From Prorocentrum cordatum (Eukaryota): 64,000 bases of DNA. The notes beneath the pieces are model-generated. The model searched no databases and had not been told where the DNA came from. It saw nothing but the letters and a program-made list of their open reading frames with translations. Both the position numbers and the translations under genes were made by a program. The stretch covers positions 372,001-436,000 of the forward strand of contig CAUYUJ010000303.1 of the NCBI GenBank assembly GCA_963575745.1, given 5' to 3'. Below are positions 1 to 64,000 of the stretch, piece by piece (the stretch's first letter is position 1; every line of letters begins with the position of its first letter).

Positions 1-1275
1 TGTTTCCTTTGGCGGCGAGGAAAGCCTAGAAGCCTTCGTGCCCGTCGGAAAGCGCCGCCTGTGCATGCTCAAGGTGGTCCGTGGTCTCAGTGCCGTGAAG
101 GGCGCCTTGAACGAAACGACAATGTTAGAGCAAGTGCTTGGGAAGCTTCGCGTCGGAGAAGGAGACAACGTGGATGAAGCGTCGACTCCTGTGAAAAACG
201 CTTCCGCAGCAGCGGGGGTTGCAGCAGGATCTCCCGCGGCAGCGGGAGAAAAAGGTCGGGATCCCATGGCGGATCTCCTCGGAACCGTGAAGGGCGCATC
301 GAAAGCGAAGCAGGTGGCGGCGCGTCGCCAACCAGAGAAAACCCTTGAGAAACAGAAAATATTGTCTCGAGGCACGCTCTGCCTCTCGCTCCGTGCGGTC
401 GTCTTGGGCGGCGTCGGGCCTCCGCTGACTGATTACATGATGCATGTATGTATATGTTGTGTATGTATGGTGTGTCGACGTATATGTATGTACATACGTA
501 TATGTGTGTATTTATATCTATATAGGTATGTATATATAACGCGGTCGCAGGGGCGTGGCCCGCGGCCCAGGGCGGGGCCCGAGACTCTGGGACAGGACAT
601 AGGGCCTCATCATCGTAGGATGCTCATCATTCTCACCATCGCCATGATGGGGGGGGAGGAGGGGACAGCTACCAGCTGCGCGCTGGCGCCACCGCCGCCC
701 CCCCGCGCCCGCTGGCGCATCCGCAGTGCGGCTGCGGGAGGGACTGCGCCTCAATTCCTGCAGAGGCGGCCTGCAGGCATGTTGCACTTGTGGCGTCTAG
801 TACAAACGCCCGAGCGGCCCGCTTTTTTTTTGGGGGGGCTCTTGCTTCACGGTGGAAGAGGAGACTATCATCATCCCCCGTGCCGCGTTCGCCTTCCCTC
901 GACGACGGCGTCGGCGACTTCCCACATTCTGGCCTTGTTTTCTGGGGAGTGTTCTCGGAGTCGTTCGGGGCGTTCGTTCGTGTGTGCATGCTTCTGAGTT
1001 TTCTGCGCGTCGTTCGGGCCGCTCGTCCTGGTGTGAGTCGTTCGGGCCCCTCCTCGCCAGCCCATCTCACAGCGGCAACCCTCGCGAAGCATGCCGACGG
1101 TCGTGTTTTTTTTTCAGGCGTGTGTCCGCTGGTCCCCGCATATCTCCCTTGTTCCTCGTTCCTCCCGCCCCCTTGTACATCCTCCTTGTGGGGGGATGCG
1201 ACCGTTTGCTTGCCCTGCAGCGCTGGGCTCGAGACCAGAGGGCGGCCGCGTGTGCGCGCGCATGGCTTCGGCATC

Positions 1276-2736
1276 ATGGCAGCCGCAGCCGCTCCGCCCC
1301 CAGACCCAGGAGACGCTCGCCCTGCAAACGCGCCTCTGCGGTTCGGGCACGACCGCGAGGCCAACGAATTTGTGGAGTTTTGGTACCAAGAAGGCAAAAA
1401 GAAAGACCCCGACAGAGTGCTCATGAACCCACGGAAACTAAAGGGGACAATATTCGGATTCGGGTACGTTATGCGCCGCAGCAGCGGCGCGGCTTGCCAT
1501 TATGACTCTGGCAGACGCATATGTAAGAATATTCATTTCTGCTCGCAGTGGCCGTGTCCCAGCGACCATCGTCTGGCGGACGGTTCTGTGGACTACAATA
1601 AGTGGTCAGACTTGCAAGCGCCCTGGCATTTAGGGCAATGCGCGGGCGGGTGGCCCGCAGGAGCGGGGGCCCCCGCAGCAGCGGAGGCGCCGGCCGAGGC
1701 GTGCGAGGTCCCTGCTGAAGCGGCAGCGGAGCCGTCGGTGGGCCCTGCTGAAGGCCCCGCAGCAGCGGGGCCGTCAGCGGAGGCGTGCGTGGCCCCTGCT
1801 GAAGTGGCAGCGGAGCCGTACGTGGGCTCTTCTGACGGCCCCGCAGCAGCGGGTGCGTCAGCGGAAGCGTGCGCGCCTCCTCCTGAAGTGGCGGCGGCAC
1901 CGTGCGCGTGCCCTTCTGCAGAGCCCGCAACAGCGGAGGCGTCCGTAGGTCCTGCTGGCGCGCATGGCGCCGACGCAATCGCCGAGGCCGCTTCCGCAGT
2001 GGAGTCTGCCCTGAAGGACTCCGCGGCAACAGCAGCTCTCTCAGCAAAGGAGGTTGCCCCTGTCGCTTTCCCCCAACCCGCCCCGCTTGCTGTTCGCGAC
2101 ATAGCGGAACCCGTGCTTCCAGGGGCGGAAGTTGCTGCAGTGACCGCCTGTGAACAGACAGCCGCGACAGCAGGCGCTGCGGTTGCCCCTGCAGGCGCCC
2201 CCGCAGCAGCGGGGGCGCCTGCAGGGGCACTTTCAGAACAAGGCCAGAGGTGCTTCGAGAAATTGATGAAGTTGTCGCGCAGTATTCGCGGAAGGCCGGG
2301 GGGAGGCCGAGAGTGGATAGGGTATTCTGCTTTCGTAATCTTTGCGCTTCTGCGGAAGGTGCGCGTCTACGTGTGGGAAGGACGCAACAGAGTCGACCTT
2401 TGCAAAGCTGTCTTGCCGCCGTGGAAACTAGAGGAGTTAACCCGCGAGCCTGCGGTGGACGCGATCGCGCGTTGCGCCGTCCCCCGAGAATCGGGGCCAC
2501 CGGACTGGGCCCCCGTGTCGGAGGAGTATCCTTTGTTTCTATGCAATCATTTTATCGCAGGCGTCTCCACCGACTTTGTGGATTTCACGGGAGATGCTTC
2601 GACGGTGGACGGTTTCTATTCGGCTCTCGGTGTGTTCGTCGTGTCCACAGTCGCAGACGGGGACTGCGGTTTGGATTGCATGTTGCGGATGACCCAGGAG
2701 GTTTCCACGCGAGAGTCTCGCAGGGAGCTCCGCCAG
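1276..2736 (+). CDS. Exon 1 of OTU-like/transposase fusion: Cys/His-rich N-terminus, Ala/Pro/Glu-rich linker, OTU-like motifs
   Basis: ATG at 1276 is in frame with ORF 790..2763. Motifs: EWIGYSAFVIFALLRKVRVYVW, CNHF, VADGDCGLDC, then RRELRQ up to the inferred donor. Confidence 0.6.
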
Positions 2737-2910
2737 GACAGTTGCTCTCTCCGACCACCCTGATCCTTCGCTTCCATCTCTGCTGCCCCCACATGCTCTC
2801 CCCCTCCTTGTCTCCCCATTTTGCCTTCATGCCTCTCCCATCGCGCCCTTCTCTCCCCTCGTGCCCTCCCCACCGAGTCTCCTTGCCCCTCCTCCATGCC
2901 CGCCCGCCAG
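2737..2910 (+). other. Putative phase-0 GA-AG intron (174 bp)
   Basis: CGCCAG|GACA occurs at both boundaries; the interior is pyrimidine-rich and holds the in-frame TGA at 2761. Removal gives RRELRQ-DIADYI, an OTU-like helix. Confidence 0.7.
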
Positions 2911-5274
2911 GACATCGCGGACTACATCGTGCAAAGGGTGCGTCTGGCGCGGTTCCTCGACGCGATGGTCCTGACACAAGAAGTCACGCAGGATGACGTC
3001 CAGGAGCTTCGTCGCCTGCAGAGCGCCTTAGACGACGAAGAACTTGTCCCGCAGCCTGGCCACGCCGCCCCTCCGAGAGCACAGGGCGTTGCCGCCGCAG
3101 CAGCGGCGGCGCCACCTGAGGACTTGGCAGTGGTGGAAGTCGACGCCGAGGCTGTCTGTCAGGAGCTCGTGCAAGCCATCCAATGGTGGACAGGACTGAC
3201 AGACGCTGCGTGCGCCCTGGACGTAGCTCGGGAGTTGATGCCCGCAGAGCGGGAGGAGCAGCTCTTGAGGTACAGGAACCGCGGCTGCGAGCGCAAAGCC
3301 CCCGCCCAGAACAAGAAGCGCGTGGTGGTCCCGTCGCTCCTGTGCTCGAGGATGGAGATAGCGGGTGCTTTCGACGAGCACATGCGCTCTTTAGGCTGGA
3401 CGCCTGGAGACCGCTTTCCGTATGGAGGGGCGCGTTCATTCATGGATGCGTGGGACTGGGGTTCCATGTCCCGTCTCCCTCTCAGGAAGCGCACGCGCGT
3501 TGTGCGGCGCTGGCACAAGGCTTTTCTGTCGTCGAAATACGCCTCCGCAGTAGCGGAGGCTGTTCGGCAGCCGCGGGGACACGAGAAGCAGCGCGGGCAG
3601 GGGCGCCTCCTGAAGTGGAAAGGGCGGAAAAGGATACCACAACAGGGACAGGGCCCAGCTCGAAAATGCCCTTGGCTGCGGCAAGCTCTGTTTGAATGGT
3701 GGAGTTCCATTCGGCACAGTGTGGATTGGAAGATGATCAAAAGTGGACTGCGAAGTACCCAAAGAGAGCCAGCGAAGATAGCAAGGTTCACGCAAAGCAT
3801 GCTCCAGACCAAAGCGTTGGAGCTCATGGGCGAGTACGTCACGCAGCAGCTGCGGATCGGGCAGCGACCCGCCGCCGTGGAGTTGAGGTCGCGCTGGTGG
3901 GCCTCCTGGCGCAAGGAATACGGCCTCAGCATGCGGTGCCCGAACAGGAAGTACAAGTGCCCGCTGCCCGTCTTGGAAGAGCGCCTCGAGCGAGGCTGGC
4001 TGAACGTGTTTAGGGTGCGCGCCGCGTGCGTGCTACTCAACGAGCAGGATCCCGAGATGGAGAACTTCGACCAGTCGCCTTTCCACCACAATGAAACAGG
4101 ATCAGCTGGCGTGAGGACCCTCGCAGTAGCGGGGGTCGAAGTGCCACTGGTGGAGTGCCACGGCGCGGTGCGGGAGCGGTGGACGGCCAATTTCATGACA
4201 ATGAGCGACAAGGATCGACTGCGGAGAGAAGGCCCCCCACCGATGGAGTGCATGTTCAAGGCGGAGGGGGGAGGAGAGAAGTTGAGGCCGCGCCTGCTCG
4301 AACACCTTCGGCGCCGAGGGTTCGGCAGATGGGTGTCGGCGACCACCAGCACCAAGGGGTCTTACCGGACACCGTGCGCGCTCGCGTACCTGGACCGCCA
4401 CCTCCCTCATCTGCCAGAGCCTCCGCAGCAGCGGGAGTGGAGAATTATGATGGCGGATGATCATAGCCCTCACTTGTCCCCGCTTGTGAGTAAGCCATGT
4501 TGGTCTCGAGGGTACGTGTTCATCCCGCACGGGGGCGGCGTAACCCCAATCCTCCAAACTGTGGACACACATCTGAATCAACACGCCAAGCGCGAGTACA
4601 TGAAGAGAGAAGGAGCCGCGCTGCTGAGAGCCATGAGGCTGGGCCAGTGCGTCCCACAGCTGGACAAGTTAGAATGCATTGACTTGATGGTGGAAGTGAT
4701 GTCCCAAATGAGTCTTCACTTGGCTGCGGCAGACGGGTACTGGGAAACTGGTTTCAAGGCAAATCTGTGGGATGCGGACTTGGACGCGCGCATATGCAAG
4801 GAGGCAGGCCATTTCTGGAGAAAGTTGGGGATGCGTGAGAAGGTCGCCGCCGCAGTAGCGGAGGTCGAAGAAGAGGTACAGGCGGGGCGCTTGAGATGGA
4901 CTTACAAAGACATCATGCGATTGGTCCTCCCGCACCCTCGACGCGGCCACTGCGACGACGTGTTCGCAAACCTTGGAGACGACACGGCTCTGGACGAGGG
5001 CGACAAGATTTGGCGTGGCATGGAGGGGGCGGAAGACGCAGCCGAGGGTCTCCGCAGCAGCGGGGGCACTGAGGGTGGCAATTCCGTCGACGCCCTCGAA
5101 GGAGATGAAGATGATGGGAGCGAGGACGACGACGGGTGGAGCGCCGCTGGCGAGTTTGACTACGAATGGGCCAATCAAAGTCTCACCGCAGCAGCGGCGG
5201 GGGAGAGCGCGCTGGAGGCACCGCCTGGCCTGTCGACGTCTCGCATGGAAACTGCGGAGCAGACGTCTGATTGA
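2911..5274 (+). CDS. Pogo-like DDE_1 (DDD) transposase, exon 2
   Basis: Catalytic-type motifs ENFDQSP, IMMADDHSPH and GGVTPILQTVDTHLN. The upstream LFEWW...WWASWRKEYGLS segment resembles a CENP-B-type HTH. Confidence 0.8.
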   Translation, partial: DIADYIVQRVRLARFLDAMVLTQEVTQDDVQELRRLQSALDDEELVPQPGHAAPPRAQGVAAAAAAAPPEDLAVVEVDAEAVCQELVQAIQWWTGLTDAACALDVARELMPAEREEQLLRYRNRGCERKAPAQNKKRVVVPSLLCSRMEIAGAFDEHMRSLGWTPGDRFPYGGARSFMDAWDWGSMSRLPLRKRTRVVRRWHKAFLSSKYASAVAEAVRQPRGHEKQRGQGRLLKWKGRKRIPQQGQGPARKCPWLRQALFEWWSSIRHSVDWKMIKSGLRSTQREPAKIARFTQSMLQTKALELMGEYVTQQLRIGQRPAAVELRSRWWASWRKEYGLSMRCPNRKYKCPLPVLEERLERGWLNVFRVRAACVLLNEQDPEMENFDQSPFHHNETGSAGVRTLAVAGVEVPLVECHGAVRERWTANFMTMSDKDRLRREGPPPMECMFKAEGGGEKLRPRLLEHLRRRGFGRWVSATTSTKGSYRTPCALAYLDRHLPHLPEPPQQREWRIMMADDHSPHLSPLVSKPCWSRGYVFIPHGGGVTPILQTVDTHLNQHAKREYMKREGAALLRAMRLGQCVPQLDKLECIDLMVEVMSQMSLHLAAADGYWETGFKANLWDADLDARICKEAGHFWRKLGMREKVAAAVAEVEEEVQAGRLRWTYKDIMRLVLPHPRRGHCDDVFANLGDDTALDEGDKIWRGMEGAEDAAEGLRSSGGTEGGNSVDALEGDEDDGSEDDDGWSAAGEFDYEWANQSLTAAAAGESALEAPPGLSTSRMETAEQTSD

Positions 5275-5949
5275 TGAGAACGTATTCGTCGATCGCTGAG
5301 GAGTTGCGCAGCTGGGGCGACATCGCGGGGGCCACGTTCATGGAGACGCAATTACGGAAAGAACGGAGGCGAGTGCGTGAAGTGTCGAAGGAAGATCCTG
5401 GGGTTCAGCGGGCCCTCGCAGCATACGAGGACGCCCGCGAGGCGACGCTCAGAAACGAGAAACGACAGCGGGATGTCGAGGCGCGGCGCAGAGAAGAGCT
5501 AACCCGCCTGGGGGACGACGTAAAGAAAGCGCGCAAGCTGCTGAGGACACAGCAAGCCAAACTCTTAGACGCAGAGGCAGCCATAGATATCAAACACAGG
5601 ATGAAGCATGTCGGGTTATCCGAGCTGGGCGCGGGCCTTCGCAGCTGCGGAGGCGCGGCGGGTCGAACGTCGAGGTACGACGCGCTGAATCGCCTTGCGA
5701 TTTTGGGTTCTGGGCTTTCTGCAGCTCAGCGGTCAGATTTTGATTGGTTTCGGCGGGAATGGGACGCCGCTGGCATGGAGGACTTCGGTGGAAAGTGGCC
5801 GGAGACGTTTGCCACATGGTTGCAGGAACGTCATAGACGAGTACTTGGGGGGCAACCCGAGAGCTTTCAGCATGTTTGTGCACAGTGAGACGCGACGCCG
5901 TCTGTCTGGCTCCCTGGCGCTTGCGCCCCCTGCAGCTGGGGGCCTCTGA
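5271..5949 (+). pseudogene. Frameshifted coiled-coil C-terminal continuation of the transposase gene
   Basis: ORF 5271..5888 overlaps the transposase stop; protein-like sequence (FATWLQ / NVIDEYLGGNPRAF) continues in another frame to 5949. Confidence 0.45.
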
Positions 5950-6235
5950 GAGGCGCGGCCCGCCGCAGCAGCGGCGAGGCGCGGGGTGTGAGTTCGGGCA
6001 GCAGCCACTGCTCTTCCACCTGCCTGCGACTGAGGTGCCGCGTGCGCGCGCGGACGTAGCGCAGGCCTTGCGCAGAAGAAACAGGGAGGAGGGGGGACGG
6101 GGGAGGAGGTGAGAGGAGGGGGAGAGCAGGCAGGGGGAGAAAACCACGCGGGTGTCGATCACTCCGCCCCTCCTCCTGCTCTCCCCCCTCCTTCTCCCTG
6201 ATCTCTCCTGGTCATTATATCATTCCTCTCTCTAT

Positions 6236-6458
<223 letters not shown>

Positions 6459-6585
6459 CGCCCTTTCCTTCCCTATCCGCCCCGTCTTCCTCCTCTTCGC
6501 CCCGTCCCCCTCCTTCCACCGCCGTTTCGGCCCCAGGAGTTCGGCTCTGACGGCCGCCCCCCCTGCAACGCGGGGGCAGGGAGCG

Positions 6586-8654
6586 ATGGCCGCGGCCACC
6601 AGCAGCAGCAGCAGCCCATTGGGCCCCGCAGCAGCGGGGCCTCGGGGCCGACTGACGGCAGTGTTCACAGCGAAATCTGGGAAGGTTTGGCGACCTGTGG
6701 GTGGTCAGGCAGAACCCTGGAAGGGTCCTTGGGCCCTTGTGCCAGAGGGCGCCCCCGCAGCAGCGGGGGCTGCGCTGCCTGGCGTTTCAAGCTCAGCAGC
6801 GGCGGCGCGATCAGAAGTTTCTACGATACGCGCCCGCCCAGGCGACTCCGTGGTGGATCCGAGCGATGACGAAGAGCCTCAGGAATTTAGGGGCTGCAGG
6901 CCGCCCGACGACGTCGAACGGCGCGAATGCGTTCTTCGCGACACCGTCCCGCCAAAGTTCTTCTGCGAACGAAGAGCGGCTGACGTGAACATGCCACGGA
7001 ACGACAACGTGGGCAACCTTTCCGTCCTGTTCGGGAACTGGGGCCCCATGCCGAGCGAGACCAACCACGCGGACCAGCGGCGGAGACTTGAGTTGCAGCT
7101 GCGGCATTGCCCTGCTCTCGTGGCGTGCTTTGCGGAATGTGAGGAGCAGATGGAGTCAATCCTACAGCGGCCAGGGAGACCACCGCCGCTGCAGGCGGAC
7201 GCCCCCGCAGCAGCGGGGGCGTCAGCAGCGGAGGGCCAAAGCAGCAGCAGCGGTGGGCCTTTTGTCGCCCCCGCAGCAGCGATGGCGACAGCAAGAGGAA
7301 GTCGTGCTGCGAGTGTTGGCGATTGCCAACAGCTCCAGAATCGACCAGAGTACGAATACTTGACCCTGCGCGGGCGTGAGGACAAGTCCTTGTGCATCGC
7401 TGCGCGCGCAAATCTGTGTTACGAAATGCGGCTGCTCCACTGGGAAAGGAGCGTCGACGGCCACTACAAAACAGCAAGAGGGCGCAAGATGGAAGCGTTC
7501 TCGAGGATCATGGTGGTTGAGATCTACTTCGATCAAACCTACGCCCACTTCGGCTCGACAGTGCGGGTGTGCGCGGTGCACCTCCACCGCGACACGGCGA
7601 AAATTCCAGAGGCTTCAACGAGGCTCACAAGACGTGGTGGCCGAGGTTGGCGACCATCTTGCAGGACAACAGCGTTGACATCCTTTGTGGGGATTTCAAC
7701 ATGGCGCTCACACAGACGCTGCCGAGTCTTCGGGGTCTAGGCATGCGATTGGAGACGGCAGCAGCGTACTTCTGGCGCGGATTGGACGGCACTCCGTGCT
7801 TGGGCAGCTGCTGCATCTTCGTTCTCAACAGGCCTGGCGAGTACACCCTGTGCTGGCCGCTGGGCGCCGTGCACGGCAGGGACGAGGCGGGGTTGCTCTT
7901 CGCACGCAAGTCGGTGATCGGTGAGATCGGGTACCGTAACAGAAGCAAGGCAGAGGCCCCCGCAGCAGCGGGGGCCTCCACCAGCCCATCATCGCAGCCG
8001 ACGTGCTGGCACCACAGCCAGAACGGAGGCCCTGGGATGCCTTACTCTTGCTACGACCCGAAAAAAGACGCCCGCGAGCACCTCCAGGATTTACTGACCC
8101 AGTCAGAGGAATGCCAACGCAAGATCCAAGAGACGGGGCGTGAGAAACTGAGGCGCGCCGAGGCTGAGGCTAGAGGGGGCCACCGCTTCTCTAGCAATCG
8201 CGAGGTGACCCTCTTCCGCGCGTTGCAGAAGACGTTCCCGCCAGAGACCGTGGAGGTGGAGGGGCGCTGGCACGGCGGCGCCCACTACCCTCTCTTGCTC
8301 CAAATGCGCATGGCCAGCGTGCGCTCGCAGGGGAGGAAGCAGGAGAGAGCCAAAGAGAAGAAGGACAGGCGCGCCCAGAAACAGCTGGCAGCTGCGCTCA
8401 GGGCGCCGCTGCCGCCCGAGCAGCACGGACCCGAGCGCCAGGCGCCAGAGCAGCACAGCGAGAGGGACGAGCAAGACGAGCGCGCCCAACAGGCGTGGCG
8501 CACGCCAAGATGGGCAGACGAAAGCGCGGACGACGGCCGCGACAGGCCCGCGGCTGGCGATGGAAGGTCGCGGCGGGGGGTTGAAAGGGGGAGGGAGGGA
8601 GAGGGAGGGTGGAGCACGGGGAGGGCAGGAGGGAGGAGAGGGAATGAGGAATAG
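6586..8654 (+). pseudogene. EEP (endonuclease/exonuclease/phosphatase, APE-like) protein with one frameshift near 7600
   Basis: Ordered motifs LSVLFGNWG, CFAECE, VCAVHLH (ORF 6586) and VDILCGDFNM, GGAHYPL (ORF 7569). The frames join across the A-run in GCGAAAATTCC. Confidence 0.65.
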
Positions 8655-9510
8655 GCTGAGCAGGACGAGGGATGACACAAGGAAGTGAGTGTCGGAAAGG
8701 GGCGGGAGTTGACAGGGAGGGGATACTTATAGAAATAATTACTTATCACCCCCAAGGTGGCAGCCGACCCCGCAGTGCCCATCTCCAGGGCAGGGCTGGA
8801 GCAGCGAGGGCAGCGCGGCGCCGCCAGCTACATCTCGGACGCGATCGCTGCCCTCGGCCACGAGCCGCCAGAGCTCCCGCAGCAGCGGAGGCCACAGACG
8901 CCACGGCAGCAACCAACAGACGGGGAGTGGCGCAGGGATGAGTGGTGGCGCACCAAGGAGGGCGAGGAGCGCGAGTGGCAACAGCCGAGCGGCGAGGCTT
9001 CTCGCTGCAGGACCGCATGGTCGACTCCGCCTGGCGCGACATGCAAGTTGCATTCGGCAGCGACCAACGCCCCAGTGACTGGTGGAGCAGCCACAGTGGG
9101 TGGAGTAGCGGCCAGGGGCACTGGGAGGCCACGACCACGACATCTTGGAGGTGGGTCGAACACCCCCCCGAGACCAATCCCTGGGAAGAACTTAGCTGAA
9201 CCATCGCACAGGAGCCGCCCCTCCGCAGCAGCGGATGGAGGCCTCATCGGCCGAACGTCGACCCTCCGCAGCAGCGGAGGCCTTGCCAATGCATCGTGAG
9301 CGGCGGCGACTCGCGCGCGCCGTCGTGCTCGGCGACCGCTGCCCGAGCGGAAAAGGAAAAAGAAACGGTGCTTTCATCGGCGTTGTCGTTGCCTCCTCTC
9401 CTTCATCGTTTTCTTCTCCCTCCCCCTCCAATCCCCCATCCCGCTATCACATTTTATTGTCTCCAATCGTATCGGGAGCTCCCGTGGCAGAAGAGCACCC
9501 GGAACGAGGT

Positions 9511-9595
9511 CCTCCGTGACAGAGGGGGGGCATCTTAGACCCCCTCTGTGACAGAGGGGGGGCATATTTGACCCCCTCTGTGACAGAGGGGGGGC
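9511..9595. repeat. Three palindromic units (CCCCTCTGT-G-ACAGAGGGG), period ~32 bp
   Basis: Visible directly; the first copy is degenerate. Confidence 0.9.
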
Positions 9596-9921
9596 CAAAA
9601 CACAAATGATCACTTTAATGCGGCTTCTGGATTACCTGCACGGCGGCCACGTAAATACCTTGGCAGGTCCTCATGGCGTATAGGCAAGCAGTTTCGAGTT
9701 ATAAAGTGGTGAAAGCCGCCAGGAGTGACCCAGGCTTCTCACGCAGACGAGCTGATTGAACTGCCCCCAGAGCTCGATTCGATTCGATTCCTCCCTACCT
9801 CCACCGTCTCCCACTCTCGCCTCCCTGCGCCCAGCCTCCTTCGTACCCTCCTTCCCTGCCCCAGTCGCACGCCATGAGCGAGAGGAGGGGGGAGTAACAG
9901 ACAGGGGACGGGACGAGGACG

Positions 9922-10321
9922 GATGATGATGATGATGATGATGATTATTATTCATTATGATGATGATGATGATGATGCTGGTGATGATGATGATTATGAT
10001 GATGATGATGATGATGCTGATGCTGATGATGATGATGGTGGTGGTGATGATGATGACGATGAAGATGATGATGGCGATGATGATGATCATGATGATGATC
10101 ATGATGATGATGGTGATGATGATGATGCTGATGATGATGCTGTTGATGACGATGACGATGACGATGATGTTGATGATGATGATGATGATGATGAGGAGGG
10201 GGATGCGGAGGACGATGAGGATGAGGAGGAGGAGGAGGAAAAGGAGGAAAAGGAGGAAACGAATGAAAAGGAGGAGGATGAGGAGGAGGAGGAAGAGGAG
10301 GATGAGGCGGAGGAGGAGGAG
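9922..10321. repeat. (GAT)n followed by (GAG)n microsatellite
   Basis: Visible directly in the sequence. Confidence 0.95.
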
Positions 10322-12685
10322 TGTTCGGGAATGTTCGGCGACGACGAAGTCGAGGATCGCACGACGAGCGAGCGATGGCGCCACATGGGCCCCGAGGCCT
10401 CCCGCGGCCTAGTGTGGCGGTTCCTTGCCCTGCTTCATACACGATAAAACATATTTCCCATTCTTAGTGGGTTCCTGGCATTTATCAAAAAGGCCCTTGA
10501 TACTACCCCCGTCAGTACCTTTGGTACGACGGCCACATCTAGTGCACCACCAGAGGCTAAATTTCTCAGTGAATTGCATGATGTGGGTGGGGTGAATGGT
10601 TATTGCACCTACGCGGATGGCTGTGCCTCTCTTCCGTTTGGACGAGGCTATGCTACATTCTTTAAGCCAGTGTTTAATTACAGCTCCTCCAGCGTTCCTA
10701 CTGACTTGTTCGTTACACTTGCTACACTGCCATCTACATCGCGAGCGAACGAGGAGGTGGGGGCTAGACTCGAGGACGGCTCTCAACTCAGTCCTGGCTT
10801 GTTTACGTTGCTGTCTTGTTTTATACTTTTCTGGGATCATGGCCTGGCTGTCGCTCTCGCACGCGTCGAGGTGCGCACGGATCAAGCGTCGCCAGACCAA
10901 GCACTGAATAGCATGTACCCAGTTGTAGCATTGCATCTGTGCCCCTGGGATGTCGTGCTCGGAGGCGGCGTCGGACGCCAGCTCGTCGGCCAGCAATTTT
11001 CCCAACCATGCCTCGGCACTGACCTGTTTCTTGACCGCCTCCTCCGCGTCCATGTGGCTCGTGATGTGTCGCAGCCCGATATCCTTGGCTGGGTTCATCT
11101 CGGCAGGAGCTCTTACACACAGTGCGAAATACACAGGGTCCCAGATGTCGGCATTCCTCCTGCGATGACCATGTCGAAGGTGTAGCTCTTTCTGCCATCC
11201 GTGGGTTGTAACGTCTGAATCAGCATAAATTGTGAGCGGTCCCGTTGTCGACCTGATCGCTTGTAGCACCGCCCACAACTCCGCTCGATTGTTGGTCTGG
11301 CGCCGTCCAGGTAGTGGTCCATGTTGTGCTGCTCGGATCTTCCATTCTTCTTGGTAGTGGAGGCATACCCATGACCATCCGCATCTGCGATATCTGCGGT
11401 CGCTCGATTGGGATCCACCACTACCGTCCGTTGAAATAACTGTGGGGCCTGTGATCGTGTGGATCGTGTCGACGTTCTCAATCTCGCCGATGTTGGTCGG
11501 GTTGTTCTCGGTGGTGCACTCTGGGGGAATCGTCCATTATTTCGGGCATAGACCACGGAGCCAAAAACAGGGCACCACCTTTGCTCCCTCAGCAGCTCGA
11601 TCCTTGAGTGTGTCTGATACTGAATAGTCTTTATGGTCCTGCCGCTGTGTGCAATTCCCCCATATGCGATGGTAGTCGTCTGCAACTTCCCCACACGAGC
11701 ATTTATCTTCAGCTTCTTCTCCAAAACATGCTCGTCTCCTAGCTGGTGTCCACATGGCTGCGCACGCTGCTGTCTGCAATACTCCAGCCTCTCGATGTTT
11801 GTCTCGGCGACGCATCTGAAGAACACGTTTACGCAGATCCGTGGTATCGATTCCCTTTTCCATGCCTTGACCGAGCCAGTGCCGAGAAGCTTTGTCCCAG
11901 AATACTGCTTGCTGGCTCTGGAGAACTGCGTGGATAACGTCCGTAGGATCTTTAGTGTGCGCGTGCTCGTCATCTCCCATTTGCCATTCATTGCCTTCAG
12001 GATCCAGCCAAAGGACGGGCGACAAGGGATCCCAGTTAACTTGCCATAACGAAAGTATGAGACTGCCGATCATTCCACGTCCTAGCCTCCATCGGTCTTG
12101 TGGCGTCTTACTCGCAAGGTTGCGGTAGATGGTACCCCAAGCACGGCAAGCTCCCTCGTGAAGGTCTGGTCTGTGGCACCACGTGTCGAACCATGTGTTG
12201 AGCTGTCCCTTCAAGATGCTGACAGCTGGGTCAGCTTGCTCAAGGTCAAGGTATGTTTGAAGACACCTTCCAAACCAGTGCTTGCCAATAGCCTTTGCTG
12301 CTGATCTGCGGAGTTGTGTCGTGGCTGTCGGTGGTTCGCCATAGATCTTGGTGCCATACAAGAACGAGGCGGTCGGGCCTTGCACCACAAGGATTCGTCC
12401 GCGGTGCCGATGTAACCTGCGTAGCTTGGTCCTGATCTTCCTCATCCTATCGGTGGCTGTCTTCACTCGCTTGGTGTGCGTGGGTCGCGTTCTTGCAACA
12501 GTGCCAGCACGATCGATTCCAAGGTCTCTTCCAGATGCGGCTGGTTTAACCGCACCTCCCTGTCGTCTGATCTCGTATGCGATATCGTGCGTCATCTGCT
12601 CGTTAGTAGTGATGATAACCGATTTGTCTTCCATCTCTAAGCCTTGCTCGGCTAAGCACTTGCTGTACTCGACCGTGGCGTTGAT
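10322..12685 (-). mobile_element. 5'-truncated non-LTR retrotransposon A (RT C-terminus/thumb, CCHC-like, RNase H, C-terminal Cys motifs), decayed
   Basis: ORF 11537..12784 has RDLGID, FLYG and CSCG..DDYHRIWGNC. ORF 10409..11278 has RNase H-like TIYADS, RNADIWD, HITSH, LADELA and CxxC motifs. Confidence 0.8.
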
Positions 12686-14011
12686 GAGGAGGAGGAGGAG
12701 GAGGAAGAGGAGGGGGAGGAGGAGGCGTAGCACGACGACGACAACGGTGGCCCTGGCGACGAGTGCCATCATTGCCACGGCCACGACGGCGACAAAAGCC
12801 GCTCAAGAACCCGGCCTCCAGGCCTCTCCTAGCCGCGTTCTCCGAGCCGCGTCCAGCCATGGCGACACGAGAATTTCCAGGGTGCCCGAAAATTTTCAAA
12901 ATCGGGACGACGACGACGACGACGACGCCGACGACGACGACGACGACGGGGGCCCACGGCGCGCTGACGTCCAGCGAGGCAGGCGAAAGGGACGGTTTGG
13001 GAAACGGGTCGGGGAGACAGCTGCTGCATGCAGCCGGCCAGCTCTGGCCCCGCCGCTGGGCACCTCTTCCGATGCACGGCCGCCTCCGGCGCTCTGAGGC
13101 GCCGGGGAAAGCCAACCATGTGTCCCGCTCCTCTTTGCTACGTAACCCTGGGCACCACCACGACGACCACGACGACGACAAGCACGAGCACGACGAGCAC
13201 GACGACCTGGCCGCCGAAGGCCACCTGGACGCCGAGGGCCGCCGAGTGGCCCCTGGGCGCGCCCGGCGCTCCGCGAGCGGCGGCTGGCGCACGAAACGGG
13301 CGCGGAGGGGCGGGCGCCGCCTTCCGCCGAGGTCGGGCAGCTGTTCGAGTCCCTGGCGGCGCGGGTGGCCAGCGACCTGGGGCGGTGAGGGCCGCGACGC
13401 TTGCGATGGTCGCCCCGGCATCGGGGCCGCGCGCGGCGGCCCCGCCCTGGCTGGCCAGCTCCGAGGCGGGTGAGCTGCCCATCGTCACCGCCCAGGCCAG
13501 ACTTCCGACACCTTGAGGGACTCAAGGCGGCGGTTGTTCACGCAGTTCCCGGCCTCTCGGGGGCCGCCCCGGGACCGTCAAGACACTGCCCAGGCTGAAG
13601 AGCCGGCCCCGGGGAGACGGTCCAGACCTCCCTGGGGGCCCGGCAATGGAGAAGTTCAAGACGCCGGATGCCTGGGAAGGGATCGATCTTCGGCGACCTC
13701 GCAGGGTGGCCAATGCTCCATACAGTGGGGGCCCATGCCAAGAAACGCCCTGCTTGCCTCCAGGGTGCCCTGAGTGTCTTGGCATTCGATGGCTCTGCGA
13801 TGGAAAGCGTGACGTTCCCGCACCAGAAATCCATGGACGCCCCTGGGTCTCAGGGTTGGGTCTCTGGTGGGAGCTTTCTTGTGGTCGGCTCTCCACGGTA
13901 TCCCCCCCCCCGGCCGAGGTCCCCGAAGATCGATGCCGCAGGCGGCGGTGATGGACAGGTCCCCGCGCACCAGCGGGGGGGCGGAGGGAGGGGGGTCGTC
14001 AGAGCCCCGAA

Positions 14012-14225
14012 TCATCAGGGGCAACTCGGGTCAGGGCTAACTCGGGTTCGCTTTTCGGGAATCCGAACCCGGGCTACCCCGGCCCGAGTTACCCCAGATA
14101 ATTCGGGCGTCCAGAGCCCCAATTCATCAGGGGTAATTCGGGTCAGGGCTAACTCGGGTTCCTATTTCGGGAATCCAAACCCGAGTTACCCCGGACCCGA
14201 GTTACCCCGGATAACTCGGGCGCCC
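14012..14225. repeat. Two tandem ~110-bp foldback units
   Basis: GGGGTAATTCGGGTC...AACTCGGG pairs with CCCGAGTT...GACCCGAGTTACCCC. A second locus is at 53580-53795. Confidence 0.85.
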
Positions 14226-15194
14226 AACACATGCGAATCCAGCCTCGTGTGTTTCCGGCGTCCTTCGGGAGGGGGAAAAACACACGGACACAATGAATTA
14301 TCGACTCCCAGGAAGATATGGGAAACTATGGGAAGTGGGGGGGAAGGCGAAAATCCCAAAAACACGGGGAAGGATGGGAAATCCTGTTGTTTGTGTGTAT
14401 TTACTTGTGTGTCCCAGGGCCCCTTCAGTCCTGCTGCACGCAAAGGGTGACCCCTCCTGCACGCAAAGGGTGACCCTCCGCCGGGATGGCCTCCGGTGCG
14501 CGCCAGCTTTCGAGGGGCGCGGGCGGGGGGAGGCTGGCAAGCCCAGGCGCGCCAGGCGCGCACCAAAGGTCACTCTTGCCTACAGGGACACTGTAGCGTG
14601 AAGCCGAGAGCAGCAGCAGGCGATGGATAAGGGGCAACGTGGGGGTGGTTAGGCTCGGGGGGGAAAGCATACGCCCAATCGCCCATGGAGAGCCGATAGG
14701 GGACCGATAGCTCACCTCGCCCAGGAGCGCTCGGTTTTGCCATCGTCGGCCCATCGCCGATCCATCGGCGATGTATCATCGATTTCAGATCGATTCTCCC
14801 CCTTCCCCTGGGCCGCTCCCCCCTCGATCGTCGGGGGACGACACCACCACCACCAGGGGGGCCACCTCCAGCGAGGAGGTCCACGATGCCTCCCCTGGCT
14901 GGGGATAGGCGATGTCCCGAGCGAGTGGGGGGGGACCACACCAGCAGGGGGGGACCCCCTAGCTCCTCCCGCTGGTGATCCCTGGTGGTGGCGGTGTCGT
15001 TTTTTCTTGCTCCTGTATCGCTCCCCCTATCTCCCCCTCAAAGGGAGGCTGAGGGCGCGGAGCCGCGGAGCCCCCAAAGCCCCGGGCCCAGTACAACCTA
15101 ACGGTTGCTTCCAGGTTCGGCCCACGAGGGCGCGGCTGTGGTCTCGCAGCGTCTCGCGGAGCGCCTGGGGGGGGGGAGTGGGCGGAGGAGGGAG

Positions 15195-15345
15195 GAGATG
15201 GAGGAGGGGGTGGAGGAGGAGGAGGAGGAGGAGGAGGAGGAGGAGGAGGAGAAGGAGGTGGAGGCGGAGAAGGAGGAGAAGGAGGAGGAGGAGGAGGAGG
15301 AGGAGGTGGAGGAGGAGGAGGAGAAGGGAGGAGGGAGGAGGAGGA
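15195..15345. repeat. (GAG)n tract
   Basis: Visible directly in the sequence. Confidence 0.95.
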
Positions 15346-18300
15346 TTCGCTGAGGATTCGTTCGCTTTCGGTTGGTCGAGGCGGCCGAGGGCGCGGCGAC
15401 GTAACCCTAGGAGGCACCCTTCATCCCAGGCCTGTCCTGGGCAATCGTGGGCCTCAAAGAATATGATCGGGGGTGGACAGAACCCCCAACAGTGACACGT
15501 CGATTAGTGAATTGTCCGTTTTCGGTTCTCGAGAGGGCGCCGTGGCCGTTATTTTCCAGGGTTGCGCCCGCCAGGTTTGGGCCTCAGGTCGTTTTCACTA
15601 AACCACGTTTTACTAAAGGGAGGTCTGTCCATCCCCGATATGATTCGTGGTGGGGTGCCACAAACGTTTCAAACGGCCAGCTAAGACCCTAGGACTACCC
15701 CAGGGCAACTGGAAAGTAAACCTCTCCGTCGGTCCCTGGCGTACCTGGCACACCTTCGACAGAAAGCTACTCTAGGCAGGCACACCATCTGGTGGCCTTC
15801 GGCACGGGCCCTCTGGATCCGATCTCCGAGCACCGAAGGGGGCGCGGGAGGGGGGACCACAGGGCCAGGTGGGGGCTGTGGAGGGCCCACAGGGTCATCC
15901 ATTCCCCCACTAGGCGTCGGGGCGGAAGCGGCTCTGGGCCCAACGGGCCCCAGGGCCCTCAGAGGTGTCCTCGAGCCCGTGGCCGAGGACCCCGACGTGC
16001 GCGGCAAGTTCCAGAATGTCCGAAATCAATGTGTATCTCTGAATGTACGTGGCCCGATGCCAGGCCTCATGCTGATCCATTTGAGCCCCACGCTTAGCGT
16101 GGGTGACCGCTAGATTAATGCCTATGAAATACTGGGGCCCCATCTGAACCCTTTGGGCCCTGGTGGCACTAGCTTTAACCGTGTGCCATATGATTCCTAG
16201 CGGCCCGATCCCTCCGTTTTCCTCTACGAGCTTCCAACAGCGCAGTCAGACCTCTTTGCGGGCTGTGTCTGCGCGCGCGGCCCACGCTGGGCCCTTCTCG
16301 AAGCCGTCGATCACGGCCTTGCAATCATAATATATCTTGACGGGTAAGCAAGCCCGCTCGAGGACCTTGGCGATCACCACCAGCTCACTCCTGTAGATGG
16401 ACTGGTCGCTCTGGGGGCCCTCGAGCGGGCCGTACGCAGCATACTGCAGCTCCTGGTGCTCGTCCAGCTGGACGAAGGCCCGGCCTCCTCGCCGAAGGGC
16501 TGGGGACCCGCCGTACAGGAGGCTGCCGTCGGTGTAGATGTCACCATGCACAAACCCGATGAAGTCGCCCTCCACGGCGCTGGTGTCCATGGAGGGCAGG
16601 TCCCACAGCCTGGACTCCTTCGCGGGGTCGGGCGCCCGGCCCCGTCCCCAGAGCGCCTCGGACGCTGCACGCTGCGCCTCCGATGCTCCAGGCCACCTCG
16701 CCGCCCCGCGGTGACATATGTGATGTCCTCCCACAGCTCGTCTGTGTTCAGCTCTGGCTGCGCACGTGAAGGTCCTGTGGCGGTCCGTACCTGCTCCGTC
16801 GCGGCACGCCTTGCAGGTGTTGTCCTGCGCGGCGCCCTTGTCGTATAGCCGTTGCCGCGGCCATGCGCCCCCGCTCCAGAGACTCTCGTCTTCTGCTCCA
16901 GCGTCCAACAGGCAGTTCGCTGTCGCTTGAGCAGCGCACGCACGGGTTCGACGAACAATGTGGTGATGCCGTGCTTCTCCCCGTGCTTGCCGAGCCACTC
17001 TTGCCTGAGGCTGTCCTCCGTGGCCCTGCGGATGCACTGATTCAACTCCTTGATCGGGGGCGTCCTGAGGTCCAGGACCTCTTCGCCTATGGTGACGCTG
17101 TGGCCGCCTGCGTCTGCCAGCCCAGTCCCTTCGTCGTCGCCACGAAAGCTTCCGTTGGCCCGCGCTCCTGCAGCCATGGGGTCTTGGCACGACCCACTCG
17201 GTATACCCACTTCTTCCAGGCACCCTGGAGCTGGCGCAGCAGGTATGACTGGCCGTCGGCCTCCTGCTACGCCATGGTCCAGTTGACCAGCGGCTTTACG
17301 TTGGCGCGGATGCCCGGGTCTGGGTCCTCGGCCAGGAGCACCAGCGGCGTTGACTTGCCCATGGTGTTGCCCCTGAAGGAGGTCGCCACGCTCTGCCGCA
17401 GGCGCACCAGCGTGGAGCTCGCCATGCCCATGACCTGCACCACGTACATGGCAGACGGCACCCTGCCTAGCCTGATGATCGCCTGCGTGGGCCCCCCGCG
17501 CGTCGCATGCGCGGTATGCGGTCCCGCCGCGCTGTATACTTGCTCGCCCTCTTGCTGAAGGCGGTGGCCCGTCGCCTCCTGCCCGCTGCTGTGGCGACGC
17601 CCAGGTGGCCCGCGTGCCGCGCCATCCTGACGCCCATCGGTCTCACACGCTTGGCGAGGCCGTCCTGCAACGCGGTGGCCGATGCCACGGTGGCCGTCTT
17701 ACCCTCCGCGCCTTCGGGGACCTTCATGTCCAGTCCCTCGAACATGTCGATGAGCCGCTGCGCGACCTGCGCGTGCCAGTGCTGCACGGACATCCTCGCA
17801 CCTCCCGCGGCGACCGCAGGTCGTCGAAGAGGAGGCACAGCGATGCCCATGGGTAGTCCGCGACCTCGCCGTCGAGCTCCCCGAAGGTGACCATCTCGAG
17901 GCAGAGGTACGCGAGGCGGCTGCCCGCCACGACGCTTCGCGCCCGCCCCTTGCCCTCCGCGCACGCATTGTCCAGGACGATGCGGCGCGCTATGGAGTAG
18001 ATGCGCAGCACCATCTTGAGGATGACTGCGTTGAACCCTGAGCGGGTTCCCGCTTGCCACACCTCCTTGTGCGTGACGTACTCGAAGCACTTGACCAGGT
18101 CGAAGTACGTGACCGCGTACTCTATGCCCTCGGCCACCGTGGACTCGCAGAACAGCGCCTGCTCCCACGCAGCCCTCTCGCTGGACCGCCCGCGCGCCGC
18201 CCAGTCGCAGGGCTTGCGGTTGGCGCCCTCCCAATACCTGGCGCGCGGCATGCGGATAGCCTCCCACGGCCTCGCCAGCTCTGGCATCAGGCCCAGGTTG

Positions 18301-21300
18301 CAGAAGCCGCCTGCCGCCTTCGCCACCAGGTAGAAGAGGATGGTGTCCTGCGCGTGGGGTCACGGCGCGCCCGCCTCCAGCGCGTTGAGGACGCCGGCAA
18401 TCCTCGCAGCTCCATGGATTTCTCCCTCGCCCAACAGGCGCGGGTGCCATCCTGACTCGCCGAGCCCTGTCTTGTGCTTGAATCGGCCGCACGCCTCCAG
18501 CACCTGCCTCGGGGTGATGGGCCGCGTCCTGCATTCCGCCCACTCGAGGGCGGTGGGCGGCTGCAGCCACGGGGCTCGGTGATCCAGGGGGTCGCCCCAG
18601 ATCTTCTCCCAGTCTTGCAGCGCTGCCCCCACGGATTTCTGCGAATTCGCCAGCGCATGGATCCCCTCGCTGTCGTCGGCCTCCTTCCTTGCCCGTCTGC
18701 GGCTGCCGTGGAGCGGGCGCCTTGGTCCTCTCGCGAAGCCCCCCCGCTTCGTTCATTCCGCGCTTGACCACCCACTGTCTCCAGTGCGCTGCCGATGCGC
18801 CCTGGGCCATCTTCCAGTAGCGCCTGCTGGCGAGTTCCAGCAGGGTGGCGATGTAGTCCAGGTAGCACTGGGCGCCCTCGTCTATGTTGCCGAGGCGCTT
18901 GTCACAGCGCGCGCGCGATAGGCGGCCAGCTGATCGTGCCCCATGTGATGTGAGCCCCCTGGGCATCCTTTTCCCCCAGCTCTTCTCCTTCCAGCTCGTC
19001 GCCTCCTGAAGCGTCGACGCTGCCCTCTGCCGTCTGCCCAGGCGCCTTCGCCGCGAGCAGCGGGAGGACGATGTCCTGGCTGAGGAGGCCGTCCGCGACG
19101 TGCTGGCCTCGACTCCAGGTGCCATCATCTCTCCTCTCCCGCCGTGCTCGGGCCAACGCCTGCCGCTGGCTCAGCCGCCGCGCCAGCCACTGGGCGCCCT
19201 CGGCCCACTGCTGCTGCTGCTGTGCGGCCGCTGCGCACGCCGCGCGGCTTGGGCCGGCGCTGCTGCCACCTGTAGTTCGCCCTCTTGAAGTGGCCCTGTC
19301 GCTTGCAGGCGTCCTCGCCCTCGCAGCCGCGGTACTTGTTCGCGTGCTTCTCGCAGGCATTCCCCAGCTCGCTCCAGCACCCGTCGATGTGGGCCTGCGT
19401 GTGCCCCCTGCCGCTTGCTAGTGGCCTTGGCCAGGCCACCGGCTGCGTCGGGCATCCCGTCGGCCGCGTCATTGGCCAGGGCGTCCTCTTGCATGGCACG
19501 TAGATATTGCTGGTGTCGCGGTGGCGCACGGGCAGAGCCAGCTTCGCTGGCAGGCGCGGCGCCGTGCGGCAGCCTTCCATCACCTGTACCTTGAGCGTCT
19601 CCGACGCCAGGCCCCGCAAGACAATGAAGTAGTCCCGCGTGCTTCTCTCTCGGTCTGTCCTCACGCAGGTGCCCGTGTTCGCGCCGCGCGCGATGACCCC
19701 GTGCATCCTGCCGACGATCTCCGAGCTCTCCAGCACCTCGGGGCCCATGTTGAAGTCGCCTCCGAGTATCTTCTCCTGCTGGAATGCATCCATGGTAGAG
19801 TCCCACTTCGCCAGGATGCGCTGGTTCCGCGGCGCGAGGCCATCACTGTTCCACATGTAGGCGGCGCCGCAGATGAGGCCCGTCCTGGACCCCCGCGGGC
19901 TGATGCCCCACTGGTTGATCCTTTTGCGCGCGAAGTTCATGCCACGACTTCGCGCCGTCGCAATCAAAACTCCAGCGCCGCAGCTTGGCTCGGTCTTCGC
20001 GCTGCTCACGACCCCCATGTCCCAACCTTGCTTGCGCGCCCGTGCCTGGAGCAGCTCGAGCCGCGCGCCACTGGCCTGCAGCTCTTGTCCCAGGATGATC
20101 GCGTCCACGTCCTCGCGCCTGACCTGCGCCATGGCGCGCCCCAGCGAGCCCAATGTGTTGGCGTTGATCGCGTACGCAGCCAGGCTCGACTAAGCCCCTC
20201 GGCGGTTCGTGCCGCCGCTGCCGCTACCCGCGCGCGGGTAGCCATTGCTTCTTGCCGATGGTGATCGCGCGGCCTGGCTGCAGCTCGCCAGCCAGACACT
20301 TGAGAGCCCAGCCTGCACAGGAGTGACCCCCGCTCCCACGAGGGTCTTGCTGATGTCGAGCTCGCTCGCCTTCGCCTCGAGCTCGATGACGCCCCCCCCC
20401 TGGCTTCGCCGCCGTCGGGGCAGCGCCTCTTCGTGGCGTCGGCGCTGGCGCTGCGGCCCCTGTCGGCTCTGTCACGTGCTGCTCGGGCTGCCCGCTCCGC
20501 CTCGGCCTTCTTGATGCGTCCGGCGTGCTTGGCAGCCGCCTCCTCCTTCTGCTCCTTTGCGTGGTCCAGCGCGGCCGTGAGCTGCTCCTGCTGCTCGGCC
20601 CCGCTGTCAAGGCACTTCTCCGCTTGCTGCAGGAAGGCCAGCGCCGCTGCCCAACCTTCCCCTGGCCCTGGGACCGCCAGTTCCTCGATCCGCTTGTTGA
20701 GGCCGCCCAACTTGGTGCTGAACCGCTCCATCTTGGCTTGCTCGTCCGTGGGCGTCTCCTGTGTGGCTGCCAGCCCCTTCTGCTGGCAGCGCTCGATCTG
20801 GTGTCTCCAGCGTGTCGATCCTCTGCTGGCGGCGCTCCTTCTGGTCTGCGACCCTGTTGCGATCTCGTACCACTCTGAACTGCGTGAAGCAGCGCGGCAC
20901 TCCGTTGCCCAGTAATGCTTGCTCAGCGGCGAGTTTTTTCCTCGAGCTGCGCCACTTGCGGCTGCAGGGCCTCCTCCATGAACGGGCCCTCGGCGAGCAT
21001 GCGGAGCTCGGCAAGCTTGACACGGTAGTGCTGTACCTTGGCGAGCTGCTCGTCGTGGTGCTGGTCCTCCTCGGCGCCCTTGGCCGCGCTGGAGTCCGCT
21101 GAACGTGTCGATGTCGGCGGGGCACCCCACAGAAACCGTAGCGTGCGCCGTTGTACACCTTGCATGGTTCACAGCGCCATTTATTGTTGCTGCCGCCGCT
21201 TCCATTCTGGGCCTTGGTAACTACCATCCGAATCCTGTGGCTCCGACGCTCGTGGCCACTCTGAAGTCTGAGTGCCAGTGCGCGCGGCCCCCTCCTGCAG

Positions 21301-21330
21301 GCGAGAGGGCCCCCGAGCGCAAAATGGCTG
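15345..21330 (-). mobile_element. Full-length decayed non-LTR retrotransposon B: ORF1 (RanBP2-like zinc finger plus coiled coil), ORF2 APE-RT-CCHC-RNase H
   Basis: ORF1: WRCEPCKVYN. APE: INANTL, LGQEL, GGDFN, TRDYF. RT: YFDLVKCFEYV, SVVAGS, LFDDL. Then CKAC..HRTFTC and RNase H DIYTDGS, RSEL, IYYDCK. Many frameshifts. Confidence 0.88.
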
Positions 21331-21472
21331 AGGAGGAAAAGGGGGGAGGCAGGACGGAGGGCGGAGGACGGAGGACGGAGTACGGAGGACGGAGGACGGA
21401 GGACGGAGGAGGGAGGAAGAGGAGGAGGAGGAGGAGGAGGAGGAGGAGGAGGAGGAGGAGGAGGAGGAGGAG
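21331..21472. repeat. (GGAGGAC)n / (GAG)n tract
   Basis: Visible directly in the sequence. Confidence 0.95.
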
Positions 21473-22256
21473 CAGCGAGCGCATGAGGGGACGCGCCGAG
21501 CCGGGATTCGGGGCAGAACCAGACGATTGGGAAAAGGTGAGAAAGCACAATCTCTCACAGACAAGGCGGGGAATACGAAAGGGCAGGGCCTATCATATCC
21601 ACCAGCACGCGCCCGCCGACGGGCCCATGCAGCAGAATCAGGCCAGGAGAGCTGACCTGGGACCGGGGCCGATTGAATGACCGGACCCCGCAAAGCTACG
21701 AGACACAAAACAAGTTAATCACAAATTCAGGCCACTAGGCCAAGCCACTCCACCGCAGGATCCGACACGAGCATCCGCCTTGGGAGCGGGATATGATGCT
21801 TTCGGCCTTCATTGGGATGGCGGCCAGAGGCGAGATTGTTTCGCCTCCATCTATTCTGAGGGTTCCCATCAAAAACCTTGGGGCCCTCACACTCATTGTA
21901 AAGCTGAGATCGATGAGCTCGTTCCGAAAACGACCAGCAGCGCATGCGTCCGACCACGTCGCCCGCTCTATAGAGCACGTGGCCCCTCGAGGCCCGAGGG
22001 GGGATCGGCCCCTCACCAGGGAGCACCGTGCTGGGAGGGGCGGCGTTGGCCCTCGCGGTGGCCGCGGCCAATCTGGGGCGCTTGTTCGAGCCAAGCTCGG
22101 GTCCCCGGGCGACGGCGGCCTCTCTAATGCGGGTCTGGACCGCAGGTTCGAAATGAACGCGCGGCTTCGCGCGGCGGGGAGCCCTAATGGATGCGTCTGC
22201 CACCTCGTCCTCAGGCATCCTAGTTTTGCCCGCGATCCGAACAATCGGGCAGGGGC
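21473..22256 (-). mobile_element. 3'-end fragment C of a related non-LTR element
   Basis: GHVLYRAGDVVGRMRCW..LYNEC..GRHP resembles the C-terminal His/Cys motif of A (HIMQF..WWCTRC..LFDKC..GKEP) and B (GHQMV..FCRRC..LSSC). GAG tracts flank it. Confidence 0.55.
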
Positions 22257-22285
22257 GAGGAGGAGGAGGAGGAGAGGGAGGAGGG

Positions 22286-25200
22286 TCGGGAGGGTCAGAG
22301 GACGAAACAGGGGGTGGAGGGAGGGGCCCCGCGCAGCTCCTTCCTCCGAGGACCGCCCTAGTGATCAGGGCCGCCTTGGCCATCCATGGGCCTCTTGAGG
22401 CTCTGACGGGGGCCAAGGGGCGGGCTCCGCGGGACCTCCTCAGGGCTGGATTGGGACTCAGAGGCCTGAGGTGCGGAGGGGCGGTGAACTGTGCAAACCT
22501 CTAGTACCATTCTCCTACGTCCTGAGGCTGTACGCGCGAAGCGCTGACAGAATTTACAGTTCCATCCTCCAGCCAGCGTGGGCCTGAGTTCGTGCAGGCG
22601 CTGGCTCTGTGCCAGAACTGGTCGCTGGCGTTCGGGCCGACGGGGATGCTGCCGTCGACGCCTCGGCCTGCGCGCTGGCGGCGGCTGGCGGTCCAGGTTG
22701 CCAACCAACGTCATCGAAAACCCGATCCAGCACACCATCTGTCTCACAATGTTCAGCATGTTCGCGCGCAGGTGAATGGCCTCCGACGGCAACGCGTGCA
22801 TGGCCAACCCCCGCTTCGCCGCAATATCCGCGTAGTCATTGTCCTTCTTGTCGAGCGTGGCCTCGCCCTGGGTCTGGTGCGAGCGTACGTGTGAGACCTG
22901 CAGCTGCGAAGACAGTCCTCCATGATCGTGAATGGCCTGCCATATCATTATCCACAAGTCACAGTTCTGCCTGCGCGGATGCATGCACCATTCGGGCCCG
23001 CACATGAGACCTTCCATTGTGCCAGGGCAGTCCGTTCGAATATGCAACGGCAACCTCCCATGTCGTAACACTTGTATTACCGCGTATAGCTCAGCACGTG
23101 AAACTGATTGTTGATGTCCAGGGAGCGGCCCGTAGGCTATCCCCCGTAGGGCCTGACCCGTCATCATCGCTATGCCCCATCTTGCTTTGTTGGCTTTGGC
23201 CATGCGATGGGAGAGAGTCCTGAGCCGTCCGCGTAGATGTCGCCCGTCAGCTTGGTCAGGTCTCCTCCGTGGGCAAATCTCCAGGAATTCTCCATGCATG
23301 GCGACGGTATGACTGGCAAAGCGTCTCTGGGCATCAAGCCCCTGGTGAACAAGAGCTCGTTGTGAGATGAGGCCCGCGTTGCCTGGATGATGTCAGCGCC
23401 CACTGCGGCCTCGCGCTCCTGCTGGAGCAGGGGGCAGCTCCACAGCCGGTGATGTGTAGTGCCAGGGTAGTCCATGCAGTGCTGACACAGGCCATCGGTA
23501 GCATATCCATGTTTGTGAAGTCGAGCCTGAGACCACTGCCCTCCGATGATGGAGGTCCGCAGCGCGGCTCGAGCCTGCTCCGACAAGTTCCACTTCTTGG
23601 CCAGCTCCTTGGGGGCCAACAGCATCTTGAGTGGGCCCATCCAGTAACCGCATGGTCGCCTGACTGATGGTACATCTTCTGGTGCATGATCCTTCTGCCT
23701 GCTCCAGCCCTCGAACTTCACATTCACGAAATCCCGTCGCGCGAGCGTGCGGATCCATTCAGGGCTGTCTGTGGCGAGGTCTAAGTTAACGACCGGGCAC
23801 GTAGTCCATGCTGTCGCCGTCGTCGCTCGCCAGCTGAGAGAGTGAAGTGCCGCCAACACTGCTCCTGCTGGGCCTGCCACATCTGCATGCTTCGGGTTAA
23901 GTCCGAGCTTCTGGCGCTGCTGCGAAAAAGCTTTCATCCAGCACTGAGTTGGGAACCTTGTCATCCTGCACGAGCATGGCCCATGTGTAGAAAAGGTCCC
24001 ACCGTGGCCATCATCTCTGGGTGCTCAAAGAATCGTGGTTCGAGCTGCGCCGCGAGCCAGACTGAGGTGCCAGGAGGGGTGCGCCTCCAGCCCACGCGCA
24101 CCATGTTGACCATCGGCTTGATCAGTGTCTTGGTAGGGCCGACTATCTGAATGCCGTAATGCATGGCTGAGGCAATACACGGTTGCGCAACTGCACGGCT
24201 TATCTTGGCCAAGCCGTTGAGCTTCTTGAAGCGTGGGAGCCTCTTCTTCATCTTGAGCACCCTCTTGCGCATGGTGGCAAAGCTCAGCTTGTGTCCGCAT
24301 TTGGCCTCCATGCCTAAAACCTCCAGCGCCTTGTAGGGGCGGAAACCATGTCGATGCACTTGTGCTGTGACCTCCTGCGCTATGACAAAGTCAGAAGCCA
24401 ACACCTTCGCCTTGTCCTGAGCAGTGGGCAGGTCTAAGGCTCTGAGGACAGCTGCGAGCCTCCGCAAGATGCGCACTGTCTGATGTACGATGTCCTGCTG
24501 GGAAGCCACAACCTGCAACGTAATGGCGTCTGCGTATATGTCCAGGGAGTGGTGGACCTGAACTGTGTTGGCAAATGGCATCTCGAAAATGTCGAATGGC
24601 CGCATCATGATCACTTGCAGCAGGTACATGGCGATCGAGCACCCTGGTAGCACCCCATTGCTGACCTGGCACGGGTAGGAGAAAGAAGTGGCCCACTTGA
24701 TGCGCCTCGGGGCGTAGTACATCGCTAGGCATAGCTGCAGAATCTGTGAGGGAAATCCAAAGTGGTCTGCTGCCTGCAGTACCCGTCGCCAGCAAACTCG
24801 ATCGAAACACTTACTGATGTCCACCAGCGTCGTAGTTGTAGTTTTTTGCTTGTCTTGTGCATAATCCTCTGCATATATCATGGTGCGCGCGCCCACATCT
24901 AGCGTACATTTGTGGGCGCCCAGCGCATAATAAGGCATGGTATTTTCAGCAGTCCATTGCCGAACCTGCCCCAACCTGAACTTCGTATAGATGCGGTAAG
25001 CTGCAGGAAGGAGATCAATTGGCCGATACCCTCCTTGAGGTTTAGCAAGTAACATGATGTGCACATCGAGCATGGGAGTCGGCCACCGCATCCATGCTTC
25101 CGCAGTCCAGTATATGTATATCAGCATCGCTAGGGCCTCGTCTGAGATCAAAGAGAAGGCTCATGGTGGTAATGCGTCGGCTCCGAGGCCTGTGCGCCAT

Positions 25201-28200
25201 CTGAAAGTTGATGCAGCCCTTCTTGTCTGAGCGACTGTCGGTACTGGCAGAGCCGATGGGGGAAGATTGCGAATCGCTGCCACAAGGTCTGCGTCCTGAT
25301 GATCAGCCAGCGGCCGGGGAAGGTCATCATCATGTCGTCGATCGCCCTCCCAAATCTGGCACCAGCTGTCCATCCGGCTATCAGCGATCGCTTGCGGGGG
25401 TGATGCCGTGCTTTGGCCCTGCTTGATCTGAGCATGTGCCCATGGCTGTACTCTGGAGATCGAATATACCTGTGCGGGGCCCGTGACCATTGCGTCGCGG
25501 ACCCATGCCTTGAATTTGCTGACTCTGTGCCATCCTGCTTGCCTGTCCAGGTGGTCGACGTGCGCCACGATGATGCTGGCGAATGCTTGGAGGCACAAGA
25601 GGCGCTGCAAAGGTGGCTGCTTACAGGCGAGATGAATGATGTCCCATGCGCCTTCGAAGTACAACCTGCCATCGGTTTTGTGTACGTCTTGTCTGTGGCC
25701 TGGTCGTAGCAGTCTGGCGAGATGGCTCCATCGCGCGCGACGACGTGTAGGTGACGCGTGACTGGCCGATGTACGATGTGAGAGAGGTTCGCCATCGGAG
25801 CCCCGCTCCTGGTGGTCGTGGTAGATCAACAAGTCCGCGGGCAACTGCCTGTCTCCCAGGAGCCTCCTCATCTCATTCCTGATCTCCTGCAGCTCGTCCC
25901 AGTGCTGGCTGATGAGTCTGCGTCTAAGCGGCCTGTCGCGCGCGGCGAGCCAGTCATGCAAGAGATGATGGCGGCGCGATCCTCTGACGAGCGCCCCCGG
26001 GCATCACTGCAGATATCCTCGGCCAGCTCGCGCAGGGAGTTGAAGCCGGCGTCCGCGATGACGGTGGCCACCCACTCCGCATGTTGAGGTAGCCGCGGGC
26101 ATTCCATCACGTAGGGGGCACACCAAGCCCCCCATGTCCGACCTCCCGATTCAGGATCCGATGTGCCTGGCACCCATCTCGTAGCGCCCGCGGCGGCGGC
26201 CTCCTTGAAATCCTCCTCTGGGCTATCCTGATCCACGTTGTCAGGATGAGGGGGTCTGCCTATGGCCCCGGGGACGGCGAGTCGTCTCCACCTGTCCAGC
26301 GCCACCCGTGGCGTGGGGCTCGCCCAGGTCCCCGTCGGTGTCGAGGTCGAAGTAGGGGTAGGGCAAGGCTGGGCGTCGGCGCGCTGCTGCAAGGAGGTCA
26401 CACCGAACTCAATGAGGAAATCAGCAACCAGGTCAGGAACCGCTTGACCCACCGCACGTAGATAGCGAGGCTCGTTGCCTCCCGTTGGGTGAGGACCAGT
26501 CTTGGGGCATCCAGTCGGTCTCCAGGTGTATGTGGGTCCGTCCGCGCGGCCTCGGTAGGCCTCAGGTTCTGCGACCTGTGATATGCCAATCAGCTCGCTC
26601 TCAACATGGGAAATGAACTGGCCGTACAAGGTGTCCATGCGCCCTATCGCTTCCGCCTTGGAAGCTGGGGGCCCTCGCTGCGCATCCCTTTCCACGATGT
26701 CGAAGTAGTCGGGTGTGCTGATCGGCCCATGCAAGGGATGACATCCCTCCGTCGCAGGTGGCCCCCTGGGAAAGCTCCGCGGTGCTCTGATGCTCAGGAT
26801 CTGCATGGTCTTCGGTCTAGCCTGGATGTAGGTGATGGCAGGCTTGTGAGGTCGCGCTAGCCACATCGGCACCGCCACAGGGGAGCGGGATGCCGTGTCG
26901 AGCCCAGACGGCGTGATGAAGTAGTCAATGCTGTTGTACTCAGCCCTTCGGTGTGCGACAGGTGCCCTCCTCCTTGGCGTGCAGGAGGGCAGCGGGCAAC
27001 AGCTCTGGCAACCCAAATATCTGGTAGTCCTGAGGCGTGAGATTCCAGTCGCCAGCAATGGTGTATGGCGCGTTCATGTACCTCAGGAAATTCACGAGAG
27101 TGAGGAAACGATTGGAGTTGGCCGTGAGGCATGCAGTTGTGCGCGTGCTCTCCATGTAGGCAGATCCCACCAGCAGCCCACCAGTAAGTCCCACATCAAT
27201 GTGCATGACCACTGCCCAAGCTGGCGTGACCTCATGGGTAACTTTGCCATCGGGTCCCTCGACAACGGTGGCTGGAAGGTGAGATCGCACAAACACTCCT
27301 GTGCCTGCGCTGGGCAGACCCATAGGTAGACGACGACACTCCGTGATGAAGGCCTGCCATCCGTTACGTCGAGCCCAAGATTGGGCCTGCGCAAGACGCC
27401 CAGCATCAAGTCGCAACTCCTGAGCGCACACGATATTGATCCCTGTCGTACCTTCTGCCAAAAAGGTCCTGCAATAATCCCAGCAAGAGCCGTTGAAGGT
27501 AGCGGCTGCAATGTCTTTGCGCCTGGAGCCCCGTGGCGCCCTAGTCCTGCCCTGCATTCTCCCATGCTGCATGCGCTGTTTGATCGATCGACATGAGGTC
27601 ACCCGATCCTGTCGGTGCAGGCGAGGTCCGGGAAAGCGGCTGACTGCAGGGGTCATGCCACGATTGTCTTAGATGTCGAAGTCGCGGCTCCTGTCGCCAT
27701 GGAGCCAATGTGGGTGACCTGCTGCTCGATGGTGGACCATAGCTGGGAGCCATCCATGTTCGCTGTGCCCGACCTCGCCGCCTGCAGGACGGCCTGAAGC
27801 TGCTGGATGGCGACAGAGACGTTGGCCATCGCGGGGGCGCCGCCAGTCGCCGCTACCGCCGCCACGGCCGACTGGGCCTGAGCGACCTCCGCGTGGAGGG
27901 TGGACGTCTCCGCCTCGAGCCCGCTGAGCTGCTGCTTGGCCTCGACGAGCTCCGACTCCATCTGCTCGACCTGCGCGGCCTTGGCTGAGCGTTCGGACTC
28001 CTTGGCCGTCCATCTGTCCTTGGCGCTCCTGAGCAGGTCCGAGGGATCCATCTGGGCACGTAATGCAGACTCTGCTTTGTCGTGGTCGGCCTTGGCGGCG
28101 ATGACCAGCTCGTGATCGTCACGGTAGATCCGTCGTAAGGCCAGCCCAGCTCGCTTTGACTTCGCTGCTGCTGACTGCTGAGGCGTGACATCACCAGCAG

Positions 28201-28680
28201 CCTGAGGAGCAGCGAGAGCAGGATCAGCCCGATCGCGCCAGGGCGCCTCTGCCCCGCGCGACGGGGGCCTCCTGCGATTGGGTGTCCTCTTGGGGACGAC
28301 CGTGGGCTTGCCTCCTCTGTCTCGGCCACATGCCCAACACGTCGCCCTGCTGGAGTAGTTGTTGCGGAAGCCGCAGGCCTTCGTCGCATTGCATGGCCAG
28401 ACCTCCTCATTCTTCTGCATAAGCTGAGGCTCTGGCTCAGCAGGCGGGGCACTGCCGTGGTGAGCCTGCAGGAGCCGCCTGGCCGCAGCCTCGCGCAGGG
28501 TCTGCCGCGCGATGGCGCGGCGCCTCCTCAAGCGGCGATGCCAGGCCGGCGACGGGGCACGCCCACAGGGGCCGCTCGTCGCCGCAGCTGCGCCTGCGCC
28601 CGCCGTCGGGCTGCAGGCTGGGGCCAGATGGATGCGCCCGCCGCGCGCCCCCGCGCGCGTGGGAGCCCAAATGGCAGCCT
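22286..28680 (-). mobile_element. Full-length decayed non-LTR retrotransposon D: ORF1 (RanBP2-like zinc finger plus coiled coil), ORF2 APE-RT-CCHC-RNase H
   Basis: ORF1 27653..28531: WPC..CGFRN..CWAC. APE: TFNGS, CAQEL, AGDWN, SIDYF. RT 23961..25151: GYRPI, VDISKCFD, GVLPGC, IYADA. Then CQHC..HRLWSC and RNase H DIYADGS, RAEL, RTDC, HVRSH, NDYAD. Confidence 0.9.
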
Positions 28681-28782
28681 GGAGGAGGAGGAGGAGGAGG
28701 AGGAGGAGGAGGAGGAGGAGGAGGAGGAGGAGGAGGAGGAGGAGGAGGAGGAGGAGGGAGGAGGAAGGAGGAGGAGGAGGAG
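28681..28782. repeat. (GAG)n tract
   Basis: Visible directly in the sequence. Confidence 0.97.
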
Positions 28783-29539
28783 TTGCGATCGAGGAGAGGG
28801 AGGGGGCGGAGGCTGGGCACCCTCCCCCCCCACTCCTCGCCCCGCTTCCTCGCGCTGCCCGTCCCCTCCCCCCCTGCCCAGAGCGGCGGGACCCCCGTGG
28901 GCAGAGGGCGGATGGATGACAGAGCCGGCCGACCGCGGAGCGAAAAGAAGAAGGAAGATCAGACGGGGCCAGGGCCGCGACACATTGTTCCAGAGCGTCG
29001 CCGAGCCTGAAAACGGGTCAGCGGGGAGCGGCGCCCGAAAACGTCGCTGCGCGCGTCGCGGCGTAGATACCCATCGGTCGTTGAAAGTAGGTATTTTGGG
29101 ATTCCCAGGTTCCAATCTACTTTCAGCGCCTTCCTACTTCAAGAGTCGAGTGGTTTTCCCTTTTCCCTCCTCTCCAGGAGGCGGGCGGAAACCCAACATA
29201 TCAGTAAGGGATTCGCCCCCTGCCGCCGGCCCCCTCTTTATCAGAATGGGATACATCAGAGCTATCTTGGGATGTTCGGGCGCCGTCTTCATGACACTCG
29301 GGAACGTCATGCTAGGGCGGCTGGCGATGAGCAAAACGGATTGAGATGTTGAAGTTGTTGTTGAACGTTTTGCTGCCTTCTTGGCATTTTCCTCCAGTTG
29401 TTCACTGGAAGCGCTCTGGGCACGGCTGGGGATTGCTTCAGGCAATCTCTGGGAAGGTTATTTTTTTCTGCTCTGGAGAAGGAGTGACGCCTTTGGGCAG
29501 CTTCCGCGAGGTGGATTCGTAGCTTGGGGCGTGCGCGCG

Positions 29540-30240
29540 AATTTGGTGTAATTTGCGGGGGACCGTGGCCTCGGGGACGCGACTGCGGCGTAATTTACGA
29601 GGGATCGTGGCCTGGGGGGCGCGACAGCGGCGGAGTTTACGAGGGATCGTTGCCTCGGGGGCGCGAATGTGGTTTAATTCACGCGGGATCGTGGCCTCGA
29701 GTGCGCAAGTGTGGCGTAACTTACGAGGGATCGTGGCCTGGGGGGCTGAATGTGGAACCCACCGCCGAATTTTCCAGATACCGGGGGGACAGAAGAATAC
29801 CAGCGGAGCACATATCCCAATACAGAAAATTGTTGTTTTTCAGCTTTGGAGAGGGGGAGCGCCTTGTCGGCAGCCTCCACAAGGCGGATTCGTGGCCTCG
29901 AGGGCGCGCCCGCTGCATAATTTTCGAGGGATCGTGGCGTCAGGGGCGCGAATTTGTTGTAATTTACCAGGGGTCGTGGCCTCGGGGGCGCGAACATGAG
30001 GTAAATGTTGTAGGATCGTGGCTTCGGGGGCGCGAATGCGGCGTACATTACGAGGGATCGTGGCCTCGAGGGCGCGACTATGGAGTAATTTACAAGGGAT
30101 CGTGGCCTCGGAGACGCAAATGAGGTGTAAATTCCGAGGGATCGTGGCCTCGGAGACGCGAATGTGGCGGTATTTACCAGGGATCGTGGCCTCGGGGGCG
30201 CGAATAAAGTGTAATCTGCGAGGGGTTATGGCTTGGGGTA
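29540..30240. repeat. Degenerate ~40-bp minisatellite (GTAATTTACGAGGGATCGTGGCCTCGGGGGCGCGAA...)
   Basis: Recurring core, interrupted at ~29755-29885. Confidence 0.9.
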
Positions 30241-31114
30241 CACAGAACTCTTGTATGTTTACGTGTCCCACGCCCCCCCAGAAATTCTGAGAAACCTCCC
30301 GGGGGACGCTAACCATGGCCCTTTTCGGCTCCCCCCCCTCGCGCGGACAGTAACAATTCACAGTAGGAAGCAGAAAGCAGTACTGCAACAATGGAAACTG
30401 GACACTGGAACTGGCGCAGGGAGCAGCAACCTTAATCCTCGCAGCCTGATGGCCCCGCAAGGGGGCCGGCGGATTTCCAACGCCTTCCTGCTTCATGCTT
30501 CTGCCTGCTGCTCCCGACCGATGGGCACAGCTACGAAGGGCGTCGCGGAGCGCTTCGGAGAGGCCGCGGCGCCCGAAAACGGGTCAGGGCGGATCCCGTC
30601 AGGGCTCAGCGGAATCTGCGCACGCTGGGGAACCACGCCCAGCGGCCCCTGGGCCTGGGCCTTGGCATCGCTCGGACGTGTGCCTTTCTTTCTCGGCGAG
30701 AACCAGCGAGGACCAGCCTGGACCATCGAGCCAAAAAAAAAACACGTACGAAACCGAAACATGCACCGGAAATGAACGTCCGAGCGACGGCAAGGGGCCA
30801 CTAGGAGTGCCTGGGACCTGACCCGCTGCAAGATTGTGTGCGGCCAAACGGTTCCCAGGGCGGCCCAAGACGTTCTCAGGTCGCACCCCCATGACGGCCT
30901 CGAGGGAATCCAGGCGGCCAAACACGGCCCAAAGAGCCCCAAGACGGACGGCCCAAGAGAGTTCCCCAAAAGGCTCCCGAGATGCAACAGGCATTGATTG
31001 CGAAGGCCTGACGGCCGGTGCCGCCGACCCTGTTCGCAATGCGCAGCAAGAGGCACGGGCTGTGGGATGGTTTTGGGGAACGGGGAGAAGGACGAGAAGG
31101 TGGGGGAGGGAGGT

Positions 31115-31850
31115 GTCGTATCTGACCCGGGACTTCCCCGGGACTCCCCCGGGACCCCCCCCGGGACCCCCTCTCCCTCCCCCGGCGGGGAAGGGAAAGG
31201 GAAGGGGCTTCCCTTCGACTCAATTACGACGTTGCTCAAGGTCGGTACGGGGGGGGGCCGTCGTGTCTGACCTGGGGGGGGGTCGCTACCGCCCCCCGCT
31301 ACCCCCCCCTCCCCTCCCGGCGGGGGAGGGATCAAAGGGAAGGGGCTTCCCTTCGACTCAATTACGAGGTTGCTCAAGGTCGGCTTGGCTGGAGCCCAGG
31401 GGAAGAGGAGTCCCAGGGGGGGGCGTCGTATCTGACCCGGGGGGGGGGTCGCTACCCCCCCCCCCTCCCGGCGGGGGAGGGATCAAAGGGAAGGGGCTTC
31501 CCTTCGACTCAATTACGAGGTTGCTCAAGGTCGGCTTGGCTGGAGCCCAGGGGAAGAGGAGTCCCAGGGGGGGGCGTCGTATCTGACCCGGGGGGGGGGT
31601 CGCTACCCCCCCCCCCCCTCCCGGCGGGGGAGGGATCAAAGGGAAGGGGCTTCCCTTCGACTCAATTACGAGGTTGCTCAAGGTCGGCTTGGCTGGAGCC
31701 CAGGGGAAGAGGAGTCCCAGGGGGGGGCGTCGTATCTGACCCGGGGGGGAGGGGGGGAGGGATCAAAGGGAAGGGGCTTCCCTTCGACTCAATTACGAGG
31801 TTGCTCAAGGTCGGCTTGGCTGGAGCCCAGGGGAAGAGGAGTCCCAGGGA
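31115..31850. repeat. ~150-bp tandem repeat, about 5 copies, with variable G/C homopolymers
   Basis: Recurring AAAGGGAAGGGGCTTCCCTTCGACTCAATTACGAGGTTGCTCAAGGTCGG. Confidence 0.92.
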
Positions 31851-32956
31851 AAGGGAAGGACAGAGACGACGAGTACAAAGAATGACGGAGATGACGGCTC
31901 GAACGGAAAAGCCCCTCACACACGCCGACAGGGTCGGCGGATTTTCCAATCAGGTGCTTGGAAGATATTAATATTGACTCCTTCTCGGTCCTAGGAGCAT
32001 TCAGCCCAAGGGGTTGTAGGTTTCTCCGAGACCACCGAAACCATCCATGTGAGTGCACTCAGAGTTCAACCACATAATAGCCCAAGAAAGCCTCACGACT
32101 GCCCCAGGGGGGCTCATACCGCCTCCAAAGGGACCCAAGAGAGAGAGAGAGATTCCCCCTGAAAAGCTCCCATATAGCTTTGAGACGGTCCAAGAAGGCA
32201 CTTAGATGTCAACCATAGGACGGCCGACGAGAGCCCGAAGACGTTCCCATGCAGCCCCTTGAGCCCCCCAAGAGGCTTGAGAGGGTCGAGACGGCCCGAA
32301 CAGGTCTTGCTAGAACTCCACAGTCAAGAGAGTTGTACATCGATAGTTGGCTATTGGCCAAAATTGCGTCAAGGCTCAGCCCAACCCGGGAGAATTCTGG
32401 GGTGGCTCAAGGGGGTCCCAAGAGGGCTCCAGGCCGACGCCAAGAGACCCGCACGACGCCGTCGAGGCGCCCTGGACGACCCAAGAGGGCCCCAAGACAG
32501 CCCACTTTCCACTACGAGCACCACCACTGCAGGTAGACGGCGGATGGTTTTCAGATTTCGAAGGGCGCGTTACGGTCGTCGAGGTTTGGAAGGCCATACG
32601 CGTCCCACTTGTAGATTGTAGTCTATAGTTGTGGATGGTCGGGGCCGTGCAGTTGCGTTACGTAGAAGTTCGGCCCATGCCCTCGTAGTCTTTGAGTGTT
32701 GATATTGTCACTTGCGGGCAAGTGCGACGCCCTTTCCCTCGAAGAAGAAGAAGAAGACTAAGCACTTATGTAAGCATGAGCTTGCTTAGGTCCGCGTGAA
32801 TTTCTTCGATCGGCGCTGGACCCCCTGGCGGCGCCTCCAGCGCTACCCCTGGCGCGCTCCGCACGCCAGGGAGGGGGTCCAGCGCTCGTCCAAGAAATTG
32901 GCGCGGACTTCCGAAAGCTTATGTTTATGCAGTTGTTCTTGCTCAAATCCCCTGGA

Positions 32957-33190
32957 ATGGCATCAGTGACGCAGGTCGTGGCGCAGCGATATAGCTGCCG
33001 GGATTTCATTCCAGACAAAGTGCCTGACGAGGCGCTGTTGCGCGAGATTTTGACCAAGGCTTCCAGGGCGTCTTCGGATGGGAACACGCAGCCATGGCGC
33101 ATGTACGTGCTGAGCGGGGCCGCCAAGGACGCTGTTGTGGACGCTGTGCAGAAGTCCAATCTTCGCGTGGCCGTTTCAGAATATCTGGAG
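32957..33190 (+). CDS. Nitroreductase family protein, 5' exon (3' boundary approximate)
   Basis: MASVTQVVAQRYSCRDF...RASSDGNTQPWRMYVLSG contains the FMN-binding RxSxR and (A/P)SxxNxQPW motifs. Confidence 0.85.
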
Positions 33191-33825
33191 GCATTCGGCC
33201 GCGGCCGCCGACTCTCCTGCCCCCTGCCGTAGGCGTCGGGGGCTCGCTCGTCCTCAACGTCGCTCTCGTCCTCGTCCGTTTCCTCCCCCTTTCATGGGTC
33301 TTCTGTGGGGCCCCCTTGGGGTCCTCCCAGGGTTGCGCGCTTGGGCTCGTTCTGCGGTCTGCCCTCCTGGGTCCCTGGGGGCTCCATCGGGGCCGCCTTG
33401 GGCCCTCAGCTTCCCGGGGGCGTCCCGCCATCCCGAGGAATCGCGGCCTTGGGGTCGAGGACCAGTAGTTCCTTGGACTGTGCTTGCCCTGGGGGGTCCT
33501 GGTGGTGTGTTGCGCCCGTGGCCGCCTCGATGCCGCCCCGTGCGTTGGCCGGCATTTCCAGGTGCTCGCGCGGTGGGCGCCCGTGGCCGCCTCGCGGCCG
33601 CCCGAGGCGTCGCCGTGCACGTCCAGGTCTCCTCCCAGGGTAACCCCTGTGGCCGCCTCGTGGCCGCCCCGTGCGTTGGCTGGCACTTCCAGGTCCTCGC
33701 CCTGCGAGCGCCCGGCATTTCCAGGGTTTCGCTTGGGGGGGGCGCCTGCGGCTGGCCGCCCCGCAGGTTGCACAGTACCCATTGCACCACAGGCTTCACG
33801 ACACGGCTTGCACCACGTGGCTTGC

Positions 33826-33925
<100 letters not shown>

Positions 33926-34021
33926 GTTGGCACCACATGCATCAAGGTTTCCCAAAGACAAAGAGACTAGACCCCCATCCCGAGGCTGTATTTCACCCCC
34001 CTCCCTCGGGATACTGGTTCT

Positions 34022-35290
34022 TTCCCAACCATCCTGTGGTGTTGGTTCCTCGTTTTGAAGAGACAGTGCCCAGCGTTCCTTCCTTCCTCCTCCCCCTCCC
34101 CCTCATCCTCCCCCCCCCCTCCCTGCCTCTGCTCTCCGCATGCCCATCCCATTTCGGCACACCCCTCACACGTGTCGTGGTCCCATAGGGAGCCCCGCCT
34201 GAGGCCCCAATGGTAAAGTTCGCATGGCACCGCCGCCCCATTTCGGCACACCCCTCACACGTTCCGTGGCCCCACAGTAAGCTCCACCTAAGGCCCCAGT
34301 GGGAAAGTTCGCATGGCACCGCCGCCCCATTTCGGCACACCCTTTCACTTGTTTCGTGGCTACATAGGGAGCTCCACCTCAGGCCCAGTGGGAAAGTTCG
34401 CATGGCACCGCCGCCTTATTTCGGCACACCCCTCACACGTTTCGTGGCCCCATACGGAGCTCCGCTGAAGGCCCAAGTGGGGAAGTTTGCATGGCACCGC
34501 CGCCCCATTTCGGCACACCTCTCAAACGCTTCGTGGCCCCATAGGGAGCTTCACCTCAGGCCCCAGTGGGAAAGTTCGCATGGCACCGCCGCCCCATTTC
34601 GGCACACACCTCACAGGTTTCGTGGCCCCACAGTGAGCTCCACCTAAGGCCCTAGTGGAAAAGTCAGCATGGCACCGCCGCCCCATCTCGGCACACCCTT
34701 TCACACGTTTCGTTGTTCCGTAGGAAGACCCACCTCAGGCCCCAGTGGGAAAGTTCGCATGGCACCGCCGCCCGATTTCGGGACACCCCTCACACGTTCC
34801 GTGGCCCCACATTAGGCCCCAGTGGGAAAGTTCGCATGACACCGCCGCACCATTTCGGGACACCCCTCACACGCTTCGTGGCCCCATAGGGATCTACACC
34901 GAAGGCCCCAGTGGGAAAGTTCGCACGGCACCGCCGCCTCATTTCGGCACACCCATCACAAGTTTCGTGGCCCCATAGGGAGCTCCGCCGAAGGCCCCTG
35001 TTGGCAAGTTTGCATGGCACCGCCGCCCCATTTCGGCACACCCCTCACACGTTTCGTGGTCCCGTGGCACCGACGCCCCATTTCGGCACACCCCTCACAC
35101 GTTTCGTGGCCCCGGAAGGGGCTCCACCCAAGGCCCAGGTGGGAAAGTTCGCATGGCACCGCCGCCCCATTTCGGCACACCCCTCACGCGCTTCGTGGCC
35201 CCATGGGGAGCTCCACGGAAGGCCCTACTGGCGACGATCGCAGGCGTTCTCCCGATTCATGCCGGCACACCTTTCACACGTTTCGTGGCA
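34022..35290. repeat. ~89-bp satellite array with a conserved terminal segment, within the nitroreductase intron
   Basis: Unit CCCATTTCGGCACACCCCTCACACGTTTCGTGGCCCCATAGGGAGCTCCACC-AAGGCCCCAGTGGGAAAGTTCGCATGGCACCGCCG. Confidence 0.93.
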
Positions 35291-37003
35291 GAAGGCTATA
35301 CCGCGTGCCGTTACTCGGAGTCTGCGCGCCCCCCACTTTCGTGTCATCTCCCTCGCGGCACTCGCAGCTGCATACGGTTGGGTCCTTCGTCTGGCCAGTT
35401 TTCATGATCATATGTTTTCTGCACGATCGTTCATCCCCGCCGATCCAGTATCGCCCCCCCCCGAAAAACTCACGCCGAGGTTGTATTCAACCCGCCCCCT
35501 CAGGAAATTGTTTTTTACGATCAGATCTGCTCTGCGCGACCGTTCATTCCCGCTGACCTAGTATCGCCACCCCCCCCGCTCAGCAATTTCATGCGAAAGA
35601 ATGACATGCGGAGCACGCGCGTTGATATGTGTGTTAATATGTTCAAATGATATGCAGGCCACATACGCGCGTACCGTCGCTCGCATGTCAGAATCACTCA
35701 AACACAATAGACTTCTTGACAAGTTCAAGACGTACTGACTCAAAACCATGGTCGCCTGTGCACCAACTGGGGAAGAACACTACGCACGCGCCTTCGTTGG
35801 AACCGAATAAAAACAGGACAATTGCTTAATTATGTTAATGTGGACCATGCGGTCCGCACGCGAGCGCATGTCGAAAGCATGCCGCGCACGCACCAGCTCG
35901 TCGTCAAATAGGTTTATACCTGCCACGCGCCCATCTTTGCGCTTACGGAGAAATCTTTGCAACACCAAATGTGTCCTAAGGATTTCAACGTTGAGGTATT
36001 CAAACACATATGAACCAACATTCGGTTCACTGAGAATTCTGTCAGAATTCTAGAATGTCTGCGCGCACATGTCCTCATCATCCTCACCCAGCACCGCCGT
36101 CATCATAATCGCCAGCGTCATCATTGCCACTGTCACCACCATCACATCAACACCATCGTCATCGTCATATTCCTAGTCGTCGTCATCGTCGTCGCCGTCG
36201 ATGTCGCCGACCTCGTCATTACAGGCGGCCCGGATTAGTAGGTCGACCCTGCCAGATCAAGGGCACCCTCGTGTCCTATGTTTTGCGGCCCATGCCTCCT
36301 GCATTTCTGTAGCAACGTGGCCCCCGGAAAGGTCTTGTGTCCTCTCGCGTGTCCTCTCCAATCAAGTCCGACTGCATCGCGAACAGCCTCAGCGCCGTCG
36401 TTCGCCGATGCTGTCATAACCATCATCACTCGCCCGCCCGACTCCTGGATCTGCACGAGCAGGGTCCGCGCGCCATGGCGCCAGTTACTTAGGATTCTGG
36501 AGCAAGTTCCGATGGGTGATGACACTCACGGGCATTCGGGATTTTGCTAGCAAGTTGCGGGCGGGTGGGTGGGATCGTGGCCCTGGTGTAGGAGGTGATC
36601 ACGCGTGGATGCCCACAGTGAAGTGCACTGCATAGATTCCGCCACGTGTATTGCACCGCATCGATTCCATTGCACGGCTTGCACAGCGGAGTTCGCACCG
36701 CAGATCTAGCCCCTTTTATAGATTGCATTACATATCAGTGTGCACATCGATATTGCAAGACACCATTGTTTGCGGCCGCATTAAGGGACCGTGGTCCTGG
36801 GAACAAGAGCTCGTCATGTTTATCAGAGTTCGCAAGGAGCTACCGAGTTGCAAGGCACCCCCAGGTTCGGGGAAATAAGTACATCAGGCTACCATGACTA
36901 AAAACTTACAACAAAGAGGGGCAAGTAAACAATGACTCTTCACATACAACGACCCCTCAGAAAATGCAAGTCGAAGGCTCACAGTGTAGCCCCCCACCCA
37001 GAG

Positions 37004-37536
37004 GGGCGGCGGGTCATAATTACCCCGATCAGAAAGCTAGCAGCCACATCGTCTATGATGATGCGGAGCTCACTAAGAAAACCAACGAGCGTATGCAACA
37101 TTTCCGCAAGACGATTTACAGCCAGCGTCGAAAGGTGTGCGGAGAAATGTTGTACAAGTCGATCAATGTCGCGAAGGAGGACCTGCCTGGGAAGTTGCAG
37201 CAGTTGCAGAAAAATGGATCGTTCTTTAACGCCCCAGTTGGAATTATTGTCACCCTCGACCGAATGTTCGATCGTTGTGGTTGGGGAAACGTTGGCATGT
37301 ACCTGGCAACATTCGCTTTACTTTGCGAGGAGGCGGGGCTCTCAACATGCTTCCAAGGATATTTTGGCGTCAATCACGCAGCTGTGGAGAAGGTTATCAC
37401 GCAGATGGATCCAGAGACCGAAGTTATTTGGTGTGGTATCGCTGTGGGCTACGCAAACCAGGAGCATCCGATCAACAGCTGGCGCACGGAGCGCGCGAAG
37501 ATCGATGAGTATGCACATTTTATTTCCAAGTTATGA
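37004..37536 (+). CDS. Nitroreductase family protein (TdsD-like), 3' exon ending in SKL (5' boundary approximate)
   Basis: FFNAPVGIIV...VGMYLATFALLCEEAGLSTCFQG...CGIAVGYA...RTERA is a typical nitroreductase C-terminal half. Confidence 0.88.
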
Positions 37537-38699
37537 ACTGGAGATCGACAGCAGATCCGTTGTTGTGAATGTGTGAAGTGGTATTGCGACCGGAGTAGTC
37601 GTAATTTTCAGACGTTGTAAAGTTGGTTCGGCTGTAAAATGATCTCAGCATGCAGTTGTGACAGAGAGTGTAGGCAGAGAAATAACCAAAACACATCAGC
37701 GTTGAAGCCCCCCTCCCCGCACAGAGTTCGTGAAGGCCTTAAGGCTGGTGCCGCCGACCAAAAGGGGGACGACGACGACGGAAGCGACGAAACACATTCC
37801 AAAGCTTCAGGTCAATAATTGAATGTATCTCTCTGGGATTTGCTTGGGAGTTGTCTTGGGACTCTCACGGGCCTCCTGGGGGCCTCTCTGGCGCCGGCGC
37901 GAGGACGCGAAGACTGAACTAGAGCTCTGCGTTGCACGAAGTGCGAGCTCATAGAAGACCAGCGCGAGGGAACAGCAGGAACAGAGCGAGGAACAGGACC
38001 AGGGCAAGCCCCCATAATGTTGCAATCTTTGGCAGTGCGCCCTCCCGTCCCATGGTCCCTCACGAGTCCTTGGGAACTTTCTTTTGTCGCGAGAAGAAGA
38101 GCTTCCTGGGCCTGCCAGCGGAGGTCCTTTTGAAAAGGAGTGCCCTTGCGTCTTCCTAGCGCGTACGCAGACATGCGACAAGCTATGACCATGCAGTTCA
38201 ACGGGGTGCCCAAAGAGATCTGCGCTTTGAAAAAGAACCGCAGCCCCCCATCACGTTGTTACGCATGAGTTTCGAATATTTCTCCAGCGACGGCTTCATT
38301 TTGAAAAGGGACCGCCTCCCATCCTCGAATTTGCTACATGTGTTGAAGCTTCGGGTTGTCAGATTTCACAAGTAACTTGAAACGAGTGCCCAATTCTTTT
38401 TTTCCAAAAAAGGAGTTGTCCTGCATCCTTGTCACTGCTCCAGATGTTCGAAGCCAATGTGCACCGTACTAGGACGCGAGCCCTGAGTATAAAACCACCT
38501 GCGGCCCGTCCTTGTAACTGGTGCAAGCGACGAAGGAACATGCGTGCGAAGCTAAGGCTGAGGGTAGGGCTTCAGTGCGATGGCCACTTGTGCTCTGTTC
38601 CGGATATGTGCAGACTTTGAAAGCGAATTCGTTCGGCGTTAGGGTTATAGATAGGCAGTTCCTTCAAAGTTGGCATCCTACATTATGTTAGTATCGGTA

Positions 38700-38876
38700 T
38701 TGTTTTACCGATCCCCATCCCCATCCCCATCCCCTTCGAGACCTTCACCACATTACCACCCAGTTAGGGATACACCCGTCGAAACCCGAAGGCAACGACC
38801 TGTATCCCCATCTAGGGGGGCAAGTCGGCCGGTGGGGCCCAGGCCACGCCGCTGGGGATGCGGATCGGTCCAACAA
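38700..38876. mobile_element. Possible MITE
   Basis: Imperfect inverted termini TTGTTTTACCGATCCCCATCCCC / GGGGATGCGGATCGGTCCAACAA, flanked by TA. Confidence 0.4.
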
Positions 38877-39319
38877 TACTCACATCATTCTTCTCGTTCA
38901 AAGGCTTGGCAGCGCTTGGACGTGTGCATTTTTTATCGGCAAGGGCCATCGAGGAGCATTATTGTTCACGCTGCGAGAAAAAACGCACGAATGAACGAAC
39001 GGAAAGTCATACTCCTTAGGCGCGTGGACTCGTGCAAACTAGCTACTCATGTAGAAATTGACGACTCTAGACTTCCATGCTTCTGCGTCACTCACATCGA
39101 CGTTCAACTGCGCAGCGACCTTACCAATCTGAGCCGACCAAAAAACGCACGAAGCCGAAAACATGCACAGGGAATAGACGCCCGAGCCATGGCGAGGAGG
39201 ACGGGCTGGGCTCCTTCGCAGCACGAGACCTCGCCCGAGCGGCAGGCCCATCGGGCGCTCCTCATGCGAGGGGCTCGGCGCCTCCCGCAGTGGAGATTAG
39301 CAGTCGTGTTGGCTCGGGG

Positions 39320-39432
39320 CCCTCCTCCTCCCCTCCTCCTCCTCCTCCTCCTCCTCCTCCTCCTCCTCCTCCTCCTCCTCCTCCTCCTCCTCCTCCTCCT
39401 CTCCTCCTCCCCATCCTTCCTTATCCTCCTCC
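39320..39432. repeat. (CCT)n tract
   Basis: Visible directly in the sequence. Confidence 0.95.
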
Positions 39433-39754
39433 TGCCGTTTCTGCCGTTTCTCGCTCAGCCAGCGTCTTCTCATGCGCCCGCGGCGCGGAACGCGCCGCAG
39501 CAGCCCACCAGGGCCGTGTGGGCACTCAGACGGCGGCCCCGGGAACCCGACTCCGAGGAAGAGAGAGGACCAGGGACCAACGAATACCTCGGAGGAGGGG
39601 AGAGGGGCCGGGTTTTCAAAAAAGGGAGGCCCGACAGGGCCTTTGGCGGGCGCCGCGCGCGCCCGCGCCCGCGGGCGTCAGGCGCACGGCGCGCGGCCAG
39701 GCCGTCGGCCTCTTCGTGGGCCAGCGGCCGCACGGCGGCGGCTTCTCGTAGTTT

Positions 39755-41690
39755 TCGAACCTGTGGTATTGCTTGACTCTGTAGTGCGTGAACCTGTGGT
39801 ACTCGCCCCAGTCGTGCTGGTCAAGTGGTACTGCTTGACTCTGCGGTGCTCGAAACTGTGCTTCTCGCTACAGACGTGCTAGGTCAACGTAGTACGGCTT
39901 GGCTCCGTGGTTCACGAGCTGTGGTACTCGACTCAATCATGATGGTCGTCGTAGTACAGCCTGAAACTGTGGTGCCAAGCCTGTGGTACTCGACCCAGTC
40001 GCGTTGGTTGATGTGATAGTGCTTGACTCGGTGGTCCTCGATCCTGTGGTACTCGACTCGGCCGTGCTGGTCGGCGATGATGGCGGGAGGTGGTGGTGGA
40101 GTGGATGGTCGGTTGGGGGGATCCCCAGCCCTTGTAGTTGCTTGTCGTGCGTGCTGGTTGGTGGGTCGTTGGGAGGTCGGCTTGTTGCTGGTGTTGTGGT
40201 ATGGGTCGTGGGCGCACATATGAGGCCTCCATGCACCGACTTCAAATGGGGGTCGTGGCGGCCCCACCTCGTCCCGCTATGGCTAGGGGTCACAGTGCCC
40301 TCGGTGGGGGCGAACCCCAGGCCTGGTGCTTACTTCTGTCGGTGTGGGATGTATCGGCTGCCTTGCGCTTCGCCCATTGGGCGCTCGGGTAGCCCCTCCT
40401 CCGCCATGGGGATGGTGGGGGTGGCGAGCTAGGGCGGCCCGCGGGGGCGCAGGTAGTGGACCACCTGCCCCCCCCTGCCCCTCACCGTCCCCCCTGGTAG
40501 GCGCGGGTAGTACTCGTCCTGCCCCCCCACCCTTCGAGCCCGTCTCGAAGTTTGATCCATGCCTCACCAGGGCAGCGTTGACTTGTAAAGAGGTGCGGTG
40601 GGCCATACAAGGGTTGTGAGTGATGGTCGATCGGTGGTACAACATGGTAGTAGAGGTCGAATACCGTATGGCCAGCTGGTAACCACTGAGTTGTATACGT
40701 ACGATCGCTGCCTGAGTGCATACAGCAAAACGTAGCGACTTGTGCCTGGGGTGTTCCCACGCATTCGGGGCTTCCCCAGGACTTGCGTCCTAACGCCCCA
40801 TGCAAAACTTGGCGACGCTGCCTGAGGTGTTCCCACGCATTCGGGGCTTCCTCAGGACTTGAGTCCTGACGCCATAGTGCTTGTCGTCGAAGACGCTCTT
40901 CGCCGCGGACAGCCCTGTGGTACTCGACGTGGTCGTGCTCGAACCTGCGGTACTCGATATAGTCGTGCTGGTACAAGTGGCAGTGCTTGACTCAGTGGCG
41001 CCCGCACCTGTGGTGTTCGGCACAGTCATGCTGGTCAACATGGTAGTGCTTGTCTCCGCGGTGCACGGACCTATGGTACTCGGCTCCGACGTGCTGGTCG
41101 ACGTAGCACTGCTTGCACTGCTTGACTCCTATGGTGCACAAGCCTGTGGTGCTCGAGTCATTCTTGCTGCCCATCTGCCAAGAAATAACAAAATACCGTA
41201 CAATGATAGACTGGGCGCTTTGCTGCCTCTGCCCAGAGAGGATAAATACTCGCATCGAAATCACTGGCAGAACGAATGCGTGATATAACCAATAAGAATA
41301 CCCGAGGGGAGGCACGCTCCGTCGCCTTTGAGGGATCGTGCCCACCCGCATGGGCGCTACGGCCCCCCCCCCTCGAGAATGGCAAGCCATCGAAGTCCAT
41401 GAAAACACATACTCGAATTTTCACTCGGTCGTGCTGGTCACGCAAAATACTCAGACAGTAAATTCAGTAAGATACGCAGTCCCTCGATCGCTCAGTCGGT
41501 AAAATATTGCAAAATAGTAATGCACTCAGTCCACTGGACGTATTGCAAAATCTGCAATACTGCAAAATAGTTATCCACTCACGACTCAGTTGTGCAGGTC
41601 GACGTGATATTGCCTGAGCCTGTGGGCCCGAACTTGTGGTGCTCGACCCAGTCGTGCTGGTCGACGTAGTACTGCGCGCATCTGTGAGTG
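39755..41690. repeat. Degenerate short-period repeat region (GTGGTACTCGAC / GTCGTGCTGGTC), possibly the 3' UTR of element E
   Basis: Recurring 12-mers, plus a ~55-bp duplication at ~40745 and ~40821. Confidence 0.6.
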
Positions 41691-41693
41691 CTG

Positions 41694-42715
41694 CTAGCGG
41701 CGGTGGCTGCCCCGCGCCCTGTGACAGTCGTGCCCCAGCTGTTCTGGCTCTGTGTAATGGTCCAGTGGCGCGTAGAAGCTGTGGTAGTACTCGTCTGTCT
41801 CGGCCCACAGTGCTTCGTCGTCTGCGAGCTGCCCCCAGTGGGCTGCGAAGGCTGCTGCCATTGCCTTGCACAACCTCGAAGGATATTCTTTGAGAGGGGC
41901 CGTCCTCCAGCCGCCCTGCCCGTCGCGTCCGCAAGCGCGGTCGCGTCCACGATGTCCGCACAGTTGACCACCGGGCATTGCTCCGAGCTCTTGCGTGAGT
42001 TCACTGAGGTGTGCCGCCAGCAGACACGTTGGCTTTCGCGCGGCCTGCCCAAACTGGCACTGGTTGACGTAGTGTTGCTGGACGTTCGTCTGCTCCAACA
42101 GCCACAGAGTCTCCGCTCGATGCCAGCTACTCGGCGCTTGAGGACACCAGGTAGCTGGGGCAGGATGTTCGAGGATCGCGGAAACGTTGCACTGCAAGCC
42201 CGTGGTGATGAGCAGTATGGTTGAGCGAGCAACGACATATGTACATGTACGCCCTCCGCGATCTTGAATGCACGAACGTCCTCGTTCAAACGCCCCCCAA
42301 GGGAAGCTAACCGCGTACGTGTACATATGTTGCTGGCCTCTGAATGGTTGTCCTGTAGAGTTCGCTGGCCAGTGCTAGCTGCTGGAGTTCCGTTTGGTTG
42401 GCTGCTTGCATGCCCCAGGGGAAGTCGCGGGTGCGTAGTGGGCGCGGGGCGTTTGCTTCAGTGGCGCGCCAACGTGACGAGCGCCGCGCCTCGCGCGGAG
42501 GGCCGGCCACGATGCCGAAGATTTTGCCATGACGTATCGCCGCACACCAAAAGGCAATCGCGTCTGGCTTGGTCAGGTCGCCTTTGTCTGGGTCGATCTG
42601 CACATCGACTGATAACACTATCACATTGCATTCCCGAATGCGCATCTCGAAATGGTGCTGGAAATCCTCCACTCGGCGTCTTCCAGAGAAGAGGTGTAGC
42701 AAGAACATGGTCGTG
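41694..42715 (-). pseudogene. C5 cytosine methyltransferase-like domain at the C-terminus of LINE E ORF2
   Basis: Motif I LHLFSG; VLSVD and GDL; motif IV VAGPPR (C>R); motif VI ILEHP; QCQFG..RKPT; KEYPSRLCKAMA. Interrupted by a MITE. Confidence 0.75.
42224..42343. mobile_element. 120-bp MITE-like insertion with 7-bp target-site duplication ATGGTTG
   Basis: TSD at 42217-42223 and 42344-42350. Inverted arms ACATATGTACATGTACGC / GCGTACGTGTACATATGT. Removal restores LYRTTILLI. Confidence 0.85.
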
Positions 42716-42949
42716 GTGGCCATGGGCCTGCACGGTACACAGGTCCTTGTTGATGGCGTCTCCGCTTGAAGAGTCGCTGCTGCGGGAGGCGCAGGCGAGA
42801 GCTGGAGCTGGCGTTGGTCGATGTGGTCGGCGAGCTCAATGTGGATGATCTGCTGCACAGGCACAAGCGCCTTAGTAGCTCCGTGGCCCATCGCTCTCCT
42901 CGTCGCCACCGCTTCACGTTCTTCATCGCGTCGATCGGCTGCCTCCTGT

Positions 42950-45286
42950 AGATCCATTGGAACTTCAATTGCCTGGAGAACTGCGAGGCACCTGGGGCAT
43001 CTTCTCAGGTGCTTGAGTATGCGCGAGCGCGCGATGAAGTCCTTCCCGCACCAAGGGCATGTTGTCGAACGGGCGAGTAGTTCAGGAAGGTCACAGCCGA
43101 CGTGTTCCATGGTGCGGTGGCGCTTCCAGGCTCCTCGTGTTTTCAGGACCTTGCCGCACTCGTAGCAGATGTAACCACTGTGTTGTGTAGGTGGTCGTCC
43201 GTCAAAGTTGGGCGTGGTAAGTCCGAAGTCTTGCGCGAGCCGATGTAGCTGTCGCTGCCAGAGCCGATGTCGGTATACGTCGTGCTGCCAGGACTTGTAC
43301 CTAAGCCAGGCGCGCGTGACCATGGATTGTGCGGAATGCTCGCGTTTTGCTCGCACACATCGTACAAAATCCTTGATGTCGCTGCCAAGGTCCTCGTCGT
43401 CCAGCAGGAAGCGTTTGATCCAATCCAGGTCCTCGACGATAAGCACGTTCCAGGCCTTGCTGTCCGCCCAAAGCTCGTCGATGAGTCGGTGGAGGAATGG
43501 CGCATCCGCATGCAGCATTCGGATGAAGTGCAGCAGGCGGCGTCGTCGCAGGGACATGTGGATCGGGACTTCATCGCAGAGAAGGTAGATCTCGTCGTCC
43601 AGGGTGTGCAAGTGTCCCGCCCCATGTCGCTGTTGTCATGCCGCAGCTCGGAGACTCGCCATATGTCGGCTCTGCAGCATCTGTTTCTGTTGTACTGTCA
43701 ACGGGCCCCATATTTCGCAGTCGTAGGTCAACTTGCTCTGCACCAGTGCCGTGAGGTACTGCATCTTGGCTTTGAGGCCGATGTGCGGAAGTCGGTAGAT
43801 GGATTTCTTCAGGGGGCCCTCCGCAGATCTGTGATCGATGATGCGTCGCATTAGGTTTGGCCCTTCGCTGCCGTCGCTTGCTACTACGTTGCCCAATGTG
43901 AGTCCCTGGGTCGTGACTTCAGCTGTGGTAGCGTCGATGCTGGTCAGCGGTTGGCCCTCCTCGCGGTGCAGCGTGACAGGGTTGGTCTGGAAGATCTTCG
44001 CCTTGATGTGCTGCTTGGCGTGTTCGTCGATTTGCAGCAGGGCTTTGGTCTTCTTGGGGTGCAGCTCGTGCCCGAAGATCTTAAGTCTCCTCGCATTGAT
44101 GGGCAATCTGTCAAAGATATTGCTCACGATTTTTGTATTGTCCCCGAGTACGCACAGGAAGGTCGCATCGTCCATGAATGATACTTCTGGTAGGGCCCCT
44201 TCGTGGTCTCGAAGGTGGCCTGTGGTGGTAATGGCTTGCTCTCCCACAGGTGGTAGCTGCAGTGAGTAGCCCTCCGCATGCAACTCCTGCTCCAGCGGGC
44301 CCAGGGCGTGCGCGAAGCTGATGTTGAAGATGAGGTCGGCCAGGCCGTTGCCTGGGCGTGTGCCTTTTGCGGCCCTCCGCGCACAGTTCGTCTCCGCGCA
44401 CTTGGAAAAAGGTCGTGTCGTGTGCCTCTTCCAGCTGGAATCGGAGGTTCTCGTCGACATCGTTGAGCGCTAGGTAGCCAGGGGCTGCGATCAAGTGCTG
44501 GATGGCAGGCATGAGCCATTCTGGTGGGTCGCAGCCTGCCATAATCTTGTGAAGCCACGGCTTGTCACCCCCCCGCCCCAGGACGAACTCACGGATGACG
44601 GAGTAGAAGGCCTGCCGGAGGTCTAACAGGATGCCGACGGCGCTGAGGCGCTTGCGCTTGCAGATCCTGAAGAACGCCTTGATGGTGCGGGTGGAGTACG
44701 CGCCAGACTTCTTCGGGATCCCGCCATGCTGGGTGACGCGGAGCAGACAACTGCAGACCCGCAGCGTCGTTGTGCGAAGCCATTTGTGGTAATGCTTGGC
44801 CACCGTGTTGTTGAGGGGGATCGACCTGTAGTACTCCAGTAGAGACCTCGTGCCGCTGCCCTTGTGAAGCTTGACTGCGATGCCTGCCTTGAATTGGATT
44901 GGTTCGCGGCCTCGCATGATCGTCTTCAGGATGACAGGATACCAGTGGCGGGCTGGTTCCTCGGGTGCAAGTTTGAAGATGTCGTCGAGGTTGCCGTCAG
45001 GTCCTCCTGCGCGTCCCTTCTTGCCGTCCGCGAAGCTCTCCACCAGGTCGTTGAGTGTCATGAGCAGGTGCGGCGAGACCTCGTCGGGTGGTGACCTGCC
45101 AGTATGGCTGCTGTTGTAGCCGTCCGTGAGGTCATACTTGTCCCTGATGTCTGCTGACTCGATGTTGGCGAAATGCTGGAGCGTGGCACGGCTGATCTCG
45201 CTCTGGGTGCCCATGATGGTGCCATCGGAGTGCTGCATGGTAGGTAGCGCGTTGTCGTACTTTGGTTTGCGGCCGCCGTGAATCAA
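42950..45286 (-). pseudogene. Reverse transcriptase, thumb and two C2H2-type zinc fingers of LINE E (frameshifted)
   Basis: RAGGPDG, YRSI, QHGG, LDLRQAFYSV, GTRPG, FMDD, LGNVV; CYECGK..H..H and CPWCGK..H..C. Confidence 0.9.
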
Positions 45287-45643
45287 GATCTTCTTGGTCA
45301 GCTGCCATTCGGACCTGGCGTCTCGTGCTGTTCTACTGTCTGCCAGTTTGGTACCAAGGTCCTGGAAGTACTGGTTGCGGTCGATGCTGAGCTGGTGCCT
45401 GAATGTGTCCTTAGTGTGGGCGATGAAGGACCTTGCGGCGTCGTGCGCAATGCCAAGGCAGCCAGTAGTGCGACAAGAGCTGCGACGGAGTTGAACCAGC
45501 TGTCTTCCGCGTGGGCGTAGGCCAGCGCCTTACAACAGAGCTTCTTGCGGAATGCTTCTAGTGGTGCTGGGTCTCCATTGTTCGTGTAGGTCAGCGTGGA
45601 GCTATCCGCGTATCTGCGTAGTCGCAATTGTCGCATACTGGCC

Positions 45644-47917
45644 TCAGAGATTGGCATTGCAAGGTGCGAGCGGGTCCCGTCCGAAGTGCTGCTTCGTCTT
45701 GTCGGCAATGAGCCCTGCCGTCTCGTGGTAGTGATCGTTGACGTCGGCCCTCCATGGTGGTAGCCTGGTGCTGTTCAGGTCCTGCTTGAAGGCGGTGATG
45801 CACTCGGGGTTCTTGAGCTTGTTGGTGTCCAACTGGGTGGCGCTCTTCAGATTGCGGTGGCGACCGATGATGTCACCCACGACTTCTACAAGCACTGGCA
45901 GGTGATCAGTGGTCGAGTCGAAGCTGTTCTGAGCGCCGCTGTTCCTCCGCTTGCTGTGCTCGTTCTTCTTCTTCTTGGCGCCAGGCTTCCGGAAGTCCTT
46001 CAACACTGTGCAAGCTGCCACGCACTTGAATCGGCAGGGAGCCATGGCGACGTAGTCGATGCGGTTGGAGACCCCATCCTTGTGGTATGTGTAGTCGTCG
46101 CTGTCCCCGTAGTAGGTGTTGACGACATGCAGGTGACCGTTGGCGACCGTCTCATGGAGTTCGTGGCCGTTCTTGTCGGCCAACTGATTAGGACCCTTCT
46201 GGCCCAGCCACAGCGAGTCCTCTCCATCTTTGTGTCCTAGTTTGGCGTTCGCGTCGATGAGCACGATCTCTGGCTTCCATGTGTCGCACAGCTCTCTGAA
46301 GTGTTCCCACCGCCCACTGATGTCCTTGGCCTTCTGGTACGGGGCGTGGGCAACGGCGATGACGTGGTGGAACAAGGGGGCATGTACGCGTACAAAGAGC
46401 ATCCTGGCCGAAGAGTGCAATCTTGTGAGCTGGGCCTGCTTGAAGTACAGGTCCTTCCCTTTGAGTTGTCCGTGCGGGATCTCGGCGTTGAGGAGCAGTG
46501 CGCAGCCCCAGTTGCCGTCCTGCGCGTCGCTCTGGATGTTGATGGATCCTTGTCCCGTCCATATGGCCTCCTCACAGCGTGTCTCTTGCAGCCCGGCGAC
46601 ATGTACCTTCAGGTCAAGGAGCTGGGCTCTGACCAGAGTTCCTTTGCTGGATATGTCCAGGTGCAGGTCTGTGGAAGTAAAGTCGCCTATCATGGACTGG
46701 GCGTTGTACTGCACGATGTTGAGCTTCAGTATGCCCTTGTTGTAGCTGTCCACGGTGAGGTCGGGGATGTGGTCTGCTTCCGCCGTCTGTGGTGCGGCGT
46801 GCTCCTCGAGCCGTCCGTGCGTCCAGGTTGGGTACGCATGTAGGTCCCTGCAGGCTGGTTTGTCCATCCAGGCCCATACGAGCGTGCTGTTGTACCGTTC
46901 GATGTTAACTAGTTCTTCAGCTGGCGGCGGTGGTGCCGGTTGGAGTGCTGCATATTTTGACAAAATATTTGCTGCTTCGTTCCAGGGTGCGTCTCGGTGA
47001 GCATGTGTACGTTCGAAGCTGATGGCCTTGGTGAGTTGGAGCTGCTGGAATAGTATTCGTGTGAACCTCGCGAGCGGGCGGTTCCTACTCGATCTAATCC
47101 TCGATGTTCCAGCTGCTGCGCCCAGGGCTGCGGTGTTGTCGCCGATGATAACGATCTCATGCGCGTCGTCCTCCTGAATACATGCGATACCAGCCCAGAG
47201 CAAAGCTCCCAGTTCGGGGCTAGTACTGGAAGTGATGTTGTTGGCCATCTCCTCGCTGAATGACAGGGCGTGGTTGGAATACATGTGTCTGTAGTAGGCG
47301 ATGCCCTGGTCTTCTTCCTTCAAGTGGACCACCGCCCATGCCGATGTGCATGGCGCCTTGGCGTGGTAGGAAGCGTCGGTGAAGTAGTAGTGCCGCTTCA
47401 CAGAGGCCGAGGGTCTCGGGGGCGCAAGTTGCCTTACCGCCAGCCTTGTGTGCTCGCGCAGGTCGTGGTCCTCGAGGTCGTGGTGCCATGTCAGCGTCTG
47501 GACGTGATGTTGGAATTGTCGCGGTAGACACTGTGGTGTTCCAATATTGGCATGGCGTCGTTGGATGCTGCTGGTGCTGCTGCGCAGTTCGGTATCATGC
47601 ATTCGTCTGTGCGTTGCTGGTCTGGTTCTTCTTCGACGTCGCCTCCTGCGCTCGCATCGCAGGTAGTCGTCGCTGTGATCGCAGTCATCGTTGGTGCAGT
47701 AGTTGTCTTGCGTTCTGTCGGCAGTTATGCTGCACTTGGGTGGGATGCGGAAGGGGTGCATTGCTGTGGTTGTTAGGCAGTGTGGTGCGGAGGTGGAATG
47801 GTACTGCAGTCCAGTCGGGTAGCAGTGAGTGCCGCGGTAGCACTTGAAGGGAGCATTGCGCGTCGAGGTTGTACGTCTTGCTGGGACTGCTGGTGTTGTC
47901 TGGGCTTCGTAGCGCAA
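45644..47917 (-). CDS. RNase H domain followed by APE endonuclease in one reading frame (N-terminal part of LINE E ORF2)
   Basis: RNase H: YFTDAS, PELGA, IIGDN, HAH..PWNEAAN. APE: QYNAQS, GLQETR, IDANA, YTY..NRIDYV, DHLPV. Confidence 0.85.
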   Translation of the reverse strand: MRYEAQTTPAVPARRTTSTRNAPFKCYRGTHCYPTGLQYHSTSAPHCLTTTAMHPFRIPPKCSITADRTQDNYCTNDDCDHSDDYLRCERRRRRRRRTRPATHRRMHDTELRSSTSSIQRRHANIGTPQCLPRQFQHHVQTLTWHHDLEDHDLREHTRLAVRQLAPPRPSASVKRHYYFTDASYHAKAPCTSAWAVVHLKEEDQGIAYYRHMYSNHALSFSEEMANNITSSTSPELGALLWAGIACIQEDDAHEIVIIGDNTAALGAAAGTSRIRSSRNRPLARFTRILFQQLQLTKAISFERTHAHRDAPWNEAANILSKYAALQPAPPPPAEELVNIERYNSTLVWAWMDKPACRDLHAYPTWTHGRLEEHAAPQTAEADHIPDLTVDSYNKGILKLNIVQYNAQSMIGDFTSTDLHLDISSKGTLVRAQLLDLKVHVAGLQETRCEEAIWTGQGSINIQSDAQDGNWGCALLLNAEIPHGQLKGKDLYFKQAQLTRLHSSARMLFVRVHAPLFHHVIAVAHAPYQKAKDISGRWEHFRELCDTWKPEIVLIDANAKLGHKDGEDSLWLGQKGPNQLADKNGHELHETVANGHLHVVNTYYGDSDDYTYHKDGVSNRIDYVAMAPCRFKCVAACTVLKDFRKPGAKKKKNEHSKRRNSGAQNSFDSTTDHLPVLVEVVGDIIGRHRNLKSATQLDTNKLKNPECITAFKQDLNSTRLPPWRADVNDHYHETAGLIADKTKQHFGRDPLAPCNANL

Positions 47918-49945
47918 GCTGGAGGTGACTGCGCGGGCTCCACGTGGGCAGCTGGGATGCAGGGTGCGGGGTTCGCCCGCGGCGTGCTCCTCCCCCGAGG
48001 TGTCGGTGGTATTTGACAGCGCACCTCATCGAAGTTCAAGTTGTCCGATCCAGCCCGCACGGCCTGACTGAACAGGGGCTCGTGGGCATGGAGCATGCCG
48101 TCACGTAGACGATGAGGTTTGCCGTCAGGGGCGTCGGCGTGGCCCGTGGCGCTCGAGGCGTGGTGCGAGCCAGCTGCTACCTCGGAGAGCGTTTGCCTGC
48201 GCTTAGCTGTTCGCGGTGGGCTGTGTGGGGCGGTCGTGGCTGGAGCCAATGGTGGTGCTGGCGCAGCTTGGTGCTCGCTGGACATGGTTGGACACCCCAA
48301 CACGACATCGCTGGCACGAGAGCAAGGCTTCGACCACCCTCCCGCCGGAGGCATGCCCCCGCGCCTTCGCACCTGCAAGGGGAATCATCCCGCAGCTGCT
48401 CGGGGGGGGCAGGTCCGCGCGTCGGCGGCCTTGCAGTGTGAGGCGACCCCGCGCTGGCGCGCCAACGAAGACAGGTCCTGGTCGGTGTGTTGTGCTGCTC
48501 GAGCTCGACTACGTTGTGAGGTTGCTCTGATGGTGGGGGCCGAGGCGTTGGTCCCCAAGTAGTGCGCGCAGTCGTGCCGCTGCCGCTGTGGTCCCGCCTC
48601 GGGCACCCCAGAATGTCGTCCGTAGCTTGGGATGTAGTCGGGGCAGCTGGCGGGCGGTCAGTGTTGTTGGTCGGAACGTTGGAACGGTGGGCAAGTGGGT
48701 CGCAGTTGTGCTCCGCTGGATGTGCTGATTCGTAAGGCTGAGTACGATCTGGCAATACTTCGTCGTCGCTGCGGATGTTGTCGGCGAGTGCGTCGAAAGA
48801 GTTTTTTGTCGAGGTCACGTCGCGACCTGAAGTAGTCTCCATCCTGGGTAGCCGTCTGCGTAACCTTCGGCGCTTCGCCGCTCTCTTGGCTGCTGCTACC
48901 ACTGTGGCGTCGTTGAGGTGCGGTTCTGTTGGTGTTGGGCTGTTGTCGTTGCTGTCAAGGTATGTGTCTTGGTGCTGCTCAAGCTCGTCGGCACGGATTG
49001 GCCCGTGCTGGAGTTGTCGTTCGCAATCGGTAGGCTTATGGGGCGCGGGGGGGAACCCTTCGCTGTTTCGTGATGCCGTCGTATGTGCATTGAATTTGGC
49101 TGTCACAGGTGGACTAGCCAGCCCCCTTGGGGTCTTTCTGCTTGTCTTGCAGTCCTCTTGCGAGCCAAAATGGCTGGTGGTGGGAGGTTGGCGCGAGGGC
49201 CAGGCTCCGTCGGCTGCAAGTGTCGGATACTCATAGAGGGCCCGGCGCTGGGAAACCTCCAGACGGGGTGTCTCTGGTAGTCTCGACCTGCTGCCTGGGC
49301 CCGCCTCCGCGTGGCTGTGCAGCCTGGGCTGCGGCGCCGCACGGACCGCCGCAGCTCCCGCGGAGTGGGATGTTGGCTCTGGCGTGGCCAAGGGGTGTCG
49401 CATTGGTCCACGCTGCTGGTACTGTGGCTGGCTGCCCGAGTAGCTCTCCCACTCTTGTTGCAGCCTCGCCCCGTCGTAGTGCTGGTTGTCTGCGTGCGCC
49501 CTGTCGGCCTGGGGGGGACTCCTAGGTAAGCCACGCGGCGCGGCCTGAGGGAGTCGCTCAGGTCCGCGCTTGGAGCGCTCATGCTTGGCGTCGCCATCCT
49601 GTGGGCGGCCCCCACCCTTGCCCACAGTTGCGGCGTCTAGAGAGCTGATAGCGCAGATGGTTCGTCTGCTGCGTCTTTTGGGTCGAGGCTCCCTAGTGGA
49701 GCGTTGGTGGTCTGAAGCGGATGCGGCATCCCCAAGGCTCGCATCGGCTTGGGCGTAGCGATGTAGTGTGATGGAAGCTAAGTGCGATTGTGCGCGGCCG
49801 GCCAGGGGCCGTGGGTGGGAGGGGCAGGGCGTAGGCTCGTCACCGCGCGGGTCTCTGAGTCTGGGCCCCATATCCCCGTGGTCTTCTGGTGTGGTTGGTT
49901 GGACGCAGGTCTGGGCCAGTCGCCCCCCAGCCTGCGTACTCCCTC

Positions 49946-52900
49946 TCAGTTTTTTGACGATCGACCCCCGTCGAGGTCGCTTTCGCCGCTCTCGATGAAG
50001 GATGCCACTCTGTCGCCTGGGTCCGCGAAGCCGTCGTCCGCGTCGCAGATCCTGACCTTTTTAGGCTGGCTCCTCGCTCTCCTGGGCTCTCTTGGCTGCT
50101 TCAGGTTGCCTCTGCAAGGTGGTGCTGAGCTCGTCCTTTCTGGTGTGCCCATGTGGAAGCGCGGAGGTGGCAGCCGTGGCTCGTGTGGCACGGTGGGCGT
50201 GATGTCCTCAATCGGCAGACGCGGGGGGGTGCTAGGACAGGCCTCCTCGTCGCGGCTGAGGTCGATGAACAGGGTCGTCATGGGTGTTTTGGCTGGCTGT
50301 GGCTGCTGTTGTGGGCTCTTGTTTGGCGTGAAGGGCGTGACGGGTGGGAAAATGGCGGGCCTAGGCGTGGGCTGCTCCGTCGGGATGGGCGAGTCGGCTG
50401 CTAGCGTTGGTGAGAGTGAGGCGAGGTCCGTCGGAGCTTCGTCCTCCTTCTCCTCACGCAGGTCTTGGCCCATCCTCGGCTCTTCCTCCTGCAGGTCAGC
50501 GTCGTCGGATTCGCCGATTGGGATGCAGTCACTGTTTGCCCGCACGCCGAGGAGCCCCTCTTCCCTAGCCTCCTCGGTAGCGACCCTTTCTCCTTCTCCC
50601 AGCCCCAGGTTGGCCAAGTGAAGGAATGGGTCGACGCTGGCGTGCTCCTCGATGGGCGGGCGCTGCTGCGGTGGTAGCGGTGGCGGCGGGAGCTCTTCAG
50701 CAGGTGGCCTCGGCACGAAACTCAGGTCCTGAAAGCTGAAGTCGCCGAACAGCGAGAGGCTCGACTCCTCTGGCGTTGGCCTCGACGATGTATGTGACCT
50801 CTCTCCTGGTCCCACCATGGCCAGCTCCTCGAGGTGCGACGGTAGCTCGGGATGTGGGGGCTCGTACTGACTAGGTAGGAGCCGGAGTAGGTCTGCCTCC
50901 AGTTGCTCTCTCTGGTACTTGTCCTCCTGCTCCGCCATGACTTGGTCGCGCTCAGTCGTGGCTGGATCCTCCATGAGGTCGTCCGTCATGTCGACTAGCA
51001 GGTCCTCATCCACCTGTCCTCCTGCACCCCAGGCGTCCCGTAGAGCGTTCTGGAGTCCTGCTGTCTGCCGATCATGCTCGCGTTGGAGGTCTTGTAGTTG
51101 TTGCTGCCTCTGTATGTCGTTCATGTGCTGGATGTGGGTGTGGTGCCGCATCGCGGCCTGCATCTCCTGCTGGTGCTCGTGCTGCAGAGTGCTGTGGTAC
51201 TGCTGAGTCGCGTGGTTCTCCAACCTCTGCTGGTGTTGCATTACCTGGAGCTCGCTCGTGGCTGCTGCTTGGCGCTGCAGTGCCACCTCCTCCATCCTTC
51301 TAGCTTTGTCCTCCGCTTCCTGGTGCTCCCCGACGCGCTCCAAGTACTTTTCCTGCTCGTACTGCATCTCGTAAGCCTTCGCCTGGATGGCTGAGTGCTC
51401 CAGGTTCAGGATGACCCGCATCGCCTTACGCCTGTTGGCATCTTCCTGGTGCTCGTAGGCCATATGCTGGTAAGCCACTGCGATCTGCAGCTCCTCTTCC
51501 TTGTGAGCGCTGCGCCGAGCGCATCGCTCCTGGTACTCCGCCCCCGCCATCTCCTGCATCGCCTTTTCATTGTGCTCCTGCGCCGTCTTGTGCCACTGGG
51601 CCTCCTGAGCCGCCATCTGTCGCACCGCCTGCTCCTCCTGCTTGGCCTTCTCGACCTGCTGCGTGTAGATGGCTGCTCTTCTCTGGTCTTCCTTGTGCAT
51701 CTCCTCGCGTAACATCTTCTTTTCCAACTCGAGGTGCTTTTGCAAGTCCACGAGCATCCCTTTGGCCCTCTCCTCCTGCGCCTCGTATGCTTTCGCTTCC
51801 TCCTCCTCCAGCTTGGCGTTGTGATGTCTCTTGAGCGCGTTGACCTCCCATGTGTGCCACTCCTGCTGCTTGGCCGGCTGAGCTTCTGTCGTACGGATCA
51901 GCTTTTGCGCCATGGTCTGCTCGCAAGCCTTCAACTCGCTCTTGTGCTTAAGCTCTGCCTGCGCCAGCATGTCACTTTGCTGCTGTTCCCTTCGCTGCTG
52001 CAAGTCGAGCCTCTCGGTCAGCTTCCTGATGGCGTCTTTGATCTCGTCCTTGTTGTCGGCGCTGGTCCTTCCCGCCGGTAGCCGATCATGTCCTCCAGAG
52101 CTTTGTTCCTCTCCGTCTTTGCCGCCATTACGTCGTGATTCATGCCGTGCTGGGGCTGCTGGTGCTGTTGCTGCTGCTCCTGAGGAGGCATCTGCTGCTC
52201 TGACTGGCTGGGCTGCGACTGGTGCAACTGGTGCTGCAGCTGAGTCGCGCTTCCTCCTCGCAGCTGGGTGTGGCGTGCGCCCTCTGGTGCGGTCCTCGCA
52301 CCCCTCCTCCTCCGACGATTCCTCCTTCACACCCGCTGACTTGGCCATCTGGTCTCTGGTTCCCCTCAGCAGGGTCTTGTAGACCTTGATGGTTCTGGCG
52401 GCCGCCGCCTCCTGGTCGGACAACATGTTGAGCCGCTTCTCCATCTCGGTGTGCTCCTCCTCCAGCTTTTCCAGTGTAGCCCTGAGCTGCTTCATGCGCT
52501 CTTTGTGGGGCAAGACAAAGGAGATGTTCGTAGCAGTGGTCGCTGCTTCCTGCTCGAGGCTCGACGTGCACAAACCCGCCAACGTGGCGCCAGCAATGTT
52601 CTCGGCGAGGCGGCCCAGCCTGTGGCACTTCGTCTTGTACCACACGTAGCGCGTCTCCTCGTCGTCGGGTGGTGCGGACCAGCTCTCGTGCGCCATCGCC
52701 ACGGCGAAGGAGACAGGCGTGATGCTGTCCAGGACTGCCTTCTGCTGCAGGCTGTACTGGAAGTTGCCGATGTGGGCTGCAGCTGGTGTGTCCTGTTGGT
52801 CCCTCCTTCTGCGCCTGCTGCTCCTCCTTCTGGCTGAGGTGCTCCTCCATGGCGCACTGTCCTTCCAGTGCTGGGCGCTGTCGCTTCGCTGCTGGTGCTG

Positions 52901-53251
52901 TGGATGCTTTTGCTGGTGCTGGTAATGGGTTGGCTGTTGTTGGTGTTTGTGGGTGTGAGGCTGCTGCTGCTGCTGCTGGTTGTGCTGCTGCCTCTGTGCG
53001 TTGTGCTGGTGGTATCCGTTGTGCTGGCGTTGGTGGTGCTGGCCATCACCACGGGCCCACACCCAGGGTCGCCCTCCGATGGCTCCGAAGTCTCCAGTCC
53101 AGTCTCTGGCGCTGCTGCTGCGCCTGCGCTGGTGTTGCTGCTGCGCCTTCGTAGCCATCTCGCTGCTGCTGCGCCTGCGCTGGTGGTGCTGCTGGCGCTG
53201 GGGCTGCTGCGCTGAGTGGTGGGCGTTGAGGACGTTGGCCGCCTCCACCAC
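49946..53251 (-). CDS. ORF1-like protein of LINE E (Q/H-rich N-terminus, long E/Q/K coiled coil, Pro-rich tail); start uncertain
   Basis: Uninterrupted 1101-aa ORF upstream of and co-oriented with the RNase H-APE-RT region. Confidence 0.7.
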   Translation of the reverse strand: MVEAANVLNAHHSAQQPQRQQHHQRRRSSSEMATKAQQQHQRRRSSSARDWTGDFGAIGGRPWVWARGDGQHHQRQHNGYHQHNAQRQQHNQQQQQQPHTHKHQQQPTHYQHQQKHPQHQQRSDSAQHWKDSAPWRSTSARRRSSRRRRRDQQDTPAAAHIGNFQYSLQQKAVLDSITPVSFAVAMAHESWSAPPDDEETRYVWYKTKCHRLGRLAENIAGATLAGLCTSSLEQEAATTATNISFVLPHKERMKQLRATLEKLEEEHTEMEKRLNMLSDQEAAAARTIKVYKTLLRGTRDQMAKSAGVKEESSEEEGCEDRTRGRTPHPAARRKRDSAAAPVAPVAAQPVRAADASSGAAATAPAAPARHESRRNGGKDGEEQSSGGHDRLPAGRTSADNKDEIKDAIRKLTERLDLQQRREQQQSDMLAQAELKHKSELKACEQTMAQKLIRTTEAQPAKQQEWHTWEVNALKRHHNAKLEEEEAKAYEAQEERAKGMLVDLQKHLELEKKMLREEMHKEDQRRAAIYTQQVEKAKQEEQAVRQMAAQEAQWHKTAQEHNEKAMQEMAGAEYQERCARRSAHKEEELQIAVAYQHMAYEHQEDANRRKAMRVILNLEHSAIQAKAYEMQYEQEKYLERVGEHQEAEDKARRMEEVALQRQAAATSELQVMQHQQRLENHATQQYHSTLQHEHQQEMQAAMRHHTHIQHMNDIQRQQQLQDLQREHDRQTAGLQNALRDAWGAGGQVDEDLLVDMTDDLMEDPATTERDQVMAEQEDKYQREQLEADLLRLLPSQYEPPHPELPSHLEELAMVGPGERSHTSSRPTPEESSLSLFGDFSFQDLSFVPRPPAEELPPPPLPPQQRPPIEEHASVDPFLHLANLGLGEGERVATEEAREEGLLGVRANSDCIPIGESDDADLQEEEPRMGQDLREEKEDEAPTDLASLSPTLAADSPIPTEQPTPRPAIFPPVTPFTPNKSPQQQPQPAKTPMTTLFIDLSRDEEACPSTPPRLPIEDITPTVPHEPRLPPPRFHMGTPERTSSAPPCRGNLKQPREPRRARSQPKKVRICDADDGFADPGDRVASFIESGESDLDGGRSSKN

Positions 53252-53579
53252 CCGCAGCAGAGCCCTTGCCGAGGAACGGCGGGCCCTCTTTCGCCTGTGC
53301 CAGGCGGGCTCCTGAGGCGTCTGACCCCTCCTGGCGCGCCAGCAGGCGCGCAGCCAGGCACAAGGTCGCGGCTGCGGCGGCGACTATCGCCGACCCGCCG
53401 CGGCGCGCGAGCCCGGCCCCGCGGGCGGCCGATCCCGATTGGCGTGAGTCGATCGGCGCCATCAGACGATCAGGCCGAACGGATGATCGTTCACGGCCCA
53501 GGCCCGCCAGAGGCCAAATGGGCTTTATCCTCCTCCTCCTCCTCCTCCTCAGGAGGGTTATTCAAAAGTTCCAGCCACG

Positions 53580-53795
53580 AATTATCAGTGGTAGCTCGGG
53601 TCAGGGCTAACTCGGGTTCGTTTTTCGGGATTCCGAACCCGATTTATCCCGGACCCGAGTTGCCCCGGATAGTTTGGGCGTCTAGAGCGCCAAAATCATC
53701 AGGGGTAATTCGGGCCAGGGCTAACTCGGGTTCGTTTTTCGGGAACCCAAACCCGAGTTACCCCGGACCCGAGTTACCCCGGATAACTCGGGCGT
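53580..53795. repeat. Second locus of the two-unit ~110-bp foldback repeat
   Basis: Near-identical to 14012-14225. Confidence 0.85.
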
Positions 53796-54770
53796 CCCTC
53801 TACAGGAGGAATCTTCAAAAGCTGCCACCACGAGTAAAAAAGCCTGGGGATTATTTGTGACCTCCTCCTTCCTCCTCATCCCCCACAACCTCAAGTTGCA
53901 AGTTGCAGCGATGAATCCCGCTTCCCAGTGTTTCTTTTTGAAACGGCCTTGCCGGGTGTTGTCATACTATTCGACAATCTTGTGTATTAGAGGACTCCAG
54001 CAACATATCACGTTCCAAACGGCGCCAGCTTCGCGACAGGAGAATTGCAGCATGGCACCCGACAGTATCACGTCTCAGGTGTGTATGTTTGACCATTCCT
54101 TGACAACGCAAACCCAGACATGCTTATCAAGTCCAGCTATACATTTCGCTTACAAACAAAGTTGGATTTCAGATTGCAGCATCTGGAATATGGTGATCAT
54201 CTACCTCGAAACGCAAGTATTGTTGTATGGCCAGCGCTACGAGTTTAAATGCCGCTTTCAGAAATTGCACATTGTACTACAGATGGCGACGTTTGTCGTT
54301 TTAGTGGGCATCCGGCATCGGGAGGCAATGGCCGCCCCATCTCATCATGATGACATCGAAATGCCAGAGGCACCAGTGTGAATGTCGTGGGCATGCGGTG
54401 CGACGGGCGAGCCGCGCTCCATGTTGAAAGAAGACAATCAGGGAAATCTGAGACACAAGATATGGAAGTTCTCAAGAAAGGCCACAGAGGAGAGCGGCGA
54501 AATCTCACATTCAGCGATTGCCGCTTGCAGGGTTCGGAGTACGATCCTTCCTGTCACATGTATGAGAACAAATTGCCGGACCGAGACTCACCGTCGAGGA
54601 TCAATTTGTGTACGGTGGATGGAGTTCTTGTTGCACATAGATCACGTGTGTGTATGACGTGCGCGAATCGTTTCCGTATGCGGAGCATCAATGCAAGCTG
54701 ATGCCTTCATGGAGCGAACATATGAGCACCCGGCAGGAAAGGTAAGAGCGGGAAAATAACAACATGAATA

Positions 54771-54948
54771 TTCCAGATTTCGTAACAAAGGGAGGGGGGT
54801 CTCATTTCGGGGGGGTCTCTTCCAGGCTATCTTGGAGGGCCTGGAGGGGTCTGGGGACGATGTTTTGGAGGGTTCTCCCACGGGGGAGGTCTGAAACGGC
54901 TTGTCTTGGAGGGTCCAGACCCCCTCCCTTTTATTACGAAATCTGGAG
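54771..54948. mobile_element. Tc1/mariner-type MITE with ~32-bp TIRs and TA TSD
   Basis: TA|TTCCAGATTTCGTAACAAAGGGAGGGGGGTCT ... AGACCCCCTCCCTTTTATTACGAAATCTGGAG|TA. Confidence 0.8.
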
Positions 54949-55074
54949 TAGCATCGAGAAGCGAGTTTCTGCCTACCGGCGCTTCTGCTGCTAGAGGGCC
55001 GTGCTCCAGCACGAATTACAGCGCCTCGCCTCGCCTTGCCTCGCTCCCCCACCTCCCTCTCCTCCGTCCCTGCC

Positions 55075-55261
55075 CGTCCTCGTCCTTCCTCCTCCTCCTC
55101 CTTCTCCCCCTCCTCCTCCTCTTCCTCCTTTTCCTCTCCCTCCTCTTACTGTTTCTCCTCCTCCTCCTCCTCCTCGTTCTCGTTCTCGTTCTCGTTCTCG
55201 TTCTCCTCCTCCTCCTCCTCCTCCTCCTCCTCCTCCCCATCCTCCTCCTCCTCCTCCTCCC
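55075..55261. repeat. (CCT)n / (TTCTCG)n tract
   Basis: Visible directly in the sequence. Confidence 0.93.
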
Positions 55262-57914
55262 ACTCAGTCGACGCAGGCCGCCGACGCAGGCCGCCTGCCG
55301 CCGTGAGCTGTTCCATGTCGCCGCTGGGTGGAGTCCCGCGAGGCTGGCGCACACCGCGCCGCGCCGCCGCGATCGCCCTGGCGGCGGCCTGGCCGCCTGG
55401 GCAGGCGCGGACCTGCTGCTGCGCGCCGCTGGGCGTTGGCCTGCGGCCTGCGCGCGTGGCTGCGGCGGTGGCGTGGGCGGCGCCGCGTCGTCATTGGGCT
55501 TGCCGACGTGCGGCGGGTCGCTTCGGCGTCCCCGCGGTGGCCGTGGCGCTGCCTCTTGGTGCTGGGCCACCGGCCGCGCCTCCTGCCGCGCCGCTGCGCT
55601 GCTAGGCTGCCCCGAGTTCGTGCGCGAGCTCGGCCCGTACAAAATGGCCATGGTGGCCGTGGAGCACTTCTTGGTGCTCGTGGCGACGGTCGTTGCCGCT
55701 CTTCGTCTGAGCCGTGAAAGCCGCGGACTGTTTCCTGTTTGCTGTTGGGGGGTCTGGCTCCTCAAGTGGAGGCGAGGCCCCCCGCGGCGGGAGCGGCGGC
55801 AACTCCCACTCAGCCCAGTTCTGTTCAAGTTCGCATCGGAGGCCCCACCGCGGCGCACCAATGCCAGGGCCGATGGACGGGCGGCGCTGTGCCGTGGAAG
55901 CCCCGCGCGGGGCGTTGATGGCCACGCGCGCCGCGTTCGGCTTGGCCGCGGGCCACTCCCGCGAGGGAACGCGGCTGCTTCGCGCATTTCATGGGCTGCT
56001 GCGCGCAGCCGTCACATCGCTCAACGCTCCAGCGGCGGCTGCCGCGCCGGCGCCTGCGGGAAGTATGGCGGCGCCCCTGGCGCCGACAGCGCCCCCGCGG
56101 GCGCGGCGGCGCGGGCCGCGCGGCGGCCCTTCGCGGAGCTCTCGTTGATGTCCGCGACGACGGCGCAGCGCAGGGCAAGGCGGAGGTGATCGGCAGCGGC
56201 GTGGCAGTCGACGACGGGGTCGCGTCGTCTGGCGACGCCTGGGCGGAGGATCTGCCGCCGCACCCATCGGGCCCAGGCAAGGACAAAGACAAGGGGCCGC
56301 CCGCCTCGCTGTCCGTCGGCATGCGTGCTCGGTTTTCCCGCGAAGCAGGCATGGTCATTAGGGTGGTCATGGAGTCGGTTGGCGTGAAAACCGCTGCGTT
56401 CCTCTGCGCGGAGGATGGCGGAGCGGCTTGTGGCAGTCCCGTCGCGGTCGCGGTCGACATGATCGTACCGCTTGGGCCGCTGGCCCGGAGGCGGTGGCAG
56501 TGGGGGACGATTGGAGCTTTTGCCGCATTGCGATGCAGGGCCGCCGTCTTTCCCCTCCTCCCGCTGCATGGCCTTCGCCGCAGGCGCGCACTTCTGCCCG
56601 CTCTTCTAAGCCGCGCGTTCCCGCAGGCATTGGTTGCGCCACGCTAGTGCGCGTCGTCCTCCTGCCCCTCGCATCCTCTTTCCCCCGCCTCGCGCCATGG
56701 ACAGCTGCGAAGAGGCTCGAGGCGAGCGCGGGCCCTGTACACCGCGCGCGGCGCCAGTCCTTGAGCAGGCCGACTCGGGAGTGGGGGGCCGAGGATGTGG
56801 GATTCATTTGTTTCTTGATTCTACAGGCTTACGCCACATCCGCCGACCCCTTGTATTCCTTGTGATAGCAGCGCGAAATCGTCAAGCATCATTAGTCGTT
56901 TTCTCTCGTCTTGCAATGTCTGGTCCCTGCCTCGCAGCATTCAATTCAGCTTACCTTTCGTCTGTAACCTTCGTTTCGGATGCAATGTCTTATGATAGCA
57001 CTCAGTGCAGCTTATCTTATGGTTGTCTTACTTTGAGATGCAAGGGGCTGGGCTCCGGCCCGCCCGCGCCGCCCCTAAGGGGCCTGCCGACCCGTGAGGC
57101 GTTTTCCCACAATCGGGGAAGCACGCGAGACCTTCTGAGAGTTATCGGTGAAACTCTCACCACAATTTGGAAGACCTGGTCAGCTCCCCGTCAGGCGTTT
57201 TTCCGCAATCGGGGAAGCATGCAAGACCTTCTGAGAGTTATCGGTTAAGCCCTCAGCATTCGAGAAAATTGGACGTCCCAAATGGTCCCAAGACGGTTCA
57301 AGAGGGCCCCAAGACAGTCCAAAAGAACCCCTAATAGGCCCCAAGAGGACGGCCCAGAAGACACAGGGCAAATACAGAGTGATCGGTAACGCAGAAGGCT
57401 CATCACGCCAAGGCTCCCAACGGCGAAAGCGGGCACGCGTATTGGTGAGAAAAAGGAGGACGGAGACAGGCGAATGGAGATGAGGCGGAGGATAGGGGGG
57501 GGCGAATCATCGAATATGACGAGGTGAAGCCGACCAGGAACACGAGGAGGGGGACGAGGAGGAGGGGAACGTGGAGAGGGTGGAGGAGGACGAGGAGGAG
57601 GGGGACATTGAGATGAGGCTCTGAGTTATGGTCTATGGGTGAGAAATTCTTGTATGTGTATAGCGATGTATGGTCTATGGGTGAGAAATTCTTGTATGTG
57701 TATAGCGATTTCGCGGCACGCCTTTCGGGGACCTCTGGAAAACAATTTTGAAGCCACCGGGGGGCCGAGGTGGACAAGGACGGTGAGGAGGAGGAGGAGG
57801 GGCACACAGAGAAAATGAAGAACGGGGGGAAAAGAATCGACGAGGATGAGGATGAGGCGAGGGAGGAAAAGGAAGAATGGGCGAGGGGCTTCTCGCGGGA
57901 TTTTTGGAGGCAGT

Positions 57915-58785
57915 TTCGAAGCCTCTTGGGGGCCGTTTTGGGACCGTTTGGGGCCCTCTTGGGGGCCTTTTGGAGCTTCTTGGAGGCGTCTTGGGGGCCT
58001 CCTGTGGCCTCTTGGGGCCTTCTGGTGCCGTCTTGGGGCGGAAGGCTCGGATTGTCGGTTCAAGCTCCCCTTCTTGGGCCCCTCGTGGGGCCGTCTTGGG
58101 GCCCTCTTGGGCAGTCTTGGGGGCCTGTTGGGCCGTCTTGGCGCCCTCTGGGGCCGACTTGGGCGCCTCTTGGGGGCCTCTTGGGCCGTCTTGGAGCGGT
58201 CTTAGGGTGCTCTTGGACGGTCTTCAACGCCGTGAAGGCCGTCAAGTCGTATATCATCAAAATGTAGGTTTTTCATAGGAATTTCACAGTTTTCAGCTCG
58301 TAGGCCCTTCTGAGGACTGCTCTTGGAGGCCGCTTGGGCCGTCTTGGAGGTCTCTTGGCTCGTCATGTGACCATCTTGGGCGTCTTGGAGCGCTCGTGTG
58401 GCGTCTCGGGGCCCTCGTGGGCCGTCTTGTAGGCGTCTTGGGACCTTCTTGGCCCGTCTTGAGCCCTTTTTGGGCCCAAAAAAGCCTGTGAGTCGCTCGT
58501 CCCGGGCCCGGAGGGAGGGGTCAAATCGCAGGTTTGGGGTCCCTGGGGGGGTATTTTTTGGGGGGGAACTATCTCACACGCCTAGAGACCCACAAGGGGT
58601 CGGCGGATTTTTGCCTCTCAGGGTCCTCTTGGGGGGCATCTTCAAGGCCTCTTTGGGCATCTTGGAGGCCTCTTGGGCCATCTTGAGACCATTTAGGGCG
58701 TCTTGGAGCGATCTTTGGGCGTCTCGGGGCGTTCTGAGCCGTCGTGGGCCTCTTTGGGCCCTCTTGGGCCCGTTTTGGGGCCGCC
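57915..58785. repeat. Degenerate ~11-bp repeat (CTCTTGGGGCC-like)
   Basis: Recurring TCTTGGG/GGCC; reverse-complement patches near 32060-32500 and 57280-57360. Confidence 0.75.
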
Positions 58786-60139
58786 ATCGCTCCGAAACGG
58801 TCACGAGAGAAACCGCGAGAAGCCCCAGGAGAAGGTGTCGCGATGTGGGGTCTGGGGCTCTGAACGACTCCTCAGGCGTGATGGTTGAGGTTGAGAGGAT
58901 GATGGCAAGGACCTGAGGACACGTTCTTGGTTTGAATCGAGGGGGGTGGCAGTGACTCGGGTTAGCGGTCGGTAGATTGGGCGAGGTGGCAAGTATCATC
59001 CAGGAGCAGCAACGACCCCATCCCCGAAGGGGAAACATGGGGTTGGACAAGGAACCGCGATTGACCATCTCCTGCCCAGAAGACGGCTGGGTCTTTGAGT
59101 TAGGAGACCACATGCTAGAAGTTGTTTGGGTCGGTTTCGGCGAAGCCATCATCGGTAATTTGGGCCCTGAGATGCCGCCTGTGAGGCGGTCCGGCCGGTC
59201 TCGAGACATCCCTGCAGTTATGGGCTTCGAGTTGCCGCGCGAGAGAGTCCAGCCCATTGCGCTTCGGCTTCTTCGCCGCTGTCATGAGGCGGTCCAGCTT
59301 TTTGGCTTGAAACATCCTCGCAGAGCAATCTTCGCCCGGTGCATCCTCGTTATTCTGGATTCGTCGATGCTCTTGTCGCACGGTATCAGATCCCGTTTCC
59401 TCGCTGCTCTGGGCTCGCAGTTGCCGTGGACTGTTCGTTTCGCTTGAGATCTCATTGCCACTCCAGGTTTATGTACGTCTTATGTCCTCACCTCACGTGG
59501 TCCCGATCTTTTTCGCTTGAGACATCGTCGGGATTGTATTTTCGGGGATGCCCAGACCTGAGGTGGTTCAACCAATTTCGCCCGAGATCTCCCATTTCTG
59601 GGCTCAAAGATGTCCTGTCAATTTGTGTCACTTTTCAGTGGACACTCGGGAGACTGGAACCCTCCTTGTTCCCAGTGGCAAATCTGTCAATCGGGGCCAC
59701 TTGTCAAATGGGCGAGGGTACCTGGGCATTGCATGAGGCGGGTTGCCCGTCGATTTCACACACCATTCACCCAAAGGGGTGGGCGGACTTCCTTGTCCTT
59801 GCGTTAGATGCTGTGTGGCACTTCGTCGGAGGATAGGCCCGACGTTGCCCCATCAGCCAGACCACTGCTGCTACTGCACCTCGCTTTGCCGTTGCGCAAA
59901 AAAGAAGTGATATCACATCGCCTTCAAGGCCGGCTGGTTCGAAAGTCATGGGGCGTCGCGTGAAGTTCGCGGGGGGGGGTTCAGTGATATGCCAGCACCA
60001 AGCTTGGCCAGGCCTTTCATGGCCTTTCGCCAGTTGCCCCTGAGAGGCTTGGCCAACTCAGGAGCTTCGATTCCTGGCCGATCCGACTCTTGGGTTCCAG
60101 TTTCGGAGAGCTGGCGCAGCGCGCCCCTGAAAAAAGTGC

Positions 60140-61367
60140 TGATGCTCTGACGCTTTCGACGCTCCTGACGCTCTTGACGCTCTGGCGCTCCTGACGCTCC
60201 TGACGCTCCAGGCGTCAGAGTGTCAGGGGCGTCAGGATCGTCAGAGCGTCAAGAGCGTCAGGAGCGTCAAGAGTGTCAGGGGCGTCAGCAGCGTCAGGGA
60301 GCGTCAGGGAGCGTCAGGGAGCGTCGGGGGCGCCGGGGGGCGTCAGGAGCGTCAGGAGCATCAGAACGTCAGGAGCGTCAGGGGCGTCAGGAGCGTCAGG
60401 AGCGTCAAGAGCGTCAGGAGCGTCAGGAGCGTCAGGGGCGTCCACCATTCCGGCGCTGCCGCTCGAGACATCCTCACAACTCCGGCGCCGCCGTTCGAGA
60501 CATTCTCACAACTCCGGCGCCGAGACATCCTCACAACTCTGGCGCCGCCGCTCGAAACATCCTCACAACTTCGGCGCCGCCGCTCGAGACATCCTCACAA
60601 CTCCGGCGCCGCCGCTCGAAACATCCTCGCAACTCCGGCGCCGCCGCTCGAGACATCCTCACAGCTCCGGCGCCGCCGCTCGAGCGTCAGGAGCGTCAAA
60701 AGACTCCGGAGCGTCAGAGCGTCAAGAGCGTCAGGAGCGTCAAGAGCGTCAGGAGCGTCAGGGAGCGTCAGGGAGCGTCAGGGAGCGTCAGGGAGCGTCG
60801 GGCACGCCGGGAGCGTCAGGGAGCGTCAGGAGCGTCAGGGAGCGTCAGGGAGCGTCAGGAGCGTCAGGAGCGTCAGGAGCGTCAGGAGCGTCAGGGAGCG
60901 TCAGGAGAGCGTCAGGAGCGTCAGGGGCGTCCACAACTCCAGCGCCGCCGCTCGAGACATCCTCACAGCTCCAGCGCCGCCGTTCGAGACATCCTCACAA
61001 CTCCAGCGCCGCCACTCGAGACATCATCACAATTCCGGCGCCGCCGCTCGAAACATCCTCACAACTTCGGCGCCGCCGCTCGAGACATCCTCACAACTCT
61101 TGCGCCGGGGGGCGTCAGGAGCGTCAAGGGCGTCAGGAGCGTCAGGGGCGACAGGAGCGTCAGGAGCGTCAAGAGCGTCAGGAGCGTCAGGAGAGCCAAG
61201 GGCGTCAGGGGCGTCCACGACTCTGGCACCGCCGTTCGAGACAACCTCGCAAGTCTGGCGCCGCCGCTCGAGTCATCCTCACAACTCCGGCGCCGCCGCT
61301 CGAAACGTCCTCACAATTCAGGCGCCGCCGCTCGAGACATCCTCACAACTCCTGCGCCACCGCTCGA
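60140..61367. repeat. Composite satellite: blocks of (CAGGAGCGT)n alternating with a 32-bp unit CGCCGCCGCTCGAGACATCCTCACAACTCCGG
   Basis: Visible directly; the first block (60140-60210) is inverted. Confidence 0.93.
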
Positions 61368-61924
61368 GTGGGATGGGTGGATGGAGGGAGCTGAATGGAA
61401 GGAGTGAGGAGGAGGAGGAGGAGGAGGAGGAGGTGGATGGGGGAGGAGGACGAAGGGTAAGAAGCGGATGGGGACACTTTTAGGCCAAACTCTCGATCGA
61501 CACATTTGGCAAGTTAATTGTGACGCGACTTGTACCAGAGCAGGTCGTGGGGATGTCCCGTACGACGCGCTCGATTGGCATCCCCTCGCGTGAGCAGGAA
61601 AACCGGAGGAAGAAGAGGAGGATCAATGAGGATGCTCCTTATTTCTTCCCCCTCTTTACCCTGGGTTTAACACTCGGTAGTTTTGATGTGAGCCTGCAGT
61701 CTCGTATAGCAGCCGAGTGTAGCCGCCGGGAGCCGACAGCAGCAAATAGCACCCGATGTCAGCCAATAGGACCGGATATTGGCCGCCAAGGGCCGCGCCC
61801 ACCGTGGTGTAAGCTATGTCCACCGTGGTCAAGCTATGTGGTGTAAGCTAAAAGCGAATCCCTATCCCGTTACTCATTCTTCTCATGCTGCTCTACGTGT
61901 TCCACCTAGCCCTCCTCGTCCTTT

Positions 61925-62442
61925 CCCATGTGGACATCCCCACTGGGGCCTTCGGTGGAGCTCCCTATGGGGCTACGAGGGGTTGCCGTGGGTGGGGGAA
62001 CCGCATGTGGACACCCCCACTGGGGCCTTCGGTGGAGCTCCCTATTGGGCTACGAAACGCTGCGCTGGGTGGGGGAACCGCATGTGGACACCCCCACTGG
62101 GGCCTTCGGTGGAGCTCCCTATGGGGCTACGAAGCGCTGCCCTGGGTGGGGGAACCGCATGTGGACACCCCCACTGGGGCCTTCGGTGGAGCTCCCTATG
62201 GGGCTACGAAACGCTGCGCTGGGTGGGGGAGCCGCATGTGGACACCCCCACTGTGGCCTTCGGTGGAGCTCCTTATGGGGCTACGAAACGCTGCCCTGGG
62301 TGGAGGAACCGCACGCGGGCAGGAGGAGGGGGGGGTGGGGAGGAGGGGGGAGGAAGGAAGGAAGGAAGGAAGGAAGGAAGGAGAGGAACGCGGGGCACCG
62401 TCTCTTCAAAACGAGGACCCAACACCACATGATGGTTGGGAA
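61925..62442. repeat. 77-bp satellite (5 copies) plus terminal segment, an inverted relative of the 34-35 kb array
   Basis: Core CACTGGGGCCTTCGGTGGAGCTCCCTATGGGGCTACGAAACG matches the reverse complement of the 89-bp unit core. Confidence 0.92.
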
Positions 62443-62458
62443 CAAAACCAATGCGAAA

Positions 62459-62900
62459 GTGTAGATGTAGATGTAGATGTAGGTGTAGATGTAGATGTAG
62501 ATGTAGATGCAGGTGTAGATGTAGATGTAGATGTAGATGTGAATATCGCTGTTGATGTTGATGTAGATGTAGATGCAGCTGTAGATGTTAATGTAGCTGT
62601 CGATGTAGATGTAAATGTTGTTTTCCTAGATGCTCCAACTCCTAGGTAGGGTCGCACTGGGATAATCGTATTCGTCTTCGTCGTTGCCGTTGTCGCCCAC
62701 CCCCTCATCACCACCATTATCGTCCACGTCCTCATCTGCTCATCGGCATCACCACCGCCACCATCATCATCAGCAGCAGCATCAACATCAGCATCATCAG
62801 CATCATCAGCATCATCATCATCATCATCATCATTATCATCATTATCAGTATCATCATCAGCACCATCATCATCATCATCAGCAGCATCATCCCCACCATG
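62459..62900. repeat. (GTAGAT)n and (CAT)n microsatellites
   Basis: Visible directly in the sequence. Confidence 0.93.
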
Positions 62901-62901
62901 A

Positions 62902-62922
62902 TCCGTACCCTTTCGGCTCGAG
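62902..62922 (+). other. Relict dinoflagellate spliced leader
   Basis: TCCGTACCC-TTTCGGCTCGAG versus DCCGTAGCCATTTTGGCTCAAG: 18 of 22 positions match by manual alignment. Confidence 0.7.
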
Positions 62923-63000
62923 GTGGAGTCCGAGCAGGCAAGTAAGCGCGGCCCCGAGCGGTTAATCATGGGACGTACGAGCGGCCATGAGCGGTTAATC

Positions 63001-64000
63001 ATGGGCTACTACTGCATCCGATACGCTCTCACAGCCGGCGCCGGGCTCACGGTCGGCTTCTGCCTGGGGGCTGCCGCGGGCCTGGCGAGATTGTCCGACT
63101 TGGCGGGAGCCTCGTACGCAATCTCCTTCGGTTTCCAAGGGCTGCAGGAAAGCGCAGGGTCGCCGCCCGGGCGGCCAGCCCTGTGCGCGGGCGAGCCCAC
63201 CACAGGCGTTGGCGTGGCCGTGCCTGTAACGGCAGCGACCGAGCGGGCCAGACCCCTGGTCCTGGCGGCGGCGAGCGTGGCGCAGGAGTTCGGGATCGAT
63301 GGGCTTTGCAAGTATTTCGGCTGGACAGCTCGTCCAGAGGGTCAGCGAAGACCGCGTCTATTTTACTGCACCCTCGTCGGGAACAACGGCCAGCAGGACG
63401 TCTATGACCTGACTTTCGCAGAGATCTATCCGCTCGTTGATCGGATCGTTGCTTTGGATCCTTTAGTGACCCTGACAGGAGCTCCAAGGCAGCCGAGCTT
63501 GAACATGTCTGACGCGAGGTGGAAGCGCTATGGGGACAAGCTGCGGCACGTCGTGTTGGAGAATCCGATTCCAGAGTGGAACCCCAAACTATTTCCGAAA
63601 TGGTCTTCAGAGCAGCGGGATAAGTTGAGCAGGCCAGGGCATCACCAAAGCACGGATCCGTTCATCTTGGAGGAGTGGATCCGCGCCCAATTCCAAAGGG
63701 GCTTGCAGGACTCCGCGGGCACATGGGAGTTGCACAAAGAGGACATCCTCATCGTCGCGGACTCTGACGAAATCCCGCTTCGTGAGTCTCTTGTTGCCCT
63801 CGCTGAGTGTGAGAGCACCGCGTTCGCGGAGGTGAAGCGCAAGCTGGCTGGGGGCAGAAAACCACAAGACGCATGCGTCAAGGACGCGAAGGTACTGTTG
63901 CTTTCCCAAGTGTTTGAGTATTACATCGATTGTCCCACCACCGTTCCTGCGTGGTGGCACCCAGACGCTATCCTCGCGGTCTGTGTCATGGATGGCGGGA
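63001..64000 (+). CDS. Glycosyltransferase family 17 (MGAT3-like) protein, 3'-partial; absent from the ORF track because it has no stop in the window
   Basis: Manual translation: hydrophobic N-terminus, LCKYFGWTAR..RPRLFY, EIYPLVDRIV..TLTGAPR, DKLRHV, DILIVADSDEIP, FEYY. An alternative in-frame ATG is at 62968. Confidence 0.8.
   Translation, partial: MGYYCIRYALTAGAGLTVGFCLGAAAGLARLSDLAGASYAISFGFQGLQESAGSPPGRPALCAGEPTTGVGVAVPVTAATERARPLVLAAASVAQEFGIDGLCKYFGWTARPEGQRRPRLFYCTLVGNNGQQDVYDLTFAEIYPLVDRIVALDPLVTLTGAPRQPSLNMSDARWKRYGDKLRHVVLENPIPEWNPKLFPKWSSEQRDKLSRPGHHQSTDPFILEEWIRAQFQRGLQDSAGTWELHKEDILIVADSDEIPLRESLVALAECESTAFAEVKRKLAGGRKPQDACVKDAKVLLLSQVFEYYIDCPTTVPAWWHPDAILAVCVMDGG

Follow-up and report, generated by a model that had tools for sequence, protein, structure and literature searches.

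The window (the whole 64-kb stretch of Prorocentrum cordatum DNA analysed here) carries at positions 1-9634, on the + strand, a transposase gene followed by a separate gene for a protein of the EEP fold (Table 1). A remnant of a further gene, c3, lies 5' of the transposase. The share of the element that falls in the window is at least 9.6 kb long and holds these three genes or remnants; its left end lies outside. We compared the region with 80 related metagenome loci (389 kb in total).

Table 1. Coordinates of the features in the first 9,634 nt of the window.
Feature	Position	Strand	Evidence and remarks
c3 remnant, N-terminal block through the DPM motif; C-terminal half missing	2..330	+	tblastn; alignment with 16 c3 proteins
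21 hairpins CCGC-RGYN-GCGG	204..9277	+	starts: 204, 234, 1476, 1673, 1757, 1841, 2201, 3095, 3545, 4423, 4850, 5052, 5186, 5963, 6626, 6755, 7205, 7960, 8877, 9223, 9266
Transposase gene: variable N-terminus, OTU-like domain, predicted HTH domains, DD35D transposase, coiled-coil/C-terminal domain	1276..5949	+	full-length homologues span all pieces
Three tandem 84-nt repeats, variable N-terminal region	1671..1943	+	repeat family; each of the first three units with a hairpin (1673, 1757, 1841)
OTU-like cysteine-protease domain (putative)	2263..2736	+	DGDC motif 2656-2667; conserved His upstream of Cys
Putative intron, 174 nt, CT-rich, GA..AG type	2737..2910	+	segment absent from homologues such as P0005; L001 alignment
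Predicted HTH DNA-binding domains and RNase H-fold catalytic domain	3178..4920	+	invariant Asp mapping; homologue structure model
(CT)n-type microsatellite, spacer between transposase and EEP genes	6172..6499		repeat family
EEP-fold gene, pseudogene in the window copy	6586..8654	+	family alignment; homologue fold
3' non-coding stretch of the element	8655..9511	+	hairpins at 8877, 9223, 9266
Three subterminal near-perfect palindromes, CTCYGTGACAGAGGGGG core, 32 nt apart	9512..9592		repeat search
Right terminus of the element	9593..9634		shared sequence ends at 9634-9636; last shared letters TA at 9633-9634

Proteins encoded at the locus

The ORFs at 790-2763, 2821-5274, 5271-5888 and 5695-5949 are pieces of a single transposase gene, whose full-length homologues have 1200-1400 aa. 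With the L001 ORF as tblastn query, the gene passes through reading frames 1/3/1. Aligned with L001, the window copy shows two indels (-1 near 5271, +1 near 5825), which make it a pseudogene. The first two ORFs are split by a stop codon inside the putative intron, a segment flanked by the identical 10-nt word CGCCAGGACA (2731-2740 and 2905-2914), with splice sites predicted from the sequence.

The catalytic Asp codons lie at 4069-4071, 4456-4458 and 4564-4566, the last two being 35 residues apart (DD35D), which is within the pogo range. They correspond to D392, D521 and D557 of the homologue P0001, and the three Asp are invariant in 32 and in 54 diverse homologues. The structure model of a homologue (pLDDT 79.9) points to a Tc1/mariner-type catalytic domain of the RNase H fold with an acidic triad. 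It matched the catalytic domain of Mos1 mariner (Z 13.8, 191/201 residues aligned, rmsd 3.5; E 9e-5 in Foldseek), Metnase (Z 13.8, 191-192 residues aligned, rmsd 3.5) and Sleeping Beauty (Z 11.8), with retroviral integrases at about Z 9. Full-length Mos1, including the HTH region, aligned to model residues 307-774 (Z 13.5, rmsd 8.7). Precomputed Pfam domains were found in 0 of 96 homologues of the protein. The only recurrent matches among 32 family members were weak and below the curated cut-offs: HTH_Tnp_Tc5 (3/32, best E 2.8e-4), DDE_1 (2/32, E 0.063) and HTH_psq (2/32, E 0.1). The L071 protein matched DDE_1 at E 0.024, and the Pfam scan of the window ORFs gave no match to the pogo HTH or DDE_1 families.

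The original prediction described an OTU-transposase fusion. The transposase part of this claim is borne out by the fold, and the OTU part is moderately supported, by the DGDC motif and by a middling structural match. Residues 1-212 of the model aligned with the bacterial OTU deubiquitinase 6w9s_A over 134 residues (Z 7.9, rmsd 6.6), a match that ranked 37th in a list dominated by other domains. The His precedes the Cys in this putative domain, i.e., the order is permuted (family consensus ...H...DGDC...). The domain had no Pfam OTU match and no PDB sequence-profile match.

The EEP gene of the window lacks one base in the A-run at 7599-7602, which shifts the frame, and carries two substitutions within the conserved DSCG motif (Asp to Gly at 7803-7805, Gly to Cys at 7812-7814). 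Other copies have an extra A behind 7599 and the changes 7804 G>A and 7812 T>G, restoring both frame and motif. A homologue model matched 38 PDB chains at Z ≥ 8 (top Z 17.0), all of those listed being EEP-fold enzymes, and had 97 Foldseek matches at E ≤ 1e-3, headed by mouse TDP2 (E 1.3e-7). This fold, together with the N, E, D-N, D and H motifs conserved in the family alignment, argues for membership of the EEP superfamily; PF03372 was matched by 3 of 30 family members (best E 1.3e-5). The family also has long conserved N- and C-terminal extensions. The prediction had called the protein an "EEP/APE-like" nuclease, of which the first half stands and the second is not specifically supported. 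The model scored Z 16.7 with TDP2 and Z 16.5 with CNOT6L, and the LINE endonucleases came 2-4 Z units under the best matches (L1 14.1, TRAS1 13.7, R1 12.7; LINE/APE range 12.7-14.4 versus 16-17 for TDP2/CCR4-type enzymes). Judged by this model, APE and LINE endonucleases are more distant from the EEP protein than TDP2/CCR4-type enzymes are.

We also considered an APE-type endonuclease of a non-LTR retrotransposon, which is accompanied by an RT. Pfam matched no RT family in 44 ORFs on both strands, 42 of them within 1-10384, nor among the gene products of the related loci. The absence of a nearby RT had been part of the prediction, and it holds in this set.

Gene linkage, ends and decay of copies

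Homologues of c3 lie upstream of the transposase on the same strand in 9 of the 10 loci with at least 2.5 kb of upstream sequence, and in 9 further partial cases. In the window, the c3 protein of L012 matched positions 17-148 (tblastn). L001, which has 81% nucleotide identity, has the C-terminal half of c3 at 863-1306, and window positions 303-1267 do not align with that half. According to the original prediction, co-occurrence of the transposase and EEP genes in many copies would speak for one element. The EEP gene is indeed found downstream of the transposase, on the same strand, in 9 of the 17 loci whose sequence continues for at least 1 kb downstream, as well as in L009. It is absent downstream in the other 8, and is therefore a frequent accessory of the element and not a universal part of it.

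All genes of the related loci are co-oriented, and further lineage-specific genes are present. The loci L033 and L041 span 13.2-13.6 kb with 4-5 genes, the fifth gene of L041 being partial and at its left edge. A further gene, geneA, has relatives in 1050 cluster representatives (E ≤ 1e-3); neither it nor c3 has a fold recognisable by sequence. The related-locus proteins gave no match to a capsid, polymerase or Rep family. Among single loci, L072 has an EEP fragment upstream of the unit, L019 an HMG/kinase-like gene downstream, and the unit of L074 adjoins a Copia-type retroelement.

The right boundary of the element was located with contigs of other runs, which match the window as far as 9634-9636 and disagree beyond it. 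In run X3, four contigs have loose ends at 9634 (agreement 0.54) and two at 9636 (agreement 0.62). Summed word depth, which does not equal copy number, is 226.6 in run X1 and 590 in X3 for the bin 9582-9697, and 0 and 4.26 for the bin 9698-9813. Some copies in X3 and X2 have one palindrome unit fewer, the joint 9555->9587 skipping 31 nt. Terminal or subterminal repeats occur elsewhere: L033 (13,172 nt) has an identical palindromic unit in arrays at both ends, with unreadable flanks, and in L021, L053 and L041 the EEP gene is followed by 2-3 tandem repeats of 31-46 nt in a subterminal position. The ORF 8757-9299, just inside this end, had no relative in the 80 loci (0 HSPs). The extent first proposed, 1..9600, thus needs moving at both sides: the right end is at about 9634, and the left end is beyond the window, given the c3 remnant at 2-330 and related loci of at least 13 kb.

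Several sequence variants of the element are present within single-organism runs. In X1, which comes from a single named organism, 1597 contigs cover a 3.4-kb stretch at 90-100% identity. The window copy is degraded, with three frameshifts, a catalytic Asp lost and half of c3 gone, and intact versions are found in the contigs of other runs.

A hairpin on the sense strand

Of the word CCGCAGCAGCGG the 64-kb window has 18 exact copies. All of them are on the + strand and fall within 204-9277, and the other 54 kb has none (expectation 0.10; none of 100 shuffles reached 18). The region does share one hairpin motif, as had been predicted. Its degenerate form CCGC-RGYN-GCGG has 21 + strand sites in 204-9266 and none on the - strand of the 64-kb window; one further match, at 26188 in a GGC-rich stretch, is probably due to chance. 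The loops are AGCA (18), AGTA (2) and GGCA (1), and most stems are prolonged by 1-4 extra C:G pairs.

The same bias is found in the 389 kb of related loci, with 740 hairpins on the sense strand versus 20 on the antisense strand. They occur in all three frames (390, 164 and 54) and outside ORFs (132), in spacers and in every gene of the region, and cover all 13.6 kb of L041. Their density is 2.03 per kb in ORFs versus 1.47 per kb outside. AVA is the commonest tripeptide (644 observed versus 102 expected), with its second Ala coded by GCG in 86% of cases versus 31% in the background. Each hairpin is built of a variable lower stem, a C:G pair, a GC/GC clamp and an NGYN tetraloop, and there is one per 0.3-0.9 kb. 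Stems have 4-9 bp, and most loops fit AGNN. In the L033 lineage the stems covary, 83.2% of cells being paired versus 62.3 ± 1.9 in shuffles (0 of 500 reached the observed value). The loop is constant within a lineage and varies between lineages: AGTC in L030 (19/19), AGTT in L021 (19/20), AGTG in L053 (25/29), GGTG in L069 (15/16), AGCA in the window (18/21), and TGTR with a bulged A in one lineage. The hairpin is a hallmark of the element family.

The hairpin may act as a cis-acting signal on single-stranded nucleic acid, most likely the transcript and possibly ssDNA, and its reader could be an element-encoded protein with a specificity that co-evolves with the loop. We tentatively suggest, as a possibility that we would not call probable, that the hairpins form a lineage-specific cis "barcode". 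Each element lineage would keep one exact tetraloop hairpin in 10-30 sense-strand copies, whose positions are conserved in part and which run through its own coding sequence, to be read on transcript or ssDNA by c3, geneA or the N-terminus of the transposase. If true, a DDE transposon would possess a system for self-recognition or one that resembles packaging signals, and this would imply an RNP or ssDNA stage outside the textbook cut-and-paste cycle.

Interpretation and comparison with known systems

The original prediction of a single mobile unit of over 9 kb, with several genes and including both the transposase and the EEP gene, is supported: the two are linked on the same strand (9/17 loci), the hairpin runs through both of them and the spacers, contigs of other runs leave the shared sequence at 9634-9636, and the ORFs scanned include no RT. 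We consider it probable that window positions 1-9634 hold roughly the right two thirds of a large multi-gene DNA transposon, of about 13 kb or more, in a degraded copy. The family is large, previously unannotated and from marine microbial eukaryotes; it is abundant in marine eukaryote metagenomes, with almost no Pfam coverage.

Three other explanations have to be weighed against a transposon. EEP endonucleases are typical of LINEs, and the opposite strand has ORFs for a LINE-type RT and RNase H in the vicinity (Pfam matches at 22358-25151), so that the EEP ORF might be the remnant of a non-LTR retrotransposon beside an ordinary, unrelated pogo element. This is barely credible: 10 diverged loci have an EEP homologue identically placed and oriented, the hairpins continue through the gene, the 44 ORFs in and just beyond the region lack an RT family, the protein has long terminal extensions that its relatives conserve, and the L1, TRAS1 and R1 endonucleases score below TDP2 and CNOT6L. 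The region could otherwise be a cluster of host genes in which EEP and c3 genes neighbour a domesticated pogo-like transposase; segmental or tandem duplication would have multiplied the cluster, and it would not move autonomously. Pogo transposases are often domesticated, according to the available text of PMC7386202. The window copy, whose left end lies before position 1, shows no TIR pair or TSD; moreover, the upstream EEP fragment of L072 and the downstream gene of L019 could reflect tandem arrays. We regard a host cluster as quite unlikely, since the X3 contigs diverge beyond a common end, X1 has its 1597 variant contigs on 3.4 kb, decayed copies stand beside intact ones, the catalytic DDD is invariant in 32-54 diverse homologues, L033 has palindromic arrays at both ends, and the L074 unit adjoins a Copia-type element.

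An unlikely explanation, too, is that the unit belongs, as one module, to a larger element of virus-like or episomal nature whose capsid or replication genes lie outside the contigs. The hairpins would then be signals for packaging or replicating the genome, and the DDE enzyme would be the integrase. The hairpins along all of L041, including its fifth partial gene, would fit this idea, as would geneA and c3, without a fold recognisable by sequence, and dispersed stem-loops of constant loop and variable stem may recall the packaging signals of ssRNA viruses. Against it, a single-protein query found no relative in 2.9 million viral contigs, a fold search of BFVD returned only giant-virus transposases, no capsid, polymerase or Rep family was detected, and L033, with only four genes, appears bounded at about 13 kb by terminal repeats.

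As a transposon, the element would be moved by a pogo-like enzyme of the IS630-Tc1-mariner group (DD35D), whose N-terminus is fused to an OTU-like cysteine-protease domain and whose C-terminus is fused to a long coiled coil. Genes would be co-oriented and probably co-transcribed, with c3 5' of the transposase, a stand-alone phosphodiesterase/nuclease of the TDP2/CCR4 kind 3' of it in many lineages, and genes farther upstream that vary by lineage. The short palindromic repeat arrays at the ends are predicted to be transposase-binding sites. From the enzyme family we infer DDE cut-and-paste movement into TA, with the TIRs and TSD that this would entail. The accessory proteins may serve the element, the protease in processing or host deubiquitination and the EEP enzyme in end or RNA processing.

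Helentrons rely on strand-specific terminal hairpins, and their mobility enzyme is a Rep/helicase HUH protein, unlike the DDD transposase found here. Neither the window ORFs nor the products of c3, geneA, geneX, the transposase gene and the EEP gene matched a Rep or helicase family in the Pfam scan, and we set aside identity with a Helitron-like element 2 (Helentron), which has a Rep (HUH) and a helicase. The likeness lies in the cargo: as far as the accessible text of PMC11417382 goes, Helitron-like elements 2 recurrently carry OTU and Exo_endo_phos (EN) domains, so that OTU-like and EEP domains have a precedent in eukaryotic DNA transposons, and the earlier statement that APE-like nucleases of transposable elements accompany RT was incomplete. 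The EN is described there as of the apurinic-apyrimidinic type, whereas the EEP protein modelled here is structurally nearer to the TDP2/CCR4 type. Its best structural matches are TDP2 and the CCR4/Nocturnin/PDE12-type enzymes (Z 16.0-17.0, 216-234 residues aligned), and the family consensus conserves the N, E, D-x-N, D and H motifs of that group. It differs from them in its low identity (10-15%), in reading G-S-H for the usual S-D-H, in its long low-complexity terminal extensions and in lying inside a transposon.

Viruses with ssRNA genomes have dispersed packaging-signal stem-loops, and yeast RNase III reads hairpins with AGNN tetraloops. The hairpins described here may be analogous to both, being numerous, short, on one strand, constant in loop, variable in stem and overlapping with coding sequence. 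They differ in belonging to a DNA transposon in which no capsid or RT gene was found, in the shortness of their stems (4-9 bp), and in the GGTG loops of one lineage and the TGTR loops with a bulged A of another.

The closest relatives are pogo and Tc1/mariner elements, with which the family shares a DDD domain of the predicted RNase H fold behind putative HTH domains and the nearest structures (Mos1, Metnase, Sleeping Beauty). Pogo spacing ranges over DD29-59D, and DD35D is that of the Passer and Fot families in the part of PMC7386202 available; to this likeness we can add the weak HTH_Tnp_Tc5, DDE_1 and HTH_psq matches and a shared right-end sequence that stops on TA. The pogo elements described in that part have 1.2-5.2 kb, one or two ORFs and transposases of 300-977 aa (PMC7386202). 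Compactness, which is typical of pogo and not strictly defining, is not a feature of the present element: its transposase is 1200-1400 aa long, OTU-like at the N-terminus and coiled-coil at the C-terminus, and the element reaches at least 13 kb with 4 or more genes in one orientation, ends in arrays of palindromes and has sense-strand hairpins throughout. Its architecture is therefore far outside the range described for pogo in that text.

Transposase and EEP enzyme genes

The element region (1-9634) is best explained as the right two thirds, in degraded form, of a large multi-gene pogo-like transposon. The DNA of the window is GC-rich and eukaryotic, and every long conserved ORF of this region lies on the + strand. 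Outside it the - strand carries ORFs for LINE-type reverse transcriptase and RNase H, and further ORFs code for a C2H2 zinc finger and a GT17 glycosyltransferase. A (GAT)n tract (9915-10328) follows the right end of the element, and the LINE-like ORFs (10409-27058, - strand) lie just past both. The Pfam scan of the eight main ORFs of the region gave no match at E ≤ 0.1, and that of 36 further ORFs of both strands (34 from the region) gave a single low-complexity match. These scans detected no reverse transcriptase in the region, in agreement with the original observation that none lies near the transposase and EEP ORFs.

Searches with the ORF at 2821-5274 retrieved 96 proteins with lengths up to 1400 aa, nearly all from marine or other metagenomes and none with a precomputed Pfam domain. 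The long homologues unite several ORFs of the window, i.e., the C-terminal part of 790-2763, 2821-5274, 5271-5888 and 5695-5949. The related metagenome locus L001, with 81% DNA identity to the window, has a single open frame over the entire transposase gene; relative to it the window shows a 1-nt deletion near 5271 and a 1-nt insertion near 5825. The first two ORFs are separated by a stop codon within a CT-rich segment of 174 nt (2737-2910), which is absent from more distant homologues and has CGCCAGGACA on both flanks. Its sole splice-like reading is GA..AG, and we read it as a putative intron. The identical 10-nt word on either side (2731-2914) resembles the target duplication of an inserted "introner"-type sequence. 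L001 carries an equivalent of the segment, there open in frame.

A structure model of a 1116-aa transposase homologue was built from 54 sequences (pLDDT 79.9). Its best Foldseek match was the Mos1 mariner transposase (E 9e-5). Exhaustive structural comparison gave Z 13.8 to the catalytic domains of Mos1 and Metnase, 13.5 to full-length Mos1 including the DNA-binding part, 11.8 to Sleeping Beauty and about 9 to retroviral integrases. Three Asp are invariant across all homologues, the last two 35 residues apart (DD35D), which PMC7386202 gives as a hallmark of pogo. The only recurrent Pfam matches among 32 family members were weak ones to HTH_Tnp_Tc5 (3), DDE_1 (2) and HTH_psq (2), the domain set of pogo/CENP-B; a sequence profile of the protein matched no PDB chain significantly (best E 0.61). 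The label "pogo-like" is therefore reasonable, given the DD35D spacing, the Mos1/Metnase-type fold and these weak matches, for a family far from every curated model. In the N-terminal domain a DGDC motif and a His ahead of it are conserved, and the similarity of this domain to a bacterial OTU deubiquitinase reached only Z 7.9 with an rmsd of 6.6. Of the predicted OTU-transposase fusion, the transposase was confirmed, and an OTU-like domain is plausible but not established. The C-terminal 200 residues were modelled as a long coiled coil. A fold search of BFVD returned giant-virus transposases only, with no OTU and no capsid match, and viral contigs searched with the transposase homologue P0001 gave zero matches.

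The ORFs at 6586-7740 and 7569-8654 are a single gene, split by a base missing from an A-run. We found 24 homologues, of which one had a precomputed match to PF03372; our own Pfam scan matched this profile in three of 30 family members (best E 1.3e-5). The structure model has high confidence in its core. Foldseek matched it to 97 PDB chains at E ≤ 1e-3, with TDP2 first, and 38 chains scored Z ≥ 8, every listed one an EEP-fold enzyme. The modelled fold thus identifies the product as an EEP enzyme, as had been proposed. The proposed APE-like character found no specific support, since AP endonucleases and LINE endonucleases scored Z 12.7-14.4, versus 16-17 for bacterial EEPs, TDP2, CNOT6L, PDE12, Nocturnin and ANGEL2.

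Features of the window and hairpin loops of the window and related loci
Feature	Position or locus	Strand	Remarks
Catalytic Asp codons	4069, 4456, 4564	+	mapped from the invariant Asp of homologues
Three palindromes	9512-9592		32 nt apart; right end of the window copy
Second RNase H-like ORF	10409-11278	-	no Pfam match
LINE-like ORF, RNase_H (Pfam)	22358-23299	-	
LINE-like ORF, RVT_1 (Pfam)	23961-25151	-	
Hairpin loop AGCA	window		18/21; as in L001, L002
Hairpin loop AGTC	L030		19/19
Hairpin loop AGTT	L021		19/20
Hairpin loop AGTG	L053		25/29
Hairpin loop GGTG	L069		15/16

Gene linkage, ends and decay of the element

A profile scan provided 80 related metagenome loci, whose gene content was established by HMM searches of six-frame ORFs. 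Among the 17 loci with at least 1 kb of sequence downstream of the transposase gene, nine encode an EEP homologue there on the same strand and eight lack it; L009 additionally encodes one. The EEP gene might have been the remnant of a LINE, whose endonucleases share its fold. We dropped this explanation because the Pfam scans of the region detected no reverse transcriptase and the EEP homologues recur downstream, on the same strand, in the related loci. This co-orientation, together with a boundary at 9634-9636 (see below), supports the original inference that transposase and EEP enzyme belong to one multi-gene element. In L043 (4335-7087) the last hairpin (4338) coincides with the end of the transposase gene, and the sequence beyond is AT-richer and without an EEP gene. 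The element may thus stop directly behind the transposase gene in some family members.

The gene c3 (~380 aa) lies upstream of the transposase gene, on the same strand, in nine of the ten loci with at least 2.5 kb of upstream sequence, and is partially present in nine shorter loci. The exception is L074, where a Copia-type ORF (1446-5450, - strand; RVT_2, weak rve) directly adjoins the transposase gene at the expected place of c3, a probable nested insertion or truncation. Positions 2-330 of the window code for the first half of c3 only; the second half, kept in L001, is missing. Sequence profiles of c3 gave no significant match among PDB chains (best E 0.032, a designed repeat protein). The putative protease, the EEP enzyme and c3 would be functions of the element, not passengers, because their position is conserved across homologues merely 30-40% identical.

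The genes upstream of c3 vary with lineage. geneA (about 790 aa) occupies this place in L041 (1673-4051) and L013 (2-2179); it has a conserved N-terminus (HPxNRGG...EEANH...YGTLSHSHLLL) and is studded with Ala-Val-Ala (AVA) hairpin sites. Its sequence profile matched no PDB chain, 34 members gave scattered single Pfam matches only, and queries of the ESM Atlas with geneA and c3 returned no usable match. In L033 (1034-2440) and L046 (1246-3102) the geneA position is occupied by geneX, a proline-rich ORF conserved between both, so that the order in L033 is geneX, c3, transposase, EEP. geneX of L046 contains a GDFNMAL word resembling the active-site motif of the EEP family. In L072 a gene with HMG-box and protein-kinase Pfam matches (1030-2538) stands upstream of c3, and visual inspection placed a similar one behind the transposase gene of L019 (3272-4615); this gene may represent cargo specific to a lineage or indicate tandem units. 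L072 also has an EEP fragment (190-402) upstream of all other genes.

L033 (13,172 nt) looks like a nearly complete element, since it has arrays of one common palindromic unit of ~38 nt at its start and at its end. Two to three short tandem repeats also follow the EEP gene in L021, L053 and L041. Self-comparison of L041, L033, L046, L013, L021 and L053 revealed no contig-end overlap indicative of a circle. The terminal palindrome had four single matches among genome contigs, all in unrelated bacteria, which we took as chance.

We examined other copies in contigs of four public sequencing runs (X1, X2, X3 and X8) over positions 6450-9900. A search for runs with related sequence listed none of RNA. 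X1, a run of a named organism, has 1597 contigs with 90-100% identity across this 3.4-kb stretch. Summed contig depth, which is not copy number, fell from 226.6 (X1) and 590 (X3) in the bin 9582-9697 to 0 and 4.26, respectively, in the one that follows. Four X3 contigs diverge from the window at 9634 and two at 9636, their continuations disagree, and TA are the last shared letters. These departures and the drop in depth mark 9634-9636 as the element's right boundary. From the enzyme family, the element would move by cut-and-paste into TA.

The window copy is decayed, and the family also includes intact members. In other copies the EEP frame is restored by an additional A behind 7599; contigs with this insertion account for a depth (again not copy number) of 262.7 out of 265.3 in X3, 20.9 out of 20.9 in X2 and 78 out of 373.9 in X1. 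In all four runs 7804 G>A and 7812 T>G turn GSCC of the window into the family-conserved DSCG. Differences between the window and the other copies show a strand-asymmetric excess of transitions: G>A (G in the window, A elsewhere) leads in X1, X2, X3 and X8 (respectively 23, 19, 19 and 12 places), C>T the second (12, 10, 11 and 5), and the reverse A>G is found at 10, 9, 8 and 5 places.

Hairpins on the sense strand

The hairpin motif originally noted across the region proved real: all 18 exact CCGCAGCAGCGG words of the 64-kb window lie at 204-9277 on the + strand (0.10 expected). The pattern CCGC-RGYN-GCGG has 21 sense and no antisense sites in the region. The sole relaxed-pattern match outside the element (CCGCGGCGGCGG, 26188) lies in a GGC-rich stretch and was taken as chance. 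In 389 kb of related loci the pattern has 740 sites on the sense strand of the genes versus 20 on the antisense strand. Within the conserved genes, sites fall in all three frames (390, 164 and 54), and 132 lie outside them, at 2.03 per kb in ORFs vs 1.47 per kb outside. In the commonest frame the hairpin encodes AVA, the top tripeptide of these proteins (644 vs 102 expected), which is also enriched 6- to 10-fold in database homologues of the transposase, EEP and geneA families. Several sites are conserved in position, e.g., AVA falls within a single 15-column bin in 30 of 54 transposase proteins. The second Ala codon of AVA is GCG in 86% of cases vs a background of 31%; CC precedes in 62% and G follows in 83%.

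In L033, L046 and L063 the hairpin has a constant part (C-A-GC-TGTR-GC-G) and variable flanks. The 35 distinct sites of these loci have 83.2% of cells paired, vs 62.3 +/- 1.9 in shuffles (0/500 reach it). Four stem positions use four to five pair types each, and the signal is lost on sliding the partner. The loop is nearly uniform per element and differs among lineages (Table), although it is mixed in a few elements.

We rejected a protein motif as explanation, given the use of all three frames, the non-coding sites and the fixed synonymous positions. A symmetric binding site on double-stranded DNA was likewise rejected, given the 740 vs 20 orientation and the stem covariation in L033. Since stem pairing is kept while stem sequence varies, the hairpin appears to form on single-stranded nucleic acid. 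That loops change in concert at 10-30 dispersed sites would require a reader co-evolving with them or some mechanism of homogenisation. Most simply, the hairpins would act as cis signals carried either by the sense transcript or by one of the DNA strands, for which packaging signals and AGNN tetraloops may offer an analogy. A strand that never changes, stems that covary, constraint on synonymous sites and concerted loops point to a nucleic-acid signal under strong constraint. A 16-nt piece of the dinoflagellate spliced leader matched the window once, at three mismatches (0.57 expected by chance), and matched none of the 80 loci.

Comparison with known elements

Our full-text literature search retrieved no description of a pogo element with an OTU domain, the hairpin word or such an architecture. 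These results add a large and widespread family of eukaryotic mobile elements, unannotated by current domain libraries, with at least 96 transposase protein clusters (90% identity) and 1050 geneA cluster representatives (50% identity, E ≤ 1e-3). The pogo elements described in PMC7386202 span 1.2-5.2 kb and have one or two ORFs, whereas those found here measure 13 kb or more and carry four or five genes. The Tc1/mariner-pogo group, of 1-5 kb single-gene elements, is extended accordingly. According to PMC11417382, the OTU and endonuclease pair occurs in Helitron-like elements 2 (Helentrons), together with Rep/helicase. The enzyme here is an unrelated DDD transposase. The recurrence of an OTU-like domain and an EEP enzyme with this second transposition enzyme would point to a common need for both activities.

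Follow-up and report, generated by a model that had tools for sequence, protein, structure and literature searches.

Strand-polarised hairpins with lineage-specific loops in a DNA-transposon-like element: candidate protein-read tags of its transcripts

Introduction

The stretch of DNA of the GC-rich eukaryote Prorocentrum cordatum analysed here (the window, 64 kb) begins with a mobile element through which a short G+C-rich hairpin recurs on one strand, mostly within coding sequence. Is this repetition a by-product of the encoded proteins or a signal of the nucleic acid itself and, if a signal, on which strand does it fold and what could read it?

Hairpins of the window

The about 20 dispersed + strand hairpins proposed in the initial annotation are real. 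The exact motif CCGCAGYAGCGG (CCGCAG[CT]AGCGG) occurs 20 times in the whole window, always on the + strand and within 204-9277, whereas 100 dinucleotide shuffles average 0.03 and never give more than 1; a search of both strands finds none in the remaining 54 kb. The looser core CGCAGYAGCG is present 22 times on the + strand within 205-9276 and 3 times in the other 54 kb, all on the - strand. The element has about two dozen hairpins with GC stems, all on the coding strand (Table 1). In each, a four-base loop closes a short G+C-rich stem whose top, CCGC/GCGG, is conserved and whose extension is base-paired but free in sequence. The loop is nearly constant, as had been claimed, being AGCA or AGTA at nearly all sites of the window; variant sites lie at 235 (loop GGCA), 1926 (AACA), 5640 (AGCT) and 7272 (3-bp stem). 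Stems have at least 8 pairs, G.T counted, at 13 of the 24 sites within 205-9267, and the 21-bp stem at 2184-2229 is indeed perfect (RNA fold -55.2 kcal/mol, z -8.8). Sites are read in different frames (18 PAAAG-type, 5 RSSG-type, 2 PQQR-type) and one, at 5964, is outside the listed ORFs, in line with the first description. The earlier list of copies agrees overall with ours, its coordinates being stem starts; it lacks the site at 1476, and its copy near 4117 is TCGCAGTAGCGG rather than the exact motif.

The element and its genes

The element is multi-copy: contigs of 4 public runs match 6450-9697 as many diverged pieces, 1597 of them in X2 (likeness classes 849/555/193). Cover falls to ~0 beyond 9697, and loose ends at 9634 and 9636 enter discordant sequence (agreement 0.54-0.62), placing the 3' end. 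Relatives L001, L002 and L018 are 77-81% identical to the element over 1267-6345.

The ORF tail at the 5' edge of the window shares 30% identity over 106 aa (tblastn, E 5e-6) with positions 232-522 of relative L015, whose segment 1-990 falls in the gene U cluster; the best structural Z of gene U is 5.7. Gene T, whose start is probably at 1276, has 105 homologues and an OTU-like motif recognised by eye as DGDCG. The window copy is no longer intact: a stop lies within segment 2737-2910, and the frame changes near 5272 and again before 5888. Protein P0003 (1017 aa), 98% identical to the gene T product, runs uninterrupted through 5272, and P0007 (1220 aa) unites the OTU-like and transposase parts in one protein. 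The acidic residues D417, D546 and D582 of the transposase core are shared without exception by 21 sequences; a Pfam search of the core gave no match, and its nearest ESM Atlas clusters are DDE_1 (0.96, 212/256 features). Gene E is syntenic with ORFs 3' of gene T in L044, L048, L061, L034, L036 and L063. The AF2 model of its L048 orthologue (core pLDDT ~90) matches Tdp2 (4gyz, E 9e-8) as well as the EEP protein 3mpr, Nocturnin and CNOT6L. In other copies of the element an additional A follows 7599, near the gene E frameshift of the window copy. For the frame at 8757-9299 no homologue was found in the relative loci. The element is multi-gene and DNA-transposon-like, with a pogo/DDE_1-like transposase and an EEP-fold nuclease. 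Searches of its proteins recognised no nucleic-acid-binding fold, gave no Pfam or PDB sequence matches, and found no HUH-type, Rep or primase domains.

Table 1. Coordinates of the element, its genes and its hairpins in the window
Feature	Position	Strand	Remarks
Mobile element	1..9635	+	5' part beyond window; every gene and hairpin on +
Upstream ORF tail, weakly related to relatives' gene U	2..445	+	contains hairpins 200-219 and 230-249
GCTTCCGC-AGCA-GCGGGGGT	200..219	+	8 pairs, 3 of them G.T
TCTCCCGC-GGCA-GCGGGAGA	230..249	+	8 pairs; loop variant
Gene T	1276..5949	+	long protein: OTU-like motif, DDE_1/pogo-like transposase core, C-terminal helical part
TGCGCCGC-AGCA-GCGGCGCG	1472..1491	+	8 pairs; kept in L001 and L018
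Core CCGC-AGCA-GCGG	1673..1684	+	first in a series of three 84-nt tandem units
GGCCCCGC-AGCA-GCGGGGCC	1753..1772	+	8 pairs; -27.1 kcal/mol; GCCCCCGC/GCGGGGGT in L018
CCCGC-AGCA-GCGGG	1840..1853	+	stem search
CCGC-AACA-GCGG, degenerate	1925..1936	+	stem search
21-bp perfect hairpin, AGCA loop	2184..2229	+	imperfect counterpart at same place in relatives
TGCCGCCGC-AGCA-GCGGCGGCG	3090..3111	+	GCCACCGC/GCGGTGGC in L001, compensatory G-C to A-T
GCCTCCGC-AGTA-GCGGAGGC	3541..3560	+	codes for ASAVAE
Gene T transposase core	3658..4920	+	residues 280-700 of P0001
GACCCTCGC-AGTA-GCGGGGGTC	4116..4137	+	overlies conserved peptide TLAVAG; rare Val codon GTA
TCCGC-AGCA-GCGGG	4422..4435	+	PQQR frame; perfect 7 bp in L001
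Core CCGC-AGTA-GCGG	4850..4861	+	AAVAE; place common to 21 loci
GTCTCCGC-AGCA-GCGGGGGC	5048..5067	+	RSSG frame
Core CCGC-AGCA-GCGG	5186..5197	+	stem search
CGCCGC-AGCA-GCGGCG	5961..5976	+	11 nt past stop codon 5947-5949 of intact copy P0003
Gene E, EEP-fold nuclease/phosphodiesterase	6586..8654	+	frameshift near 7599 in window copy
GGGCCCCGC-AGCA-GCGGGGCCT	6621..6642	+	stem search
GCCCCCGC-AGCA-GCGGGGGC	6751..6770	+	stem search and RNA fold
GACGCCCCCGC-AGCA-GCGGGGGCGTC	7198..7223	+	11 bp; -29.6 kcal/mol
CGC-AGCA-GCG, degenerate	7272..7281	+	stem search
GAGGCCCCCGC-AGCA-GCGGGGGCCTC	7953..7978	+	11 bp
Open frame, doubtful status	8757..9299	+	fourth gene or 3' untranslated part; three hairpins; low-complexity translation
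Core CCGC-AGCA-GCGG	8877..8888	+	C at 8875 in other copies turns outer-stem T.G into C-G
TCCGC-AGCA-GCGGA	9222..9235	+	G at 9236 in other copies gives perfect 8-bp stem
CCTCCGC-AGCA-GCGGAGG	9263..9280	+	final hairpin, ~355 nt before element end
Three subterminal palindromes CCCCCTCTGT-G-ACAGAGGGGG	9516..9600	+	near 3' end; other repeat type, without the tag

Selection on stems and loops

Ala/Pro/Gly codon usage, the alternative named in the initial annotation, does not account for the hairpins. Synonymous-codon shuffles of the six window ORFs yield a summed mean of ~0.4 hairpins, defined as a GC-closed AGYA loop on at least 5 perfect pairs, versus 12 observed, with 0 on the - strand; a similar excess is seen in L061, L063 and L048. 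The covariation of the stems is likewise borne out. At the 24 window sites 76.4% of the cells are paired, compared to 68.1 +/- 1.7% in shuffles (0/500 reach the observed value) and 39-56% with slid partners, and the covariation score is 0.285 versus 0.144 (0/500). Pairing outside the conserved core amounts to 49% and 39% versus 26%. Compensatory changes are found at equal aligned places between relatives of 81% identity, and stems are better formed in other copies of the element than in the decayed window copy. The synonymous fourth base of the loop is fixed in each lineage against background codon use: GTA in 3/3 loop codons of the window versus 4% elsewhere, GTC in 13/13 versus 27% in L027, GTT in 8/8 versus 20% in L015, GTC in 17/17 versus 34% in L029 and GTG in 9/9 versus 42% in L063. 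Selection holds the sites in place, while loops undergo concerted replacement from one lineage to the next. Shuffles, frames, polarity, covariation and loop base together support a signal at the level of the nucleic acid, overlaid on the coding sequence of the element.

Hairpins in related elements

Enrichment in the transposon family is found as well, 80 metagenome relatives carrying the same kind of hairpin at ~3 per kb; a viral contig collection contained no relative of the element. Strand polarity is near total, as had been claimed from the window: CGC-RGYN-GCG occurs 954 times forward and 14 times reverse in the window element and the 80 loci. The loop is constant within a lineage, AGCA (or AGTA) in the window element and AGTC, AGTT, AGTG or GGTG in others. 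The clade of L041, L053, L054 and L060 has a constant AGCTGTNGC top over a variable stem (80 forward, 0 reverse), whose positions 2-5 pair in 78-88% of sites versus ~30% for shuffled partners. Sites number 686 in ORFs (phases 456/157/73) and 137 outside, and equal aligned protein columns bear hairpins with different loops in up to 42/75 loci, distant relatives included. The lineage-specific loops suggest a tag, hitherto undescribed, that is recognised in single-stranded nucleic acid; we found no description of such hairpins in print.

Folding strand and position relative to genes

Internal mismatches flanked by pairs are G.T in 44 cases and A.C in 14 (control share 0.54, p 8e-4). Since G.T outnumbers A.C, it is the sense strand that folds; positions 5-6 in bulk have no G.T excess. 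The bias identifies the folding strand and fits RNA and single-stranded DNA alike. AT-rich spacers are avoided, with 1 match in 74 non-coding 100-nt windows below 40% G+C, which could be partly due to the motif's own G+C content; G+C-rich non-coding windows have 2.8-6.7 hairpins per kb. At 46 genuine ORF ends a hairpin lies at most 60 nt past the stop in 30 cases and at most 60 nt before it in 5. Post-stop hairpins often come two or three in succession and, in many lineages, directly adjoin the TGA. The mismatch bias and the post-stop placement point to a structure that is read on the sense strand, probably in the form of RNA.

Possible function of the hairpins

We privilege, with moderate confidence, the hypothesis that selection maintains the hairpins of this multi-copy, multi-gene transposon family (genes U, T and E) as structural elements that act in transcripts as protein-read tags. 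They would offer many-fold binding sites to one sequence-specific factor, encoded by the element (gene U or gene X are candidates) or by the host, that reads the loop and the stem top. Post-stop sites, which ribosomes do not unwind, could act in 3'-end formation or mRNA protection, while intragenic sites may label the transcript along its whole length as belonging to the element, so that it is exported, shielded from decay or silencing, or assembled with element proteins. Against this role, we know of no need for a cut-and-paste DDE transposon to mark its own RNA, and the negative search for a nucleic-acid-binding fold among the element proteins also speaks against it.

The hairpins might instead act on single-stranded DNA, the sense strand being exposed in replication, transposition or transcription and read by element machinery such as the transposase, the EEP nuclease or a primase-like factor, in the manner of attC sites, IS200/IS605 ends and single-strand origins, all read on one strand only. 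Strict polarity and G.T over A.C suit a folded DNA strand equally well, two element proteins resemble DNA enzymes, and G+C-rich sequence carries hairpins at equal density whether or not it is coding. We nevertheless consider this unlikely: known signals of that type occupy the ends of elements or the borders of cassettes, whereas the hairpins come every 310 nt on average and spare the terminal 355 nt, the preference for the 60 nt past stops (30 versus 5) tracks genes and not element ends, and the HUH, Rep and primase search was negative. Still less probable is a use of the hairpins as handles of host pathways, either as cleavage sites for an RNase III-type enzyme that reads AGNN-like tetraloops or as sources of small RNAs, with the element putting up with this or using it to keep its own dosage down. 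The majority of loops are AGNN (AGCA, AGTN), the class of yeast Rnt1p, but typical stems of 5-8 bp are shorter than Rnt1p cutting requires and lineages with GGTG or AGCTGTNGC fall outside AGNN. Post-stop sites do resemble the arrangement in Mimiviridae (PMC4402537). However, harmful sites would be lost, whereas compensatory change keeps these, and loop switching by element lineage would demand a new host reader each time.

Two further explanations find little room. The conserved inverted repeat of the core could make CCGC-N4-GCGG a double-stranded palindromic site for a dimeric DNA-binding protein, transposase or transcription factor. This is very improbable and was already disfavoured by polarity, covarying arms and G.T tolerance: a symmetric dimer would leave the orientation of the asymmetric spacer free, in conflict with the forward to reverse counts (954 versus 14), outer stem positions are complementary yet have no preferred base, G.T is tolerated but A.C is not, and the L041 clade conserves the unpaired top while its paired arms are free. 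It is barely credible that the hairpins lack a function and arise as by-products of coding rich in Ala/Pro/Gly, of CAG-type repeats and of template switching that generates palindromes, even though the majority of window sites encode P/A-AAA-G, three lie within 84-nt tandem units and the 21-bp stem has the look of a perfected quasi-palindrome. The synonymous shuffles, the three frames and non-coding sites, the non-CAG loops of relatives, the loop base fixed against codon bias, the conserved places with compensatory change and the post-stop rule largely refute it.

Comparison with known systems

Transcript tags of the kind that we favour have a conceptual parallel in the packaging signals that single-stranded RNA viruses carry at multiple dispersed places (MS2, STNV, parechovirus, HBV pregenome; concept in PMC6281560). 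These are likewise many one-strand stem-loops spread through coding sequence, with a common, lineage-specific loop motif over free stems. The carrier differs, being multi-copy genomic DNA with a DDE-type transposase and known as DNA only, and no capsid or polymerase gene was recognised in the element. A palindromic hairpin right after the coding sequence of each gene and AT-rich spacers between co-oriented genes are shared with Mimiviridae, whose transcript-ending hairpins are cleaved by an RNase III prior to polyadenylation (PMC4402537). The element showed neither an RNase III nor a poly(A) polymerase gene. Mimiviridae hairpins are AT-rich, free in sequence and not known outside intergenic regions, whereas those described here are G+C-rich, have a fixed loop and lie four in five inside ORFs.

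The REP-like role suggested in the initial annotation has no support as a REP/RAYT relationship, since no HUH-type gene was found. REP/BIME sequences, too, are imperfect palindromes of small size that recur many times, keep one part conserved and are presumably bound by a cognate protein, but they are bacterial, intergenic and associated with an HUH (Y1) transposase, while the sites here are mostly intragenic and belong to a single mobile element of a eukaryotic host. Chi, KOPS and DNA uptake sequences with their 'dialects' are polar dispersed words of bacterial chromosomes, similar as short strand-polarised motifs in many copies with lineage-specific variants; they are not known to have the base-paired, covarying arms of the element hairpins. 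Yeast RNase III Rnt1p recognises hairpins with AGNN tetraloops, and most element lineages have an A-G-N-N loop on a G+C stem; most of these stems are not long enough, lineages with GGTG or AGCTGTNGC deviate, and conservation argues that the sites benefit the element. The histone mRNA 3' stem-loop, which SLBP binds, lies between a few and some tens of bases past the stop and consists of ~6 bp closed by a loop of four bases. Its sequence is different and it is present once per histone mRNA, compared to tens of hairpins per element with a loop that varies by lineage. Both have in common the stem size, the four-base loop, the post-stop site and a sequence-specific reader, putative in the case of the element.

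The hairpins in the window

The tag hairpin, in the window a CCGC-AG(C/T)A-GCGG stem-loop, is a family-wide, strand-specific structural element that is kept by selection, has a lineage-specific apex and prefers sites following stop codons. The 64-kb window holds 20 copies of CCGCAG[CT]AGCGG, all of them on the forward strand and within 204-9277, against a mean of 0.03 in 100 dinucleotide-preserving shuffles. The shorter core CGCAGYAGCG, found 22 times on the forward strand of the element stretch, has 3 copies, all on the reverse strand, in the other 54 kb, which is the flank against which confinement to the element is judged. The initial annotation had listed the hairpin sites, named the frames in which they are read and reported a perfect 21-bp stem. 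Frames and stem were confirmed, the latter by outward extension of the core, and the list is correct save for three small points: its coordinates are those of stem starts, the site at 1476 was missed and that at 4117 reads TCGC in place of CCGC.

Extended outward, the window cores give stems of 3 to 21 pairs, with at least 8 pairs (G.T included) in 13 of the 24 sites within 205-9267. The longer hairpins fold as RNA with -18 to -55 kcal/mol (z of -2.9 to -8.8 against shuffles). In an ungapped alignment of the 24 sites, 76.4% of the cells of a 12-pair helix are paired, compared with 68.1 +/- 1.7 for shuffled partners (0 of 500 as high) and 39-56% for slid partners, and each of the stem pairs 5 to 8, counted from the loop, uses three to five pair types. 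In the window pairing reaches background past about 8 bp. Entry of the 2184-2229 hairpin by insertion was considered and rejected because an imperfect version already stands at the same place in relatives. The spacing of the hairpins is not periodic and is near random (mean 310, median 266, CV 0.83). Gene T has, towards its N-terminal end, three to four tandem units of 84 nt with one hairpin apiece, so that duplication of the unit is one route to more hairpins. Rfam returned 61 matches at E <= 1, none close to the gathering score; these sub-threshold matches are generic hairpin or miRNA models that fall on the longest stems or within the inverted repeat of 6081-6201.

Hairpins across the relatives

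A metagenome contig scan with the alignment of gene T, the transposase-like gene of the element, gave 80 loci of 33-77% protein identity, some of them on contigs nearly identical to one another. The initial annotation had called for a search for enrichment within the transposon family, and the same kind of hairpin is found on the coding strand of nearly all 80 loci at 2-6 per kb. Pairing, frame and mismatch counts were deduplicated by exact 34-mers. Among CGC-N4-GCG sites of the forward strand, counted without deduplication, the loop counts are AGTC (364), AGTT (206), GGTG (123), AGTG (93), AGTA (54) and AGCA (47). In the window element and the 80 loci, loops of unambiguous orientation are forward in 954 cases and reverse in 14. 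Two of the 14 are AGTC hairpins lying reversed inside gene T of locus L077. No element was found to contain an oppositely oriented gene with which its hairpins might flip, and reversed sites number only these 14.

Loop type goes with lineage. The window and its close relatives L001, L002 and L018 have AGCA or AGTA, other lineages have nearly pure AGTC, AGTT, AGTG or GGTG, and some mix AGTN. On a midpoint-rooted FastTree phylogeny of one domain, from which 5 of the 80 loci are absent owing to a too short core match, the clade of L041, L053, L054 and L060 bears a stem of free sequence below a constant top, C-AGCTGTNGC-G. This form occurs 80 times forward and never in reverse. All four bases occur at its stem positions 2-5, which are paired in 78-88% of the 67 distinct sites (shuffled partners: about 30%). 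A class of 'hairpin-less' relatives was accordingly rejected, since the L041 clade has a polar hairpin of its own. An outlying clade lacks the common tag and has other polar palindromes, such as CCCACG-AA-CGTGGG in L074 (five copies) and CCCTC-GGAT-GAGGG in L075; L072 likewise has polar palindromes other than the tag. Spelled as RNA, the apical forms include AGCA, AGUC, AGUU, GGUG and the AGCUGUNGC top.

Codon usage and selection on the hairpins

Synonymous codons were shuffled inside each window ORF, preserving protein and codon usage, and GC-closed AGYA loops with at least five perfect pairs were counted. The ORFs hold 12 such hairpins against summed shuffle means of about 0.4, with none on the other strand, and in eleven ORFs from three relatives the same shuffle gave per-ORF means of 0.04-0.34, with 44 hairpins observed. 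Ala/Pro/Gly codon usage, which the initial annotation had named as the explanation that would dispose of a nucleic-acid-level signal, does not account for these numbers. Its observation that hairpins are read in different frames and occur outside genes extends to the family: 686 of 823 distinct sites are inside ORFs and 137 outside, and those inside fall into three phases (456/157/73) read as x-A-V-A-x, R-S-(R/C/S)-G and P-Q-(L/S)-R.

The stems also covary across copies, as the initial annotation had proposed to check. Over the 823 distinct sites, the two positions outside the CCGC/GCGG core have no base preference and pair in 49% and 39%, compared with 26% for shuffled partners; family-wide pairing reaches background past about 6 bp. 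Between the window and relatives of 81% identity the hairpins occupy the same aligned places, where compensatory changes are seen at 3096 (GCCGCCGC/GCGGCGGC versus GCCACCGC/GCGGTGGC) and at 1758 (GGCCCCGC/GCGGGGCC versus GCCCCCGC/GCGGGGGT). In the transposase-core alignment of 75 loci, as many as 42 loci share a hairpin at a single protein column. Loops in such columns vary by lineage, and at two of them the L041-type form stands in place of the common one.

Although the fourth loop base could vary synonymously in the A-V-A frame, it is fixed there and runs counter to the codon preference around it. Loop Val codons of the window are GTA in 3 of 3 cases, against 4% of 128 other Val codons. The same holds for GTC in L027 (13/13 against 27% elsewhere) and L029 (17/17 against 34%), GTT in L015 (8/8 against 20%) and GTG in L063 (9/9 against 42%). 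The motif shows synonymous positions in genes of this kind to be non-neutral.

Folding strand and placement at gene ends

Of the single mismatches enclosed by pairs, 44 are G.T and 14 A.C (shuffled-partner G.T share 0.54, p = 8e-4), which makes the sense strand the folding strand; a bulk wobble test of stem positions 5-6 gave no G.T excess. Tag density is similar in coding (2.77 per kb) and non-coding sequence (2.48 per kb), and non-coding windows below 40% G+C have 1 match in 74. Within 60 nt of 46 ORF ends taken as genuine, a hairpin lies downstream in 30 and upstream in 5. These post-stop hairpins often come two or three consecutively, and many AGTC lineages have CCGCAGTCGCGG immediately after TGA. 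The intact gene T copy P0003 uses the stop codon found at 5947-5949 of the window, which precedes by 11 nt a hairpin at 5961-5976.

The AT-rich spacers between co-oriented genes of the family are marked by TAATTA, often TTAATTAA. This motif occurs in 52 of 76 loci, 395 times outside ORFs (6.3 per kb) and 34 times inside (0.11 per kb), which makes it 57 times denser outside, and its spacers are the hairpin-poor windows of less than 40% G+C. It may be a promoter or a 3'-end signal box.

The carrier element and its genes

The first 9.6 kb of the window belong to a mobile element. Four public sequencing runs, compared over window 6450-9900, have contigs that match 6450-9697 in very many diverged pieces; their cover ends after 9697, and loose ends at 9634 and 9636 continue into discordant sequence. 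The 3' end of the element is at about 9635 and its beginning lies before base 1. The window copy is decayed: its frame changes near 5272 and again near 7599, at which point other copies have an extra A, and its stems at 8875 and 9236 are better in other copies. Over 6450-9700 its differences from other copies show a transition bias, being mostly places where it has G and they have A (19-23 per run in runs X1, X2 and X3, 12 in run X8), followed by C where they have T (10-12 per run, 5 in X8). The window looks eukaryotic, with long microsatellites, a retroelement, a probable intron, a C2H2 protein and a GT17 enzyme; the retroelement is unrelated to the tag element and has no tag hairpins. Coordinates are collected in the table below.

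Positions of features in and around the element
Feature	Position	Strand	Remarks
Upstream ORF tail	2-445		weak likeness to gene U of relatives
Gene T	about 1276-5949		three window ORFs
84-nt tandem units	1671-1930		
Tandem-unit hairpins	1673, 1757, 1841; degenerate at 1926		
Perfect 21-bp stem	2184-2229	+	outward core extension
Pyrimidine-rich 174-nt segment	2737-2910		splits gene T between ...LRQ and DIADY...
Long inverted repeat	6081-6201		between genes T and E; ~50-bp purine-rich arm opposite pyrimidine-rich arm
Long (CT)n microsatellite	6240-6460		after the inverted repeat
Gene E	6586-8654		fold match of modelled L048 orthologue
TAATTA	8736		only one in the window element; between gene E and next open frame
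Three CCCCCTCTGT-G-ACAGAGGGGG palindromes	9516-9600		within last 120 bases of the element; tag hairpin absent there
Long imperfect (GAT)n/(GAG)n tract	9920-10330		just beyond element 3' end
Retroelement ORFs	22358-25151	-	RNase H E 3e-8, reverse transcriptase E 2e-16
~150-bp tandem repeat	31200-31800		GAAGGG-GCTT-CCCTTC hairpins, G10T/AC10 palindromes; unrelated to tag

Comparison with the gene T proteins P0003 (98% identical) and P0007 (61%) shows the three window ORFs to be pieces of one long protein. The nearest ESM Atlas clusters of its core are DDE_1 (pogo/Tigger) transposases (0.96), the ten best family-bearing matches all being in one family or clan. Acidic residues D417, D546 and D582 do not vary among 21 sequences; the second and third stand about 35 residues from each other, and the three are probably catalytic. 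At E <= 0.1 Pfam has no match for the gene T core, DDE_1 model included; at E <= 0.1 or 0.05 it has none in the 7 window ORFs or in 13 ORFs of L048, L061 and L063, and it gives nothing for genes U and E. Sequence profiles of the PDB give nothing significant for genes T, U and E, and a viral contig collection holds no relative of gene T. The segment splitting gene T is edged on both sides by CGCCAG|GACA (GA...AG) and holds no hairpin. P0007 lacks it, and across L001, L002 and L018 its conservation is far below that of the adjoining sequence. It probably represents an insert specific to the lineage or an intron of non-canonical type.

The modelled L048 orthologue of gene E, whose core has pLDDT of about 90, is predicted to have the endonuclease/exonuclease/phosphatase (EEP) fold. 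Foldseek against the PDB matches it to Tdp2 (4gyz, E 8.9e-8, TM by target 0.55), to the EEP-family structure 3mpr, to Nocturnin and to CNOT6L, with 106 matches at E <= 0.001. Gene U, found in 15 loci, has a model of mean pLDDT 64.7 and best Z of 5.7 that allows no fold call. Gene X (L048 1463-4051) is present in 2 loci, with Atlas scores below 0.9 and no family. Genes U, T and E are common to clades with differing hairpin forms. The palindromes near the 3' end may be subterminal binding sites.

Possible roles of the hairpins

We favour the reading that the tag hairpins work on transcripts of the element through a sequence-specific reader, and on these sequence patterns we give it an even chance. 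The reader would bind the loop and the top of the stem. Post-stop hairpins, unmelted by ribosomes, would serve 3'-end formation or stability, and the many intragenic ones would mark the whole RNA. The family could also barcode its own transcripts, with copies of one small hairpin in every gene and 3' untranslated region, an element protein reading the loop and both co-evolving so that, in the manner of virus packaging signals, each lineage recognises its own RNA alone; this is conceivable, though we lean against it. If true, a mobile element of DDE type would have a means of self-recognition, and an RNA or particle stage of its life cycle might so far have gone unrecognised.

The G.T bias and the fixed orientation of the loop are compatible with both RNA and single-stranded DNA and do not tell them apart; the distribution of the hairpins leans towards RNA, and we consider reading on single-stranded DNA unlikely, with some weight nonetheless. 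That the hairpins serve a host pathway, of RNase III-like or small-RNA type, seems to us quite improbable. The AGNN loop class recalls the substrates of Rnt1p, which the AGCA and AGTN lineages fit, whereas the GGTG (123 sites) and AGCTGTNGC lineages are not AGNN. Rnt1p cleaves about 14-16 bp from the loop, and the tag stems, paired to about 6 bp family-wide and 8 bp in the window, are too short for it, the stem at 2184-2229 alone being longer. Hairpins that are in fact duplex binding sites would be a very improbable solution: the fixed orientation of an asymmetric loop and the G.T excess among flanked mismatches both speak against binding of duplex by a symmetric dimer. We can hardly credit that the hairpins have no function at all. 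The rest of our confidence is reserved for explanations that we have not thought of.

If the hairpins do act on transcripts through a reader, a widespread family of mobile elements of aquatic eukaryotes writes a second, structural code through protein-coding sequence, with one hairpin per ~300 bases, long kept in place, and a 'dialect' that switches between lineages. We know of no earlier case of a DDE-type transposon that bears such a self-mark from end to end on a single strand. The reader could be an RNA- or single-stranded-DNA-binding protein among the dark-matter genes or a host factor, and the question arises why a cut-and-paste element would need a mark. The motif is a sharp marker for copies and derivatives of the element in protist genomes, and the hairpin with its reader, if the latter is found, would form a compact, orthogonal RNA-tagging pair.

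Comparison with known systems

A search of open-access papers and bioRxiv found no description of such hairpins. The REP-like role suggested in the initial annotation is not borne out: no HUH (Y1, TnpA_REP) gene was found by Pfam in the 7 window ORFs or the 13 ORFs of relatives, and the transposase of the element is DDE_1-like. REPs are intergenic in the bacterial chromosome, unlike the tag, which has 686 of 823 sites inside ORFs and a eukaryotic window, and on these grounds a REP/RAYT system is set aside.

Two other systems come closer, and the tag family is probably a member of neither. Post-stop tag hairpins resemble the transcript-ending hairpins of Mimiviridae (PMC4402537) in standing directly after coding sequence (30 of 46 ORF ends, against 5 upstream); no RNase III or poly(A) polymerase gene is recognised in the element. 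The tag pattern works most like the dispersed packaging signals of single-stranded RNA viruses (PMC6281560); no capsid-like family or fold and no polymerase is recognised in the element, and viral contigs gave no relatives. Both patterns consist of many stem-loops on one strand, inside genes, with a common loop motif and stems of free sequence.
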